A stretch of DNA of 64,000 nt, from NCBI GenBank assembly GCA_026396805.1, contig JAPLVZ010000012.1, positions 8,127 through 72,126 of the forward strand, written 5' to 3'. The notes under the pieces are model-generated. The model saw only the letters and a program-made list of their open reading frames with translations, had not been told where the DNA came from and ran no database searches. Origin of the DNA: Candidatus Falkowbacteria bacterium. GTDB taxonomy: Bacteria > Patescibacteriota > Patescibacteriia > Patescibacteriales > UBA12465. The translations under genes were made by a program, and so were the position numbers. Shown one piece after another: positions 1 through 64,000 of this stretch. The stretch's first letter is position 1, and each line of letters opens with the position of its first letter.

Positions 1-1674
1 CTCTTTGACGGAAGTTATGCCGTCCAAAACTTTTAGGATGCCATCTTGGAGCATGGTAATCATGCCGTCTTCAATGGCTTGCTGCAAAATCTTGAAAGAG
101 GGAGCTTGGTCAATGGTTAATTGTTTGATTTTATCGCTCATCGTAAAGATTTCGTAAATACCGACCCGGTCTTTATAACCGATGAAATTACATTTAGCGC
201 AACCCGGTCCGGCTTGATAGATTGTCGGCAGGGTGGCTGGAACGCTGACACCGGCCTTAGGCGACAAAACCGCTAGAATCTTATTAACCTGTTCGGCTTC
301 GGAATTTTCTAACTTATGTTCGACGCGACAATACGGACAGAGCTTCCTGACCAGGCGTTGGCCGATAATGACGTTGATAGACGGAGCCAGGAAATATGGT
401 TTGACCCCGATGTCTATTAAGCGCGGGATGGAACTGGCCGCGTCGTTAGTGTGCATAGTTGTTAAGACTAAGTGACCGGTCAAAGAAGCCTGGATGGCGA
501 TTTCCGCGGTTTCTAAATCGCGGATTTCTCCGACCATGACGATGTTCGGGTCTTGGCGCAGGATAGAACGCAGGCCGTCGGAAAAAGTATAGCCGCGCTT
601 CTCATCGACTTGGCTTTGGTTTATGCCTTTAAGCTGATATTCAATCGGATCTTCCAGCGTAATTATCTTGGTGCCCGGCTGGTTTAACTTATTCAAAGCG
701 GCGTATAAAGTCGTGGTTTTGCCGCTGCCGGTCGGGCCGACGGTTATTATCAATCCGTTCGGTTTGGCGATTTCTTTCATTAGTAAAGGTCTGATTTCCG
801 ATCTGATTCCCAAACTTTCAAATTCCAAGGCAGTCGCGGTCGAGTCTAAAAGACGCATCACCACACTTTCTCCGTACGCGGTCGGGAGGAATGAACAGCG
901 GACATCTATCTTCTTATTGGACAAATAAATAGTATAGCGTCCGTCTTGCGGTTTGTTTTCAATGTTTATCTTGACGCGAGCCAATATTTTCAAGCGGGCG
1001 ACTATTTTGTCCCATTTGGCTCGGCTGATAACGGCCGCTTCTTGTAAGACGCCATCGATCCTGATCCTGATGACGACGCCATTTTCTTCGGCTTCAATAT
1101 GGATATCGCTGCCGCCGACTTTTATCGCCGTCGCCAGCATCAGAGTGACGATATCGGTGATGTTTACTTCGTTTATTTTTTCATTCAAGCTTTTATAGCT
1201 GCTGATATCTTTTTTGAATTTTTCCAAATTCTCTTCGGTTATTTCAACGCCGCTTTCGTATTTTTTTATCTTCGGCAGGGATTTATAAGCGTCAAGTCCG
1301 ATCGCGAAACTGGTCAGAGAGATCAAATATAATCTAGTGTCGGCGAAATATTGGTCGCCGAGACGAGCTAATTCGTCTTTTACTTCAGTCGTCGGGCTGA
1401 CACAGCCGAGGCGGATATTTTTTCCGTCATAATAGAAACAGATGGCGCCGATTTCTTTGGCTCTCTCTTCTTGAATCAGCGACAAGGCTTCGGGACTGAT
1501 CGGGAAACCGGTCAGGCTGACATAATCAAAACCAAGTTGAGCGGCCGCCCGCTTAGTTTCTTTTTCAATTTCTTTTTCTTTTATTTCCCCCTGTTTTTTA
1601 GCAAAACGACCGGCGGCGCTTTCTTCGTCATCGGTCGGATTGATCAGATTTTCAATAGAATCGAGATCACTCAT
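1..1674 (-). CDS. pilB: Type IV pilus / type II secretion assembly ATPase (GspE/PilB family); C-terminus runs off the left window edge
   Basis: Absent from the ORF track because it has no stop inside the window. My reverse-strand translation from the ATG (complement of 1672-1674) stays open for 558 codons down to base 1. It gives VGPTGSGKTTTLYAALNKL (Walker A), NIVMVGEIRDLETAEIA, SLTGHLVLTTMHTNDA and a CPYC...CAKC tetracysteine motif, ending ...MLQDGILKVLDGITSVKE. Confidence 0.88.
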   Translation of the reverse strand, partial: MSDLDSIENLINPTDDEESAAGRFAKKQGEIKEKEIEKETKRAAAQLGFDYVSLTGFPISPEALSLIQEERAKEIGAICFYYDGKNIRLGCVSPTTEVKDELARLGDQYFADTRLYLISLTSFAIGLDAYKSLPKIKKYESGVEITEENLEKFKKDISSYKSLNEKINEVNITDIVTLMLATAIKVGGSDIHIEAEENGVVIRIRIDGVLQEAAVISRAKWDKIVARLKILARVKINIENKPQDGRYTIYLSNKKIDVRCSFLPTAYGESVVMRLLDSTATALEFESLGIRSEIRPLLMKEIAKPNGLIITVGPTGSGKTTTLYAALNKLNQPGTKIITLEDPIEYQLKGINQSQVDEKRGYTFSDGLRSILRQDPNIVMVGEIRDLETAEIAIQASLTGHLVLTTMHTNDAASSIPRLIDIGVKPYFLAPSINVIIGQRLVRKLCPYCRVEHKLENSEAEQVNKILAVLSPKAGVSVPATLPTIYQAGPGCAKCNFIGYKDRVGIYEIFTMSDKIKQLTIDQAPSFKILQQAIEDGMITMLQDGILKVLDGITSVKE

Positions 1675-1690
1675 AGATTTGAGGAGCCAA

Positions 1691-2686
1691 TTATTTTTTT
1701 GCGTTTATCCGGTAGCGTCCGAAGAGGCGTTCCAATTTCGCTAAGCCGCCTTCTTCTTTTAATTGCCAGAACAGGCCGGTCCAAGAAGCGGTCTGGAAAG
1801 TCGTTAAGGCGGATCCGAAGGTGACAACCACCACTATCGCCAAGAAGAGGATTAATATCACCAGCCAGAAAAGATTAAGCATCAAACCCAGTAAGCCAAG
1901 CGGCAATAAGAATAGAGCCAGGAAAATCAGAACTAGGCCGCTGAAGAGAAAGTTAAGCAGGAATAGAATAATGGCCATTTCTAGACTGACGAGCCAATTG
2001 TCGCGGAACAGTTTCGCGCCCGCCTCTAAAGAAGCGATGAAAGATTTATTGGTTATGACTTTATAGGCGATAGCGTATTTGATTAGGAGCGATAAGCTCA
2101 TGGCCAGTGGAATAAAAATAACAAAAATGATGACGTAAACGACGAATAAGACCGAGGCGTTGCTTATCGTCATGAAAAGAAGAGGCAGACCGACGATGAA
2201 AACAACAAAATAAATCAAGATTTTTATGGAGACATTTAAGCCCAGCACCGGCCAAAAATGGCGGCAGCCTTCACTAAGGCTATCGCGGATGCTTAAATTT
2301 TCCGGTTTTTTCTTGGCGGTTAAGATCTTTTTCACGCTGCCGACTAAGGCCGCTTGAGAAGTGATGGCCAGCCAAATAAAGGAAATTAATAAAATCGCGG
2401 TGATAAGTAATATGGATAAGGTGTTCAGAATCATCCAGAAGTCCTGTTGGAACAGATTGGCCAGTCCCAGACAGAAATTTTTCAAGATATCGCCGATAGC
2501 CAAGATATTTCCTAAATGGAGATATGAACCCTCAATCGGATTGCGGCCGAGATTCTGGGTTATCACTTGGTATTCCCAAGAGCCGCCGCCAGCCACTAAA
2601 GAGGCGAATAATCCTAAAAACCACAAATATTTGTGTTTCCAAGTGACTACCCAAGCTTGTTTCAAAATGTTTCTGTGTGAAAACAT
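1691..2686 (-). CDS. Polytopic membrane protein of unknown function, directly upstream of pilB on the same strand
   Basis: 331-aa ORF with many long hydrophobic segments. Its stop lies 16 nt before the pilB start. No motif recognised. Confidence 0.6.
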   Translation of the reverse strand: MFSHRNILKQAWVVTWKHKYLWFLGLFASLVAGGGSWEYQVITQNLGRNPIEGSYLHLGNILAIGDILKNFCLGLANLFQQDFWMILNTLSILLITAILLISFIWLAITSQAALVGSVKKILTAKKKPENLSIRDSLSEGCRHFWPVLGLNVSIKILIYFVVFIVGLPLLFMTISNASVLFVVYVIIFVIFIPLAMSLSLLIKYAIAYKVITNKSFIASLEAGAKLFRDNWLVSLEMAIILFLLNFLFSGLVLIFLALFLLPLGLLGLMLNLFWLVILILFLAIVVVVTFGSALTTFQTASWTGLFWQLKEEGGLAKLERLFGRYRINAKK

Positions 2687-2773
2687 AAGATTAAAAATTA
2701 ATTGAAAAATTCGAAAAAGTCTGATATTATTATAACATAATTTTTTAATTATGCCAAAAGTTAATATCTATAT

Positions 2774-4030
2774 ATGTCTAGAGTTATAATCGATAAAAAG
2801 CTGGTGACGGAGCTATTGACCCGGGGGGTAGAAAAAATTTATCCGAGTTACGCCAATTTGGAGAAGAAACTTTTAAGCGGTGAGAGAATCCGGCTTTATT
2901 GCGGTTATGATCCGACCGCTTCGTCTTTACATATCGGTAACGCCATTTCTATCAATAAACTGGGACAATTCCAGGCCTTGGGGCACGAGGTAATCTTCTT
3001 AGTCGGTGACTTTACCGGACTTATCGGCGATCCGACCGACAAGAAAGCGACGCGCCGGAAAATGACACGCGAAGAGATTTTGGCTAACGCCGCTCATTAT
3101 CAGGAACAAGCTTCGGCTTATTTGAAATTTGACGGCGATAATCCGGCCAAAATAATGTATAACAGCGCTTGGAACGATAAATTGACTTTCCGCGAGCTGA
3201 TAGAATTATCCTCTAATTTTACCGTCCAACAGATGATTCAGCGCGATATGTTTCAGGAAAGATTAAAAGAAGAGAAACCGATTTATCTGCATGAGTTCTT
3301 ATATCCGTTAACCCAGGCTTACGACAGCGTGGTGCTCAACGTGGATCTGGAAATCGGCGGCAACGATCAGATGTTTAATATGATGTGCGGCCGGGATTTG
3401 TTGAGGGCGCTCAAGAATAAAGAAAAATCAGTCTTGACCATGAAGCTTCTCGCCGATGGGAGCGGGAAAAAGATGGGTAAGAGCGAAGGGAATGTGGTTT
3501 TTTTAAATGTTGCGGCTAATGATATGTACGGCCAGATAATGTCTTGGCCGGACGGGATTATTATTTCCGCCCTGGAATTATGTACCAATATTCCGATGAC
3601 TGAAGTCAAAAAGATTGAGAGCGAATTGAAAAATGGAAAAGCTAATCCGCGCGATTTTAAGATGAAACTCGCTTGGGAAATCACGAAAATTAATCGCGGC
3701 CAGGCGGCGGCGGAAAAGGCTCAAGAAAATTTCGTGAGTACTATCCAGAAAAAAGAGATACCGGAGGAAATCGAAGTTTATAAGGTTACAAAAAAACAAA
3801 ATACTCTAGTTGATTTATTGGTGGAGACGAAACTTGTTAAAAGTAAGACCGAAGCGCGCCAGAAAATCGAAGAAGGGGCGATTAAGATCAAACCGGAAAA
3901 GAACGGGCGAGCCAATACCGGCGAGATGATGGTCGTAAAAGACGTGAAGAAAGAAATAAACTTTAACGGCGATATGACTTCGATTATTATCCAGAAGGGA
4001 AAGTTTAATTTTGTTCGGGTGATTTTATAG
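2774..4030 (+). CDS. tyrS: Tyrosyl-tRNA synthetase
   Basis: 418 aa. YCGYDPTASSLHIGN (HIGH motif) and KMGKS (KMSKS motif) are present, with a C-terminal S4-like domain. Confidence 0.95.
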   Translation: MSRVIIDKKLVTELLTRGVEKIYPSYANLEKKLLSGERIRLYCGYDPTASSLHIGNAISINKLGQFQALGHEVIFLVGDFTGLIGDPTDKKATRRKMTREEILANAAHYQEQASAYLKFDGDNPAKIMYNSAWNDKLTFRELIELSSNFTVQQMIQRDMFQERLKEEKPIYLHEFLYPLTQAYDSVVLNVDLEIGGNDQMFNMMCGRDLLRALKNKEKSVLTMKLLADGSGKKMGKSEGNVVFLNVAANDMYGQIMSWPDGIIISALELCTNIPMTEVKKIESELKNGKANPRDFKMKLAWEITKINRGQAAAEKAQENFVSTIQKKEIPEEIEVYKVTKKQNTLVDLLVETKLVKSKTEARQKIEEGAIKIKPEKNGRANTGEMMVVKDVKKEINFNGDMTSIIIQKGKFNFVRVIL

Positions 4031-4080
4031 ATGTATTAGGCTTAGAGGTGACGACCTTATAAGATATGTATGTATAAGAT

Positions 4081-5772
4081 ATGTATATATTAGAAGACTT
4101 AAAATCAAAGATTGCCTCCGCCTTAAAACTGGAAAGGGTGAATTTTTCTTATCCGCCGAATCCGGCCCTGGGGGATTTAAGTCTTATTTGTTTTGAAGCG
4201 GCTAAAGCGGCGGGGAAAAATCCGGCGGAATTCGCATTAAATCTGGCGACGGAGTTAAAAGCCGATAAAGAACTCCAAAAATATTTTTCCGACATCAAGG
4301 CGACCGGCCCCTATCTTAACTTTTTTATTTCCCTTGGATATCTGGCTGATTCGGTCGTCAAACAGGTGAAAAAAGAGCGGGTCGCGTATGGATTTAATAA
4401 GAGCGGCGCCGGCCAGTCGGTTATGATTGAATATTCCAACGGCAATACGCACAAGGAATATCATATCGGACATCTGCGTAATATCTCTTACGGCGACGCG
4501 ATAAATCATTTATTGCGAGCCAATGGTTATGAGTCCATTCCAGTTTCTTATATTAATGATTTCGGTATCCACGTCGCTAAGACTATTTGGAATTGGCGGA
4601 AGAATCCGAATTACGCGGATCGGCCGGAAAATAAAGGTTATCTCTTGGGCAAATGTTATGCCGCGGCCAGTCGCGAATTAACCGCTAATCCGGAGTATAA
4701 GGAAGAAGTGGGAAAAATTATGACGGAAATCGAAAACCGGAGCGGCGCTAATCATAAATTTTGGCGAGAAACTAGGGGTTGGAGCATTGATTATTTTGCC
4801 TCCATATATAAGGAGTTGGATATTAAATTTCAACATATTTTTTACGAGAGCGAAGTGATTGACGCCGGCTTAAAATTAGTTAAAGAGCTGTTGGTTAAGG
4901 GAGTTTTAAAAAAGAGCGAAGGGGCGATTATCGCCGATTTGGAAAAATACGGCCTCGGCGTTTTGCCGATTATCCGTTCCGACGGAACTGCGCTTTATCC
5001 GGCCGCCGATTTAAGCTTAGCTTCGGAAAAATTTAAAAAATATGACCTATCCCGTTCTATTTACGTCGTTGACGTGCGACAGAGCTTATATTTTGAACAG
5101 CTGTTTAAGATTCTTGAACTTATCGGCTATCAACAGCCGTTAGTCCACCTGACTTATGACTTCGTGACGCTTCCGAGCGGGATGATGTCTTCACGCACCG
5201 GCAATGTCATCACTTATCAGGAATTGCGCGATAAGCTTTTTGCCAGGCTATCAGAGGAGACCGGTTCCCGCCATAAGAATTGGGCTGCCGGCCGGATTAA
5301 GGAAGTGGCTCTGGCTTTGACGATCGCGACGATTAAGTTTGAGATGCTCAAAGTCAGCGCCGATAAGATAATCACTTTTAATATTGACGAGGCGGCGCGC
5401 TTTGACGGTTATACGGCTTGTTATTTAGAGTACGGTTATGCTAGATTAAAAAGTATCGTCCGTAAAAAAGGCTTCAGTTTCGGCGCCGCCGATTTAAATC
5501 GGCTGACAGAGCCGAAAGAAAAAGAATTACTAATCAGAATGGCTAAATATCCGGAAGTGATAGCGTCGGCTGGAGAGAAATATAATCCGAGCGAAGTCAC
5601 AAGATATTTATTTGAGCTGGTTCAGCTCTTCAACGACTATTACCATGAGATTAATATTCTGAAAGCGAAACCGAAGATTAGAAAAGCTCGCTTGGCTTTA
5701 ATTAAAACGCTGGCCCAGGTCTTGCACAACGGTTTTGATATTTTGGGTCTGAAAGCGCTGGAAGAGATGTAA
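4081..5772 (+). CDS. argS: Arginyl-tRNA synthetase
   Basis: 563 aa. NGNTHKEYHIGHLRN (HIGH region) is present, MMSSRTGN sits at the KMSKS position as in ArgRS, and there is a C-terminal anticodon-binding (DALR-like) region. Confidence 0.93.
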   Translation: MYILEDLKSKIASALKLERVNFSYPPNPALGDLSLICFEAAKAAGKNPAEFALNLATELKADKELQKYFSDIKATGPYLNFFISLGYLADSVVKQVKKERVAYGFNKSGAGQSVMIEYSNGNTHKEYHIGHLRNISYGDAINHLLRANGYESIPVSYINDFGIHVAKTIWNWRKNPNYADRPENKGYLLGKCYAAASRELTANPEYKEEVGKIMTEIENRSGANHKFWRETRGWSIDYFASIYKELDIKFQHIFYESEVIDAGLKLVKELLVKGVLKKSEGAIIADLEKYGLGVLPIIRSDGTALYPAADLSLASEKFKKYDLSRSIYVVDVRQSLYFEQLFKILELIGYQQPLVHLTYDFVTLPSGMMSSRTGNVITYQELRDKLFARLSEETGSRHKNWAAGRIKEVALALTIATIKFEMLKVSADKIITFNIDEAARFDGYTACYLEYGYARLKSIVRKKGFSFGAADLNRLTEPKEKELLIRMAKYPEVIASAGEKYNPSEVTRYLFELVQLFNDYYHEINILKAKPKIRKARLALIKTLAQVLHNGFDILGLKALEEM

Positions 5773-5828
5773 AGAAAAGCGTCTCCGATAAGATAACGCT
5801 TTAGATAATAAATAGAAGCCAGAAATAT

Positions 5829-7217
5829 ATGAAGAAAAAAGAGACTGACAATTCTTTAGATAAAATTATCTCCCTGTGCAAGCGACGGGGTTTTGTTTTT
5901 CCGTCCTCGGAAATTTACGACGGTTTCGCGGCGGTTTATGACTTCGGGCCTTACGGCGTGGAACTGGCGAATAATATCAAGAAAGAATGGTGGAAAGCGA
6001 TGACGCAATTGCGCGACGATATTGTCGGTCTGGATGCGGCGATTTTTATGAGTCCGAAAGTCTGGGAAGCATCCGGGCATGTTAAAGGTTTTTCCGACCC
6101 CTTAACTGAATGCCGGAAATGCCATGCGCGTTCAAGATTGGACGCCTTGCTGGAAGAAGCGGGAGTCTTCGCCGATGAAAAAATGACCGAAGAAGAAATT
6201 AATCATATTTTTGACAAAAATAAAGAAAAAATTAAATGTCCGGCCTGCGGGGCAAGTGATTTTACGCCCGGTCGCAAGTTTAATTTACTCGTCCAATCTA
6301 ATTTGGGGAATTTTACCGGCGATTGGATCAAAGAACCGACTTATTTGCGCGGTGAAACCTGCCAGGGAATTTATGTTAACTATAAAAATGTTCTTGATTC
6401 GGCGCGCGTGAGGATTCCTTTTGGAATCGCCCAGATTGGCAAGGCTTTCCGCAATGAAATTACGGCGCGCCAATTTATTTTCCGGACGCGCGAATTTGAA
6501 CAGATGGAAATGCAATATTTTATTAAACCGGGAGACGATAAAAAATACTATGACGAATGGAAAGAAGCGCGCTGGCAGTTTTATCTGGGGCTGGGAATCA
6601 ATCCTGATAATCTAAAGTGGCATAAGCATGAAAATTTAGTTTTCTACGCGAAAGAGGCCTATGACATTGAATATCGCTACCCGTTTGGATTTAGGGAGTT
6701 GGAAGGAGTACATGCCCGCGGCGATTATGATTTAACGCAGCACAGTAAATATTCCGGTCAAGATTTGAATTATTTGGATCCGGCGACGAATGAGAAATTT
6801 ACGCCGCATATCGTCGAAACTTCCGCCGGTGTCGGTCGAACTTTCTTGGCGGTGCTATGCGAGGGCTATAAAGAAGAGGAGTTAGAGGGAGAGACCAGAG
6901 TAGTTTTAAAGCTTTTACCGAAGCTCGCGCCGATTAAGATCGCGGTTTTCCCTCTGTTAAAGAATAAATCCGAACTCGTGAGCAAGGCGCGAGAAATATT
7001 TGATAAATTAAAGCTGACCTGGCGCTGTGAGTTTGATGATAACGGTAATATCGGCAAGCGCTATCGTCGCCAAGACGAGATCGGCACCCCTTATTGCTTG
7101 ACGATTGATTTTGACACTTTAACTAATTCGGAAGTGACGGTGCGCAATCGTGATACTATGCAACAAGAGAGAATTAAGATAATTGATTTGGAAAATTTTT
7201 TCCGGGAGCGATTATAA
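5829..7217 (+). CDS. glyQS: Glycyl-tRNA synthetase (dimeric class II type)
   Basis: 462 aa. The N-terminus LCKRRGFVFPSSEIYDGF is typical of GlyQS. Class II core motifs and a C-terminal anticodon-binding domain are present. Confidence 0.95.
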   Translation: MKKKETDNSLDKIISLCKRRGFVFPSSEIYDGFAAVYDFGPYGVELANNIKKEWWKAMTQLRDDIVGLDAAIFMSPKVWEASGHVKGFSDPLTECRKCHARSRLDALLEEAGVFADEKMTEEEINHIFDKNKEKIKCPACGASDFTPGRKFNLLVQSNLGNFTGDWIKEPTYLRGETCQGIYVNYKNVLDSARVRIPFGIAQIGKAFRNEITARQFIFRTREFEQMEMQYFIKPGDDKKYYDEWKEARWQFYLGLGINPDNLKWHKHENLVFYAKEAYDIEYRYPFGFRELEGVHARGDYDLTQHSKYSGQDLNYLDPATNEKFTPHIVETSAGVGRTFLAVLCEGYKEEELEGETRVVLKLLPKLAPIKIAVFPLLKNKSELVSKAREIFDKLKLTWRCEFDDNGNIGKRYRRQDEIGTPYCLTIDFDTLTNSEVTVRNRDTMQQERIKIIDLENFFRERL

Positions 7218-7256
7218 GGGCCGAAAAAACTCTTGTGAAGAGAAAAAAATAAAAAT

Positions 7257-7290
7257 CCGTCGCTCTCGGAATCGAGCGGCGGTTTTTTTT
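7257..7290 (+). terminator. Rho-independent terminator after glyQS
   Basis: Stem ccgtcgctc (7257-7265) pairs with gagcggcgg (7274-7282), followed by T8 (7283-7290). Confidence 0.65.
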
Positions 7291-7483
7291 GGTAGTCAGA
7301 CGAATTTTTTATAAGCTGGAGAAATTTTTGCGGGCGCGACGAAAAAATATCGCCGCTCAATCGGAAAAAACAAAAAAACTATTGCTACTTATTTCAATAA
7401 GTTATATAATTAAGATAAGGGATAAAATTTTTTAAAGAATAAAATAAATAGATTCTAATTTATTTAAGAAAGGGGGTGATATT

Positions 7484-7594
7484 ATGAAAAAGAAAGCTGC
7501 AAAAAAGGCTGTCAAAAAAGTCGCCAAGAGAAAAGTCGCTAAAAGACCGGCGAAGAAGGCGGCTAAGAAAAAGACTGCCAAAAGAAAAAGATAA
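7484..7594 (+). CDS. 36-aa Lys/Ala-rich highly basic small protein (histone-H1-tail-like composition)
   Basis: Below the ORF-track size cut-off. ATG at 7484 is preceded by agggggtga (a strong SD) at 7471-7479. Translation is MKKKAAKKAVKKVAKRKVAKRPAKKAAKKKTAKRKR with stop at 7592-7594. It sits alone in a 600-bp intergenic gap. Confidence 0.55.
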   Translation: MKKKAAKKAVKKVAKRKVAKRPAKKAAKKKTAKRKR

Positions 7595-7810
7595 TTTTTA
7601 AAATTTATTTTATTGATAAATTTTATTGATTTGAAAATTATACAGAAACCGGCCTGCGGAATCAGGGTGGTTTTTGTATTAGGGGAATATTATAGGTAAA
7701 GGGCTATTGATATAAAGCTCGAAAAAGACTATTGAAAAAGCCGTCAATTGTTGATGACGGCTTTTACGAGTTTTACGAGCGATTTTTTCGGATTTTTGTT
7801 TGTTTTGTGG

Positions 7811-8392
7811 TTAGAGTTTTTTAAACTCAATAAATTTTTGAGACCCAGGGATAGGAATCTGGCCGGCGTCTGTGCCAATCTTCATCCCGAAAGTAGCGCG
7901 GCAAGTACTTTTTGGTCGGATGTTCTCGTAGTTAAGTACTAATGTTTTCTTTCTACTCATTAAATCGTTTTTGATTTGGATTGTGACATCTGCTACGACT
8001 GTTTCGCCCAAAAACTGAGCATTAGTTGAGTAAAAATTTCTGTAGAGCTGAATCCCATTTTCTAATGTTAGCGTTCGGCGATAATGTGCCGGGACTGCAA
8101 TCAGTTGTATTCCATCAGATAAAGTTTTTCCGTTTGGAATTAAACAGAAATGCTCAGGGCACAAAAGCAGACATTTGTCTGATACTGGTGGAAATTTCAC
8201 CAGTACATTAGGTGCTTGATCAACGTGCGCAAAGGTTGCGTCTACATACAACGGCGCCTCAAGTTCATCAATAAGTTTCCTTAATTCTGGCTTTGTGATA
8301 CTGGAAAGTCTTTTTCCAATATTTTCTTTTATCCAGCTAGACAGGTCGGATTGAGATCCTGTTTCTAACACTTCTGAAAATTTTTTTGTCAT
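7811..8392 (-). CDS. Hypothetical protein
   Basis: 193-aa ORF with no overlap to neighbouring genes. No motif recognised. Confidence 0.5.
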   Translation of the reverse strand: MTKKFSEVLETGSQSDLSSWIKENIGKRLSSITKPELRKLIDELEAPLYVDATFAHVDQAPNVLVKFPPVSDKCLLLCPEHFCLIPNGKTLSDGIQLIAVPAHYRRTLTLENGIQLYRNFYSTNAQFLGETVVADVTIQIKNDLMSRKKTLVLNYENIRPKSTCRATFGMKIGTDAGQIPIPGSQKFIEFKKL

Positions 8393-8512
8393 GATAAATC
8401 CTCCAGTTTTTATTTTTTGGTTATTATTTAATTTTTAAAGAATCTAATCATTATATAACATTTATAAGTTTTTGTCAAGGCTTTAACTTTTCTTCATATC
8501 TGATCTTTTATA

Positions 8513-9400
8513 ATGAAAGGATGGCGTTTATATATAGGAGGTGATAATAAGCAAAATATGAAGAAAAATAGACAAAAATTGTTTAATATTATTAGAAAAA
8601 CAGCTCTAGCTCTAGCGGCGCTTTTTGGACTTATTTTACTTATTTTTGCGATTTTTGGGCGACCAAATCACGAATTGGAGCTTATTTTCTTGGACGTCGG
8701 TCAGGGAGACTCCACCCTTATTAAAACTCCCGACGGTAAAACAATCCTAATAGACGGCGGACCGGACAATAAAGTCTTACGAGGATTAGGTAAAAATTTA
8801 CCTTTTTATAAGCGGAGGATAAATTTTATAATTCTTAGCCATTATCATGATGACCATATCACCGGCTTAATAGAAGTTATCAAGCGTTATCGAGTCGGGA
8901 CTCTTATTTATCAGAGTAAGACTCCGGATTCTTTATTAATGGCCGATCTTTTAAAAATCGCTTCTCAATATAATGTCGAGCTTAAGCCCTTAGCCGGTCA
9001 AGCGGATTTATCCTTTGGAATAGGCTGCGACCTAAACCTTTTAAACCCAGATATTTTGGGAATAAAAAAAGACCCAAATAATTCTTTAGTTTCCCGGTTA
9101 GATTGTGGCGGCCAAAAATTTCTACTAGCCGGCGATAACCCGGCGGCGGCGGAGAAGGCGCTTCTTGCGTCCGGCTGGCCCCTGGAAGCTGATGTTTTTA
9201 AAGCCTCGCATCATGGCTCAAACACTTCTAACGGCGCGGAATTTTTGGAAAAAATCAATCCGCGCTTAATAGTTATATCCGTCGGAGCGGATAATCGCTT
9301 CGGTCATCCCGGCAGTTTTTTTCTAGAAAGAGCAACGGCTCTCAATATTCCAATCAAAAGAACGGATATTGAGGGCGACGTTAAAATTTTTGCTAAATAA
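8513..9400 (+). CDS. ComEC-type metallo-beta-lactamase-fold domain protein with an N-terminal membrane anchor (alternative start 8558)
   Basis: LDVGQGDSTLIKTPDGKTILIDGG, HYHDDHITGL and ASHHGSNTS match the MBL domain at the C-terminus of ComEC/Rec2. The competence channel domain is not present. Confidence 0.8.
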   Translation: MKGWRLYIGGDNKQNMKKNRQKLFNIIRKTALALAALFGLILLIFAIFGRPNHELELIFLDVGQGDSTLIKTPDGKTILIDGGPDNKVLRGLGKNLPFYKRRINFIILSHYHDDHITGLIEVIKRYRVGTLIYQSKTPDSLLMADLLKIASQYNVELKPLAGQADLSFGIGCDLNLLNPDILGIKKDPNNSLVSRLDCGGQKFLLAGDNPAAAEKALLASGWPLEADVFKASHHGSNTSNGAEFLEKINPRLIVISVGADNRFGHPGSFFLERATALNIPIKRTDIEGDVKIFAK

Positions 9401-9505
9401 TGCTTAATAATAACCAAAAAAGTCAAGGAAATTCGGTTGACCGAGAGGCTTTGGTTTGTTATAATAAAAATAAGGTTTCATAGCCTATTTTTATTGATTA
9501 CTTAT

Positions 9506-10159
9506 ATGATTATTACCTGGCAAGGACATTCCTGTTTCAAGCTTCAAGATAAGATCGGGCCCGAAGGTGCAACCGTCGTGACTGATCCGTTTAATAAAGA
9601 AGTGGGCCTAAAGGTTCCTAATTTTGAAGCGGATATCGTGACGGTTTCGCATCAACATCACGACCATAATAATGTCAGTGCCTTACGCGGCGCCCCTTTT
9701 ATTATTGATTGCGCCGGTGAATATGATTTTAAAGGCGTGCTGATTGAAGGGATTGATTCTTATCATGACGAAAAAGAAGGCGCCGAACGCGGCGGTAATA
9801 TTATTTATCGCATAGAAATCGATGATATTTCCGTAACGCATCTCGGCGACTTAGGACATATACTTAACGACGCTCAACTGGAAAAACTGGCCGGTACCGA
9901 TATCTTATTGATTCCGGTCGGTGGCAAATATACCCTGGATGCGAAAAAAGCGGTGGAAGTAATTTCTCAGATTGAACCGCGAATTGTTATCCCGATGCAT
10001 TATAAAACCAAGGATTCTAAAAATGAACAATTAGATATTGACGGAGTAGAAAAATTCATTAAAGAAATCGGTCTAACGCCGACTTATGAAGAAAAGTTAA
10101 AAATTTCCAAAAAAGACCTGCCGCTAGAAGACATGGAACTGGTGATTTTAAGTATTTAA
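9506..10159 (+). CDS. MBL-fold metal-dependent hydrolase (UPF0173-like)
   Basis: MIITWQGHSCFKLQ... and SHQHHDHNN motifs. The ATG at 9506 is preferred over the TTG at 9437 because homology starts there. Confidence 0.8.
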   Translation: MIITWQGHSCFKLQDKIGPEGATVVTDPFNKEVGLKVPNFEADIVTVSHQHHDHNNVSALRGAPFIIDCAGEYDFKGVLIEGIDSYHDEKEGAERGGNIIYRIEIDDISVTHLGDLGHILNDAQLEKLAGTDILLIPVGGKYTLDAKKAVEVISQIEPRIVIPMHYKTKDSKNEQLDIDGVEKFIKEIGLTPTYEEKLKISKKDLPLEDMELVILSI

Positions 10160-10176
10160 TTCAATTAATTTTTATC

Positions 10177-11265
10177 ATGATTATGTCACACCCCAGAGAT
10201 GGCTTTCCCTTGTCTTTGTATCAGACCAAGGTGGAAAGCTTGACGAAGAAGTTTAATCTTATGAACCCCGCCGATCGCCGCGAATATTTCGAGGCCAAGG
10301 TCGGTCGCGAAATCGCGGATTTAAAAGAGCATTTTAAAACCAATACTTTCATCGCCTATTGGTTAGGCAAGAAAAATTCCGGCAAGGGTACTTACTCTAA
10401 ATTGATAATGGAAATATTCGGCGCCGATAAGATAAGCCATATTTCAGTCGGCGACATCGTTCGTCGTTTGTCCGTTGATTTAGAAGATCCGAAAAAAAAG
10501 GAAGACTTGTTAAAATATTTTGCCGAGCATTATCGCGGTTATATTTCCATTGATGATGCCATTGCCGCTTTTCTCAACCGGGATACGGCTTCTCTTCTAT
10601 CGAACGAGTTTGTCTTGACTTTGGTGAAACGAGAAATTGATTTGTCGCCTAAAAAAATTATTTTTATTGACGGTTTTCCCCGAACCCTGGACCAGGTTTC
10701 CTACGCTTTGTATTTCCGAAATTTAATTGATTATCGCCAAGATCCGGATATTTTTATAGCGATAGATATTCCGGAAAATGTTTTAGATGAACGCATGCGC
10801 GCCCGGGTAGTCTGTCCGATTTGCCAGACGCCGCGCAATCTAAAGTTATTGGCCACTCCGGAAGTCGGTTATGACAAGACCAAAAAGGAATTTTATTTGA
10901 TGTGCGATAATCCGAATTGTAATAAGGCGCGAATGGTGGCCAAAGAAGGGGACAGTTTGGGAATCGAGGCGATTCGCGACCGCCTGGAACTGGATGACGT
11001 CCTGATTAGAAAGGTCTTTTCTTTGCATGGTGTTCCTAAAATAATGTTGCGCAATTCCATCCCGGTAAGCGCCGCTCGCGAGTTAATTGATGATTATGAA
11101 CTGACCCCGGCCTACAGTTATCAGCTAGAAGGTGATAAAGTTAAGACAATCGAGGGTCCCTATGTGGTTAAAGATGATGAAGGAATAGATTCTTACAGTT
11201 TAATGGCTCCGGCCGTTGTTATCCCTTTGATTAAACAACTTCATTCTGTTTTAATCAAAAAATAA
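10177..11265 (+). CDS. Adenylate-kinase-family protein with N- and C-terminal extensions
   Basis: P-loop GKKNSGKGTYSK, an FIDGFPRTLDQ motif (compare AK LDGFPRT), and a Zn-type LID with CPIC...CDNPNC. At 362 aa it is much longer than canonical Adk. Confidence 0.6.
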   Translation: MIMSHPRDGFPLSLYQTKVESLTKKFNLMNPADRREYFEAKVGREIADLKEHFKTNTFIAYWLGKKNSGKGTYSKLIMEIFGADKISHISVGDIVRRLSVDLEDPKKKEDLLKYFAEHYRGYISIDDAIAAFLNRDTASLLSNEFVLTLVKREIDLSPKKIIFIDGFPRTLDQVSYALYFRNLIDYRQDPDIFIAIDIPENVLDERMRARVVCPICQTPRNLKLLATPEVGYDKTKKEFYLMCDNPNCNKARMVAKEGDSLGIEAIRDRLELDDVLIRKVFSLHGVPKIMLRNSIPVSAARELIDDYELTPAYSYQLEGDKVKTIEGPYVVKDDEGIDSYSLMAPAVVIPLIKQLHSVLIKK

Positions 11266-11314
11266 TTTAAACGTCGGGAGCAAGTACGAATGGAAAAAAT
11301 ATAGCAATAATAAA

Positions 11315-11821
11315 ATGAACGAAACAGAGAAGAAAAAAATATTCATAGCTCGCGTCATAATCGGCAGCGTCGCTTTTATTATTTTGATTCTTTGGGCGTT
11401 TAATCTGAAAAATGTTTGGCAAGATAGCCGAAATAATAATCAAGCTTCCAGCACCGCCTGGTCGAGTCTTAAGGATGATTTGGGAAGGACTTTAGGCGAG
11501 GCTCAAGTTAAGCTTAATCAGATAAAGGGGGATAAGGCGGCCGCGGAAAAGAAGGCCGGTGATGAATTTTTATCCGGACTATTGGAAGAAGCGGTTAAAA
11601 ATGCTTCTTCGTCGGCGCTTACCGCGACTTCTTCCGCTGCCGTTGCGACCTCGTCGCCGATTTTTTCGGCTACGTCCACGCCTAGCGCCGGAAAAATTGC
11701 TTCGTCAACCAAGCCAACCGCTAATTGTCCGCAATATATAGATTGTATGCCGACCATCGGCGCGGCTAAACCTTGCGTCGTGCCGTCCGGATGCGAAGGA
11801 ATAACTTTGATCGCCTACTAA
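11315..11821 (+). CDS. Membrane-anchored Ser/Ala/Thr-rich hypothetical protein
   Basis: 168 aa. It has an N-terminal TM helix, a low-complexity ASSTA region and a Cys-containing C-terminus. Confidence 0.5.
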
Positions 11822-11831
11822 ATTTTTCTTT

Positions 11832-14800
11832 ATGTCTAAAACCGAAAAAGAAAAAACCAAGAATATTAAGGAAGAGCCGGCGGAAGCTGTCGCTAATCTG
11901 CGCAAAAAAACCGAATACGGGATCGTGGAAGAACAGCCGATAGTCGAGGAAATGGGCCGGTCGTACCTGGAATACGCGATGAGCGTCATTGTTTCTCGCG
12001 CTCTGCCCGATGTTCGCGACGGTTTGAAACCGGTGCATCGCCGCATCCTTTACGCGATGTGGAGCGTCGGTTTGAAAGCGAACGCGAAATTCCGTAAATC
12101 CGCGACCGTCGTCGGTGAAGTTTTGGGTAAATATCATCCGCATGGTGATAGCGCGGTTTATGAATCCATGGTCAGGATGGCCCAAGATTTTTCTATGCGC
12201 TACCCGCTCGTCCGCGGCCAAGGTAATTTCGGTTCCATGGACGGCGATAATGCGGCGGCCATGCGCTATTGCGTTACCGGCGACACTTTAATTTTAACCG
12301 ACAAGGGAATTTTGCCGATTAAGGAAATTTCTTCTAAGAGCGAAGCGTCGGTTAATTTAAAAGTTTTAAATTACCGCGGCGAGATTACGCGCGCCAGTAA
12401 ATTTTTTAATTCTGGCAAACACGATATTATCAAGGTGACGACCGATCAAGGCTATCAAGTCAGAGGTTCTTATAATCATCCGCTCATGGTCTGGACCAAA
12501 GATTTATTTTTTCGGCCGACTATCGCCTGGAAAATGTTATCAGAATTGACGACGGGCGATCAGGTTCTGATCAGTCGCGGCGCTTCTTTATTTTCCGCGC
12601 GGGACTTAAAATTGCGCCAGTATCATCCGATTTATCGCGCCAAACAGACGCCGGTAAAACTTCCAACGGCGATGAATAAGGATCTGGCCTTTCTATTAGG
12701 GGCTTTAGTATCCGAAGGGAGCTATAGCCGCGGTCAGATATCTTTCAATAATTCTGATTTGAACTTCTATAATAAAGTTAAAGCCATTATTTTAGCGCAA
12801 TTTTCCGGCATCAAATTATATGAGCGGAGAATCAAGGAAAATTGTTGGGAATTAAGTCTTTATCACCGGCAAGCGGTGGAATTTTTAAAAAATATCGGGT
12901 TATCTTTCGCCAAATCCGAATCCAAGGAAATTCCATTTTCAATTTTACAATCTCGTCAAGAAGTCATCCGGAATTTTTTACAAGCCCTGTTTGAAGGCGA
13001 CGGTTCAGTGGGTCATTTAACGGATAAACGCCATGGCGGCGCGGCGATGGAATTGGCCTATCACTCCAAAAGCGCCAAGCTGATTCAGCAATTAAAGACG
13101 GTTTTATTAAATTATCAGATTATTACCACCGCGCCTTATCAGGATAAGCGGAATGAGTGTTATAAATTAATTATTTCCGGCGCGGCCAATATTTTAAATT
13201 TTCAACACCGGATTAATTTTTGGTCAAACCGAAAAAAGTCAATTTTAGCTAAAGTCGAGACGCTTAATCCGGGACGCCTAAGTCGGACAGATTACATTCC
13301 GTTTTTGAACGAGTATTTAAGGGCGAATTATAAGAAATCATTTATTAGCAAAAACAATTTTGACCGCTATAACAGTTTAAGCAAGAATTATGGCGCTTTG
13401 AAAAAGATTTTAAGCGCGGCCGATTTAAATATTATTGATTGGTTGTTGGCCAATAAATTTTTCTTTAACGGAATCAAAACCGTGGAGCGCCTGAAAATCA
13501 AAGAAACGGTTTATTCGGTTAAAGTGGATAGCCTTTGCCATTCTTTTATCGCCAACGGTTTTGTTAATCATAATACGGAAGCGAAATTATCGGCCGTCGC
13601 CGAAGAAATGCTTTTTGATATTGATAAAGATACGGTGGATTTTATTCCGAATTACGACGGCAGTCATAAAGAGCCGCGCCTTTTGCCCTCCAAATTGCCG
13701 AACTTGCTTTTAAACGGTACGATGGGAATCGCGGTCGGTATGTCCACGAATATTCCGCCCCATAACTTAAAGGAACTGGCGGACGCGATTGATCATCTGA
13801 TTACCAACCCCGAGGCGAGCGTTGAAGATCTGATGCAATTCGTCAAAGGTCCGGATTTCCCGACCGGCGGCATTATTTATGATAAGAAAGAAATCCTGGC
13901 CGCTTACGCGACCGGCAAAGGCGGTGTTGTCGTCCGCGGTAAAGCGGAAATTGAAGAAGAAAAGGGCGGCGGTTTCCGGATTATCGTTTCCGAAATTCCC
14001 TATCAGGTCAATAAAGCCGATCTGGTCGAGAAGATTGCCGATTTGGTCAGAGAAAAGAAAATTGAAGGAATTAAAGGCCTGCGCGACGAGTCGGATAAGG
14101 ACGGCGTCCGCATCGTGATCGAACTCAAGAAAGATTCTTATCCGAAAAAGATTTTAAATAGCTTGTATAAGCATACATCTTTACAGACGACTTTCCATCT
14201 TAATATGCTCGCGCTCGTTGACGGTATCCAGCCGAAAGTCCTGACTTTAAAGATGATTCTGGAAGAATATATTAAACATCGCCAAGAAGTGGTCCGGCGT
14301 CGGACTTTATTTGATTTGAATAAAGCTAAAGATCGCGCTCATATCCTGGAAGGCCTCATGATCGCCTTAAAGCACATCGATGAAGTCATTAAGACTATTA
14401 AAGCTTCTAAAGATAAAGAAGTCGCCAAGATTAATTTAATTAAGAAGTTTAAACTTTCTGAAAGGCAAGCTATTGCCATCTTGGAAATGCGCCTGCAGAA
14501 TTTGGCGAACCTGGAACAGTTGAGAGTCGAGGAAGAATGGAAGGAAAAAATGAAATTAATAAAAGAACTGGAAACAATTCTTAAGTCTGTCGCTCGTATC
14601 AGAGCGATTGTTAAGGATGAACTGAAAGAGCTCGCTAATAAATATGGCGATGAGCGCCGGACGGCGGTCGTCGTCCATGGCGTCAAGGAATTCAGCATGG
14701 AAGATCTAGTGCCAAATGAAGAAACGGTCGTCATGATGACGCGCGACGGCTATATCAAGCGCTTGGAGCCGGATACTTTCAAAGTTCAGGCCCGAGGCGG

Positions 14801-15662
14801 CAAAGGCGTTATGGGATTGACGACTAAGGAAGAAGACACGGTGGATTTCATGTTCACTTCCCAGACTCATAACGACGTCTTATTCTTTACGACCAAGGGC
14901 CGCGTCTTTCAGCTTAAAGTTTATGAGATTCCGCAAGCCTCCCGGATTGCCAAAGGCACGCCGGTCGTCAATTTTTTGCAGCTTATCGGCGGCGAGCAGA
15001 TTTCTTCTATCCTGCCTTTGGACAAAGCGGTTTTCAGCAAGTATTTATTTTTCGCGACCGCGCAAGGGCTCGTTAAAAAAGTGGAACTCGGCGCTTTCAG
15101 TAATGTCCGCCGCAGCGGTCTGATCGCGATTAAGATAAAGGAAGACGATAAGTTAATCTGGGTCAAACCGACTTCCGGCTCCGATCATATCCAATTAATT
15201 ACGGCCAAAGGCCAGGCCATCCGTTTCAAAGAAACAGATGTCCGCGAAATGGGTCGCGGCGCCGCCGGTGTTCATGGCATCAGATTGCATAAAGCTGATA
15301 CTCTAATCGGCGTCGGCATCGCCAAGACCGACAAGGAAAGAAAGCGCACTTATCAAATTTTGACTATCATGGCGCATGGTTTCGGCAAGCGCACGGATTT
15401 CTCCGCTTACAAAGTTCAAGGCCGAGGCGGTAGCGGCATCAAGACCGCGAAAGTTACCGATAAGACCGGCGATATCACCAACGCCTTTTTAGTCAACGCC
15501 GAGGTGATGGAGGGTCGTGATTTGATTATTATCTCCGACCAAGGCCAAGTTATCCGTACGCCGTTCAAATCGGTCAGCGTGCTTGGCCGCGATACGCAAG
15601 GCGTCAAGATAATGAGATTTAAGGAAGAAAATGACAAAGTTGCCGGAGTTACTTGGGTATAA
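11832..15662 (+). CDS. gyrA: DNA gyrase subunit A, interrupted by an intein
   Basis: 1276 aa. Extein motifs [19 protein letters not shown] and the active site AAMRY|TEAKL are present, with C-terminal beta-pinwheel repeats. Confidence 0.95.
12270..13574 (+). mobile_element. GyrA intein (435 aa) with a LAGLIDADG homing-endonuclease domain
   Basis: Starts at Cys ([10 protein letters not shown]) right after the active-site Tyr and ends ...FVNHN followed by Thr+1. Block B is [17 protein letters not shown]-like [13 protein letters not shown] and [12 protein letters not shown] are present. Both junctions are in frame with 11832. Confidence 0.9.
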
Positions 15663-15780
15663 ATTGAAGAAATTTAGACTAAAATAAATATTTGATATGT
15701 AAAAATCGGTTTTTAGATCCGATTTTTATTTAGTCTTGTCAACTTTAAAAAAGTCGGAGATTGGGCTATAATTCAAATAT

Positions 15781-16908
15781 ATGAATAATTATTTAATCGT
15801 CTTTTTCTTAATAATTCTGATAATCGGCGTCGCGGCCGTGATTTCTTTGCTTTTAAAGAAAAAAGACGGTACTGACAGCGGGAAATTAGACGCCCTAGCG
15901 GAACGATTGATCCAACAATCGGAAAAATTGTCACACTTATCCCAGCAGAACGGGGAGTTGCGCGGCGAATTGGACCGGAAATTATCAGAAACGCACCGAG
16001 CGAACCAAGATCAATTCGGCCAGACCGTTAAGATAGTCCAGAATATCAACGCCCAATCGGCGCGGCTGATTGCCGATGTGACCGAGAAGCTGACTAAGCT
16101 GGACGAAACAAATAAGCAGGTCGTTAATTTTTCTTCCCAGCTTCAGAGTTTGCAGGATATTCTCAAAAACCCGAAACAGCGCGGTGTGCTCGGTGAGTAT
16201 TTTTTAGAGGAGACTTTAAGAAATGTCTTACCGCCGGGTTCTTACGAAATGCAATATAAGATGGGCAAGGACGAAAAAACCGGAAAAGATTTAATCGTCG
16301 ACGCGGTCGTTTTCGTTAAAGATAAAATAATTCCGATTGACGCGAAATTTTCGCTGGAAAATTATGAGCGGATTTTAAACGCCACCGATGCGGAGACACG
16401 GGAAAAACTGGAACAGGAATTCAAGAAAGACCTGAAGAATCGGATTGATGAAACGGCCAAATATGTCTTGCCGGAAAGGAAAACTCTGGAATTCGCCTTT
16501 ATGTTCATCCCTTCGGAGGCGATTTATTACGATTTGCTCGTCAATAAAGTCGGCGCGATTAAGACCAATACGCGCGACCTGATTGAATACGCTTTTCGCG
16601 ACAAGAAAGTCATTATCGTTTCCCCGACTTCTTTCCTGGCTTATCTACAGACGGTTCTCCAGGGCTTGAAGGCGATGCAGATAGAGGAAAAAGCGCTGGA
16701 AATAAGAGCGAATATTGAAAAATTGGGCAAGCATATGGCCGGCTATGATGAGTTTATTAAAAAATTGGGATTAAGCTTATCAACAACGGTTAATCATTAT
16801 AATAACGCGGCCGGAGAATTCAAGAAAATAGATAAGGACGTGATGAAAATTACCGGCGGCAAAAGCGAGATTGAGGTTTTAACGATTGAGCGTCCGAAGC
16901 AAAGTTAA
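15781..16908 (+). CDS. rmuC: DNA recombination protein RmuC
   Basis: 375 aa. It has an N-terminal TM helix, a coiled-coil and a C-terminal RmuC-type nuclease-like domain. Confidence 0.8.
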   Translation: MNNYLIVFFLIILIIGVAAVISLLLKKKDGTDSGKLDALAERLIQQSEKLSHLSQQNGELRGELDRKLSETHRANQDQFGQTVKIVQNINAQSARLIADVTEKLTKLDETNKQVVNFSSQLQSLQDILKNPKQRGVLGEYFLEETLRNVLPPGSYEMQYKMGKDEKTGKDLIVDAVVFVKDKIIPIDAKFSLENYERILNATDAETREKLEQEFKKDLKNRIDETAKYVLPERKTLEFAFMFIPSEAIYYDLLVNKVGAIKTNTRDLIEYAFRDKKVIIVSPTSFLAYLQTVLQGLKAMQIEEKALEIRANIEKLGKHMAGYDEFIKKLGLSLSTTVNHYNNAAGEFKKIDKDVMKITGGKSEIEVLTIERPKQS

Positions 16909-16912
16909 TTAC

Positions 16913-17815
16913 ATGCCGGAATCTGAAATTAAACCGGAGCGTCAATTAAAAGAGGCAATTATCAAAGTGCTTGTTTTTTTTGATTTGTTCGACCATCCTT
17001 TAACGGCTTATGAAATTTGGATGAAGCTTGACAAAAAATGGGGCTTGACCGAGATTTTGGATTTTTTAGATAAGGAAATACTAAAACCCGCCGCGGCTCT
17101 TAGTCAGAGAAGCGGCTTTTATTTTTTAGTTGGCCGAGAGGAAATCACGACGATAAGACAGAGGCGTTATAATTATAGCGCCGAGAAAATGAAGATTGCC
17201 CGCCGGTTCGCGCGCATTTTTTCGCTTTTGCCGTTTGTGCGGATGGTCGCCCTGGCTAATTCGCTCGGCCAATATAATTCGCGCGCCGAGAGCGATATTG
17301 ATTTTTTTATTGTTAGCGCCCCGCATCGCGTCTGGCTCGCGCGCTTATACTGTACCGGCTTGGCTAAGCTCTTAAATCGCCGGCCGAACGCGACCGATAA
17401 GAAGGATAAGATCTGTTTAAGCTTTTATGTCGCCGCCGACCGCCTCTGCCTGGATGATTTGCGTCTTCAAGGAGAAGACCCTTACTTTGATTATTGGCGC
17501 CGGTCCTTGGTTTTATTGTATAATAAGGACAAGACTTATGAACGATTCTTAGAAGTTAATGAATTATCTTTTGGGTCGGTCGCCGTTGGAGCGGCTATAT
17601 CCCCAAAGCCTAATATTTTTTTAGACAAATTGGAAATTCTGGCCAAGAGATTCCAATTAGCTATCATGCCGGCCGAATTAAAGTCAAGCATGAATAATTC
17701 CGACGGCGTCGTTATTAATGATTCAATCTTAAAATTATACCGGCGCGATCGGCGCCGGGAATACGCGGAAAAATATGGAAACAAAATTAATGAAATTCTT
17801 AAAGAAGACAATTGA
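16913..17815 (+). CDS. Hypothetical protein, possible nucleotidyltransferase fold
   Basis: ANSLGQYNSRAESDIDFFIV resembles a GS...DxD nucleotidyltransferase motif. The ATG at 16913 avoids overlap with rmuC. Confidence 0.5.
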   Translation: MPESEIKPERQLKEAIIKVLVFFDLFDHPLTAYEIWMKLDKKWGLTEILDFLDKEILKPAAALSQRSGFYFLVGREEITTIRQRRYNYSAEKMKIARRFARIFSLLPFVRMVALANSLGQYNSRAESDIDFFIVSAPHRVWLARLYCTGLAKLLNRRPNATDKKDKICLSFYVAADRLCLDDLRLQGEDPYFDYWRRSLVLLYNKDKTYERFLEVNELSFGSVAVGAAISPKPNIFLDKLEILAKRFQLAIMPAELKSSMNNSDGVVINDSILKLYRRDRRREYAEKYGNKINEILKEDN

Positions 17816-19076
17816 ATATTCTTTTTATGTTTTTGTTTTTCTTTTCCCATGGCAAACTAAATTGATTCTCCGTCCGGCCGACACTAATTTCAATGAGATT
17901 AGCCTTTACGTCAGCCATTTATTATTACTCTTGATACTGATTATCTTTTTTATTTATCAGCTCAAGCGTTCGGAAAAAGGCGGTACCATTTCTTGGCTCT
18001 GGTGGGCCTTGGCCGGTTTGGAAATAGCGGTTCTCATATCCTTTTTTGTCGCACCCGACAAGGTTTTGGCTTTTTATCATTATCTCCTATTTTTAATGGG
18101 AGTCGGAGTTTTTTATCTGCTCCGAGAAGGGACCGAGAGCTTCGGTTATGAGAATAAATGTCTTGATCAAATCAAAATAATCTATGTTTTTTTAGCCAGC
18201 TTATTTTTTCAAGCGGTGCTCGGCATTTATCAATTCTTAAGCCAGAGTTCTTTCGTTTCTAAATATTTGGGGTTGGCCGCTCATGATCCGGAAACATTGG
18301 GGACGGCGGTCGTTGAGACCGCTTCCGGCCGCTGGTTGAGAGTTTATGGCGGAATGGATCATCCCAATATTTTTGGCGGGGTTTTGGCGATCGCTTTGAT
18401 TCTCGCCGCTTATCTTTTGGCGAAAAAGAAGATAATCCGGACGAAGCAGAAAATCGGCGAATCCATCTTCTTGTTCATTTTTTATTTTGTCGCCCTCTTC
18501 GCCTTATTTTTTACATTTTCGAGAACCGCCTGGATCGCTTATGCCGTCAGCTTAGCCGTTCTCTTAATAAGCTTGATAAGACAAAAAGACCGCTGGGTTA
18601 TCGGTCGTTATCTGGCGCTGATCTTTTTTTCCGGCGTCATGATTTTTATTATCGCTTACCCTTACCAGTCGTTGCTTCAGGTTCGCCTCCAAGGCGAGAC
18701 GCGTCTGGAGCAGAAATCAACGAGCGAGCGTCTTGATTATTTAGGACAAGCGGAAGACTTAATCAAGAGCCATTATTTAACGGGCGTCGGTGTCGGTAAT
18801 TATTCTTTATTTTTAAGACAGGCGGATAATTATAAGAAGGCGGTTTGGGATTACCAGCCGGTCCATAATTTTTTCTTGCTCCTCTGGGCGGAAGCCGGGG
18901 TCTTCGCCTTGTTTTTCTTTGGCGCTTTCCTCATAATGATGGTTAAAAAAAATCGCCGCGCGGTATATTCGGGAGCGATTTTGGCGGCGTTAGTCGTTAT
19001 CATGTTGCTGGATCATTGGCTTTTAAGCCTGCCTTTCGGTTTGTTATTTTTATTCCTGATTCTCGGGCTGATTTGA
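17775..19076 (+). CDS. O-antigen ligase / Wzy-like polytopic membrane protein
   Basis: 433 aa with about 10 TM segments. FTFSRTAWIAYAVS and a periplasmic-loop pattern are typical of the O-antigen ligase family. Confidence 0.75.
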   Translation: METKLMKFLKKTIEYSFYVFVFLFPWQTKLILRPADTNFNEISLYVSHLLLLLILIIFFIYQLKRSEKGGTISWLWWALAGLEIAVLISFFVAPDKVLAFYHYLLFLMGVGVFYLLREGTESFGYENKCLDQIKIIYVFLASLFFQAVLGIYQFLSQSSFVSKYLGLAAHDPETLGTAVVETASGRWLRVYGGMDHPNIFGGVLAIALILAAYLLAKKKIIRTKQKIGESIFLFIFYFVALFALFFTFSRTAWIAYAVSLAVLLISLIRQKDRWVIGRYLALIFFSGVMIFIIAYPYQSLLQVRLQGETRLEQKSTSERLDYLGQAEDLIKSHYLTGVGVGNYSLFLRQADNYKKAVWDYQPVHNFFLLLWAEAGVFALFFFGAFLIMMVKKNRRAVYSGAILAALVVIMLLDHWLLSLPFGLLFLFLILGLI

Positions 19077-19309
19077 GAACGGTGTTTTATTTCATAATTT
19101 TTCTGCAGGAACAGCAAATCATCGGTCAGATTTTTTAGAGTTTTATTTAAGACGGCGTCAGTATAGCCGTCTTTTTTAATCCGCTGTTTCAGTAAATTCA
19201 AAACGGTCGCGATCGTACCGAAATAATCAGCGCTTTTGATATGGAATTTGACGCTCGCTTCGTCTTTTAGCAAATGTATAATTGGAGTTAGTTGGTATTT
19301 TTTAGGCAT
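19013..19309 (-). CDS. Small hypothetical protein downstream of radC
   Basis: 98-aa ORF, 3 nt after the radC stop on the same strand. Its tail overlaps the convergent gene end. Confidence 0.4.
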   Translation of the reverse strand: MPKKYQLTPIIHLLKDEASVKFHIKSADYFGTIATVLNLLKQRIKKDGYTDAVLNKTLKNLTDDLLFLQKNYEIKHRSQISPRIRNKNNKPKGRLKSQ

Positions 19310-19312
19310 GAA

Positions 19313-20029
19313 TTAAATAATACTCGTGAATTTATTTTTACCGATAATGAGATGATCCAAAACTTCAATATCCAGGATATTTCCGGCTTCAATCAGCTTG
19401 TTGGTTATTTCAATGTCGGCTTTAGTCGCCTTGATTACTCCGGAAGGATGGTTATGGGCGATGACGACGGCGGCCGCGGAATATTCCAGGGCCGGTCGGA
19501 AGACTTCACGCGCTTGAACCAAGGAAGAGTCTAAAGTCCCGATAGAAATAACTTCATCATGGATGAGCTGATAATGCGTATTAAGATAGAGGCCGCGGAA
19601 TTGTTCTTTATTAAGGCTGCCCATATCCTTCAAATATTCAAAAGCTTGTTTGGCGGTCCTGACGGTGATTGATCCCCCGGGTTTTTTCTGGTAAAAACGA
19701 CGACCCAGCTCAAAACAGGCGACTATTTGGCAAGCCTTTACCAAAGGAATTTTTAAATCGCGTTCAATAACGCTCGGGTCTTTCTGATAAGCGATGCCTT
19801 TTTCTCCGTATTCTCGCAGTAGGCGGCTGGACATAGAATATACTTCTTCTTTTTTCGTGCCCACACCCAAGATGATAGCTAAAAGTTCGGCGGAACTAAG
19901 CGATCCGACTCCGTCTTTAATCATTTTTTCGCGCGGCTTTTCTTCGTCAGGCATGTCCTTGACGCGAAGAATCTTATATTGTTTGCCATGGTTCAGGACG
20001 AAATTCCGGTCGCTTATTTTATAAGGCAT
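19313..20029 (-). CDS. radC: RadC-like JAB/MPN domain protein
   Basis: 238 aa. It has an N-terminal HhH region and a C-terminal HNHPSG JAMM motif. Confidence 0.9.
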   Translation of the reverse strand: MPYKISDRNFVLNHGKQYKILRVKDMPDEEKPREKMIKDGVGSLSSAELLAIILGVGTKKEEVYSMSSRLLREYGEKGIAYQKDPSVIERDLKIPLVKACQIVACFELGRRFYQKKPGGSITVRTAKQAFEYLKDMGSLNKEQFRGLYLNTHYQLIHDEVISIGTLDSSLVQAREVFRPALEYSAAAVVIAHNHPSGVIKATKADIEITNKLIEAGNILDIEVLDHLIIGKNKFTSII

Positions 20030-20142
20030 AATTTTTCTAAATTAATGATGATAAGCCAGATTTCCTTACTTTGAATTATATCAAAGATGTGGTAAATTTA
20101 AAACACGAGAACGGTTTGATATTTAAAATACCGAGTAATTAT

Positions 20143-21408
20143 ATGAATAGATATAAAGTTAATATTTTGTCAAATAAGATACCGTTGATCACGGTACCGA
20201 TAAAAGGAGCGCCGACCGCGACCGCTTTAGTTATAATTAAAGCCGGCTCTAAGTATGAAACCGCCGCCAGTAACGGCCTGTCTCATTTTTTGGAGCATAT
20301 GTTCTTTAAAGGAACGGTTAAGCGTCCGAACACCTTAGCGCTAGCCAGCGAGCTGGATTCGCTCGGCGGAGAATATAATGCCTTTACAGCCAAAGAATTT
20401 ACCGGCTATTGGGTAAAGGTAGCGGCGTCAAAATTACCGGCGGCTCTTGATATCATTAGCGACATGCTTTTGGATTCTAAAATTGAAACGGCGGAAATCG
20501 AGAGAGAAAAAGGCGTTATCATCGAAGAATTGAATATGTATGAGGATAATCCGATGATGCACGTGGAAGACGTTTTTGAATCCTGTCTTTACGGCGATAC
20601 TCCGGCCGGCTGGGAAACCATCGGCACCAAAAAAAACATTTCTAACTTCAAGCGCGCCGATTTTATTAAATATTTAAAAGCGCAATATGGTTCTAAGTCA
20701 ATATATATTATTCTGGTTGGGGGAATAAAAGAGGAAGCGAAAAAAACGGCCGTGGAGATGTTTTCTAAATTTAAAGCCAATAAGTGGCGGAACAAGCCGG
20801 CGGTCCGAGAGACCCAGAAAACGCCGCAAATGCTGGTTGTTTATAAAAAAACCGATCAGATAAACCTGTCTCTGGGAGTTCGCGCTTGCTCGATCGGACA
20901 TCCGGATGAATTCAAGATCAAGTTATTATCCATAATTCTCGGCGGCTCGATGAGTTCGCGTTTATTCATCAGTTTGCGCGAACGCAACGGTTTGGCTTAT
21001 TACGTCCGGACTATAAATGAGACCTATTCCGATTCCGGCTATCTGACGACGCAAGCCGGCGTACCGATTGCGAAAACGGAAGCGGCGATTAAGATTATTT
21101 TGAAAGAATATAAAAATCTGACGACGGAACTTGTCAGCGCGCCAGAACTGAAGCGCGCCAAGGACTTATTGCAAGGCAAATCGTTGTTACAGATGGAAGC
21201 GACTGATAATCTCGCGACTTGGTACGCCCGCCAAGCGGTTTTACGTCGGAAAATAATGACGCCGGGAGAATTTCTAAAGAAGATAAATAAAGTGACGGCG
21301 AGCGAACTGCGCGTCGTGGCCAAGAAGATATTTCGGGACAGCGGTTTGAATCTGGCTTTAATTGGCCAAGCCAGCGCTGGTAAATTTAAGAGTATTTTGA
21401 AGTTTTAA
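20143..21408 (+). CDS. M16-family (pitrilysin/insulinase-like) zinc peptidase
   Basis: Inverted zinc motif HFLEHMFFKGT. The ATG at 20143 is preferred to the TTG at 20071. Confidence 0.85.
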   Translation: MNRYKVNILSNKIPLITVPIKGAPTATALVIIKAGSKYETAASNGLSHFLEHMFFKGTVKRPNTLALASELDSLGGEYNAFTAKEFTGYWVKVAASKLPAALDIISDMLLDSKIETAEIEREKGVIIEELNMYEDNPMMHVEDVFESCLYGDTPAGWETIGTKKNISNFKRADFIKYLKAQYGSKSIYIILVGGIKEEAKKTAVEMFSKFKANKWRNKPAVRETQKTPQMLVVYKKTDQINLSLGVRACSIGHPDEFKIKLLSIILGGSMSSRLFISLRERNGLAYYVRTINETYSDSGYLTTQAGVPIAKTEAAIKIILKEYKNLTTELVSAPELKRAKDLLQGKSLLQMEATDNLATWYARQAVLRRKIMTPGEFLKKINKVTASELRVVAKKIFRDSGLNLALIGQASAGKFKSILKF

Positions 21409-21474
21409 TTTAATTAAATACGCTTTTAGTGTCGCTTAATTCAGTTTGATGATTATAATTCTATAATCGCTAGC

Positions 21475-24400
21475 ATGCTTTCAGAATTACTGAAACAATT
21501 GAATAAGGAACAGCAAACAGCCGCGACTCACGATCAGGGGCCGCTTTTAATAGTCGCCGGCGCCGGTACGGGCAAGACCACGGTTCTGATAAACCGCTTG
21601 GCTTATCTGATAATGGAGAAGAAAATAAAAACTGACGAAATTCTGCTCCTGACTTTCACGGAAAAGGCGGCCGGGGAATTGGAAGAGAGAGCGGACAAGA
21701 TTTTGCCTTACGGCTATGTGGATTTATGGATTAATACTTTCCACGGGTTTTGTGAACGAGTACTAAGAGAATTCGGTTTGGATATCGGGCTTAATCCCGG
21801 TTTTAAACTCTTAAATTCGACCGAGCAATGGGTCTTAGTCAAGAAAAATTTAAATCGTTTCAATTTGGATTATTATCGGCCTCTCGGCAATCCGACTAAA
21901 TTTATTTCGGAGCTGTTGCGGCATTTTTCCCGCCTGAAGGATGAAAATATTTCTGCCGCGGAGTATTTGAAGTATGCGGAAGAGTTGGAGTCTGATCAGG
22001 ACGCCAGATTGAGCGGGAAAAAAATAGGTAAAAAAGTGCTGGTCCTGCCAAAAAAGAAGCCAGTGGCGGCTAAAACGGCCGGCGAAGAAGATGACGACGG
22101 CGAAGAATTGGAAATCGGACGCATTCGAGAATTGGCCGACGCTTATCATACTTATAATCAATTATTGTTGGAGAATAATTTTTTGGATTTCGGCGATTTG
22201 ATCGTTTATGTCCTTAAATTATTCAAAGAGCGGTCAAATATTCTGAAATTTTATCGCGCGAAATTTAAATATATCATGGTGGACGAGTTTCAGGATACGA
22301 ATTGGGCGCAATATGAGTTAGTGAAGATGCTGGCCGCGCCGAAAAATAATTTGGTGGTTGTGGGCGATGATGATCAGTGTCTGCCGGGCGATGCTTTAGT
22401 TTTGACTAAAACCGGACAGAAAAAAATTAAAGACATCAAGACGGGCGATGAAGTGGCGACGGCCGTCGGAAAAGGAAGTTTGAGTTATAGTCGGGTCGGG
22501 CATGTTAATAAAACAAAAAAAATCGCGTTGTTATTATCATTCGTTACTAAATCCGGCAAAAAAATAACAGCGACCGATAATCATAAAATGTTCTGTTTCA
22601 TGCCCAGAATCTCCGGTAAGGAATATTTTTATGTTTATCTGATGTTCAAACAGGAATTAGGCTGGCGTTTGGGCATGACTAATGATTTGGCGCTGCGCTT
22701 AAGGCTGGAAAGGTCGGCTGATAATATTATCGCCGTTGGCTGTTATCAAACTATGGCCGAAGCGCGCTATCAGGAAGTATTATTATCTTTGAAATATGGC
22801 ATCCCCACGGTTTGTTTTCAGGAGAGAGACGGTATAATGGATAAAAAGATTTGGAGTTCCAAATTATATAAAGAATTGGATGTGGCGGCCGGTATTCATC
22901 GTTTAGCCCAAGATTTGAATATTGATTTAGAAGCCTCACCCTATTGTTTGGAAGCGGTCAATCGCGGGAACAAATTGCGGATAAAAATCCATTTGGAAAT
23001 GTGTTATCGGAAATATCATTCCAAGGTCGCCAAGAACGGTTTTCTTATTAATCCCGCCGTGGCACATTTATTATCAATCGACACTAGCGATCAACTGACG
23101 ATTCTTAAATTAGAGAAGATGGGTTTTAAAATCAATCCCAGCCAAACCGGTCGGAGATTGCGTTTGACCAGTCCGGATTTAAGCTATTTAGGAAAAATAG
23201 CGCGCCAGGTTCAAAAAGAAATCGGCGGATTCATAGAGCCGCAGATGAAAATTGGCAAGGTTAAAGAAAAATTTTTAAAATCTATAATCGTCCCGGCTAA
23301 AAATATTTTTCCCGGCATGTATTTGCCGATTGTGACGGATGGGGGCGTTATTTATGATCAGATTGTCAGCCGTCAAGAAAACAGGCGAACAGGTTACGTT
23401 TATGATTTAGAAGTTAATCGGACTCATAATTTTGTGGCCAACGGCATCTTAGTCCACAATTCTATTTATAAATTTCGCGGCGCTTCGCTTTCTAATATTA
23501 TGCAGTTCAAGGATGATTATCCGAAAGCCGAAGAGATTATTCTGACGGCCAATTATCGTTCGCGCCAAGCGATTTTAGACTATGCTTATCGCTTTATTCA
23601 AAACAATAATCCCAATCGTCTGGAAACCAGATTAAAGATCGATAAGAAACTTGTCGCTCAAGGCGAGATCAATAAAATTAAATCCGCGGGGCCGGCCGTG
23701 AAGTTTTTGAATTTTGAATCGGCTCATGACGAGCTGTCATACGTCGCGCGGCGGACAGTCGAACTTCATGAAACGGATAACGGTCAAGGGGCGAGCACGG
23801 GAGAAACTAATTGGTCGGATTTCGCGATTCTCGTGCGCGCGAACGATACGGCCGAAGCTTACGTTAAGGAATTGAGCCGTCAAAATATTCCCAACCAATT
23901 TATGTCTTGGCGCGGACTTTATTATAAGCCAATTATTTTAGATATCTTAGCTTTTTTCAGGTTACTGGATAATTATCATGAATCCGCCGCGCTTTTTCGC
24001 GTTTTGAATATGGAAATATTTAAAGTGGCGCACCTTGATCTCGTGAATATCAATAAAACGGCGGTGCGCAAAGTTTGGTCTTTGTATGAAGCTTTAAAAA
24101 ATATCAACGCGATTTCCGGCGTCAGCCCCGAGAGTGTCAAGAATATCAATAAGCTTTTGGCGCTGGTTGAAGAGTTTTCAAAAATGGCGGCGACAGCCAA
24201 ACCGACTAAGATTTTTTTGCGCTTCGCTTACGATTCCGGGCTGCTCGTCGGGCTAGATCATGACCGGGACCTGGAATTATTTTCATTTTTAAACCAGCTT
24301 TATCAGAAGATAAAGACCATGGAAGAAACCGAACCGGATTTGCGCTTGGGAGAATTTCTTTCGGCGATAAATATGGAGCTGGAAGCGGGTGAAACCGGTT

Positions 24401-25656
24401 CTTTAAAACTGGATTTCGCCGACAGTGACGCGGTTAAAATTATGACGGTCCATGGCGCCAAAGGCCTGGAGTTTAAATACGTTTTTATTGTTAACCTGGT
24501 GGATAAGAAATTCCCGACCGTCGCCCGCAGCGAAAAAATTTCTATTCCCGACGCTTTGGTTCGCGAAAAATTGGCGGAAGCGTCAGACGCGCATCTGGAA
24601 GAAGAACGCCGATTGTTCTATGTGGCGGCGACGCGCGCTAAAGCTGAATTATATCTGACCGGTGCCAAAGACTACGGCGGAGCGCGTGAGAAGAAGCCGT
24701 CGCGCTTTATTGCCGAGATGGGACTCACGAGTGCCATCGGGCCGGAACTGGCGCTAAGCGAGAAAAACGAATTTTTGCGCGATTTGCATTATCTTAACGC
24801 CCGCGAACTGGCGCCGCTTGAAAAAAGCGCGGCGGAAAAATATCCGCTCCCGGATAAATTTTCTTTTTCGCAATTGGCGGCCTATTCAATTTGTCCGCTC
24901 CAGTATAAATACGCTTTCATTTTAAAAATTCCCGCCTCCACCGATAAGGCCTCGCTCATTTTCGGACGGGTGCTCCATAATACTTTATATAATTTCTTAC
25001 TCCCCTTCTTAAGCGAGCGAAAAATACTACAAGGTGATTTGTTCGCCGGATCGGAGGCATCCGCCGGTAAAAACGCGTCGGGAAAAACTGGAGCCAATCT
25101 TCTAAGCGAAGCGAGATTAATGGAATTATACGCGGAGTTCTGGCGGGCGGACGGTTACGCCTCCAAAGAAGAGCGGGAGAAATATAAGATTAAGGGCCGT
25201 GACGCTTTGAAAAAATTCTTGTCTGCTTATCAAGTGGCGTCGAGCAAGACGGAAATATTATTTTTGGAGAAGAAATTTTCTTTTAAGATCGGCAGTGACG
25301 TCATTAAAGGAGCGATTGACCGCGTTGATAAGCTCGGTGATGGAACTTTAGAGGTTATAGATTATAAAACCGGAAAGAATCGGGCGAAATTGGAGTTTAA
25401 GGATAAGCGCCAATTAATCCTGTATCAATTGTTTCTGGAAGAATTTTTGGGAGTTAAAGTCAGCGCCTTGAGTTATTATTATTTGGAGAGCGGCGAAAAG
25501 ATTTCGTTTATGGCGACGGCTAAAGATATCACTAAATTGCGCGTCAGTGTCATTGAGGAAATCGCGGCTATTAAGAAACGGGATTTTACACCGACGCCCT
25601 CGCCAATGTGTCAGTTCTGCGATTTTAATTCAATTTGTGAGTTTAGAGAGGTTTAA
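21475..25656 (+). CDS. UvrD/PcrA-type SF1 helicase fused to a C-terminal PD-(D/E)XK nuclease with Fe-S cysteines (AddB/Cas4-like), interrupted by an intein
   Basis: 1393 aa. Motifs are AGAGTGKTTV (Walker A), MVDEFQDTN, VVGDDDQ|SIYKFRGAS (motif III split by the intein), the nuclease motif IDRVD...EVIDYKTGK, and Cys ligands C...CQFCDFNSIC. Confidence 0.9.
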   Translation: MLSELLKQLNKEQQTAATHDQGPLLIVAGAGTGKTTVLINRLAYLIMEKKIKTDEILLLTFTEKAAGELEERADKILPYGYVDLWINTFHGFCERVLREFGLDIGLNPGFKLLNSTEQWVLVKKNLNRFNLDYYRPLGNPTKFISELLRHFSRLKDENISAAEYLKYAEELESDQDARLSGKKIGKKVLVLPKKKPVAAKTAGEEDDDGEELEIGRIRELADAYHTYNQLLLENNFLDFGDLIVYVLKLFKERSNILKFYRAKFKYIMVDEFQDTNWAQYELVKMLAAPKNNLVVVGDDDQCLPGDALVLTKTGQKKIKDIKTGDEVATAVGKGSLSYSRVGHVNKTKKIALLLSFVTKSGKKITATDNHKMFCFMPRISGKEYFYVYLMFKQELGWRLGMTNDLALRLRLERSADNIIAVGCYQTMAEARYQEVLLSLKYGIPTVCFQERDGIMDKKIWSSKLYKELDVAAGIHRLAQDLNIDLEASPYCLEAVNRGNKLRIKIHLEMCYRKYHSKVAKNGFLINPAVAHLLSIDTSDQLTILKLEKMGFKINPSQTGRRLRLTSPDLSYLGKIARQVQKEIGGFIEPQMKIGKVKEKFLKSIIVPAKNIFPGMYLPIVTDGGVIYDQIVSRQENRRTGYVYDLEVNRTHNFVANGILVHNSIYKFRGASLSNIMQFKDDYPKAEEIILTANYRSRQAILDYAYRFIQNNNPNRLETRLKIDKKLVAQGEINKIKSAGPAVKFLNFESAHDELSYVARRTVELHETDNGQGASTGETNWSDFAILVRANDTAEAYVKELSRQNIPNQFMSWRGLYYKPIILDILAFFRLLDNYHESAALFRVLNMEIFKVAHLDLVNINKTAVRKVWSLYEALKNINAISGVSPESVKNINKLLALVEEFSKMAATAKPTKIFLRFAYDSGLLVGLDHDRDLELFSFLNQLYQKIKTMEETEPDLRLGEFLSAINMELEAGETGSLKLDFADSDAVKIMTVHGAKGLEFKYVFIVNLVDKKFPTVARSEKISIPDALVREKLAEASDAHLEEERRLFYVAATRAKAELYLTGAKDYGGAREKKPSRFIAEMGLTSAIGPELALSEKNEFLRDLHYLNARELAPLEKSAAEKYPLPDKFSFSQLAAYSICPLQYKYAFILKIPASTDKASLIFGRVLHNTLYNFLLPFLSERKILQGDLFAGSEASAGKNASGKTGANLLSEARLMELYAEFWRADGYASKEEREKYKIKGRDALKKFLSAYQVASSKTEILFLEKKFSFKIGSDVIKGAIDRVDKLGDGTLEVIDYKTGKNRAKLEFKDKRQLILYQLFLEEFLGVKVSALSYYYLESGEKISFMATAKDITKLRVSVIEEIAAIKKRDFTPTPSPMCQFCDFNSICEFREV
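22378..23460 (+). mobile_element. Helicase intein (361 aa) without an obvious LAGLIDADG pair
   Basis: CLPGDALVLT at the N-terminus, block B TDNHKMF, and C-terminal VYDLEVNRTHNFVANGILVHN followed by Ser+1. Both junctions are in frame with 21475. Confidence 0.85.
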
Positions 25657-25712
25657 GAAAGAAAAGCTTAATACGAGTTTAAGATTTAATTCAAAATTTA
25701 AAATTTAATCAT

Positions 25713-26735
25713 ATGTCTAATACTACCGACCGTTTAATCAGTCCGATAGAACGCCAAGGCGATGAGGCGCTTGATTTATCGTTGCGTCCGAAGTCTTTAA
25801 AGGAATATGTCGGTCAAGCTAAAATCAAAGAGAATCTGGAAATAATGATCGCGGCCGCGAAAAAACGCGGTGAGCCGATTGAGCATATTTTATTATACGG
25901 CGCTCCGGGATTGGGTAAGACGACTCTGGCGCATGTCATCGCTAATGAAACTGGCGCCAACATTCGCGTCACGTCCGGACCGGCGATTGAGAAAAGCGGC
26001 GACTTGGCGGCGATTCTGACTAATCTGGAAGCGGGCGATATTTTATTCATTGATGAAATCCATCGTTTGCCGAAAACGGTTGAAGAAATCTTATATCCGG
26101 CCATGGAAGATTACGCTCTTGATATTATTATGGGCAAGGGGCCGAGCGCGCGGACGCTGCGTTTGGACCTACCGAAATTTACGATCATCGGCGCGACGAC
26201 TCTGGCCAGTTTATTATCCGCGCCGCTGCGGGATCGTTTCGGCGTCACGCATCACCTTAATTTTTATGAAAATAGCGACCTGGAAAAAATTATCGGCCGC
26301 AGCGCCGGAATCCTAAGTATTGATATGGACGCCGACGCCCGGAAAGAAATCGCCCAGCGCAGCCGACGGACGCCGCGCATCGCTAATCGTTTATTAAAAC
26401 GGGTACGTGATTATTGTGAGGTGAAAGGCGACGGCCGAGTGGCGCTAAAAGATAGCCTGGAAGCTTTCAAGATGCTGGAAATAGACGAACTCGGGCTTGA
26501 TTTAATTGACCGCCGGATTTTGGAAACGATTATCGATAAATTCAAAGGCGGCCCGGTCGGATTGAATACACTCTCCGCGGCCAGCGGCGAAGAAATGGAG
26601 ACGATTGAAAATATTTATGAGCCATATCTCATGCAACTCGGATTTTTAGACCGTTCGCCGCGCGGACGGGTCGTAACGGCGCTCGGTTATCAGCATTTGG
26701 GTTTGAAAGGACCGGGGACGGATAAGTTGATATAA
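25713..26735 (+). CDS. ruvB: Holliday junction branch-migration helicase RuvB
   Basis: 340 aa with [19 protein letters not shown] and [10 protein letters not shown] motifs. Confidence 0.95.
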
Positions 26736-26875
26736 AGGGGAATTAATATAATCCGGTTGAGTTTTTATGGAAAATTATAAAATAATCTTGGGGATAGTTG
26801 TTTACTATTTTTTATTTGACTAAGATTAATAAAAGTGCTTTAATATTAGAGGAATATACATAAATAAATATCCAT

Positions 26876-27745
26876 ATGAGTAAGAAAAAAGTATTGGTCG
26901 GTTTTATCGGCCAGGGTTTTATCGGCAAGAATATGGCCGATGATTTTGAAGCCCGGGGTTATAAGATTATCCGTTACAGCGATAAAAATTACGCCGCCAA
27001 TAAAGACTTGATCAAAACGTGCGATTTCGTCTTTATCGCCGTGCCGACGCCAAGCACGCCGCACGGTTTTGATGATAGCATCCTTTGGGAAGTGATTAAG
27101 CTGGTCGGCGACGGAAAGACCGCGATCATCAAATCAACGATCAAGATAGGCACGACGGAAAAAATTCAGCGCCAGTACCCGAAGAAATACATCCTGCATT
27201 CGCCGGAATTCTTGACGGAAAAGAACGCTGTCTACGATACTAAATTTCCCGTCCGTAACATTATCGGTTATACGGATCAATCCAAGCCCAAGGCCGCGGC
27301 GGTCTTAAAATTATTACCGAGTGCGCCCCATAATTTTTTGGTCGGGAGCCGGGAAGCGGAACTGGTCAAGTATATGGGCAATAATTTCCTTTTTTTGAAA
27401 GTCATCTTCGCCAATATCGTTTATAATCTGGCCAGGCGGAAGAAAATAGATTATGGCATTGTCGCCGATATCGTCGGTCATGATTCCCGTATCGGATTCA
27501 GCCATTTGGCTATCGCCCATCAGAGCGGGCTGCAAAGTAAGATAGGCCGAGGCGCGGGCGGACATTGTTTTATCAAGGATATGTCGACTTTCGTAGAAAT
27601 GTTTAAGGAAGAGCCGCTTAAAAGCCAGGAGGATAAAATTGCTTTAGAATTCCTCAATCAGACCGTGAAGCTCAATAATCAACTGCTCGTAGATACCGGC
27701 AAAGACCTGGATTTACTCCGGGGAGTTTATAAAATAAAGAAATAA
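26876..27745 (+). CDS. Short UDP-glucose/GDP-mannose dehydrogenase-family protein
   Basis: Rossmann motif [12 protein letters not shown] and a catalytic-Cys-like GGHCFIKD. At 289 aa it lacks the usual C-terminal nucleotide-sugar-binding domain. Confidence 0.6.
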
Positions 27746-27749
27746 AGCT

Positions 27750-28706
27750 ATGAAGATTCTGATTACCGGCGGCGCCGGATTTATCGGCTCGCATCTCTGT
27801 AAACGGCTCCTGGAAGAAGGAAATGAAGTAATCTGCCTGGATAATTTTTTTACCGGCGACGAGGCCAATATCCGGCCGCTTTTGAAAAATCCGAAATTTG
27901 AACTGCGGCGGCATGATATCACTTCCCCTTTAAACATAGAAGTTGATCAAATTTACAATTTAGCCTGCCCGGCTTCGCCCATCCATTATCAATTTGATCC
28001 GGTCCAGACTACAAAAACCTCTGTTTATGGCGCTATTAATGTCCTGGATTTGGCGAAAAGAACCAAGGCGACGATACTTCAGGCTTCTACTTCCGAAGTT
28101 TACGGCGACCCCGAAGTCCATCCTCAACCGGAAACTTATTGGGGCAAGGTCAATTGCATCGGAATCAGATCTTGTTACGATGAGGGGAAACGTTGCGCCG
28201 AGACTTTGTTTTTTGATTATTATCGTCAATACAAAACTGATATCCGGGTGATACGGATTTTTAACACTTACGGACCGAATATGCACCCCGGTGACGGCCG
28301 CGTTGTTTCTAATTTTATCGTTCAGGCCTTGAAAAATAAAGATATCACGATTTACGGCGACGGTTCGCAGACCCGCAGTTTTCAATATATTGATGATCTT
28401 ATTGAGGGGATGATTAGGATGATGAATAATCAGGAGAAATTTATCGGTCCGATTAATCTCGGCAATCCGGAAGAGTTTACCATTAAGGAACTGGCAGAAA
28501 CGGTTTTGCGGCTGATTCCGGAGAGTAAGAGTCGGATAATCTACAAAGATTTACCGGCTGATGACCCGCGGCAGAGAAAGCCGGATATAACCCTGGCTAA
28601 GACGAAACTGGGCTGGGAACCGAAAATAAGGCTTGAAGAGGGGCTGAAAAAGACGATTGAATATTTTAGGAAGGGAGTGAAGTGTCCGAAAAAATCGGAC
28701 AGTTGA
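27750..28706 (+). CDS. UDP-glucuronate decarboxylase (UDP-xylose synthase)-like extended SDR
   Basis: GGAGFIGSH and YDEGKRCAE (YxxxK) motifs, with strong overall resemblance to UXS. The last ~11 codons come from repeat R1. Confidence 0.85.
28683..28701. repeat. Hairpin D (Bro-type): tgtccga aaaaa tcggaca
   Basis: Perfect 7-bp arms. It covers the last codons of the UXS gene. It is homologous in position to hairpin C in R2, but with different, compensating arm bases. Confidence 0.8.
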
Positions 28707-28744
28707 AAATGTTGGCTCAAGACGGAAAAACGCGTGAAACTCAT

Positions 28745-28772
28745 AAAAAAAGGCGGCTAGGGCCGTCTTTTT
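28745..28772 (+). terminator. Rho-independent terminator inside R1
   Basis: aaaaaggcggc / gccgtcttttt stem (one G-T pair) followed by a T-run. Confidence 0.7.
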
Positions 28773-28824
28773 GGATAGAGGAAAAGGGGGCGCTATTATT
28801 TATCATTAGCTAGAAATTTCGGTT

Positions 28825-28841
28825 GGTTACAATTTGTAACC
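28825..28841. repeat. Hairpin F: ggttacaa t ttgtaacc
   Basis: Perfect 8-bp arms with the same acaatttgt core as the Bro-type hairpins. It is intergenic, 8 nt from the RhuM stop. Confidence 0.75.
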
Positions 28842-28848
28842 GTTTCTA

Positions 28849-29793
28849 TTACTTTTTTAATCTTTTTTGATTATACTTCGCCAATTCTAATCTAACTTTC
28901 TCCTCCATATCGTCACGAGACACGGCGCCGGCGTTATTTAATACTTTTTCCTTATTAAAGATTAGAAACTCGTTCAATTCATTAACCCAATCTCTCATAT
29001 ACATTAATCTTTCTTTAACGCTTTGCAGTTCGGCAAAAGACAAGAATTGCTCTACCAGTAAATTCAGTCTCTTAAGCTCCAATTCTTCCAGATAATTTTT
29101 AGCGATTTCCGCCTGTTCGCGAGTAATAATTTCCCCTGGCCAATTAGTTAAACCGAGGTTTTCCTTAGAGCTGTCTATCCGACTGTTAACTATCTCCGCG
29201 TCCGTCAGTCCGCTGATGGCATAATGGAATTTATTCTGCACCATCGCAAAAAATTTCTGGGCGTAATCGGTTTTAGGGCTATAATCAACGCTAAGGGCAA
29301 AAATGTCTCTGACTTTTTGATAGAAATTAGCCTCCGAGGTTCTTATCTTTCGGATTCGCTCTTTCAATTCCTGAAAGTATGATTTGGCGACCTTACCGCC
29401 GGCTAATCGCTCATCGTCCATCACGAACCACTTGATAATATACTCTTTTAGCTTTTGAGTCGCCCAGATGCGGAATTGCGTGCCGCGGAGGGAATTAATC
29501 CGATATCCGACCGAGATAATCGCGTCTAGGTTATATAAATTTACGGGTCTTTTCACCTCCTTATTTCCTTCTTTTTGAACTATCAAGTATTCCTTGATAG
29601 TTTGGTTTTCGCTAAGTTCAGCCTCATTAAACACATTTTTTAAATGTAGATTAATATTAGCGACGCCGCAATTGAATAACTCTGCCATTTGAACCTGACT
29701 TAACCAAACAGTCTCATTTTCAAGCTTAACTTCCAGTTTCATCTTCCCGTCTTCCGTGCTGTAAATAATGATTTGATTGTTTTTGTCATTCAT
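28849..29793 (-). CDS. RhuM-family protein (full length)
   Basis: 314 aa. The family-typical blocks WLSQVQMAELF, YNLDAIISVGYRINSLRGTQFRIWATQKL and DDERLAGG are present. ggaggcgga (SD) lies upstream of the ATG. Confidence 0.85.
   Translation of the reverse strand: MNDKNNQIIIYSTEDGKMKLEVKLENETVWLSQVQMAELFNCGVANINLHLKNVFNEAELSENQTIKEYLIVQKEGNKEVKRPVNLYNLDAIISVGYRINSLRGTQFRIWATQKLKEYIIKWFVMDDERLAGGKVAKSYFQELKERIRKIRTSEANFYQKVRDIFALSVDYSPKTDYAQKFFAMVQNKFHYAISGLTDAEIVNSRIDSSKENLGLTNWPGEIITREQAEIAKNYLEELELKRLNLLVEQFLSFAELQSVKERLMYMRDWVNELNEFLIFNKEKVLNNAGAVSRDDMEEKVRLELAKYNQKRLKK
29578..29602. repeat. Intragenic hairpin in RhuM copy 1: aactatcaag (5-nt loop) cttgatagtt
   Basis: Perfect 10-bp arms. 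The frame was checked against the ORF, and it encodes TIKEYLIV. Confidence 0.9.
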
Positions 29794-29943
29794 AAGATTT
29801 GCTCCGCCTCCGCTTATTGGCGGCCACGCGGATTAAAATTAATTATTATATTATTCAGCTTAGCAAAACAGCGATAAAGCCAAGTTAAATAAAAAATAAA
29901 GGATTTTTTTATTTGACGCCGGAGACGGAAGTGAAGTGGTCAC

Positions 29944-29968
29944 AAACCGTGACAATTTGTCACGGTTT
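29944..29968. repeat. Hairpin E (Bro-type): aaaccgtgacaa t ttgtcacggttt
   Basis: Perfect 12-bp arms. In one frame it reads QTVTICHGF, which parallels QLSTICRQL of the Bro-N-like genes. Confidence 0.85.
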
Positions 29969-29985
29969 CGTTAAGGAAGTGAGTC

Positions 29986-30002
29986 TGTCACAAAATGTGA
30001 CA
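29986..30002. repeat. Hairpin C (Bro-type): tgtcaca aaa tgtgaca
   Basis: Perfect 7-bp arms. Relative to hairpin D, two arm positions changed on both sides and pairing is kept (cg/cg becomes ac/gt). Confidence 0.8.
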
Positions 30003-30044
30003 AACTGGAGATGTTGGCTCAAGACGGGAAAATGCGTGAAACTT

Positions 30045-30074
30045 ATAAAAAAGACGGCCAGAGCCGTCTTTTTG
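30045..30074 (+). terminator. Rho-independent terminator inside R2
   Basis: aaaaaagacggc / gccgtcttttt perfect stem followed by a T-run. The G-T pair of R1 is an A-T pair here. Confidence 0.7.
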
Positions 30075-30174
30075 AATAGGGGGAAAGGGAACGCTATTAC
30101 CGTCTTTTAGAAACGCTTTTTATCAGTCCGATGACTCCTCTCCACGCTTAGTTTATATTCATCTATTCTCTTTA

Positions 30175-30372
30175 CAAAATGTGTTTAATGAGGCTGAGCT
30201 TAGCGAAAACCGAACTATTCGGAAATTCCGAATAACTGCCGCTGACGGAAAAACATATGATACTAATCTTTATAATCTTGACGTAATTATTTCCGTGGGT
30301 TACCGAGTTAACTCTCTCCGTGGCACTCAATTCCGTATTTAGGCAACCCAGAAGCTAAAAGAATAAATAATA
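30175..30372 (+). pseudogene. RhuM relic (internal fragment with two nonsense codons)
   Basis: Translates QNVFNEAELSENRTIRKFRITAADGKTYDTNLYNLDVIISVGYRVNSLRGTQFRI*ATQKLKE*IIK. TGG became TAG at 30340-30342 and TAT became TAA at 30364-30366, relative to the intact copy. Confidence 0.75.
30216..30234. repeat. Hairpin in the RhuM relic: tattcgga aat tccgaata
   Basis: Perfect 8-bp arms at the same codon position as in the other RhuM copies. It encodes IRKFRI. Confidence 0.85.
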
Positions 30373-30446
30373 AAATTTTATAGAACTTATCCAATTGTCG
30401 CGACACTGTCACGACAATTAAGCTAGTCACATTATGTTGAGTTAAT
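30373..30446 (+). pseudogene. DUF1016/YhcG relic fused in frame to the RhuM relic
   Basis: Reads FYRTYPIVATLSRQLS*SHYVELIEL, compared with FYRAYPIVQTVSAQLSWSHYVELIEL in the intact gene 500 bp downstream. Confidence 0.7.
30392..30420. repeat. Hairpin in the DUF1016 relic: caattgtcgcgaca c tgtcacgacaatta
   Basis: 12 of 14 arm positions pair. Three arm bases differ from the intact copy on each side, and two of the three pairs are restored. Confidence 0.8.
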
Positions 30447-30447
30447 T

Positions 30448-30482
30448 GAGCTCCTTTGTGAAGAGAGAGGGGGCTCTTTTTT
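30448..30482 (+). terminator. Rho-independent terminator
   Basis: gagctcc (30448-30454) pairs with ggggctc (30470-30476), followed by T6. Confidence 0.6.
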
Positions 30483-30551
30483 GTATGGAAAAGCAGTTTG
30501 TCCGATGTTTTCACGTCAGAAAAAGTCTTTATCTTTTCTTCATATCCGGTT

Positions 30552-30560
30552 TGGTATAAT
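30552..30560 (+). promoter_or_regulatory. Extended -10 element (tggtataat) upstream of the DUF1016 gene
   Basis: TGnTATAAT lies 30 nt upstream of the ATG at 30590. No clear -35 was seen. Confidence 0.35.
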
Positions 30561-30589
30561 AGGGTGATTATTATTAATCATTTAAATTT

Positions 30590-31585
30590 ATGAAAAAAGT
30601 AAAAATCAGCGGAATTAATAAAAGCCTGGCAAATCCAAGCGATTATGGGAATCTATTACATGAGTTAAAAGGAATTATTATTAAAGGACAAAACAAGGCC
30701 TATAAAGCCATAGATAATATTAAAGTCCAGACGTATTGGCAGATAGGCGAACGGATAGTTAGGGAGGAATTAAAAAATAAAGATAGGGCTGAATATGAAA
30801 AGTATTTAATAGAGAATCTGGCCGTAGATCTAAATATTGGCAAACGCGTTTTATATGAAATAGTTAAATTTTATAGAGCTTATCCAATTGTGCAGACAGT
30901 GTCTGCACAATTGAGCTGGTCTCATTATGTTGAGTTAATTGAACTAAGTGATAATAAAGAACGTCAATTTTACGAAAGTAAGATAGTAGCTAACTCCTGG
31001 TCTATCCGGGAACTTAAAGAGCAGATTAAAAATCGTCTCTATCAGAAAACCGATGACAAAGAAAAGGAAAAAATGTTAAAAACCAAGCTTCCGGCTGTAG
31101 TCGACCTGCAAAAAATATTCAAGCCCGATTACGATTTTAATTTTTTAGAAATAGCGCCCAGCCATCAAGAAAAAGAGCTGGAAGATAAAATCATTTCCAA
31201 TATCGAATATTTCCTCAAGGAATTAGGTAATGATTTTATGTTTCTGGGTCGACAAGTACCCATATTAATCGATAATGAGAAGCATTATATCGATTTAGTC
31301 TTGTATCATCGCGGCATTCCTTGTGTTATTCTAGTCGATCTTAAGGCTGATAAACTAGATAGCCGCGATATCGGTCAAATGAATAAATATATTGGCTATT
31401 ATCGCCATAATAGACAGTATGTTTACGAAAACGACACTATTGGCCTTATTATCTGTAAAGAACTGGGTCATGAAGAAGTAATCTATGCTTTAGACGGTTT
31501 AGAGGAAAAGATATTTGTTTCTCTATATAAAACAAAACTGCCAAGCGAAGAGAGAATTAAACGAGCGGTGAGAGGGATAAATTAG
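30590..31585 (+). CDS. DUF1016/YhcG-family PD-(D/E)XK nuclease-like protein
   Basis: 331 aa. The N-terminal block is IVQTVSAQLSWSHYVELI. The C-terminal core is YIDLVLYH...VILVDLKADKL (D...DxK). Confidence 0.8.
   Translation: MKKVKISGINKSLANPSDYGNLLHELKGIIIKGQNKAYKAIDNIKVQTYWQIGERIVREELKNKDRAEYEKYLIENLAVDLNIGKRVLYEIVKFYRAYPIVQTVSAQLSWSHYVELIELSDNKERQFYESKIVANSWSIRELKEQIKNRLYQKTDDKEKEKMLKTKLPAVVDLQKIFKPDYDFNFLEIAPSHQEKELEDKIISNIEYFLKELGNDFMFLGRQVPILIDNEKHYIDLVLYHRGIPCVILVDLKADKLDSRDIGQMNKYIGYYRHNRQYVYENDTIGLIICKELGHEEVIYALDGLEEKIFVSLYKTKLPSEERIKRAVRGIN
30885..30913. repeat. Intragenic hairpin in the DUF1016 gene: caattgtgcagaca g tgtctgcacaattg
   Basis: Perfect 14-bp arms. The frame was checked, and it encodes PIVQTVSAQL. 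Confidence 0.9.
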
Positions 31586-31724
31586 CAGAATTTCCCTAAT
31601 CCGCTCTTCCGCAAACCCCTTAAATGAGGCATTCTTTTTTATTTGACTAAGCTTAACAAAAGTGATTTAATATATACAGATAATCGCCCAATAAAACAGT
31701 TGAAAAAGAACTGTTTATTTAAAT

Positions 31725-32686
31725 ATGAGAGAAAAACCGATAATTTCAATAGTGATTCCAATCTATAACGAAGCGGAGAACATTCCGAGATTTTTTAGGT
31801 CCTTGGCGCAAGTTTTGTCCGGTCTGGAAGAAAAATACGAATGGGAAATAATATTTATTGACGACGGCAGTTGTGATTCTTCGGCTGAAGAATTGCGTAA
31901 GCTTAACGACGGCCGGATCCAGGTTTTGGAATTTTCCCGTAATTTCGGGAAGGAGGCGGCGCTAAGCGCCGGCCTTAACCAGGCAAGAGGCGAAGCGGCT
32001 CTAATGATTGACGCGGATTTTCAGCATCCCTTGGAGTTAATTCCGGAGTTTATCGCCAAGTGGGAAGCGGGCGCGGAAGTCGTTATCGGTATTAGAAAGA
32101 GGAATAAGAAGGCCGGTCTGATTAAGAACGCCGGTTCTTTTATTTTTTATCGGATTATTCGCCGTATTTCAACCGTTGATATTATACCGAACGAAACGGA
32201 TTTTCGTCTAGTCGGGCGGGAAGTCATTGACGCGTTTAATCGTCTCGGCGAGTCCAAGCGGATGACTAGAGCCCTGATAGACTGGTTGGGTTTTAGACGC
32301 GATTACCTTTATTTTGAAGCGCCGGAGCGGACTAACGGTCGCGCCGGTTATAATTTTTCTAGCGGTTAGCGCTTAATAGCTTTGTTTCTCTTAGTCTTAT
32401 TCCCCTAAAACTGGTGGGATATCTGGGCATTTTCATAATACTGACAATCGGTCCTTTCGGGCTTTGTGTTATGCTAGGTAAATATGTTTTTGATTGGACA
32501 TATGCCGTCAGTTTTTCCGGTCCGGCTCAGCTCGCCCTTCTGATAGCGTTTCTTATCGGTATTGTTTTATGCTCACTCGGCTTAGTGGCTTTATATATTG
32601 CCCATATTCATAATGAAGTATTAGGCCGGCCGCTTTATATCATTCGGAGAGAAAGTAATAAAATGAATACGCATGATCAAATTTAG
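31725..32686 (+). pseudogene. GtrB/DPM1-like polyprenol-phosphate GT2 glycosyltransferase, split by a frameshift near 32355-32370
   Basis: ORF 31725-32369 carries the GT2 domain (IVIPIYNEAENI, IDADFQHP) and stops at TAG 32367-32369. A different frame then continues RLALNSFVSLSLIPLKLVGYLGIF... into ORF 32414-32686. That is the amphipathic and TM tail normally contiguous in this family. Confidence 0.7.
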
Positions 32687-33674
32687 TTTTATCATTCCGG
32701 TTAAGGCGATTAATGATTATATCCGTGAGGCCGTACCGAAGGTTTTGGAGATTAATCGGGACGATTATGAAATAATTATTTATCCGGATAAAATTGATTC
32801 CGATTTTTTCGCTTTAAAAACAAAACAAATAGCCACTGGTCATGTCGGACCGGCGGCCAAAAGAAGTTTAGCAATCAAGGATGCGCAGGGAGAAATATTA
32901 ATCTTTATTGATGATGACGCTTATCCGGAGAATAATTTTTTAGAAGTTTTGGAAAGTAATTTTAACGATATAAACATTAAAGCGGTTGGCGGACCGGCAA
33001 TTACTCCTAAGAATGATAGTTTCTGGCAAAAGGTCAGCGGCGCGGTTTTTTTAAGTCCGCTAGCCGGAGGCAATCCGGAAAGATATATGCCGGTCGGGAA
33101 AAAACGGCCGGTAAACGATTGGCCGAGCGTTAATTTCTCCATCAGAAAAAATGTTTTTACGGAGCTTAACGGTTTTGCCAGCGAATTTTGGCCGGGAGAG
33201 GACACTAAACTATGTTTGGATTTGATTAAAAAATATCCGAACGGATTAATTTATGATCCGGCGCTAATCGCCTATCATCATCGTCGCGCCGGCCTGGCCA
33301 AGCATTTGAAGCAAATCTGCGGTTATGGCCTCCACCGCGGATTTTTCGCCAAGAAATATCCGGAAACGTCTGGCAAGGTAACTTTTTGCAAGTTAAACTT
33401 TTTCTATTTTATTCCCAGCCTATTTTTATTGTTCGTTATCAGCGGCGGGGTAGCCAGCTTTTTTAACAAGATAGTTTTAGAACTATATGTCTTAGGTTGG
33501 ATAATTTACCTAATAGCCTTAATCAAGGCGATTTTTGACATTAGTCGTTACGAAAAGAATCTTCCGGTCGCCTTAAACGCCGTTTATTATATTTTCTTGA
33601 CTCACTTGGTCTACGGTTATAATTTTTTGAAAGGATTTATTTTTATTAGGAATTTGAAAAGTAAATTACGATAA
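32673..33674 (+). CDS. GT2 glycosyltransferase with a C-terminal membrane domain
   Basis: FSFIIPVKAIN, IFIDDDAYP and an EDTKL motif, with TM helices at the C-terminus. Confidence 0.8.
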   Translation: MIKFSFIIPVKAINDYIREAVPKVLEINRDDYEIIIYPDKIDSDFFALKTKQIATGHVGPAAKRSLAIKDAQGEILIFIDDDAYPENNFLEVLESNFNDINIKAVGGPAITPKNDSFWQKVSGAVFLSPLAGGNPERYMPVGKKRPVNDWPSVNFSIRKNVFTELNGFASEFWPGEDTKLCLDLIKKYPNGLIYDPALIAYHHRRAGLAKHLKQICGYGLHRGFFAKKYPETSGKVTFCKLNFFYFIPSLFLLFVISGGVASFFNKIVLELYVLGWIIYLIALIKAIFDISRYEKNLPVALNAVYYIFLTHLVYGYNFLKGFIFIRNLKSKLR

Positions 33675-33678
33675 TATT

Positions 33679-36621
33679 ATGAAAATATTCATCTCATATC
33701 CGCCGCTGATTTCGGAGAAAGGAATTCCGCTTTTGAGCCAGAATCGCCAATTCCAGTGGTTCAACAGCCCGACCTATATCTATCCGGTTATCCCGGCTTA
33801 TTTGGCGACCCTACTGAAAGAGGCGGGCCATGAAGTCGTCTGGGACGACGGCATCGCTGAGGGTTTGCGCTATGGAGACTGGGAGAAGCGCCTATTGTCG
33901 GCGCATCCGGATTTGATTTTTTTTGAAACCAAGACTCCAGTCGTCAAACGGCATTGGGCGATTATCAATGATCTGAAAACTAAATTAGCGGCTAAGATCG
34001 TCCTGTTGGGCGACCATGTCACGGCCGAGCCGGAAGAAAGCTTGCGTTATTCCAAAGTTGACTATGTCCTGGCCGGGGGCGACTATGATTTCGGCGGCTT
34101 GAACCTGGTTCGGTTTTTAGCCGGCGAAGCGGAACTGGAGCCGGGCTGGCACTGGCGGACGGGTGGCGAGTGGCAGGCGACGAGCGACAATCAGGAGATT
34201 AACTGGCGGGACGGAGAATTCAAGGCTTTGAAAGCCGCATCTAGCGGCGAGAGGCAGAATTATGCCGCCCAGAATCTAGATACCTTGCCCATGATTGACC
34301 GCGAGCTGACCAATTGGCGGCTTTATGCCTATAAGAATGGCAATTTTAAATACATGCCCGGCGCCTATCTGATGAACGCCCGCGATTGTTGGTGGGGGAG
34401 GTGTAGTTTCTGCTTGACCGGTGAAGCGCAAGTTTTAACCATCAAAGGCGCTAAAAATATAGCGGATATAGAAAAAGGAGATCGAGTTTTAACCCATTTG
34501 GGAAATTATAAAAAAGTTAATGAAACTTTAAAAAGAAATTATGAGGGCGAACTGATCGAGATAAAGACTAATTGTCTTATGCCTTTTAAAATAACGCCGA
34601 ATCATCAAGTGCTTAACTTGCCCTTGAAAGATTTAAGCCGTTGTTTAAAAGTTGGCCAGGCCGGCTATCTTTGTAAAAGCAATAATGATTTTTCTAAGCG
34701 CTTAGATTGCGCTAATTGCGAGCTCCCTAAACCCTATTTAAATTATAAGCCACAATATATAGAAGCGGGACAGATCAGTAAGGGCGATTATCTAGCCGTA
34801 CCGATAAACAGAGAAATTATTAAAACTGCCAAGTTAGATTTGAAAAAAATATTAAATCTACAACCAACAATCATCAACACTTGGAAAAAAATTGCCGATT
34901 CGCTTATCAAAGAGATTTTAACTCTTAACCAGCAAGGTAAAAGCGAAAGAGATATTTCAGTTCTTCTTAAAATTGACCGAGAAACCGTTCATCGCTATAT
35001 ATCTTTAGAAAAAGCCGAGCAATTAATCAATAAAAGTAATCCGCTTAAATATAAAGGTGGAAAAATAAGTTTTGAGGGAGGAAAAAATTGGCTGCCGGCG
35101 GACATAGTTTTAAAAGATGATGTTTATAGATTATTTGGTTATTACTTGGCGGAGGGCTGCGTTTCTAAACTAAAGAATCGGCCGAATTCCCTGGTTATCA
35201 GCCTTACTTTTAATCAGAAAGAGCGGGAATATATTGCCGATGTTAAAAAAATATTTGAAGATATTTTTAAGGTTGAGGTTAATATTAATCAGAATAAAGT
35301 TAACCATACAACCCAAATTACAGTCGGAAATTCTTTGCTGGCCAAAGTATTTAAGAATTTATTCGGCGATAATTGTTATAATAAAAGTCTGCCGGAATTT
35401 ATTATGAAGGCCGAGAGAGTAAAACAAGTAGAACTACTGCGCGGAATTTTTCGGGGTGATGCTCATTATCGACAGAGAGGAACTAGAGCGGAATATATTT
35501 TAAGTTCGGCCTCGGACAGCCTGTCGTCCCAATTAGTCATGCTTCTTTTAAGATGTTCGGCTATACCGAGCGTGAGGCGGACTAAGATAAGGGGGAAAAT
35601 GACTAAAGAACAAAATATTATTACTCTTTCCAGTATTGATATTATTAATTTGTTTGCCGAGAAAAAAAGGGTGGAAAAAGTTGAATCGCTTTATAAAAAA
35701 GGCTTTATTATCGGAAATTATGCTTATTTACCCGTAACGCGACTAAAAAAAGAGCAATATAAAGGAGCGGTCTATAATCTATCGGTTGATAAAGACCATA
35801 GCTACACGGCTAATTTTGTCGGCGTCAGTAATTGTTCCTGGACCACGCTTTTCCCCGGGCAGACTTTCCGCGTCCGCTCGGCCCGTTTGGCCTTGGATGA
35901 AGTCGGCCAGCTGATTGATTTGGGCGTCAAGGAAATCATGGAAGATTCCGGCACCTTGCCGGTCGGCCCTTGGCTGGAAGAATTTTGTAACGGCATGATA
36001 GAGCGCGGCTACAATAAAAAGATCGTCATGAGTTGTAATATGCGCATCAGCGGAATTAAGGATCCCGAAATCTGGAAGCTAATGAAGCGTGCCGGTTTTC
36101 GCTTTATCTTATTCGGTTTAGAATCGGCTAATCAAAAAACCTTAGACGCGATTAATAAAAATCTGAAAGTTGAAGAAATTGAACCGGGGCTAAGAATGTG
36201 CAAGGAGGCCGGTTTAGAGCCTCATATTACCGCCATGATCGGCTATCCTTGGGAAACTTATGAAGACGCTAAAAAAACCGTGGAATTAGCGAAGGATTTA
36301 TTTAAAAAGAACTGCGTTAATACCCTTCAGGGCACGGTTTTAATTCCATATCCGGGCACGCCGCTTTATGCGAAATGCTGGGCGGAAGGTTTATTGAATT
36401 TTACCGATTATGATCGTTTTGATCAAAGGGAGCAGGTTATGAAATGCCCCTTAACGACTGAACAAGTCAAGGAACTCACCCAGGGGCTATATAAGGCCTT
36501 TATGAGCCCTAAATTCGTCATTAATAAGCTAAAATCAATCAGAAGCTGGAGTGATATTAAATTCTTATGGATGGCCGGGATGAAGGTTCTAGGGCATTTG
36601 ACTGATTTCAGCAAGAAATAA
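33679..36621 (+). CDS. Class B (cobalamin-binding-domain) radical SAM enzyme, interrupted by an intein
   Basis: The extein is ~506 aa. It has an N-terminal B12-binding-like Rossmann region (DLIFFETKTP...VLLGDHVT) and a cluster motif DCWWGRCSF|C split by the intein. The C-terminal half is a radical SAM TIM barrel (FGLESANQKTL). Confidence 0.85.
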   Translation: MKIFISYPPLISEKGIPLLSQNRQFQWFNSPTYIYPVIPAYLATLLKEAGHEVVWDDGIAEGLRYGDWEKRLLSAHPDLIFFETKTPVVKRHWAIINDLKTKLAAKIVLLGDHVTAEPEESLRYSKVDYVLAGGDYDFGGLNLVRFLAGEAELEPGWHWRTGGEWQATSDNQEINWRDGEFKALKAASSGERQNYAAQNLDTLPMIDRELTNWRLYAYKNGNFKYMPGAYLMNARDCWWGRCSFCLTGEAQVLTIKGAKNIADIEKGDRVLTHLGNYKKVNETLKRNYEGELIEIKTNCLMPFKITPNHQVLNLPLKDLSRCLKVGQAGYLCKSNNDFSKRLDCANCELPKPYLNYKPQYIEAGQISKGDYLAVPINREIIKTAKLDLKKILNLQPTIINTWKKIADSLIKEILTLNQQGKSERDISVLLKIDRETVHRYISLEKAEQLINKSNPLKYKGGKISFEGGKNWLPADIVLKDDVYRLFGYYLAEGCVSKLKNRPNSLVISLTFNQKEREYIADVKKIFEDIFKVEVNINQNKVNHTTQITVGNSLLAKVFKNLFGDNCYNKSLPEFIMKAERVKQVELLRGIFRGDAHYRQRGTRAEYILSSASDSLSSQLVMLLLRCSAIPSVRRTKIRGKMTKEQNIITLSSIDIINLFAEKKRVEKVESLYKKGFIIGNYAYLPVTRLKKEQYKGAVYNLSVDKDHSYTANFVGVSNCSWTTLFPGQTFRVRSARLALDEVGQLIDLGVKEIMEDSGTLPVGPWLEEFCNGMIERGYNKKIVMSCNMRISGIKDPEIWKLMKRAGFRFILFGLESANQKTLDAINKNLKVEEIEPGLRMCKEAGLEPHITAMIGYPWETYEDAKKTVELAKDLFKKNCVNTLQGTVLIPYPGTPLYAKCWAEGLLNFTDYDRFDQREQVMKCPLTTEQVKELTQGLYKAFMSPKFVINKLKSIRSWSDIKFLWMAGMKVLGHLTDFSKK
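34411..35832 (+). mobile_element. Radical SAM intein (474 aa) with HTH and LAGLIDADG endonuclease domains
   Basis: CLTGEAQVLT at the N-terminus, block B TPNHQVLN, LAGLIDADG-like LFGYYLAEGCV and LLRGIFRGDAH, and an HTH-like GKSERDISVLLKIDRETVHRYI. It ends VYNLSVDKDHSYTANFVGVSN followed by Cys+1. Both junctions are in frame with 33679. Confidence 0.87.
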
Positions 36622-36806
36622 TTGGCTAATTCTAGTTAACATTTTGCTGTTTGGTAAATCTGTAATATAATTATTACATAAATGCGTAAATTTGTAATAG
36701 TTTCATTTGACATTTGAAAGACAATAATATATACTAAAATTGATGTTTAAACATCAAAAATATATACTAAAATTGCTGTTTAATATTTTCTAATTTTAAT
36801 GATTTT

Positions 36807-37940
36807 ATGGAAAATAAGCAAATAAAACGTGATATTGAAAAAAATATCAGAGATTGGTTATTTAAAGGTAAAATAATCATTCTTTATGGCGCGCGCCAAG
36901 TTGGTAAAACAACCTTGGCTAAAAAGCTTTTAAGAGAGCATGGTCGTCCGACAGATTATTTTAATTGCGAAATTTCCTCCATCAGATCGGCCTTGGAAAA
37001 AGAAGATCCGACAGCCTTAAAAAAGTTTTTAGGCGACGGTCGTTTGATTGTTTTAGATGAAGCGCAAAAAGTAAGTAATATCGGATTAATTTTAAAACTC
37101 CTGTTAGATACCTATCCGAATATACAGATTGTCGCCACCGGTTCATCTTCTTTTGATTTGGCCAATCAAGTTAATGAGCCCTTGACCGGCCGCGCCTTAG
37201 AATTCACGCTTTATCCTTTTTCATTGCGTGAACTTAAAAATTTCTATAAAAATTATGAGCTTGAAGGGCAATTGGAAAATTTATTGATTTATGGATTATA
37301 TCCGGAAATAGTAAAAAGCGATTCGACCAACGCTCGCCAGCTTTTAGATAATTTAAGCAATAAATATTTGTATCAAGATATTTTAATTTTTAATCGGATT
37401 AAAAAGTCCGGTTTGATTGTTAAATTACTGCAGCTCTTAGCTTTGCAGATCGGGAACGAGGTATCGATTAATGAATTGGCCGTTAATCTGCAATGCAGTC
37501 GCGATACGGTTGTTAATTATTTGGATATTTTGGAAAAAGCGTTTATTATTTTCCGTCTGCGCGCCTATAGCCGGAATCAGCGTAAGGAAATCGTCAAAAA
37601 ACAAAAAATTTATTTTGTTGATTTGGGAATCAGGAATAGTTTAATCAGCCGTTATAATGAACTGGCGGTTCGTGATGATGTCGGCGCTTTATGGGAAAAT
37701 TTTTGTATTATTGAGCGTTTGAAAAAAATTCAGGCCGATAATTTATATTGTCAAAAATATTTTTGGCGCGCAATCAGTCAAAAGAAAGTTGATTATGTAG
37801 AAGAATACAACGATCGTCTGGACGGTTATGAATTTAAATGGGGTAAAGGCAAGGCGTCGGCGCCTAAAGAATTTTTAGCTTATAAAAACAGTCGCGTTAA
37901 TTTGATAAATCGTGATAATTACCAAGAATTTTTAACATAG
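36807..37940 (+). CDS. AAA-type ATPase with a DUF4143-like C-terminal domain
   Basis: GARQVGKTTLA (Walker A) and VLDEAQ (Walker B). The architecture is typical of the AAA_14/DUF4143 family. Confidence 0.8.
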   Translation: MENKQIKRDIEKNIRDWLFKGKIIILYGARQVGKTTLAKKLLREHGRPTDYFNCEISSIRSALEKEDPTALKKFLGDGRLIVLDEAQKVSNIGLILKLLLDTYPNIQIVATGSSSFDLANQVNEPLTGRALEFTLYPFSLRELKNFYKNYELEGQLENLLIYGLYPEIVKSDSTNARQLLDNLSNKYLYQDILIFNRIKKSGLIVKLLQLLALQIGNEVSINELAVNLQCSRDTVVNYLDILEKAFIIFRLRAYSRNQRKEIVKKQKIYFVDLGIRNSLISRYNELAVRDDVGALWENFCIIERLKKIQADNLYCQKYFWRAISQKKVDYVEEYNDRLDGYEFKWGKGKASAPKEFLAYKNSRVNLINRDNYQEFLT

Positions 37941-38070
37941 ACCTGTCGCCAATGCTAGACCGGATTTGCAAAAGATGAGCGTAGAGCAGAGAATTAAGGA
38001 GCATAAAAATGTCCCTGAAAATGTCCCTGAAACTACCCAGAAAATTATTGGGAGCTAATAAAATAGTATT

Positions 38071-38562
38071 ATGGAAAACCTAAATTCACAAATTGTAATA
38101 TATAAAGATCAAAATGGACATATCAAAATCGATGTTCGTTTTGATGGTGATACTGTCTGGCTGACCCAAGATCTTATATCAATTTTATTTAATAAAGCAA
38201 AATCTACTATAAACGAACATATAAAAAATATATATGCTGAAAGTGAGTTGTCAGAGCTAAGTTCAATGAGAAAATTCGGAAATTCCGAATTTTCTACAAA
38301 ACCTACTAATTATTACAACTTAGACCTAATTATCGCTGTTGGCTATCGGGTAAAATCACCCCAAGGCACTATTTTCCGCAAATGGGCCACCGAGAGGCTC
38401 TCGGAATATATTGTTAAGGGTTTTGTATTAGATGATGAGAGGTTAAAAAACCCGGATTTGCCGTTTGATTATTTTGAGGAATTAACCCGTCGCCTTGCGG
38501 ATATTCGCACAGAAATCTTGATGATATTAAATTTTTGTGGCGGGCGGGAACGAAGGTATTAG
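38071..38562 (+). pseudogene. RhuM-family gene truncated after ~147 codons
   Basis: The N-terminal 147 aa are RhuM-like (WLTQDLISILF, YNLDLIIAVGYRVKSPQGTIFRKWATERL, DDERLKNP). Homology stops at ...ADIRTE (~38513), and the remaining reading is out-of-frame radical SAM tail. Confidence 0.75.
38269..38295. repeat. Intragenic hairpin in RhuM copy 3: agaaaattcgga aat tccgaattttct
   Basis: Perfect 12-bp arms. The frame was checked, and it encodes RKFGNSEFS. Confidence 0.9.
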
Positions 38563-38588
38563 GGCATTTGATGGATCTTAGAGAGTAG
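38520..38588 (+). pseudogene. Relic of a radical SAM gene 3' end
   Basis: Reads DDIKFLWRAGTKVLGHLMDLRE*, compared with SDIKFLWMAGMKVLGHLTDFSKK* at 36550-36621 (16 of 22 residues identical). DNA similarity is clear over ~50 nt. Confidence 0.65.
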
Positions 38589-38614
38589 ATTTAATATAAA
38601 GGACTACAGTGACT

Positions 38615-39325
38615 ATGCATTTAAATTCTTTAAAGGATAGATTGAATAATCCTAAAATCTCAGTTATAGAAATTTCTCAAAGAAATTGTTTTATTGATTG
38701 GTTGCAGAAATTGGAATTACCCCGAGATAGCAAAGCTTTATCTGTTTCGGTTGGTGATGGAGTATGGGATTATCTAGCTTTTTCAAATAATAAAAATATA
38801 ACGAAGATTATCGCCACTGATATAGTCGAAAATCCCGTCAATCAAGATGATGTCGCGGCTCTTAACACTATCGGGAAATGGGAATTTGAGAAAGTTTCAG
38901 CAGAAAAACCGTTACCATTTCCCGCCGAATCCTTTAATTTAATATTTCATCAAGATGTTATTGAACACGTTGAAAAACCGTTCTTATTCCTTTCCGAACA
39001 GTACAGAGTTTTGAGAAAAGGTGGAACACTAATATTTGGCACACCAAATTTATTTAGACCAGCCAATCTACTGAAATTGATTTTCGGAAAATTAAAATTT
39101 CCTGTCAAAATCGGTTATAATTTAGAAATAGGAGATTATATACATATCCAGGAATTTTATGAGCAACAGGTCAAGATATTACTTCAAGAAGTTGGGTTTG
39201 AAAATATTGCTGTTAAATATTGTTTTTTTGGAATTCATCCATTAAACATAACGGTAAGCAAATATCCAACAAGTAAAATCGGGAGAAGTCTGTGCCATTA
39301 TTTAATGTTCAACTGCCGCAAATAG
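38615..39325 (+). CDS. Class I SAM-dependent methyltransferase
   Basis: FNLIFHQDVIEHVEKP and LRKGGTLIFGTP are typical of the Methyltransf_11/23 type. The ATG at 38615 is preferred to the GTG at 38609. Confidence 0.75.
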   Translation: MHLNSLKDRLNNPKISVIEISQRNCFIDWLQKLELPRDSKALSVSVGDGVWDYLAFSNNKNITKIIATDIVENPVNQDDVAALNTIGKWEFEKVSAEKPLPFPAESFNLIFHQDVIEHVEKPFLFLSEQYRVLRKGGTLIFGTPNLFRPANLLKLIFGKLKFPVKIGYNLEIGDYIHIQEFYEQQVKILLQEVGFENIAVKYCFFGIHPLNITVSKYPTSKIGRSLCHYLMFNCRK

Positions 39326-39373
39326 TAATTTAAAGTAGCTTACCGCCAAATGTTAAAATGAAATAATTTTTTT

Positions 39374-40210
39374 ATGAATCCTTTAGTTTCCGTGGTAATT
39401 ACCACTAAAAACGAAGAACCCAATATTGAAAATTGTCTAAGGTCGATTAAAGACCAGGCTTATTCTAATCTGGAAGTTATCGTCGTGGATAATAATTCTA
39501 GTGATCAGACTAAAGAAATTGCCGGTCAGTATACGAAATTAGTCTTTGATTTATCAAAAGAGACTGATTTGATAGAAATTAAAAATTATCGCGGCGCCCA
39601 ATTAAATTTTGGCGTCGGTCGAGCTAAAGGAGAAATTATTTTTTTCCCCGATGCAGATATGACTTTTTCCAAAGATTTGATAATGGAGGCGACAAAAAAA
39701 TTGAAAGAGTTTGACGCTCTTTATGTTCCAGAGATTATTTGTGGGAAAAGGCTCTTTGGCAAAATCAGAAATTTTGAAAGAAGTTTTTATAACAAAACTT
39801 GTATTGACGGAATCAGAATAATAAAAAAAGATTTGTTTCTAAAAGTTGGAGGATTCGATGTCAAGAATATCGTTTTTGGCCCTGATGACTGGGATTTCAC
39901 TAAAACATTGAAACGGATAAATTGTAACCTAGAAATTACAGATCAGGTATTGTATCATCATGAAGAATGGTTAACTTTAAAAGTTTATTTAAATAAGAAG
40001 AGTAAGTATGTCAGCACTTTCGACGGTTACGTAAATAAATGGGGTAAGAATGATAATGATATTAAAAAACAACTTGGCTTCAGTTATCGATATTTTGGGG
40101 TATTTTTTGAGAATGGCAAATGGAAAAAAATTATTAAGCACCCTATTTTAAGTGCCGGTATGTATGTAATAAGATTTTTAGTTGGGTTAAAGTTTGTATT
40201 TCGGTCATAA
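39374..40210 (+). CDS. GT2 glycosyltransferase
   Basis: VSVVITTKNEEPNIENCLRSI, VVDNNSSD and FPDADM (DxD) motifs. Confidence 0.8.
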   Translation: MNPLVSVVITTKNEEPNIENCLRSIKDQAYSNLEVIVVDNNSSDQTKEIAGQYTKLVFDLSKETDLIEIKNYRGAQLNFGVGRAKGEIIFFPDADMTFSKDLIMEATKKLKEFDALYVPEIICGKRLFGKIRNFERSFYNKTCIDGIRIIKKDLFLKVGGFDVKNIVFGPDDWDFTKTLKRINCNLEITDQVLYHHEEWLTLKVYLNKKSKYVSTFDGYVNKWGKNDNDIKKQLGFSYRYFGVFFENGKWKKIIKHPILSAGMYVIRFLVGLKFVFRS

Positions 40211-40224
40211 TTTTGAATTATTTT

Positions 40225-41235
40225 ATGTTTGATTTGAAGTTTAGCGTCTTGTTGCCAACTTATAATGGCGCCAAGGTCATAGAAGAAACATTAAAAAGCC
40301 TTTTATCTCAAGGGTTTGATAATTTTGAAGTTATAGTACAAGATGACGCTTCAAAAGATAATATTGAAGAAATAATTAAGGCCGTTAATGATAAAAGAAT
40401 ACTTTTCTATAAAAATACGGCCAACTTGGGTTATCCAAAAAATTTGGAAAGTTTGCGAAAAAAAGCTTCAGGTGATATAATTTTTTTACTCGGGCAAGAC
40501 GATATTTTAGCGACGGGAGCCCTAATGAACACCTATAAAGCTTTTAAAATATCTGAAGACATTGGTGCCGTTACCAGACCTTATTATTGGTTCGATAAAG
40601 ACGTGAGAATCCCCGTGCGTGCCAAAGGTCAGCTGAACAAAGACAAAGACGAAGTGGTCAATATTACCGATGAAGCTGGGAGGGTAATAAAAGTTTTTCA
40701 AACATTGGATCAATTATCAGGTTTGGCCTTGCGGAAAAAGTATATAGACCTGCCGTTCCATCCCGATATTTTTCCTTGTCATGTTTACCCCTTTGCCTCA
40801 ATTTTTAAAAAGTATCCGATTGTTTTTTTAAAAGATTATAATTTGGCGGTTAGAATTAGTTCCAGCCAAACTCGGTTAATTTCTTCAATTTATGATAAAT
40901 CGCCCATCCAAAGCTGGAAAGACATGTTTGTTAGTGTTTTTTATGAGCCAGAGTTTAAAAAAATAAGAGAAGAGTGTATACGAAATTTTGTCGCCGTTAA
41001 TTATGTTGGCTTAGTGCAAATAAGAAATTATGCAAAATTTCGATATTTGTTGAGAGAAACATGGTATTTAGTAAAATATCGCTGGCAAAATATTTTTAGT
41101 TTACAATTTTGGTTTTTTAGTTTAGGGTGTTTAATAATGCCTTCGTCTTTACTAATCCCGTTAGTTGATTGGTATAAAGAAAAGATAAATTCCCGGAGAT
41201 TAAAAGGGAAGGCGCAGTGCGTGTCGTTGTCATGA
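40225..41235 (+). CDS. GT2 glycosyltransferase
   Basis: FSVLLPTYNGAKVI, VQDDASKD and LGQDD motifs. The ATG at 40225 is preferred to the TTG at 40213. Confidence 0.75.
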   Translation: MFDLKFSVLLPTYNGAKVIEETLKSLLSQGFDNFEVIVQDDASKDNIEEIIKAVNDKRILFYKNTANLGYPKNLESLRKKASGDIIFLLGQDDILATGALMNTYKAFKISEDIGAVTRPYYWFDKDVRIPVRAKGQLNKDKDEVVNITDEAGRVIKVFQTLDQLSGLALRKKYIDLPFHPDIFPCHVYPFASIFKKYPIVFLKDYNLAVRISSSQTRLISSIYDKSPIQSWKDMFVSVFYEPEFKKIREECIRNFVAVNYVGLVQIRNYAKFRYLLRETWYLVKYRWQNIFSLQFWFFSLGCLIMPSSLLIPLVDWYKEKINSRRLKGKAQCVSLS

Positions 41236-41289
41236 TGTTTTCTAAATATCATTCGTTTTAATTAGAATTATTTTTAAAATTAATATATT

Positions 41290-42771
41290 ATGTCCGATGA
41301 CAATTTAGAAGATTTATACAATTCTAAATATTATGAACTGGGTGAATTCGGATTTGAGGATAAAGGGCGTCCTGATTTTATTTTGAATTTTGTAAAAATT
41401 AAACCCGCCGATAGAGTGCTGGAAGTCGGTTGTGGTTTGGGCGTTTTATTGAAACAAATCCCATCCGAAAATAAAATCGGCGTAGAAACTAATGATTTCG
41501 CAATCGAAAAATGCCTGCAGAAAGGGTTAACAGTTATAAAAGCGGATGCGGAAAAGAGATTGCCGTTTGAAGATTCATCTTTTGATGTGGTGATATTAAT
41601 CGAAGTGATTGAGCATTTGCATAAACCGGGGCCAGTGCTTAAAGAATGTTTTAGAGTTCTATCTTCTAATGGCCGAATTTTCATGACTACGCCCATCCGT
41701 AGCTTTTTTGCTCATAATCTTGCTGAGACCCATTTCTCTGAGATGACGGTTAAAGAGCTGAGAGAATTAGTTGAAAAATGCGGATTTCAAGTTTTAGCTC
41801 ATAAAGCCTGCGGGATTTCCTTTCTTTACCCGATGTTAGAAAATATATTTTTCAAACCTTTTAGGGTTTTAAGATTTGGTTTTAAAGGAAAAAGAGAAAA
41901 AGCAACTGGATTAATCGATTCTTGTCACGCCCTGGCCGATAAAACTCTTTTAAAGCCATTAAATATTTATCGAAAGAGATTTTTAGGTTTGGGCATAAAC
42001 CAGTTAATATTTGCTCAAAAGAATAAGGAAAGTATTGAGTTGTATGATCAAAAATACTATCAAATGCATGAATTTGTTTTCAAAACCGAGGAACGAACTG
42101 ATTATAAGCGTATATTAGAATTATTAAACCCAGAACCTGACGATAAAGTCTTGGAAATAGGGTGCGGATTTGGGGTTTTGCTAAAAAAAATTTTTGCAAA
42201 AAAAAAGATAGGAATAGAGACAAATGACACTGCTATTGAAGAATGCCGGAAGCGAGGTATTTCTGTTATAAAAGCTGATGTTGAGAAAGGGCTACCTTTT
42301 GAGAGTTCATCCTTTAGTATTGTGATTATGAATGAAGTAATCGCCCATTTAAGAAACCCTAAGTTTGTACTTGACGAATGTTTTCGCGTTTTAATGCCAA
42401 AGGGAAAGATTATAATAACTACTCCAGCGCGAAATTTATTTTTTAGAAATATTTCTCAAACCCATCTCTCCGAGATGACAATTAAAGAAACAAGGGCACT
42501 ATTTGAAAAATGCGGATTTCAAATTTTAGCTCATGAAGTATGTGGCATTTCTTTTCTTTATCCGCTGTTAGAAAATATATTTTTTAAACCTTTTAGGGTT
42601 TTAAGATTCGCTTTCAAGGAAAAACAGAACGGAGCGGGTACCTTAATAGATTCCTGTCACAGGATAGCCGACAGTACGATTTTAAAACCACTCAGTTATT
42701 ACCGGAAGCATTTCTTGGGACTTGGCTTAAATCAACTTATATTTGCTCAAAAAGATAAAACTAAGATTTAA
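41290..42771 (+). CDS. Tandem di-domain SAM methyltransferase (an internal duplication of a ~245-aa unit)
   Basis: Both halves carry VLE[VI]GCG[LF]GVLLK, a D/E-x-SFD motif and the tail CGISFLYP[ML]LENIFFKPFRVLRF. The halves align end to end. Confidence 0.8.
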   Translation: MSDDNLEDLYNSKYYELGEFGFEDKGRPDFILNFVKIKPADRVLEVGCGLGVLLKQIPSENKIGVETNDFAIEKCLQKGLTVIKADAEKRLPFEDSSFDVVILIEVIEHLHKPGPVLKECFRVLSSNGRIFMTTPIRSFFAHNLAETHFSEMTVKELRELVEKCGFQVLAHKACGISFLYPMLENIFFKPFRVLRFGFKGKREKATGLIDSCHALADKTLLKPLNIYRKRFLGLGINQLIFAQKNKESIELYDQKYYQMHEFVFKTEERTDYKRILELLNPEPDDKVLEIGCGFGVLLKKIFAKKKIGIETNDTAIEECRKRGISVIKADVEKGLPFESSSFSIVIMNEVIAHLRNPKFVLDECFRVLMPKGKIIITTPARNLFFRNISQTHLSEMTIKETRALFEKCGFQILAHEVCGISFLYPLLENIFFKPFRVLRFAFKEKQNGAGTLIDSCHRIADSTILKPLSYYRKHFLGLGLNQLIFAQKDKTKI

Positions 42772-42833
42772 CTCAGTTCTCATGAAAACGACAAAATTTA
42801 CAAGTATAAAATTTATTTAATTAATAATAATTT

Positions 42834-43940
42834 ATGAACAATGAAAAAATAGTTTTATTTTATCCTCATGTCCCGGAGGCGGCAAGAGAAGAGGCCAGGA
42901 AAATATTAGATACGCGTTGGATTGGGCAAGGGCCAAAGGTTGATGAATTTGAGAATGTTTGGTTTGACCAAATTTCTCATCCTAATAAAGCAGTAGCGGT
43001 CGGTTCAGGAACCGATGCCCTTCATCTAGCCTACATTTTGGCCGGTGTCGGCAAAGGAGATGAGGTTATCACCCCTGTTTTTACCTGTACTGCTACTAAT
43101 ACCCCAATTTTTTACCAAGGCGCAAAACCAGTTTTTGCTGATATCAAGCCAGAAAGTCTCAATATCGACGTAAAGAGCGTTGAAAAATTAGTTAATGAGC
43201 GAACGAAAGCTATTGTTTGTGTTGACTATGGCGGACTCCCGGCTGATTTGGATGAACTTCAAGCCATTGCTGACAAATGGCACATCCCTCTTATTGAAGA
43301 TGCGTGTCAGGCTCATGGAGCAATGTATAAAGGGCGTTACGTTGGTAGCATTTCCGACTTTACTGCATTTTCATTCCAGGCAATTAAAATTATTACTACC
43401 TGTGACGGTGGGATGCTAACGCTAAAAAATTCTGAGTTAGAAGATAAGGCGAAAAGAATCAGATGGTTTGGGATAGATAGGCAAGCAAAAATAGCTGATC
43501 GTTGGAAAAATGATATTATTGAAGTCGGCTATAAATATCAAATGACGGATATTTCGGCGGCCATGGGCTTAGAAGCAATGAAAATATTACCACAAACATT
43601 AGCACATCATCGAGAACTTTTTGAGGCATATCGCGAAGGTTTGAGGGGAATCCCCGGAATTACTTTTATCGGTGACGACGATGACCATCGGTCATCATGC
43701 TGGTTGTGTACTGTCTTAGTAGAAAGAAGAGAGGACTTAAAAAAGAAACTAGCCGAAAATGGGATAGAAAGTAACCAAGTCCATTACAGAAATGATATGT
43801 ATACGGTCTTTGGGGGCCGAGTTTCACATTGTCCTAATATGGATAAAATTGAAAGCAAGTATTTAGTTTTACCAATACATTATTTTCTCCAAGTAGAGGA
43901 CATTAAAAGAATATGCGCCGTAATTAAAAGTGGTTGGTAG
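42834..43940 (+). CDS. DegT/DnrJ/EryC1/StrS-family sugar aminotransferase
   Basis: 368 aa. GSGTDALHLA and the Lys region FSFQAIKIITTCDGG (PLP site) are present. Confidence 0.88.
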   Translation: MNNEKIVLFYPHVPEAAREEARKILDTRWIGQGPKVDEFENVWFDQISHPNKAVAVGSGTDALHLAYILAGVGKGDEVITPVFTCTATNTPIFYQGAKPVFADIKPESLNIDVKSVEKLVNERTKAIVCVDYGGLPADLDELQAIADKWHIPLIEDACQAHGAMYKGRYVGSISDFTAFSFQAIKIITTCDGGMLTLKNSELEDKAKRIRWFGIDRQAKIADRWKNDIIEVGYKYQMTDISAAMGLEAMKILPQTLAHHRELFEAYREGLRGIPGITFIGDDDDHRSSCWLCTVLVERREDLKKKLAENGIESNQVHYRNDMYTVFGGRVSHCPNMDKIESKYLVLPIHYFLQVEDIKRICAVIKSGW

Positions 43941-43966
43941 TTCTAGCCTACTCTAAATATTTGCTT

Positions 43967-44875
43967 ATGAGCGATAGGGAACGTCTAAAGGTTTCTGTAG
44001 TCATACCAACCTTCAATTTGCGGGATGTCTTATTGCAATGTCTAGAATCAATAACTAAGCAGGATTATCCATTAACGGAGATTATCGTAGTTGATAATGC
44101 TTCTACGGACGGAACGAGCGACGCGGTAGCGCAAAAATTTCCTCAAGTAATCCTCATAAAAAATCCGATCAATTTAGGTGTTACTGGTGGGGTGAATACT
44201 GGTCTTGAGCAAGCCACCGGAGATTACATCTGGTTCGTTGATCATGATAATATTTTTTTACAGGATACGCTTTCGGAAATGGTATTATTGGCTGAAACTG
44301 ATTCAAAGATTGGTATCGTTGTCCCTAAAATTTATTATTGGGAGAATAAAAATATTATCTGGGCGGCGGGAACGGGAATGAATATGATTATTGGATCTAA
44401 CACCTCCAGATCCGGATTAGATATCGGCCAATATGAAAAAATCGAAGAAGTCCAAATCGCGCCCGCTAATTTTTTGGTAAGAAGATCTGTTATCAACGGA
44501 ATAGGATTCTATGACAACCTATATTGTATTTCTTATGAGGATGCAGATTTTTCATTTCGTACCCGAGAAGCTGGCTTTAAAATAGTATATACGCCCAAAG
44601 CTGTTTGTTACCACATGATACCACTCCTTAACAAGGAGAGTGGAAAGAAGCGTTGGCTAAGTCGGGCATATTGGGCGGCCAGAAACAAGATTATTTTTAT
44701 GAGAAAGTATTCACCATTTTTTCCTCTCTTTATCACTCTTTATCCAATTTGGTTCAGTATTTATACATATCAGGCCATTAGATATGGTAGTTTCAATGAT
44801 CTCCGTAATTTCTACACAGGCATAATATCCGGGCTTAAGTGGGCATTTTTTGATTACAAAAAGTCAATTAAATAA
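43967..44875 (+). CDS. GT2 glycosyltransferase
   Basis: VSVVIPTFNLRDVL, VVDNASTDGT and FVDHDN motifs. The ATG at 43967 is preferred. Confidence 0.8.
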   Translation: MSDRERLKVSVVIPTFNLRDVLLQCLESITKQDYPLTEIIVVDNASTDGTSDAVAQKFPQVILIKNPINLGVTGGVNTGLEQATGDYIWFVDHDNIFLQDTLSEMVLLAETDSKIGIVVPKIYYWENKNIIWAAGTGMNMIIGSNTSRSGLDIGQYEKIEEVQIAPANFLVRRSVINGIGFYDNLYCISYEDADFSFRTREAGFKIVYTPKAVCYHMIPLLNKESGKKRWLSRAYWAARNKIIFMRKYSPFFPLFITLYPIWFSIYTYQAIRYGSFNDLRNFYTGIISGLKWAFFDYKKSIK

Positions 44876-44884
44876 AGAAATAAA

Positions 44885-45736
44885 ATGAAAAAAATAGATT
44901 TAAAAAAAATTTTTAAAACCCACGGAAAAGTAGATGATGAAAATGGTATTTTTTTCGAACAACTTGTCGGCTTAGGTTTCAGGAAAATTTCCGATATAAT
45001 AATAAATCGTTTAAAAAATTCTAAAATAACACCAAACCAAATCACTATCGCTCGTTCTTTAATTTTGTTGCCAATAATTTTCTATTTTTTTTCCCGAGGG
45101 GACCAGCTGAGTAGTATTATCGGTTTTGTCTGCGCTATGGTGAATTCTTTATTCGATGTATTGGATGGCCAATTAGCTAGAGCAAAATCAATCGTCAGCA
45201 AGTTAGGCGCTTTTTTGGATGATATCTCAGACCGATTAACTTCCTATTTGGTATTTACCGCCATAATATTAGGGGCCTACCGCGTAACGCAGAATAATAA
45301 TATATTAATAATGGGAGTTTTTGTTTTATTTTTTCATGGGATGCTGGCGGTTATCTCAGAAAAATACGGCCTAGCCTTCGGAGGGTATGAAGCTTTTTTC
45401 GGTCTTAGGATAAAGGAGGCCGTGCTGAATAATGAAAAATCAACCTGGTTAGATAAACTATTCTTAAATTTATTTGGATTTTATTCAGTCCCGTCTTACC
45501 TATTTTTTGCCGTGCGATATCAATTACTGCTAGGCGTAATTTTTAATATTATGCCCTATGTAATTTTTTATTGGGTTTTTGCATTTGCATTTCGTGCCGT
45601 TTTTCTATTTATTTTATATACATATATTGTAAGAGAAAGAAATACGGGAGTTTTTTTTATAAATGAATTGAGGAAAATATACGCCGAAAATATGAAATTA
45701 GAAGAGACAAATTTAGGAAATAAATATGGTGAATAA
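44885..45736 (+). CDS. CDP-alcohol phosphatidyltransferase-family membrane enzyme
   Basis: Signature DVLDGQLARAKSIVSKLGAFLDDISD matches D-x2-D-G-x2-A-R-x8-G-x3-D-x3-D. The protein is polytopic. Confidence 0.85.
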   Translation: MKKIDLKKIFKTHGKVDDENGIFFEQLVGLGFRKISDIIINRLKNSKITPNQITIARSLILLPIIFYFFSRGDQLSSIIGFVCAMVNSLFDVLDGQLARAKSIVSKLGAFLDDISDRLTSYLVFTAIILGAYRVTQNNNILIMGVFVLFFHGMLAVISEKYGLAFGGYEAFFGLRIKEAVLNNEKSTWLDKLFLNLFGFYSVPSYLFFAVRYQLLLGVIFNIMPYVIFYWVFAFAFRAVFLFILYTYIVRERNTGVFFINELRKIYAENMKLEETNLGNKYGE

Positions 45737-47408
45737 TCAAAAAGAGGCCAACCTAAAGATAGTATCGGTTATTATTCCGACTTTAAATCGCGCGACAGAA
45801 GTAGCAGATTGTATTAACTCTGTTTTACAGTCTGAATATCAAGACCTAGAGATAATAGTCGTTGACAATGCCTCGGCTGATAATACCGTGAATTTAATTA
45901 ATGATAATTTTAGTAGTAATTCTAAAATTAAATTAATTAGGAGTAAAACAAATTTAGGCGCTGCGGGAGGCAGGAATTTAGGAGCCAAACAGGCCAGCGG
46001 CGAATATCTACTTTTTGTTGACAGCGATAATATTATTGATAATAGGGCGATAACTAATCTGGTCAGTTTTTTTGAAAAAAACAGTGATTGTGGAATGGTC
46101 GGGCCGTTAATGCTTTATAAAGATGATCCGAACACTATTTGGTTAAGTTTCGCTGATATTAATATGGTGACTAGCCAGGCTAAATATCGGGGAACGGGCG
46201 AAAAAAGATCAAAAGAGTTGCCAGAAATAATAGAAGTCGGCCATTTGCCCAATTGTTTTATGGTCAGCAGGGAAGATTTTGAAAGAGTTAATAAGTTTGA
46301 TGAGCGGTATTTTATCATGTATGAGGAGGCGGATTTAGCGGCTAGAATAAAAAAAATTCTGGGTAAAAAGATTTTTTTGTATTCGCCGGCGCTTGTTTAT
46401 CATAACGTACATTTGCCGAACAAAGATCAACCCGTTAATTTTGGCTTTAACTCGGCATATCGCGCTTATCTAACTGCCAGAAACAGGGTTTATTTCATGA
46501 AAAAGAATGCCTCTTGGCTGCAATTTTTAGTTTTTTCTCTAATTTTTAATCCGCTTATTTTTTTGTATTATGAGTTCATGCTGTTAAAACGTGGTGATTT
46601 TAAAAAAGCCTGGGCGTACGCCAACGGAAACTTTGTTGGTTTTTTAAAGATGCCGAAGATTCAAACGCAGAATATTTCGGCCGAACTTGAATTTTTTGAT
46701 AGAATTGCCGCCGAGCACGGCGGCATGGATACTATCTCTGAAGAAGCTTATGAAATAATTTTTAATAAAATAAAGCCTTATCTGAGAGGCAGTTTATTAG
46801 AGGCGGGATGCGGTTCCGGTCCTTTCGGTTTAAAGATAAAACAAAATTTTTTAAATATTAGTATTACCGGAGTTGATATCAATAAAAAATTTATAGACCT
46901 AGCTGAGAGGACCGGAGTATATAATAAGCTAATTTGCGCCAATTTAGAAAATAAAGATATTTTTTTCTCTAACTCCTTTGAAGTAATTATTTGTCCGTAT
47001 ACCGTTCACCATTTTCCGGACATCAGCCAAGTCATTAATAATTTTTTTTATTGGTTAAAACCGGGCGGTTATTTATTACTAATTGAACCTAATGGCTCTA
47101 ATTTAGTTTTGCGCCTTAGTTATTGGTTAAGAATAATTTTATCAAAATTTATAAATATTAAAACCTGGGCTTCAGTTAATGAATCTCATAAGTCAGTTTC
47201 TGAATTAACGGCTAATTTGAATAATTTTAAAATTTGTTCCATAGATTCTTTCGCCCTTCAGGCCAGGAGAAAAGCCAGATTATCGCTTCTTAACCCTATC
47301 AGTATTTTGGCATTTATTCAAAAAATATTGTTGGAATTTTATCAATATTGTCCGTTTGTTAAATTCGGTGGCTCCGATCTAATTATTATTGCTAAAAAGA
47401 ATGAATAA
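45726..47408 (+). CDS. GT2 glycosyltransferase fused to a SAM methyltransferase
   Basis: N-terminal VSVIIPTLNRATEV, VVDNASADNT and FVDSDN motifs. C-terminal LLEAGCGSGPFGLKI methyltransferase motif I. Confidence 0.8.
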   Translation: MVNNQKEANLKIVSVIIPTLNRATEVADCINSVLQSEYQDLEIIVVDNASADNTVNLINDNFSSNSKIKLIRSKTNLGAAGGRNLGAKQASGEYLLFVDSDNIIDNRAITNLVSFFEKNSDCGMVGPLMLYKDDPNTIWLSFADINMVTSQAKYRGTGEKRSKELPEIIEVGHLPNCFMVSREDFERVNKFDERYFIMYEEADLAARIKKILGKKIFLYSPALVYHNVHLPNKDQPVNFGFNSAYRAYLTARNRVYFMKKNASWLQFLVFSLIFNPLIFLYYEFMLLKRGDFKKAWAYANGNFVGFLKMPKIQTQNISAELEFFDRIAAEHGGMDTISEEAYEIIFNKIKPYLRGSLLEAGCGSGPFGLKIKQNFLNISITGVDINKKFIDLAERTGVYNKLICANLENKDIFFSNSFEVIICPYTVHHFPDISQVINNFFYWLKPGGYLLLIEPNGSNLVLRLSYWLRIILSKFINIKTWASVNESHKSVSELTANLNNFKICSIDSFALQARRKARLSLLNPISILAFIQKILLEFYQYCPFVKFGGSDLIIIAKKNE

Positions 47409-50400
47409 ATACAAAAAGGCGGCTATTATATTATTATTTTTTTTGATTTCAATCTTGATTATAGCCAAGATTGTTTTTAGTCATGAGCTTATCGGTCGTT
47501 CTTTGGATTTTCCCGTTCCCGCTCCCGCCCAGCTAATAAAAAATATTTATTCTTCCAGTTTTTATTCCTGGCGCGGCATATCTAATGAGGGGGGGAGAAA
47601 TACGTTTTCCGCCACGCTGATTCCAATAAATTTCATTTTATACTTACCAACGCTTTTTAATGCCAGCTCTTGGTTTGTCGGCCGATACCAGATAGTTTTA
47701 ACCTTATTTTTGGGGATGTTTTTTTTCTATATTTTAGCATGGCGTTTATCGAGAGATTATGATATCAAGGAAAATTATAAAATTTTAATTTCCATATTCG
47801 GTGCGTTATTTTTCGTCTTAAATAATTATTTCTTTTGTGAAATAATGTTCGGAAGCAACGTTATGTATTTGACGTTCGCTTTTTTCCCCTTGTTAATTTA
47901 TTCATTGATTTTGTATTTTGAAGATCAAAAGAAAATATTTTTTTTCCTCTCGCTTCTTTCTTTAATTATAATTTCTTCTACTCTACAGCATCTAGTCCTG
48001 GCTTATATAATTTTATTTTTTATCGCCGCTTTTTATAAACAAAAAAAATATTTTTTTATCTTCGGTTTTATCCATTTCTTCTTAAGTCTACATTGGATAT
48101 TGCCTTTAGCGTTTGCTTCTAATGAAGTGCGGACGTTGGAACTGGCCCCTGACTACACGGTTAATCTCCTTGTCTCCTCGCAACATTTTTTAAGCGCCGT
48201 CGTCAATAGTGATTATTTTTGTAGAAGAAATTTATATAATCTGGCCTTAAATAGCGCCTGGCTGTCCGCTGTTTGGGCATTCAATGCCTTTCTTCTGGTA
48301 ATTTTTTCTCTTTTTGCTTTGCTTAAATTGAAGTTTTTTAAAAAGGAACATAAAAAGTTAATAATATTTTCAACCTCATTTTTTTTGGTGGCACTCTTAT
48401 TTACAAAAGGAGGTCGACCACCGCTTGGGGAGATTGTTCTTTATTTATATAATCATATATCATTATTCAACCTCTATCGATCAATCCAGCATTATATCGG
48501 CTTTTATGTCATCGGTGTTTCAATTTTATTTGTTTTTTCCAGTATTTTCTTTGTTTCTAAAAGTAAAAAATGGCTAGTAGTGATTGGCGCGCTGGTTTTA
48601 ATTAACGCTATGCCCTGGTGGTATACTTTAGACATGGGAACCCAAAATATTTATCAGGGGGGGATGCCCAGCTTCTTGGGCCTATATAACCTAACCCCGG
48701 GCAATTGGGAAATGTATAATTTATCTAATAAATTTTTAAATTTTGCTCTTTTACCGATTCCTCCTGGGTATTCAATTAATTTTGAGGCCGTGGGAGCTAA
48801 TAAGTATAGAACGCAAGGCGGGGACGCCGGGCTGGCTTTTGGCAATAAGAAATTCTATGCCGCCGAAAGTAGTTCCATTTTATTAAAAGATACTCTCAAT
48901 AAACTGGAAAATGAGATGTATTCCAACGCCGAATTTTTCAATGACTATAAAAATCTATTTGCTTTATTGAATATTAGGTATTTTGTTTTGCGCGCCGACA
49001 CTAAACCAAATTTTTCCATCAACACCAGATTATTTAATGTTGATAAGGTGCAAGAAGCGATTAGAAACAGTCATATTTTTACCGCCCAAAATACATACGA
49101 TTTCATTACTATTTTAAAGAATGGCGATTTCTTGCCGCAATTTTATGTTCCCAAGATTATAATTCAGACCGATTCTTTTTCCGGATTACTCCCCCTGACG
49201 GACTATAGTCAAGATTTCCTGCCTCGTTTCGCAGTTTTTGATGATTCTATCAATGGTAAAAATTTTCCCTCACAATATATTTCCAACCAGAATCTCAATG
49301 TTGACGCAAGATATTCCACCAATACGAAAAAAATAATTTTTTCAACTGGATTATCGGCGGCGAGTCCTGATAATGGAAATATTAAAAAAGATGTTTACTA
49401 TTTGGCTGGCACCATCGGCGATGTCATGCAAGTCGGGCCCAGCCGGCTTTTTACGATCAAAGAAACATTGAACGAAAGAATGCCAGTGGAATATTCATAT
49501 AGCAACTTAAAATTATATAAAGTTAAAAATTCTCAAAATTTACTTAAAGACGGCTCTTTCGAAAACGGTTTTTGGCGGCCAAAAGTATTTGATTGCACGA
49601 ACGATAAAGAGTATGACCAAACTTTATCAATGAAAATTTCTGATGATGCCAGCGCCGGGAAACACTCTTTAGAATTATCATCGGGTCAACATAGCGCTTG
49701 TACTTCGCGCGTATTTCCCATTAACTTGAAACAAGGGAAATTTTACAAGCTTTCTTTCGATTATAAGAATACCAAAGGCGGACAAGCGCAATATTTTTAT
49801 CAATTATCAGGAAAAAATGGAAATTATCCGTTCGCCGAAACAATTAACGCGAAAAATAATGATTGGAATAAGCTAGAAACGCTGATTGAGGCGAAAGAGA
49901 ATATCAATCAAATTATATTATTCTTTTATTCTCCCCCGGGTGTAGTAGAGAATATTAATGAATATGACAACATTGAGTTGGTGGAATTAACCGAGCCAGA
50001 ACCAAGCAATTTTTTTAACTATTTACAACAAAATAAAGAAATCGAGACCCCCTACTTGGAATTCAAAAAGATCAATCCGACTAAATACCGAGTGGAAATT
50101 CATCAGGCTAAGGGCGATTTCCCCTTGGTTTTTAGCGAGGGTTTTCATAATAGTTGGGCAATATACTTAGGAGACAGAGAAGAAACAAATATTGATAAGA
50201 CGAAGTTAGCCGATTATAAAGAGTTGGACGGCAACGAGGGTGATCAGGCCAGCCCCGCTGAACTTCAGGATTTTATTAATCAAGGATTAATTAGTTCTTT
50301 GGGAAACGGGAAAGAGAAAGAGGCTGCGCACTATAAATGGGGAGGCAATAAAGAGACGCTTGATTATATTGAGAAATACAAAATCGCTTTTATCTCCAAA

Positions 50401-50727
50401 AATTTTCAGGATACGATTCAGAACGATAATTTACCGAATGGACATATTTGGGACACTTGGTTTAAAAACCCTTTGCCGGAAGAAAATCATTTGATGGTTA
50501 ATGGTTATGCAAATAGCTGGGTAGTTGAAACAGAAAAAATTTGTAAAGAGAATCCTGACAAATGTATAAAAAATTCCGACGGTACTTATGACTTTGAACT
50601 GGTAATTGAATTCTGGCCGCAAAGATTGTTCTATCTGGGCCTAGGAATCTCCGGCGCCACCTTGTTGTTATGCCTTGGTTATTTGGTGTATAATTGGGGA
50701 ATTAGAAAGAAAAAATTAAAACAATAA
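47401..50727 (+). CDS. Very large polytopic membrane protein with an extracytoplasmic CBM-like domain and a C-terminal anchor
   Basis: ~1108 aa. The first ~400 aa hold more than 10 TM helices. A large soluble region follows, including LLKDGSFENGFW...HSLELSS (carbohydrate-binding-module-like), then a final TM helix. The ATG at 47401 overlaps the previous stop by 8 nt. Confidence 0.65.
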   Translation: MNKYKKAAIILLFFLISILIIAKIVFSHELIGRSLDFPVPAPAQLIKNIYSSSFYSWRGISNEGGRNTFSATLIPINFILYLPTLFNASSWFVGRYQIVLTLFLGMFFFYILAWRLSRDYDIKENYKILISIFGALFFVLNNYFFCEIMFGSNVMYLTFAFFPLLIYSLILYFEDQKKIFFFLSLLSLIIISSTLQHLVLAYIILFFIAAFYKQKKYFFIFGFIHFFLSLHWILPLAFASNEVRTLELAPDYTVNLLVSSQHFLSAVVNSDYFCRRNLYNLALNSAWLSAVWAFNAFLLVIFSLFALLKLKFFKKEHKKLIIFSTSFFLVALLFTKGGRPPLGEIVLYLYNHISLFNLYRSIQHYIGFYVIGVSILFVFSSIFFVSKSKKWLVVIGALVLINAMPWWYTLDMGTQNIYQGGMPSFLGLYNLTPGNWEMYNLSNKFLNFALLPIPPGYSINFEAVGANKYRTQGGDAGLAFGNKKFYAAESSSILLKDTLNKLENEMYSNAEFFNDYKNLFALLNIRYFVLRADTKPNFSINTRLFNVDKVQEAIRNSHIFTAQNTYDFITILKNGDFLPQFYVPKIIIQTDSFSGLLPLTDYSQDFLPRFAVFDDSINGKNFPSQYISNQNLNVDARYSTNTKKIIFSTGLSAASPDNGNIKKDVYYLAGTIGDVMQVGPSRLFTIKETLNERMPVEYSYSNLKLYKVKNSQNLLKDGSFENGFWRPKVFDCTNDKEYDQTLSMKISDDASAGKHSLELSSGQHSACTSRVFPINLKQGKFYKLSFDYKNTKGGQAQYFYQLSGKNGNYPFAETINAKNNDWNKLETLIEAKENINQIILFFYSPPGVVENINEYDNIELVELTEPEPSNFFNYLQQNKEIETPYLEFKKINPTKYRVEIHQAKGDFPLVFSEGFHNSWAIYLGDREETNIDKTKLADYKELDGNEGDQASPAELQDFINQGLISSLGNGKEKEAAHYKWGGNKETLDYIEKYKIAFISKNFQDTIQNDNLPNGHIWDTWFKNPLPEENHLMVNGYANSWVVETEKICKENPDKCIKNSDGTYDFELVIEFWPQRLFYLGLGISGATLLLCLGYLVYNWGIRKKKLKQ

Positions 50728-50744
50728 ACTAATAAATTAATTTT

Positions 50745-52061
50745 ATGGATAAACTAAAAAAAGAAAAAATCGTTTACGTCGGCATGAGCGCTGATTTAAT
50801 TCACCCGGGCCATTTAAATGTGATTAATCACGCTAGGAGCCTTGGCGACGTCATTGTCGGATTATTAACTGATAAAGCCATCGCTAGTTATAAACGTCTG
50901 CCATTTTTAACCTATGAACAAAGAAAAGTAATCATGGAGAATTTAAAAGGGGTAATTGAGGTTATTCCTCAGGATACTTTAGATTATGTCCCTAATTTAA
51001 GGAAAATAAAACCGGATTATGTGGTCCATGGCGATGACTGGAAAGAGGGCACGCAGAAAGAAACTAGGCAGAGGGTTATAGAAGCTTTAAAAGAGTGGGG
51101 AGGAGAATTAGTGGAACTGCCGTACACAAAAGGGATTTCTTCAACTATGCTTCATGAAAAAATTCATGAGATTGGGACCACGCCAGAGATCAGGATGAAA
51201 AGATTAAAGAGATTATTAGAAGTAAAACCAATTCTCCGGATAATGGAGGCTCATAATGGCTTGACCGGTCTTATTGTAGATAATCTTAAGATAAAAGATG
51301 AAAAAGGCATTAAAGAATTTGATGGGATGTGGCTAAGCAGTCTGACTGATTCGACCGCTAAGGGTAAGCCCGATATTGAATGCGTTGATTTGACCTCCCG
51401 ATTAAGCACGGTGAACGATATTATGGAAGTGACGACTAAGCCGATAATTTTCGACGGCGATACCGGTGGCATACCAGAACATTTTGTTTTTGGGGTTAAA
51501 ACTATGGAAAGAATGGGAGTTTCGGCTGTTATAATAGAGGATAAGATCGGCTTGAAGAAAAATTCATTGTTTGGGACTGATGTTGAACAAACTCAAGATA
51601 GCATCGATAGTTTTTGTCATAAAATTTCCGTAGGTAAAAAAGCCCAGGTAACCGATGACTTCATGATTATTGCCAGAATTGAGAGCTTGATTTTAAAGAA
51701 GGGTATGGCGGACGCGCTTAAGCGCGCCGAGGCGTATATCGCGGCCGGTGCTGATGGCATAATGATTCATAGCCGGGAAAAGGACCCCACAGAAGTTTTG
51801 GAATTTTGTCGGGAATATAAAAAATTTAAAAAAATAGTCCCGCTCGTGGCCGTTCCGTCAAGTTATAATCAGATTTATGAAAAGGAATTAATGGAAGCCG
51901 GAGTGAACATCGTAATTTACGCGAATCATTTATTGCGTAGCGCTTATCCGGCGATGGTAAATACGGCTAAATCAATCTTATTAAATGAAAGAGCGCATGA
52001 ATGCGAGAGCGCCTGCATGTCTATAAAGGAGATATTAACTTTAATTCCGGGAGGACAATAA
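50745..52061 (+). CDS. Bifunctional cytidylyltransferase / phosphoenolpyruvate phosphomutase (Fom1-like architecture)
   Basis: The N-terminal ~135 aa carry the HxGH-type cytidylyltransferase motifs ([14 protein letters not shown] and TKGISSTML). The C-terminal ~295 aa are PepM-like ([16 protein letters not shown], and the PepM-specific [10 protein letters not shown], i.e. EDKx5NS). Confidence 0.85.
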
Positions 52062-52062
52062 T

Positions 52063-53190
52063 ATGATTAACTGTGAAAAATTCTATCAATATTTATTAGA
52101 AAAAAATATAAATTTTTTTACCGGCGTTCCGGACTCTCTTTTGAAAGATTTTTGTTCTTATATTATGGATAACGCCGGACAGAACCATGTAATTAGCGCT
52201 AATGAAGGGAATGCCGTGGCCTTAGCGGCCGGACATTATTTAGCTTCCGGGAATATTGGCTTAGTCTATATGCAAAATTCCGGCATTGGGAATGCTATTA
52301 ATCCTTTAGCATCGCTCGTTGACCCGGAGGTATATAGTATACCCGTCTTAATGATAGTCGGTTGGCGCGGCGAGCCTAATGTCAAGGATGAACCCCAGCA
52401 TATCAAGCAGGGGAAAGTTACTACCGGTCTATTCGATGCCTTATCTATTCCTTATGATATTTTACCCGCCTCTTTAGATGAAGCCAAAGTTTGTTTAGAT
52501 AAGGCTTGTAATTATATGCGTGAGAACAGTTCCCCCTACGTTATTATCATCAAAAAAGATACCTTTGAAAAATATTCTTTACAGAATAAAATAAAAAATA
52601 ATTATCCGGTATCCAGAGAAGAGGCGATTAAACGTATCGTAGATACCTTATCGCCAGAAGATATTATAGTTTCTACGACCGGCAAGGCCTCGCGTGAACT
52701 CTTTGAATACCGGGATTATTTACATCAAGGGCATGATAAAGATTTTTTGACTGTCGGCTCAATGGGCCATTCTTCCCAAGTAGCGCTGGGCATCGCTCTG
52801 GAAAAGAAGAACAGAAAAGTTTATTGTTTGGATGGTGACGGAGCGGCGATTATGCATATGGGCGCCTGGGCGATTATCGGCTCAAAAGCGCCGGAAAATT
52901 TCCGTCATATAATCTTGAATAATGGCTGTCATGAATCAGTCGGCGGCCAGCCGACGGCGGGATTTAGCATTAATATGCAGATGTTGGCCCAGGCTTGCGG
53001 TTATAAAAATATTTATCTGGCCGAGACTTTAGAAGAAATTGAAAGTAAAATTAATTTACTAAAAAATAGCGTCGGGCCGTCTTTACTGGAGATAAGAATA
53101 AACAGCTCATCTCGAGAAAATTTAGGCCGACCCAACATTAGCCCGGTCGATAATAAAAAAGATTTTATAAAATTTATTCGAAATAGTTAA
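52063..53190 (+). CDS. Phosphonopyruvate decarboxylase (ThDP-dependent)
   Basis: 375 aa. The N-terminus FFTGVPDSLLKDF and the ThDP motif GDGAAIMHMG...NN are present. It starts 1 nt after the PepM fusion stop. Confidence 0.82.
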   Translation: MINCEKFYQYLLEKNINFFTGVPDSLLKDFCSYIMDNAGQNHVISANEGNAVALAAGHYLASGNIGLVYMQNSGIGNAINPLASLVDPEVYSIPVLMIVGWRGEPNVKDEPQHIKQGKVTTGLFDALSIPYDILPASLDEAKVCLDKACNYMRENSSPYVIIIKKDTFEKYSLQNKIKNNYPVSREEAIKRIVDTLSPEDIIVSTTGKASRELFEYRDYLHQGHDKDFLTVGSMGHSSQVALGIALEKKNRKVYCLDGDGAAIMHMGAWAIIGSKAPENFRHIILNNGCHESVGGQPTAGFSINMQMLAQACGYKNIYLAETLEEIESKINLLKNSVGPSLLEIRINSSSRENLGRPNISPVDNKKDFIKFIRNS

Positions 53191-53200
53191 GTAAGAAAAA

Positions 53201-54337
53201 ATGCCACAGAAAAATTATATTGGCATAGGCGCAATCAAAAATTTGGCCGGATATCTTCGCCAGAATAAGGTGAAGAAAGTTTTTTTAGTATCGGGAAAGA
53301 AATCTTATAAGCTTTGCGGCGCGAAAAAGATATTGGATCCGATTTTAAAAAAATATTCCGTTTTAAACTTTACTGATTTTTCGTCCAATCCGAAACTATT
53401 GGCTATTGAAAAAGGCGCGAAGTTGTTTAAAAAATATGATCCGGACTTGGTTATCGCTATCGGAGGCGGCAGCGCGATCGATATGGCTAAGGCCATAAAT
53501 ATTTTAGCCGTTCAAGACGGCAATCCGCGAGATTATGTTTTAAAAAAGAAAGAAATAACAAAATCAGGAAAAAAATTGATTGCCGTCCCCACTACGGCTG
53601 GTACGGGAAGTGAGGCAACCTGTTTCGCCGTGGTTTATATTAATAAAGTTAAATATTCTTTAAAGCATAAATTTATATTGCCAACTTGTTTTATTATCGA
53701 TCCGCGATTTACCTTTAATTTAAATCAAAAAATCACGGCCGAGACGGGCGCGGACGCCCTAGCGCAAGCAATCGAATCATATTGGAGCGTTAATTCTACG
53801 GCTGAGTCAAAAAAATATGCGGCGCGAGCGATCAGGATAATTTTAAAAAATTTATATAAAGTCGTGAATAATCCGGATCAGAAATCAAGACTGAAAATGA
53901 GCCGAGCGGCCAATCTTTCCGGAAGAGCCATAAATATAACAGAAACAACGGCTTGTCACGCTATTTCTTATCCAATTACTTCTTATTTCGGCATAGCGCA
54001 CGGGCAGGCCGTGGTTATGACTTTAAGTAGTCTTTTAAATTATAATAATTTAGTGTCTCAGGCGGATGTTTTAGACAAGCGTGGAGCGCTTTATGTTAAG
54101 AGGGTTATAAAAGATATAATTAAATTATTGGGTGCTCATAATTGTCAAAATGCTCAAGAAAAAATTGAAAGTATTTTAAAGGGAGTCGGTTTAGCTACTC
54201 GATTTCGTGAATTAAATATTTTTAGAGAAGATTTAAAAATAATTTTTAAAAATAGTTTTAATCCTGAGAGGATGAAAAATAACCCACGTTTAGTGACTAA
54301 AAAAGAATTATGGAAAATGTTATTAAATTTATTATAA
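53201..54337 (+). CDS. Group III iron-containing alcohol dehydrogenase (candidate phosphonoacetaldehyde reductase)
   Basis: 378 aa with GGGSAIDMAKA and metal-binding His motifs. The assignment rests on its position directly after PepM and Ppd. Confidence 0.75.
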   Translation: MPQKNYIGIGAIKNLAGYLRQNKVKKVFLVSGKKSYKLCGAKKILDPILKKYSVLNFTDFSSNPKLLAIEKGAKLFKKYDPDLVIAIGGGSAIDMAKAINILAVQDGNPRDYVLKKKEITKSGKKLIAVPTTAGTGSEATCFAVVYINKVKYSLKHKFILPTCFIIDPRFTFNLNQKITAETGADALAQAIESYWSVNSTAESKKYAARAIRIILKNLYKVVNNPDQKSRLKMSRAANLSGRAINITETTACHAISYPITSYFGIAHGQAVVMTLSSLLNYNNLVSQADVLDKRGALYVKRVIKDIIKLLGAHNCQNAQEKIESILKGVGLATRFRELNIFREDLKIIFKNSFNPERMKNNPRLVTKKELWKMLLNLL

Positions 54338-54502
54338 ATTAGAACTGGGGGTGGGATTTTGTGAGGAGGAAGAAAGATTTGATAGAGGTTGAGGAGGTTA
54401 GTGTTATTGAAGGTTAGGGGGTGGCGCTATGTGTCCGCTTGAGGGTCTGAGATGGTGCTGGGCGATTGTTTACGCAAGATAGGACTAAATTACATCAAAT
54501 TT

Positions 54503-55243
54503 ATGACTAATACTTACAAAATTAAAGATAAACTATTAATAATTGGCGACGGTCGTTATAGTAATGAAGAAATCATGGCATTATACAGAGAAATAGAAAA
54601 TCACATTTTTCGTTCGGAATTTAATGAAGATTTAAATGCTTGTCTTGATGATTGCTTACATAAGATTAAAGCAACCTGGTATCATCTTTCTACTATTAAA
54701 CAAGAGGTTGAAGAAATAATGACGCACCCGAAACATTATTTGCAGCAACAAGTTTTTCAGTCTTATCCAAAAATAGAATTTCAAGATAATCGTCTTATTT
54801 ATGAGATAGAAGCTTTTTTATTTCAGGTAAAAAGTAATTTGGATATTATCGTACAAGTCCTAACTTTCTTTTATCCTAATTTAAAAAGTGAAAATGCCGA
54901 TAGGCCTAATGGTTTTGATGGTAAAAAGAGGCTAGCTGGTTACAAAACAATTGAAAAGTTAACGACAGCTGGAGAGGCTAGATTAGCTGATTATTTTAAA
55001 GGGGAGGTAAGTGATTGGATTCAAGAAATGGTTGATTTGCGTAATACTGTCACTCACAAAACTCAACTGGAAAACTACCAGTCATTTTTAATAACGGAAA
55101 TGTTATCTAACGAGCTTGAAATAAAAACACCACTAATGCCTTCGGGGCAAAAAGTGGAAGTTTATTGTCAATTAGTTTTTGATAAATTATTAAATTTTTA
55201 TCGGACAGTGTTTGTAGATATTATTGGCGAATATAAAAAATAG
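54503..55243 (+). CDS. Hypothetical protein with a HEPN-like Rx4H motif
   Basis: ~246 aa, predicted mostly helical. MVDLRNTVTHK contains R-N-x3-H, as in Abi/HEPN families. The ATG at 54503 is preferred. Confidence 0.4.
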   Translation: MTNTYKIKDKLLIIGDGRYSNEEIMALYREIENHIFRSEFNEDLNACLDDCLHKIKATWYHLSTIKQEVEEIMTHPKHYLQQQVFQSYPKIEFQDNRLIYEIEAFLFQVKSNLDIIVQVLTFFYPNLKSENADRPNGFDGKKRLAGYKTIEKLTTAGEARLADYFKGEVSDWIQEMVDLRNTVTHKTQLENYQSFLITEMLSNELEIKTPLMPSGQKVEVYCQLVFDKLLNFYRTVFVDIIGEYKK

Positions 55244-55395
55244 TAAATTTAGAAGAATAAAGTGAAAAATTATAAAATAGAAGAAATAGAAACAGATCCT
55301 TCGCTCCGCTCAACTCGCCTCGCTTCGCTGGCGAAGCGGGAATGGCAAAGAAAGATTTTATAAAAACTTTATAAATATTTTATTTAATATTAGCC

Positions 55396-55424
55396 TTGAT
55401 AATGATTATTAAACCTGCTATAAT
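55396..55424 (+). promoter_or_regulatory. Sigma-70-type promoter (TTGATA, 17-nt spacer, TATAAT) for the Bro-N-like genes
   Basis: -35 at 55396-55401 and -10 at 55419-55424. The upstream 30 nt is 29/30 identical to the module at 62206-62235. Confidence 0.6.
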
Positions 55425-55453
55425 CAGGTGATAATAATTAATTATCTAAATTT

Positions 55454-56161
55454 ATGGCTAAAAATGACAAACAAAATGAAATTAATAAAATAGTCTTGTT
55501 TAAAGGGCAAAAGATTAGGCGAATTATTTTTAATGATGAATGGTGGTTTTCTGTTGTTGATGTTTGCGGAGTGTTGGTGGAAAGTACAAACGCTAGAGAT
55601 TATTGGTATAGAGTAAAAAGTAGAGTTGAAGATGAAGAAAAACTTCAACTGTCGACAATTTGTCGACAGTTGAAGTTAGAGTCGCCTGACGGCAAAATGC
55701 GTGAAACCGATTGCGCAAATACCGAAGGATTATTCCGTATTATTCAGTCTATCCCTTCGCCGAAAGCTGAACCGTTTAAACGTTGGTTGGCTAAGGTCGG
55801 CTATGAGCGAGTTCAAGAAATTCAAGATCCAGAATTAGCGACTAAAAGAACTAGAGAACTCTATAAGCTAAAGGGTTATAGCGATTCCTGGATTGAAAAG
55901 CGGCTGCGCGGTATCGCTATTCGCGAAGAATTAACTGATGAATGGAAAAATAGAGGGGCGAGAGAAAAAAAGGATTATGAAATTTTAACGGCGGAAATAT
56001 CAAAAGCGACTTTTGGATTAACCCCGGTTCAGTACAAAAAAGTTAAGAGTCTGGGCAAAGAGAATTTGCGCGATCATATGGAAGATATTGAAAAACAATC
56101 TGACGCTAAAGTTGCCAGTTCGAATAATTTTTTAGGGCGGAAAAATCACCAGCTAGAATGA
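55454..56161 (+). CDS. Bro-N / DinD-like protein (copy A, with an internal deletion near the C-terminus)
   Basis: 235 aa with WWFSVVDVCGVL, DGKMRETDCANTEGLFRIIQSIPSPKAEPFKRWLAKVG. Relative to copy B it lacks ~45 aa between NLRDHM and the C-terminal tail. Confidence 0.8.
   Translation: MAKNDKQNEINKIVLFKGQKIRRIIFNDEWWFSVVDVCGVLVESTNARDYWYRVKSRVEDEEKLQLSTICRQLKLESPDGKMRETDCANTEGLFRIIQSIPSPKAEPFKRWLAKVGYERVQEIQDPELATKRTRELYKLKGYSDSWIEKRLRGIAIREELTDEWKNRGAREKKDYEILTAEISKATFGLTPVQYKKVKSLGKENLRDHMEDIEKQSDAKVASSNNFLGRKNHQLE
55641..55677. repeat. Intragenic hairpin in Bro-N-like copy A: aacttcaactgtcgacaa t ttgtcgacagttgaagtt
   Basis: Perfect 18-bp arms. The frame was checked, and it encodes KLQLSTICRQLKL. 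Confidence 0.92.
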
Positions 56162-56203
56162 AGAGGAAATTGTTTAAGCGATAATAATTAATTATCTGAA
56201 TTT

Positions 56204-57046
56204 ATGGCTAAAAATTTTAACAAAAACGTCGATAAGAACATCGCCTTATTTGGAAATGATCCGGTCCGTAGAATATGGGATGAAAAGGAAGAACGATGGT
56301 ATTTTAGCGTCGTAGACGTGGTACGAGTTCTCGCGGATAGTTCTCGGCCCGACGCTTACTGGGTCGCGATGAAAGCTCGGGTAAAAAGTGATGATGGAAT
56401 TCAGTTATCTACAATTTGTAGGCAACTGAAGCTGGAGGCTTCTGATGGTAAAAGATATCAGACTGATTGCGCTAATACCGAAGGCGTACTTCGTATCATT
56501 CAATCAATCCCTTCCCCTAAAGCCGAACCCTTTAAGCGCTGGCTGGCTAAGGTCGGACAGGAACGGATACGGGAGATAAACGATCCGGAGATTGCTTTAA
56601 ACCGTTCTCGGGAGCTTTGGCAAAAGCATGGCCGAAGCGAGTCGTGGATTCAACGAAGGATGATGGGGCAAGAAACTAGAAATAAACTGACTGATTATTG
56701 GAGCGAACACGATGTTAAAAAGGGTGATGAGTTTGCGATTCTGACTAATATTATCCACGAAGAATGGAGTGATTTATCGGTGAAAAAGCATAAAGATTTG
56801 AAAGGTTTGAAAACGCAGAATTTACGCGACCACATGAGCGAAGAAGAATTAATTTTCTCCGCCTTAGCCGAAATGTCTACTAGAAAAATCGCGGAAACGG
56901 AACAGACTGCCGGTCTGGAGGCTAATAAAATTCCTGCCAAGAAAGGCGGCAAAATCGCGAAAGATGCGAGAACTGCTTTAGAAGAGAAAACCGGCCAAAG
57001 CGTGATTACCGGTCGGAACTTTTTACCGAAGTTAAAAAATAAATAA
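56204..57046 (+). CDS. Bro-N / DinD-like protein (copy B)
   Basis: 280 aa with the same motif set as copy A. The 5' leader ataataattaattatctgaatttatg is nearly identical to that of copy A. Confidence 0.8.
   Translation: MAKNFNKNVDKNIALFGNDPVRRIWDEKEERWYFSVVDVVRVLADSSRPDAYWVAMKARVKSDDGIQLSTICRQLKLEASDGKRYQTDCANTEGVLRIIQSIPSPKAEPFKRWLAKVGQERIREINDPEIALNRSRELWQKHGRSESWIQRRMMGQETRNKLTDYWSEHDVKKGDEFAILTNIIHEEWSDLSVKKHKDLKGLKTQNLRDHMSEEELIFSALAEMSTRKIAETEQTAGLEANKIPAKKGGKIAKDARTALEEKTGQSVITGRNFLPKLKNK
56400..56430. repeat. Intragenic hairpin in Bro-N-like copy B: ttcagttatctacaa t ttgtaggcaactgaa
   Basis: Of 15 arm positions, 13 are Watson-Crick, one is G-U and one is a mismatch. It sits at the same codon position as in copy A, with different outer arm sequence. 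Confidence 0.85.
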
Positions 57047-57076
57047 AGAAAATAATTTATAAATTAATCACGCCGA

Positions 57077-58756
57077 ATGAACTTATTAAATAAACTAAAA
57101 CTTAATCGTCTTTCGGCCTCTTTCTGGGGCTATGTTTTGGTTATTTTAGCGATCGTTTTGCCTTGGTTTTTAAGATCCGGCTATCTATTCTTGACCGATA
57201 ATGTCTGGGGGCCGATTATTAAGCTTGATTGGACCGGCTCCTGGTTCTTCCTTAAGCTTTTGCTTTCGGGCTTATCTTTTATTTTTCCGGTTGATTTTTT
57301 GGAAAAGATTTTTATCAGCGGCGTTTTAGTTCTAATTTTACTGGGCGGCCGGATGTTCGTTAAAGCGGTAACTTCGACGGTATCCCCGGGTCTGGTTTTT
57401 GTTCTGAGTTTATTCGCCCTGTTCAATCCTTTTGTTTACGATCGAGCGCTTTACGGTCAATCCGGCGTTCTTATCGCTTACGGCTTTTTATTATTTGCTG
57501 TCGCCTATTTATTAAGAACTTGGCGAACTTTAGATTTTAAGAATCTGCGTCTCGCCGCGGTTTTTAGCGCTTTAGTTTTAATGTTTGCCGTCCATTTTAT
57601 TTTTTTTCTTACCCCTTTTTGTTTATTATTTTTAATCGGGATGTTTTTAAGGCGCCGGGAAATAAAAGCGGCGGGCGGGCTAAAGAAATTTTGGCTGGCT
57701 TTATTATTTTCTATTGTTATTGTTTTAACTATTAATGCCAATTGGCTGGTTGCTTTAACGCTCAAAGCTTCGCCTTTAGCTAATTTTGTCCAGCAGGGGA
57801 TTACCAGCCAGGATTTAGTCGCTTTTCAGACCGCGGGTAAGAATGGATTGGAGACCTTTACTAACGTTTTATTAATGTCCGGTTTCTGGGGTAAGGATCA
57901 ATATCGTTATTTCGATCTGACGACCGCGCCCGGTTGGCAAAGAAGTTTTATTCTCTTAACCCCGCTTATTTTTTATGGCGTTTACTTAAGTTTTAGAAAA
58001 CGTAGTCGCGGCGAAAAAATTTTAAGCGCCGGTTTGTTTCTTATTTTCGCTTTAGCGGTTTTTTTGGCCGTCGGAATTAAGTCGCCGGTTACGCGCGGTC
58101 TGACTATGTTCCTTTATGATCATCTGCCCTTATATAAAGGTCTGCGGGAACCGCAGAAATGGGTCGCGGTTATTATTCCGGTTTATCTTTTTTACCTGAC
58201 GCTCGGAGTGGCGCGTTTAGCGAAAGTTAAGATTATTCTTAATCATAAAATTTTAAGTGGTATATTTTTAGCCGCCGTGATTATCATGCAGGCGCCGTCC
58301 TTACTTTGGGGATTTAATCGCCAGGCTAAAGCCACGCCGTATCCTAGCGATTGGTACGAAGCCGATAATTTTTTAATTGACCGTACACCGCAGTCTTATA
58401 ACTGTGATGATAAGATTATTTTTTTACCTTGGCACGCATATATGAGTTTTAACTGGGTCGGGAAGATTATCGCTAATCCGGCCGCGACTTTTTTTTCCTG
58501 TCCGATTTTGAGCGGTACGAATATGGAATGGGGCGGAATTTATGATAATAGTCAAGATCCCGACGGTGCGGTAATCGCCACTTGGCTGGCGCTTAAAGGG
58601 CAGGGCGGCTTGCCGGCTATTTCCGGGAACGCGCCGCGCTATATTATTCTGGCGAAAGAAGTGGATTTTAATTCTTATTTATGGTTAAATAAGATTTCCT
58701 ATTTAAGCTTAATCAAAGAAACGCCGACTCTCTTAATTTATGAAGTTAAATTTTAG
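57077..58756 (+). CDS. Polytopic membrane protein (possible GT-C-type glycosyltransferase)
   Basis: 559 aa. About 12 TM helices are followed by a soluble C-terminal domain. No catalytic motif was verified. Confidence 0.5.
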   Translation: MNLLNKLKLNRLSASFWGYVLVILAIVLPWFLRSGYLFLTDNVWGPIIKLDWTGSWFFLKLLLSGLSFIFPVDFLEKIFISGVLVLILLGGRMFVKAVTSTVSPGLVFVLSLFALFNPFVYDRALYGQSGVLIAYGFLLFAVAYLLRTWRTLDFKNLRLAAVFSALVLMFAVHFIFFLTPFCLLFLIGMFLRRREIKAAGGLKKFWLALLFSIVIVLTINANWLVALTLKASPLANFVQQGITSQDLVAFQTAGKNGLETFTNVLLMSGFWGKDQYRYFDLTTAPGWQRSFILLTPLIFYGVYLSFRKRSRGEKILSAGLFLIFALAVFLAVGIKSPVTRGLTMFLYDHLPLYKGLREPQKWVAVIIPVYLFYLTLGVARLAKVKIILNHKILSGIFLAAVIIMQAPSLLWGFNRQAKATPYPSDWYEADNFLIDRTPQSYNCDDKIIFLPWHAYMSFNWVGKIIANPAATFFSCPILSGTNMEWGGIYDNSQDPDGAVIATWLALKGQGGLPAISGNAPRYIILAKEVDFNSYLWLNKISYLSLIKETPTLLIYEVKF

Positions 58757-60026
58757 ACAATCATTGAGCGATAAATTTATCCGGGGAACGTTCTGGCTGA
58801 CGGCCGTCAGTTTTATCAGTTCGGCTTTTAATTATTTTGTCCATCCGATTTTGACCCGCCATCTCACCATTGCCGAATATGGCGATTTTCAAGCGCTATT
58901 ATCTTTCGCTACGATTATCGGTATTATCGGCGCCGTCGTTGCTACCGTGTTGACGAAAGAAATATCGCTTCTTAACACCGCGCGCCCGGAAGAAATTAAT
59001 GCTCTGCGCCGGCGCGCCTCTTCTCGATTATTATTCGTCGGCCTAGCTGTCCTGGCTTTAATTATTATTTTTTCCGGTCCTTTAAATAATCTATTTAAAA
59101 TTAGTGAACCCGCGGTTTTGGTTATTTCTTCTTTAAGTCTGCTTTATATTTTTTCATTAGTTGTTAATCGCGCGACTTTAACCGGCGTGCAGGCTTTTTC
59201 CGCTTTATCTTTAAGCAATTTACTTGATGCCGTCGGCCGTTTAGCGCTGGTTATACTTTTAGTGGTAATTTTTCCTTGGGGACTTTTGGGCGCCGCCTAT
59301 TCTTTGAGTTTTGCTAGCCTGGCCGCTTTTCTAATCAGTTTCTGGCAGATTAAAAAATTAAAATTGCCAGCGGCCGTCGCCGGTTTTAAGCCATCACTCC
59401 GAACTATGTGGCGTTACGCTTTACTTGTTTTATGGTTCACGGCTCTTTATCAGTTTTTCTATAATTTCGACATGCTTCTAGTCAAATCATTTTTCAGTCC
59501 GGAAGAAGCCGGGCTGTACGGGGCGCTGCTCACTATCGGTCGGATTATTTATTTTGTGGGCGGCTCTATACCATTAGTGATGTTTCCGGTTTTAGCCGGC
59601 CTGCAAGGCGATAAGAGTTCACGGCGCTATAAAGTTTTAGGGAAGTCATTATTATTAATGTCCGGCCTGACTATTCCCGCTTATCTCATAATCTCTCTCT
59701 GGCCGGAATTTATTATTAGAATCGTTGTCGGAGTTAAGTATTTAAGCATCGCGCCATATTTGCCGGGTTTCGCTTTGGTTATGCTGTTTTTAACTTTATT
59801 AATGGTTTTGTCTCAATACTTTTTAGCTTTGGCCAAACGTCGCGGCTTAGTCGTTTTAACCTTAGCCGCGTTAGGGGAAATTATTTTGTTAATGTTCTGG
59901 CATGATAATATTTTTGAAATTATTCGCTCGCTCGGTTTGGTTTTCGGCGGGGCGTCACTGGCGCTGATTATTCTGCTTGTTTCTGATTTCCGGCGCGCCC
60001 GGGCATTAGAGCGAAAATATGAATAA
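58740..60026 (+). CDS. MOP-superfamily polysaccharide/oligosaccharide flippase (Wzx-like)
   Basis: 428 aa with ~12 TM helices. The N-terminus SDKFIRGTFWLTAVSFISSAFNYF is typical of polysaccharide biosynthesis flippases. Confidence 0.7.
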   Translation: MKLNFRQSLSDKFIRGTFWLTAVSFISSAFNYFVHPILTRHLTIAEYGDFQALLSFATIIGIIGAVVATVLTKEISLLNTARPEEINALRRRASSRLLFVGLAVLALIIIFSGPLNNLFKISEPAVLVISSLSLLYIFSLVVNRATLTGVQAFSALSLSNLLDAVGRLALVILLVVIFPWGLLGAAYSLSFASLAAFLISFWQIKKLKLPAAVAGFKPSLRTMWRYALLVLWFTALYQFFYNFDMLLVKSFFSPEEAGLYGALLTIGRIIYFVGGSIPLVMFPVLAGLQGDKSSRRYKVLGKSLLLMSGLTIPAYLIISLWPEFIIRIVVGVKYLSIAPYLPGFALVMLFLTLLMVLSQYFLALAKRRGLVVLTLAALGEIILLMFWHDNIFEIIRSLGLVFGGASLALIILLVSDFRRARALERKYE

Positions 60027-60750
60027 AAGAATTGATTTTAAAATTTTGTGGGAAGAACTGCGTGAAAAAATCAGGGAATTTTATCCTTATTTTTTCGGTT
60101 TTTATCTTTTGTCCCTAGTGGTTTCCATTTTTTCCAAAACTTGGAAGAGCTTTTTCTATTGGCCGGCGTTTCATGGCGCGATTATTATTTTTACCGTTCT
60201 TTTTTTACTGACTTTTAAATTGAATTGGCAGCCAAATTTTAAATTAAATTTAAACTTGAAAAATCTTAAACCGCGTTTAAATTTAAAAGAAAATTATTTA
60301 TTATGGCGCGCCGTTTCTTTGAAAGTTTTTAAATTAATGATCATTTTAGCCAAAGAATTTTTTAACGTAGCCGGACGCGTAATCAAAAATTATTTTTTTT
60401 TTATTAAGAAAAAAATTTCCGCGGTCTCCAAGCGTTCCTGGTTGAAAATTATAGTTATTGTTATTTTTCTTCTCCTAGCCTTATTTGAGGGAATCGGTGT
60501 TCTTGATTTTATTGTTTTATTTTACGCTCTAATTTCTTTCCTTTTCGTTCTTGATAGCCGCGCCGCCGCCGGTCTGGCTTTGATTTTATTAGCCTCTTGT
60601 CCCTTCTGGCTGATTTTTAAGAAAGATATTTTAGCCGAAAGTGCGGCTATTTACGCTTATTATTTCCTGATTATTACGGTTCTGACGCAGATTCGGGAGC
60701 TAAAAAAAGAGAAAAACGCTTCAATTCCCGAGACTGAAGATAAAATTTAG
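60019..60750 (+). CDS. Membrane protein of unknown function
   Basis: 243-aa ORF with several TM helices. It overlaps the previous gene by 8 nt. Confidence 0.5.
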   Translation: MNKRIDFKILWEELREKIREFYPYFFGFYLLSLVVSIFSKTWKSFFYWPAFHGAIIIFTVLFLLTFKLNWQPNFKLNLNLKNLKPRLNLKENYLLWRAVSLKVFKLMIILAKEFFNVAGRVIKNYFFFIKKKISAVSKRSWLKIIVIVIFLLLALFEGIGVLDFIVLFYALISFLFVLDSRAAAGLALILLASCPFWLIFKKDILAESAAIYAYYFLIITVLTQIRELKKEKNASIPETEDKI

Positions 60751-60940
60751 AGGTCGGAGAATCGACTCCTTATTGCTTAAATGTTAGTTGTTTTGACCTG
60801 TGGATAACTCAGAGGTAAATTGTTTGTTAAAGTTAGATAAAAGTTGTATAATTAAATTATAAGTCGGATAAAAAATATTATAATTTTTGATAAATAATTA
60901 TAAAAATTACGTAATTTTGTACTTATTTATTTTTAGAACA

Positions 60941-62048
60941 ATGAACAAAATAAAAAGTTTTATTTTTTCGGAAAAGAAATTGTCAGGCGCGATTTTTGGT
61001 ATTTTAATCTTAGTCGCTTTTGCCTTTATCTTCGGTCCGAATATCTACGCGCAATTTGCTCGTAATGATGGCGGAACTACCGGCTATGGTTACGGTTATG
61101 GTTATGGTTCCGGCTATGGTATTAATGACGGTTCCTATCGTACTGGCGGTGGTAATTTAGATCAATATGATTACGGCTATGGTTTTGCCGATACTTATAC
61201 TTGGCTTCAGGGCGGATTTGGATCATGTACTGTTTCTTGTGGAAGCGGTACCCAGACTCAGACCGTAACTTGTCAAGGCAGTACCGATATAGCAGTTGCC
61301 GATTCATATTGTCTCGCTACTGTTGCAAAACCGGCTGTTTCTCAAGCTTGTAATACTCAGTCTTGCAGTTCTGGTGGCGGCGGCGGCGGTTCCTATACGC
61401 CGGCTTGCACGAGTGTGACTTATGGCGATTATGCGGCGGCCTGCTTTGCCGGCTACCAATATCGCGCTGTTACTGCCCGCACTCCGTCTCTCTGCTCCTT
61501 AACTGCGGCGCAACAGGACGCGTCCAGAAAAGTTTGCGGCGCTGTACCGGACGTGAATATAACTGGTCAAGGATTGATCAACTATCAAGATGCCAACAAC
61601 ACGGCTAACTTTATCGCTTTGGAAAAGAACTTGGTTAAGAAGATTAACAAAGCCTTAGCCAAGCGTTTAAGCGGTCGGATTCTCTTGCAGGTGGAAGAAC
61701 ATGGTGAAGCTTGGTATGTTCATCCGATTGACCTTTTGAAGTATTACCTGGGTCGTCCGGCTGATGCTTTTGCCATTATGCGGAAGTTCGGTCTCGGCGT
61801 TAGCGTTCGTTCTCGGCGTTAGCGAGAAAGATTATGCTAACTTTGCCAAAGGCACGGTTCCGGCGCGTCTCGCCGGCCGCATTCTTCTAAGAGTGCAGGC
61901 TCACGGTGAAGCTTATTATATCAATCCGGTTGATATGAAGATGAATTATATGGGTCGTCCGGCTGACGCTTTCGCTTTAATGCGGAAGTTCGGTCTGGGC
62001 ATTACCAATGCTAATTTACGTCAGATTGGCGTCGGTGAGATTAAATAA
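60941..62048 (+). pseudogene. Secreted repeat protein (signal peptide, Gly/Tyr-rich region, TSP1-like Cys repeat, two C-terminal ~50-aa repeats) split by a 19-bp tandem duplication
   Basis: ORFs 60887-61822 and 61764-62048 join in frame if 61806-61824 is removed. The likely start is the ATG at 60941 (MNKIKSF...AFIFGPNIYAQ signal peptide). Confidence 0.75.
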
Positions 62049-62070
62049 TTGATTTGATAGTTTTGGAAAA

Positions 62071-62098
62071 AAGACCCGGGCATTGCTCGGGTCTTTTG
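62071..62098 (+). terminator. Rho-independent terminator
   Basis: aagacccg (62071-62078) pairs with cgggtctt (62088-62095), followed by a T-run. Confidence 0.7.
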
Positions 62099-62227
62099 TG
62101 TTTGGGGCGGGGAAGAATATTAGCGTATCAGCCGCCGCGTTTATCTCTTAATATCAGCTTAAAACGATTTAGAAAATTTTAAGTTTTATTTATAAAGATT
62201 TTATTAATATTTTATCTAATATTAGCC

Positions 62228-62256
62228 TTGATAATTTCAGGTAGATTTGCTATATT
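62228..62256 (+). promoter_or_regulatory. Sigma-70-type promoter (TTGATA, 17-nt spacer, TATATT) for the first NYN gene
   Basis: -35 at 62228-62233 and -10 at 62251-62256. The ATG at 62263 lies 7 nt after the -10, so the mRNA may be leaderless. Confidence 0.55.
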
Positions 62257-62262
62257 GTGGGG

Positions 62263-62796
62263 ATGAAAAATAATTTTAAAAAAAATTTTGCTTATATTGA
62301 CGGCGCCAATCTTCATAAAGGAATAAAAGATTTTGGTTGGCGGCTGGATTATAAGCGTTTTCGCGTTTGGCTGAAAGAAAAATACTCAGTTGAATGCGCC
62401 TATTTATTTATCGGATTAATCCCAAAATATAAAGATTTGTATGCTTTTTTGCAAAAATCCGGGTTTACTCTTATTTTTAAAGAAACAACTTATGATGGTA
62501 ATGGCAGGGTGAAAGGAAATTGTGATGCCGATTTGGTTTTAGCGGCGGTACGTGATACTTTTGAAAATTCTTATTTTAAATCAGTTTTAGTTTCTAGCGA
62601 TGGCGATTACGCGGGTTTAGTGAAATTTCTTTTAGAAAAGAATAAGTTTAAAATTTTACTTTCACCGGATGAACATTGTTCGGTTCTATTAAAACGTACC
62701 AACGCCCCGATTTCTTATTTGAGTGATAAGAGAAATATCTTAGAAAATATTGATCGTCTTTATAAAAAAGCCCCCGATGCGGACAAAACCGCATAA
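62263..62796 (+). CDS. NYN (LabA-like PIN-fold) domain protein, copy 1
   Basis: FAYIDGANLHKG, NCDADLVL and VLVSSDGDYAGLV motifs. The ATG at 62263 is preferred to the GTG at 62257. Confidence 0.8.
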   Translation: MKNNFKKNFAYIDGANLHKGIKDFGWRLDYKRFRVWLKEKYSVECAYLFIGLIPKYKDLYAFLQKSGFTLIFKETTYDGNGRVKGNCDADLVLAAVRDTFENSYFKSVLVSSDGDYAGLVKFLLEKNKFKILLSPDEHCSVLLKRTNAPISYLSDKRNILENIDRLYKKAPDADKTA

Positions 62797-62898
62797 GGGT
62801 CTTTTTTGTAGTGATGGTTATATTTTATCACTTTTTAAAAATAAGTCAACCACCTGTATTAGTCCAACACATATTAGTCGAGTTTAGAAGAAAGCTTC

Positions 62899-62927
62899 TC
62901 AGTTGTCCGAAAAAACCGGACAACTGA
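62899..62927. repeat. Intergenic hairpin G (Bro-type): tcagttgtccg aaaaaac cggacaactga
   Basis: Perfect 11-bp arms. It is related to hairpin D (tgtccga...tcggaca), but the outer arm bases differ and still pair. It abuts the leader of the RhuM fragment. Confidence 0.85.
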
Positions 62928-62949
62928 AATTATTATTAATTTTAAATTT

Positions 62950-63231
62950 ATGGACAAGAAAAACAATCAAATCATTATTTACAGTACGGAAGATGGGAAG
63001 ATGAAGCTTGAGGTTAAGCTTGAAAATGAGACCGTTTGGTTAAGTCAAAAACAGATGGCGGAGCTGTTTGACTGTAGTATCCGGAACATCAGCTTACATT
63101 TACAAAATGTGTTTAATGAGGCTGAACTTAGCGAAAATTCAGTTATGAAGGATTACTTCATAACTGCCTCTGACAAAAAGAATTACCTGATTAAATACTA
63201 CAATTTAGACGCGATTATCTCGGTCGGCTAA
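62950..63231 (+). pseudogene. RhuM N-terminal fragment (93 codons)
   Basis: The first ~62 aa are nearly identical to the intact copy at 28849-29793. It stops at ...YNLDAIISVG*, whereas the intact copy continues YRINS. Confidence 0.75.
63140..63166. repeat. Intragenic hairpin in RhuM copy 4: cagttatgaag gatta cttcataactg
   Basis: Perfect 11-bp arms. The frame was checked, and it encodes SVMKDYFITA. Confidence 0.9.
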
Positions 63232-63265
63232 TGTTAGGGGAAAATATAACTTTTAAAAAAGAAAA

Positions 63266-63799
63266 ATGATTAATAATAAGCAAATAAAAAATTTGGCGTT
63301 CATAGATGGACAAAATTTATACATGGGTACCGCCAAAAGACAAGTTGATCCATGGAGAATAGATCTTGATCGTTTTCGCGTATATTTGGAGAAAAAATAT
63401 AATACCAGTAAAGCTTATTATTTTTTAGGATATGTCCAAAGAATGAATCAAGAATTATATGAGGAAATTCAAAACGCTGGTTTTGTTTTAGTATTTCGCG
63501 AGCATAATCCGGCGATGATTGGAAAGAAAAAGGGGAATGTAGACTCGGATATTATTTTTCAGATAATGAAAAAAATGTATAAAAAAGAAGATTTTGACAA
63601 AATTATTCTTGTCTCCGGAGATGGTGACTATAAATTGCTGGTCGATTTTTTAATTGAAGAAAACAGATTTAAAAAGATTTTATTTCCTGATAGAAGTAAA
63701 AGATCATCCCTTTACAAAAGTTTGTCAAATAAATTTTTTGCTTATTTGGACGATACCGATATTAAAAATAAGATAAAAAAAAAGAAAAGGGTGCCTTAG
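63266..63799 (+). CDS. NYN (LabA-like PIN-fold) domain protein, copy 2
   Basis: LAFIDGQNLYMG, NVDSDIIF and ILVSGDGDYKLLV motifs. It is a paralogue of 62263-62796. Confidence 0.8.
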   Translation: MINNKQIKNLAFIDGQNLYMGTAKRQVDPWRIDLDRFRVYLEKKYNTSKAYYFLGYVQRMNQELYEEIQNAGFVLVFREHNPAMIGKKKGNVDSDIIFQIMKKMYKKEDFDKIILVSGDGDYKLLVDFLIEENRFKKILFPDRSKRSSLYKSLSNKFFAYLDDTDIKNKIKKKKRVP

Positions 63800-63890
63800 G
63801 TAATTAACCGTTCGGACCCCCTTTCGTCGTAATGCTAATATAATAGCAAGTAGGTTAAAAAAGTCAATATTATGATTGAGTTGGAAAACG

Positions 63891-64000
63891 AATAAATAAA
63901 AACACCCTTTTTCAGAAAGAGTGATTTTATTGTGCCTGCTCTTCAGCTTACTATCCTTTTCAGGATCCGGCCGAAAGGAGCCTTCGCTCACAAGCACATT
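63891..64000 (-). ncRNA. Candidate small structured RNA with its own terminator (possibly SRP/4.5S-like); the 5' end may lie beyond the window
   Basis: The minus-strand RNA reads ...GUGCUUGU...GGAUCCU-GAAA-AGGAUAGUAAGCUGA...GCAGGCAC. The terminal stem GUGCUUGU/GCAGGCAC closes it. Inside is a GNRA-capped helix flanked by an asymmetric internal loop, which loosely resembles SRP helix 8. A terminator follows (63903-63923, with a G-U pair only in the minus sense, then a U-run). No protein-coding signal was seen. Confidence 0.3.

Follow-up and report, generated by a model that had tools for sequence, protein, structure and literature searches.

Two perfect hairpins in an accessory-gene array of a Candidatus Falkowbacteria genome, located on the + strand at 62899..62927 and 63140..63166 of the window (the whole stretch of 64,000 nucleotides analysed here), are most likely leftovers. 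The first, hairpin G, is, judged by its sequence, very probably what remains of a deleted Bro-type gene in front of a 3'-truncated RhuM gene, and the second lies within that RhuM gene itself. Both are the same kind of element, a palindrome inside the coding sequence, and we have little doubt that this element is selected at the nucleic-acid level. Taken locally, the accessory-gene array of this CPR bacterium shows gene decay of an ordinary kind, and the overall explanation that we consider likely combines leftovers of Bro and RhuM decay with a DNA-level palindrome that is kept by selection.

Hairpin G (tcagttgtccg/aaaaaac/cggacaactga) forms 11 perfect pairs around a 7-nt loop, exactly with the letters and coordinates given in the initial annotation, and folds with a dG of -18.1 kcal/mol (z = -6.4 against 200 shuffles). 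It had been described as intergenic, but a Bro coding remnant of ~55-58 nt (Bro-N, DinD-like; 62876..62933, + strand) can still be recognised around it. Its designation as a Bro-type hairpin was borne out by the gap-free alignment of this remnant to 86 hairpin segments of the Bro family and by intact Bro-N genes with the same core. Read in frame, the remnant gives SRV*KKASQLSEKTGQLKL and the hairpin itself QLSEKTGQLKL. This peptide is the core of a subfamily of Bro-N genes that many phage contigs carry intact, and the hairpin represents the SEK[IT]G variant of the family's internal codon palindrome. The core TGTCCGAAAAAAYCGGACA is found within intact '..EGSE[VL]SEKIGQLK[LM]..DGK' Bro-N genes of viral contigs, and the exact hairpin G core lies inside intact genes in about 18 of 28 such contigs, where the outer stem and the 3' flank agree as well; outer stem plus 3' flank, CAACTGAAATTA, are common to L225, L228 and hairpin G. 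Homology to Bro-N (PF02498) is present around the palindrome, where core and flanks are identical or nearly identical to the '..SEKIGQLK[LM]..' genes. No intact Bro-N ORF exists at 62876-62933, since only ~19 codons are left, which lack a start codon and are interrupted by a TAG in frame at 62885, and tblastn did not detect the segment; it is a relic and not a gene. Relatives carry a Bro gene, intact or partly deleted, at the equivalent position.

The proposed kinship of hairpin G with hairpin D of the repeat R1 is real, as the core of the latter (28683-28701, TGTCCGAAAAAATCGGACA) differs from its counterpart in hairpin G (TGTCCGAAAAAACCGGACA) at a single base. The outer arms of hairpin D pair poorly, so that the difference between the two is not the compensated change in situ that had been claimed. 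They represent two alleles of one Bro subfamily, and intact genes carry both of them (GAAGTGTCCG..CGGACAGTTG and CAGTTGTCCG..CGGACAACTG). Copy a of R1 (28670..28800, + strand) consists of a Bro remnant with hairpin D, nearly identical to intact genes in L219 and other loci, followed by a terminator; it overlaps the final codons of an epimerase gene. Copy b follows three stacked Bro hairpin remnants (29920..30100, + strand; a half hairpin and hairpins at 29944-29968 and 29982-30006), again with a terminator behind it. The two R1 copies flank a full-length RhuM gene and have different hairpins and downstream sequences that are 89% identical. Further downstream, at 30172..30453 (+ strand), aa 51-123 of a RhuM protein (hairpin 30216-30234) and aa 91-119 of YhcG (hairpin 30393-30419) are fused in one remnant, joined at the microhomology IIKFY.

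The truncation of the RhuM gene at 62950..63231 (+ strand) was likewise confirmed: RhuM homology ends at 63230 and everything after codon 93 is missing. Its 93 codons correspond to aa 1-96 of the 314-aa RhuM encoded at 28849-29793 of the same window (321 bits against Pfam RhuM), with 70% identity over this range, and the fragment is 86% identical to the full-length RhuM of L082. RhuM N-terminal homology is thereby present, while the fragment stays below the gathering score of the Pfam family (PF13310; 17.2 bits vs 33.7), matching model positions 1-33 of 252 with only its aa 64-93. In a structure model aa 1-88 form a winged-helix domain and the cut falls inside the helix 89-98. The lengths of RhuM homologues from the protein search are unusable as a frequency of truncation, since the best 120 matches were all short, yet full-length relatives occur in metagenome loci. 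The internal palindrome of the fragment (cagttatgaag/gatta/cttcataactg; 11 perfect pairs, 5-nt loop, z = -4.9 in the shuffle test) encodes VMKDYFIT and starts 190 nt past the ATG at 62950, while the stop codon ends at 63231, 65 nt past the hairpin. Hairpins of two families thus do stand on one decayed accessory unit.

Between the relic and the RhuM ATG lies an AT-rich leader of accessory genes (62928..62949, + strand, aattattattaattttaaattt), which hairpin G directly adjoins, in agreement with the initial annotation. The leader pattern has three matches in the window against 0.02 expected, and the RhuM copy has a 1-nt deletion; other copies precede YhcG (30570-30592), Bro1 (55434-55456) and Bro2 (56184-56206), and in two cases the leader lies within a promoter module. 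The first six nucleotides, AAATTA, may derive from the Bro remnant as well as from the leader, and the join may therefore have used microhomology. Further copies occur in L031, L082, L084, L085/86 and L103, but none upstream of Bro genes in other phyla, and the leader was therefore rejected as a universal cassette junction and regarded as lineage-specific.

Upstream of the unit we find an NYN-domain gene (NYN1, 62257..62796, + strand), preceded by a sigma-70-like promoter (62228-62256) that is the only good + strand match for the unit in a promoter scan, with none between NYN1 and the RhuM fragment. A second NYN-domain gene (63266..63799, + strand) stands in place of the missing RhuM 3' part and has 82% identity to the NYN gene in the Bro-NYN-RhuM array of L103. 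The accessory-gene arrays of this genome are made up of Bro/DinD-like, RhuM, YhcG/DUF1016 and NYN genes, and four relatives (L082, L083, L084, L103) have Bro-RhuM(-YhcG) or Bro-NYN-RhuM arrays at the equivalent place, with gene order shuffled among them. A look-up of the orthologous locus by exact protein returned only a 1-kb contig of the same organism. In this window the accessory genes interrupt a cluster of glycosyltransferase and envelope genes.

The palindromes are not a product of chance, which was ruled out by the folding z-scores and by a count over the window: perfect hairpins with a stem of 11 bp or more number eight, where 30 Markov simulations predict 0.07. Genes or relics of Bro, RhuM or YhcG contain six of these. 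The N-terminal domain of RhuM is a homologue of Bro-N, and Bro/DinD-like and RhuM genes all carry a palindrome of 10-17 bp ~190 nt into the ORF, YhcG genes one at ~295 nt. Among 90 distinct RhuM sequences 91.5% of the cells are paired and both-side changes occur in 12/12 pairs, with a covariation score of 0.704 (0.246 when shuffled, at most 0.17 when slid); among 88 Bro sequences 89.8% are paired, with both-side changes in 10/12 pairs and a score of 0.456 against 0.18. In the test for a covariation-supported helix none of 500 shuffles matched the observed pairing or score, and slid controls stayed at or below 0.17. Columns 12/34 of the Bro alignment are AU in 56 and GC in 32 sequences with zero mismatches, and pairs that are purely synonymous on both sides (the third position of Gln/Glu with the first position of Leu) are formed in 88/88. 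The hairpin of YhcG/DUF1016 covaries as well (few sequences), and ORF6N-like sequences may perhaps carry the same palindrome. The element ranges over CPR bacteria, Proteobacteria, Bacteroides phages and plasmids of cultured strains: more than 580 Bro relatives at 64-79% amino-acid identity come from many phyla, and RhuM hairpins occur in gut (pro)phage contigs (41-47% identity) and on plasmids of cultured Aliarcobacter and Salmonella, with a degraded one in Ligilactobacillus. Relatives of YhcG were not found in viral contigs.

Several origins of the palindromy could be rejected. It is not driven by the protein, because synonymous sites covary, because the RhuM peptide at this position varies freely (VIRKFRIT, VTEESSVT, TTKESLVV and others), and because the segment encodes, in the structure model, one beta strand of the wing rather than a symmetric hairpin. 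A fixed binding site of a protein dimer is ruled out by reasoning from the more than 80 different covarying arm sequences, and a XerCD/dif-like or tyrosine-recombinase core site is a misfit to loops of 3-5 nt and free arm variation. Rfam yielded no match in the whole window at gathering thresholds (the best one below threshold was rdlD, 24.6 bits vs 50, on the - strand); at E-value thresholds all matches were weak and of a generic hairpin type. Full-text literature searches found no published description of a coding-sequence palindrome of this kind, and no Rfam family represents it.

Whether the pairing acts in DNA or in RNA bears on why it was kept. In RhuM mismatches G·T (27) is no more frequent than A·C (36), and the two are about equal in Bro (33 and 31); the surplus of G·U over A·C expected of a functional RNA helix was not seen, in a count that codon constraints confound, so that a role in the mRNA may exist. 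Since G·T and A·C are equally rare, a 3-nt centre is usual (78 of 109 RhuM hairpins) and the palindrome persists outside the reading frame, we infer that the arms pair at the DNA level and not in the message, forming either a cruciform or a hairpin on single-stranded DNA; that the mechanism acts at the DNA level and is prone to recombination is a tentative proposal. A cis-regulatory stem-loop of the mRNA within the ORF, of which hairpin G would have been spared because it still shapes the NYN1-RhuM transcript, is possible but rather unlikely. Such a stem-loop might control translation or decay of the message for a toxic product, and RhuM has been proposed as a toxin (PMC3710099), or it might be a target of RNase III or of the neighbouring NYN nucleases. 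Stable stems (-12 to -26 kcal/mol, z from -2.8 to -8.7, the weakest being that of Bro2, for which 3 of 200 shuffles fold equally well), a fixed position relative to the start codon in two families, the orientation of all copies in the window along with their flanking genes, the lack of a + strand promoter between NYN1 and the RhuM fragment and the NYN genes on both sides of the unit are in keeping with it, but G·U is not preferred over A·C, loops are mostly of 3 nt, no conserved loop or flanking motif was seen, the best Rfam match, rdlD-like and below threshold, is on the opposite strand, and NYN genes are missing from most hairpin-bearing loci. Known cis-acting RNA stem-loops in coding sequences, terminators and attenuators included, likewise have stable covarying stems that overlap an ORF; the element described here differs from them by the lack of G·U tolerance, of a U-tract in intact genes and of an Rfam match, and by its 3-nt loops.

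It is also improbable that hairpin G was spared through reuse as an intrinsic terminator or insulator of the upstream NYN gene or of antisense transcription. Hairpin G resembles a terminator on either strand in a consensus scan, in L220 an isolated copy that stands between two phage genes has CTTTTT behind it, and a canonical terminator stands after each R1 copy. However, the tail of hairpin G, AATTATTATT, is a poor U-tract, in-gene hairpins of the family have no U-tracts, NYN1 already has a weak terminator-like hairpin behind its stop codon, and the scan, a consensus match only, returned three terminator-like sites where 0.9 are expected. At most, hairpin G may weakly terminate transcription or insulate the RhuM fragment from NYN1.

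The initial annotation had further suggested that the hairpins mark cassette boundaries or breakpoints, of which the tight association with relics stood and the boundary role did not. All relics of Bro, RhuM and YhcG that protein homology reveals in the window keep the hairpin of their family, and so do 5/5 Bro relics at loci that were not selected for Bro. In intact ORFs the hairpin is internal (~190 nt, YhcG ~295) and thus cannot be a cassette end. Breakpoints of relics are not sharply confined to the hairpins: they lie 0-260 nt away, and RhuM truncations on long contigs fall at aa 85-160 with the hairpin at aa 65-72; the 3' break of the RhuM fragment itself is 65 nt from its hairpin. In intact Bro genes, mosaic breakpoints show a modest, ~3-fold enrichment near the hairpin, in pairs that are non-independent, after initial peaks had proved artefacts of the frameshifted pseudogenes L053 and L056 and were removed. 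The detection of relics is itself biased, as protein searches work best at the conserved hairpin region, hairpin scans find hairpin-bearing relics only and the metagenome query was the N-terminal fragment; the association may equally be read as the hairpin surviving decay rather than causing the breaks.

These observations also bear on the idea of the hairpins as recombination sites at the limits of mobile cassettes, in the manner of integron attC sites, with gene fragments as products of recombination, which we consider unlikely. It would fit that relics always carry the hairpin, that some of them end within a few nucleotides of its base (hairpin G, L041, L076 and isolated relics of 27-40 nt in viral contigs), that 29920-30006 and L241 each contain a stack of different Bro hairpin remnants, that the hairpin is duplicated in the YhcG gene of L141, that the R1 copies with different hairpins lie on either side of the RhuM gene, that gene order is shuffled in relatives and that an isolated hairpin in L244 adjoins a gene with an integrase-like N-terminus (by eye only). 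Like these palindromes, attC sites are conserved in structure more than in sequence, have covarying arms and act as folded single-stranded DNA in arrays of promoterless accessory genes. However, attC sites measure 55-141 nt, stand at the 3' end of the cassette, have RYYYAAC/GTTRRRY cores and extrahelical bases and need the IntI integrase, whereas the palindromes measure 25-37 nt, lie inside the ORF and have by eye no such cores (R''/R') and no extrahelical bases. Hairpin G, on inspection, is a perfect stem of 29 nt without bulges, in which GTTGTCC and GTTGAAA misfit GTTRRRY. The 80 Bro loci revealed neither an integrase nor a recurrent partner gene, the 128 neighbours of such loci and the examined ORFs of the window likewise included no integrase, and integrase or restriction-modification (R-M) genes as recurrent Bro neighbours were dismissed, the neighbours being diverse housekeeping genes. 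Other truncation points are dispersed and mosaic breakpoints weakly enriched, and the unit that recurs 5' of each accessory gene in the lineage is the ~25-nt leader and not the hairpin. It is equally doubtful that the palindromes are cis-acting DNA sites through which Bro/DinD-like, RhuM, DUF1016/YhcG and possibly ORF6N genes move, swap halves and re-assort across phyla; if true, this would amount to a recombinase-free mobile-cassette mechanism that relies on ubiquitous host enzymes of replication and repair, with hairpin-centred relics as its footprints.

In the decay reading that we prefer, the history of the locus is as follows. The Bro gene has very probably been deleted down to the ~55-58 nt that still contain its palindrome, by a deletion that joined the remnant to the RhuM leader, and the RhuM gene has lost all that follows codon 93, where the NYN gene now comes next. 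Through stalling or processing, the structure probably also promotes deletions and illegitimate joins in its vicinity, and the palindrome, kept by selection and possibly aided by template-switch 'perfecting' of quasi-palindromes, would outlast the surrounding gene and so give relics their hairpin-marked look. Against this explanation, deletions stimulated by palindromes usually remove the palindrome instead of sparing it. Quasi-palindrome hotspots show the same strand-symmetric behaviour: in these short inverted repeats of coding DNA, intramolecular template switching makes the arms match, and deletions nearby are stimulated. The known cases are, to our knowledge, sporadic mutational hotspots, none of them conserved at one homologous position across families and phyla. 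Template-switch perfecting is established in E. coli, and it is conceivable, if quite improbable, that the palindromes have no function and perpetuate themselves, also in relics, as changes in one arm are copied into the other. The strand-symmetric mismatch spectrum, the nearly loop-less palindromes and their persistence in non-coding relics would agree with this, but the retention of close to 100% at the same codon positions, in families diverged to ~40% identity and in many phyla, is hard to explain without purifying selection given that any deletion is irreversible, and such a model leaves unexplained how three or four families came to have the element. A DNA hairpin or cruciform with a cis effect on DNA transactions also accompanies the target genes of diversity-generating retroelements (DGRs), positioned at the 3' end of their variable region, but those systems require a reverse transcriptase and a template repeat, which are absent here.

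Pseudogene relics of the same families (RhuM, Bro-N, DUF1016) occur in defence and R-M islands, RhuM and DUF1016 are enriched beside type I R-M specificity genes (PMC9881135), and the rhuM gene of Aliarcobacter pCNAC48 lies between hsdM and hsdS. In contrast, the window has no R-M genes, and Bro relatives stand alone among housekeeping genes. That the Bro family is 64-79% identical across phyla in such surroundings, without a recombinase, makes the conserved DNA structure an obvious candidate handle on how it spreads. A structural element hidden in very common mobile genes, in which the palindrome dictates the local amino-acid sequence, is strongly supported. For annotation, isolated perfect hairpins of 25-35 nt with outer stems of the CAGTTG/CAACTG type become recognisable as relics of Bro, RhuM or YhcG type.

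A reference example is the palindrome of Bro1 (55641..55677, + strand), 17 bp and perfect, which encodes LQLSTICRQLKL and lies 189 nt after the ATG. The match of the Bro1 gene (55454-56161) to its family extends only to aa 213 of 235, so that divergence or truncation may have affected the 3' end of this gene as well.

Both hairpins described in the initial annotation were confirmed in the sequence. Hairpin G, located at 62899-62927 (tcagttgtccg aaaaaac cggacaactga, 11 perfect pairs), folds as RNA with -18.1 kcal/mol (z = -6.4; 0 of 200 dinucleotide shuffles fold equally well) and with -21.1 kcal/mol on the opposite strand, and the hairpin of the RhuM fragment at 63140-63166 (cagttatgaag gatta cttcataactg, z = -4.9) also has 11 perfect pairs. 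The fragment is a 93-codon ORF (62950-63231) with, as had been described, the C-terminus ...IISVG*; its hairpin starts 190 nt past the ATG and leaves 65 nt to the last base of the stop codon. Markov simulations predict 0.07 perfect hairpins of 11 bp or longer in the window, which has eight; six of these are located in genes or remnants of Bro (Bro-N/DinD-like), RhuM or YhcG (DUF1016), and two are terminators.

Hairpin G and its flanks translate in frame to SRV*KKAS-QLSEKTGQLKL. At the equivalent position, the Bro1 gene of the window (55454-56161, Pfam Bro-N 1.9e-17) encodes LQLSTICRQLKL with a perfect 17-bp palindrome (55641-55677, 189 nt after the ATG), and hairpin G could be aligned without gaps to 86 Bro-family segments. 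Its core TGTCCGAAAAAAYCGGACA is present in 28 viral contigs, in ~18 of them inside an intact Bro-N gene (...YWNDLKKKL..EGSE[VL]SEKIGQLK[LM]..DGK..TDV..), and its outer stem and 3' flank also occur in the viral contigs L225 (..CAGTTGTCCGAAAAAATCGGACAACTGAAAATG..) and L228 (..CGGACAACTGAAATTAGAG..). A second form, GAAGTGTCCG..CGGACAGTTGAAAATGTTGGCT, found in L219 and others, is almost the same as copy a of repeat R1 (28670-28741), which carries hairpin D. Since the matching forms sit in intact Bro-N genes, hairpins G and D are what is left of two alleles within a single Bro subfamily. The proposed kinship of the two hairpins is retained, but a compensated change of the outer arms in situ was rejected, as the arm difference pre-exists in intact genes and the outer arms of D pair poorly.

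A scan with one genome per species yielded more than 580 Bro relatives, and in all of the best 80 (64-79% protein identity; from CPR lineages, Gamma-, Alpha- and Deltaproteobacteria, Nitrospirota, Omnitrophota, Planctomycetota and others) the palindrome is found at the same codons. Among 88 distinct sequences 89.8% of the cells are paired and 10 of 12 pairs have changes on both sides, with a covariation score of 0.456 (0.18 shuffled, at most 0.10 slid) and inner-pair alternatives such as TCGACA/TGTCGA, TCTACA/TGTAGA, TTTACA/TGTAAA and GTGACA/TGTCAC. Columns 12 and 34, which correspond to the third position of a Gln/Glu codon and the first position of a Leu codon, are AU in 56 and GC in 32 sequences with zero exceptions, i.e., two synonymous sites covary. 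In the genome contigs (L002-L081) the gene stands alone, surrounded by unrelated housekeeping genes of which none recurs, and its protein is 64-79% identical across very distant phyla. Tandem Bro-Bro pairs were seen in L002, L068, L081 and the window, and the Bro genes of L053 (about 1027-1092) and L056 are frameshifted pseudogenes, the former with an in-frame stop and a frameshift just upstream of the hairpin.

In RhuM, 90 distinct sequences from metagenomes and viral contigs (the latter at 41-47% identity) have 91.5% of cells paired, double changes in 12 of 12 pairs (298 cells) and a covariation score of 0.704 (0.246 shuffled, at most 0.17 slid), while the encoded peptide varies freely (VIRKFRIT, VTEESSVT, TTKESLVV, VCRKFQHT, VVSKMETT). 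In cultured bacteria, the plasmid-borne rhuM of Aliarcobacter cryaerophilus, situated between hsdM and hsdS, also has a perfect palindrome with 10 or more bp; RhuM-type genes on a Salmonella and a Ligilactobacillus plasmid have 9 of 10 pairs and a degraded palindrome, respectively. Because alignments of a Bro query to RhuM genes begin at the hairpin, and a type I R-M locus with a single CDS bearing dinD and RhuM domains has been described (PMC9881135), hairpin G and the hairpin of the RhuM fragment occupy homologous positions in related domains. The YhcG gene of the window has its own palindrome (30885-30913, PIVQTVSAQLSW) in the DUF1016_N domain, which covaries in L034 (1300-1353), L082 (2377-2430) and L083 (755-808); the YhcG gene of L141 (1041-1169) has two copies of the hairpin, separated by an insertion of ~60 nt. 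Perfect palindromes of 11-13 bp were additionally noticed in ORF6N/KilA-N-like sequences (L055 4688-4714, L040 2804-2834, L009 1310-1336, L041 4506-4530; e.g., ..FMFQLTKQEAESSRFQIGTLK..), a family assigned by eye only, which may be a fourth with a codon-embedded hairpin. The element matches no Rfam family, and literature searches turned up no account of it. The value of the two relic hairpins lies in having pointed to this conserved, covarying, codon-embedded palindrome, which is common to a number of widespread families of mobile genes.

Functional RNA helices are normally much more tolerant of G·U than of A·C. Given that the palindromes contain G·T and A·C mismatches at similar frequency (27 vs. 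36 in RhuM, 33 vs. 31 in Bro), that 78 of 109 RhuM hairpins and almost every Bro hairpin have a 3-nt loop, so that the palindrome extends nearly to its own center, and that copies persist outside reading frames, we infer that pairing in DNA fits better than a selected mRNA stem, an argument weakened by codon constraints. Symmetry of the protein as the cause was rejected, since the palindrome encodes a single strand of the wing in the RhuM AlphaFold model. A role at the DNA level is our favored, albeit tentative, suggestion.

The RhuM fragment corresponds to aa 1-96 of the full RhuM of the window (28849-29793, Pfam 4.4e-96) with 70% identity, and nucleotide homology ends at 63230. The AlphaFold model of this region (input alignment of 29 sequences), confident over aa 31-100 (pLDDT ~90 or above), has an N-terminal winged-helix domain with two strands, two helices and a beta wing at 66-87. 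As the cut falls after this domain, within the next helix (89-98), the DNA-binding domain could still fold, while the RhuM domain itself, proposed as a toxin (PMC3710099), is missing.

A Candidatus Falkowbacteria MAG encodes a protein with 100% identity to the 93-aa product of the fragment, and an exact protein look-up recovered no contig from any other organism. Comparison of the locus with related metagenome contigs, as the initial annotation had proposed, revealed Bro-RhuM, Bro-RhuM-YhcG and Bro-NYN-RhuM arrays that display its ancestral layout: in L084 RhuM directly follows Bro, L103 carries Bro, NYN and RhuM, L083 a truncated RhuM followed by YhcG, and L082 Bro, an internally deleted Bro remnant retaining its hairpin (TCAGTTGGTTACAAAATGTAACCAACTGA), the leader, a full-length RhuM (86% identical to the window fragment over its extent) and YhcG. 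At the window locus Bro is reduced to ~58 nt (62876-62933), whose 3' end continues into the leader AATTATTATTAATTTTAAATTT. A join by microhomology is suggested, because the six bases AAATTA at this point could be part of either partner. The leader, an AT-rich sequence of ~25 nt, has three further matches in the window (0.02 expected), in front of YhcG, Bro1 and Bro2, and is also found in L031, L082, L084, L085/86 and L103. It is lineage-specific, since upstream regions of Bro genes in other phyla are unrelated to it, and its position immediately 3' of a TATAAT box in Bro1 and YhcG marks it as the 5'UTR of a shared promoter module; a universal junction was rejected on the same grounds. Two copies of a 94-nt promoter region (55357-55450 and 62189-62282, 76% identical; TTGATA-17-TATAAT/TATATT) precede Bro1 and NYN1, the NYN-domain gene upstream of the Bro relic, and the leader downstream includes a near-palindrome, GATAATAATTAATTATC, that could be an operator.

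The hairpins had been thought to mark cassette boundaries or breakpoints. When the window was searched at the protein level under permissive settings, irrespective of hairpins, six relics and no others were returned, all six with their family hairpin inside: Bro relics at 28670-28741 and 29990-30043, RhuM relics at 30172-30381 (aa 51-123) and 62950-63228, a YhcG relic at 30367-30453 (aa 91-119) and a truncated RhuM-like gene at 38071-38562 (match 38071-38511) whose hairpin (38269-38295) has 12 perfect pairs. Internal Bro fragments in loci not chosen for Bro included the hairpin in five of five cases (p ~0.006 under uniform placement, a hand calculation not corrected for detection bias), L041 and L076 have relics in front of their Bro genes that end at the hairpin base, and isolated hairpins of 27-40 nt occur in six distinct viral contexts. 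However, hairpins are internal in intact genes, no integrase was found among the neighbors of 80 Bro loci (assorted housekeeping genes), and truncations are scattered: the break in the window fragment lies 65 nt past its hairpin, RhuM relics that lack the 5' part begin at aa 51, 51 and 61, and truncated N-terminal RhuM ORFs, common on long contigs, end across aa 85-160. Among 95 Bro genes, a pairwise maximum-chi-square scan detected 30 significant mosaic pairs (0 in permuted controls), but only 16 of the 30 breakpoints, from pairs that are not independent, fall in columns 145-235 (hairpin, 150-177). Two hairpin families do sit on one short decayed unit, here Bro-RhuM, and relics retain their hairpins, but support for the cassette-boundary reading is only partial, with relic ends close to a hairpin in some cases. 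The most cautious interpretation is that hairpins are residue left by gene decay, not cassette ends; possibly, they also make adjacent DNA fragile.

In phage contigs, SEKIG-type hairpins lie isolated in L244 (1303-1321), between the end of one gene and a convergent one with an N-terminus integrase-like by eye, and in L220 (6089-6107), between two phage genes and followed by CTTTTT; in L241 (about 2050-2109) one forms a tandem with another Bro-type hairpin remnant. Stacked Bro hairpin remnants, a RhuM remnant and a YhcG remnant, each hairpin-centered, follow one another at 29920-30453 in the order of intact arrays of relatives, which looks like the ghost of a Bro-RhuM-YhcG array, the latter two being joined at the microhomology IIKFY (30367-30381). 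The R1 direct repeats (~115 nt; 28670-28800 and 29985-30100) each comprise a Bro remnant and a terminator, are 89% identical downstream with differing hairpins, and enclose the inverted full-length RhuM; copy a has overwritten the final codons of an epimerase gene (27750-28706). The truncated RhuM-like gene forms a pair with a DUF4143/AAA ATPase gene (within 36807-38562), bracketed by 60-nt direct repeats (36552-36611 and 38522-38581, 78% identical) that duplicate the 3' end of the radical-SAM gene in front of the pair. A 140-nt direct repeat (61663-61802 and 61865-62004, 72% identical) encodes a C-terminal module (..GRILLQVEEHGEAWY..RPADAFAIMRKFGLG..) in the adjacent ORFs 60887-61822 and 61764-62048, the latter without Pfam match. 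Upstream of Bro1, a 263-aa ORF (54452-55243) with weak, sub-threshold Pfam similarity to Apea-like HEPN may be a further accessory or defense gene of the array. The 980-aa radical SAM/B12-binding protein (33679-36621) harbors an intein that includes a LAGLIDADG domain (Pfam Hint_2, Intein_splicing, LAGLIDADG_3).
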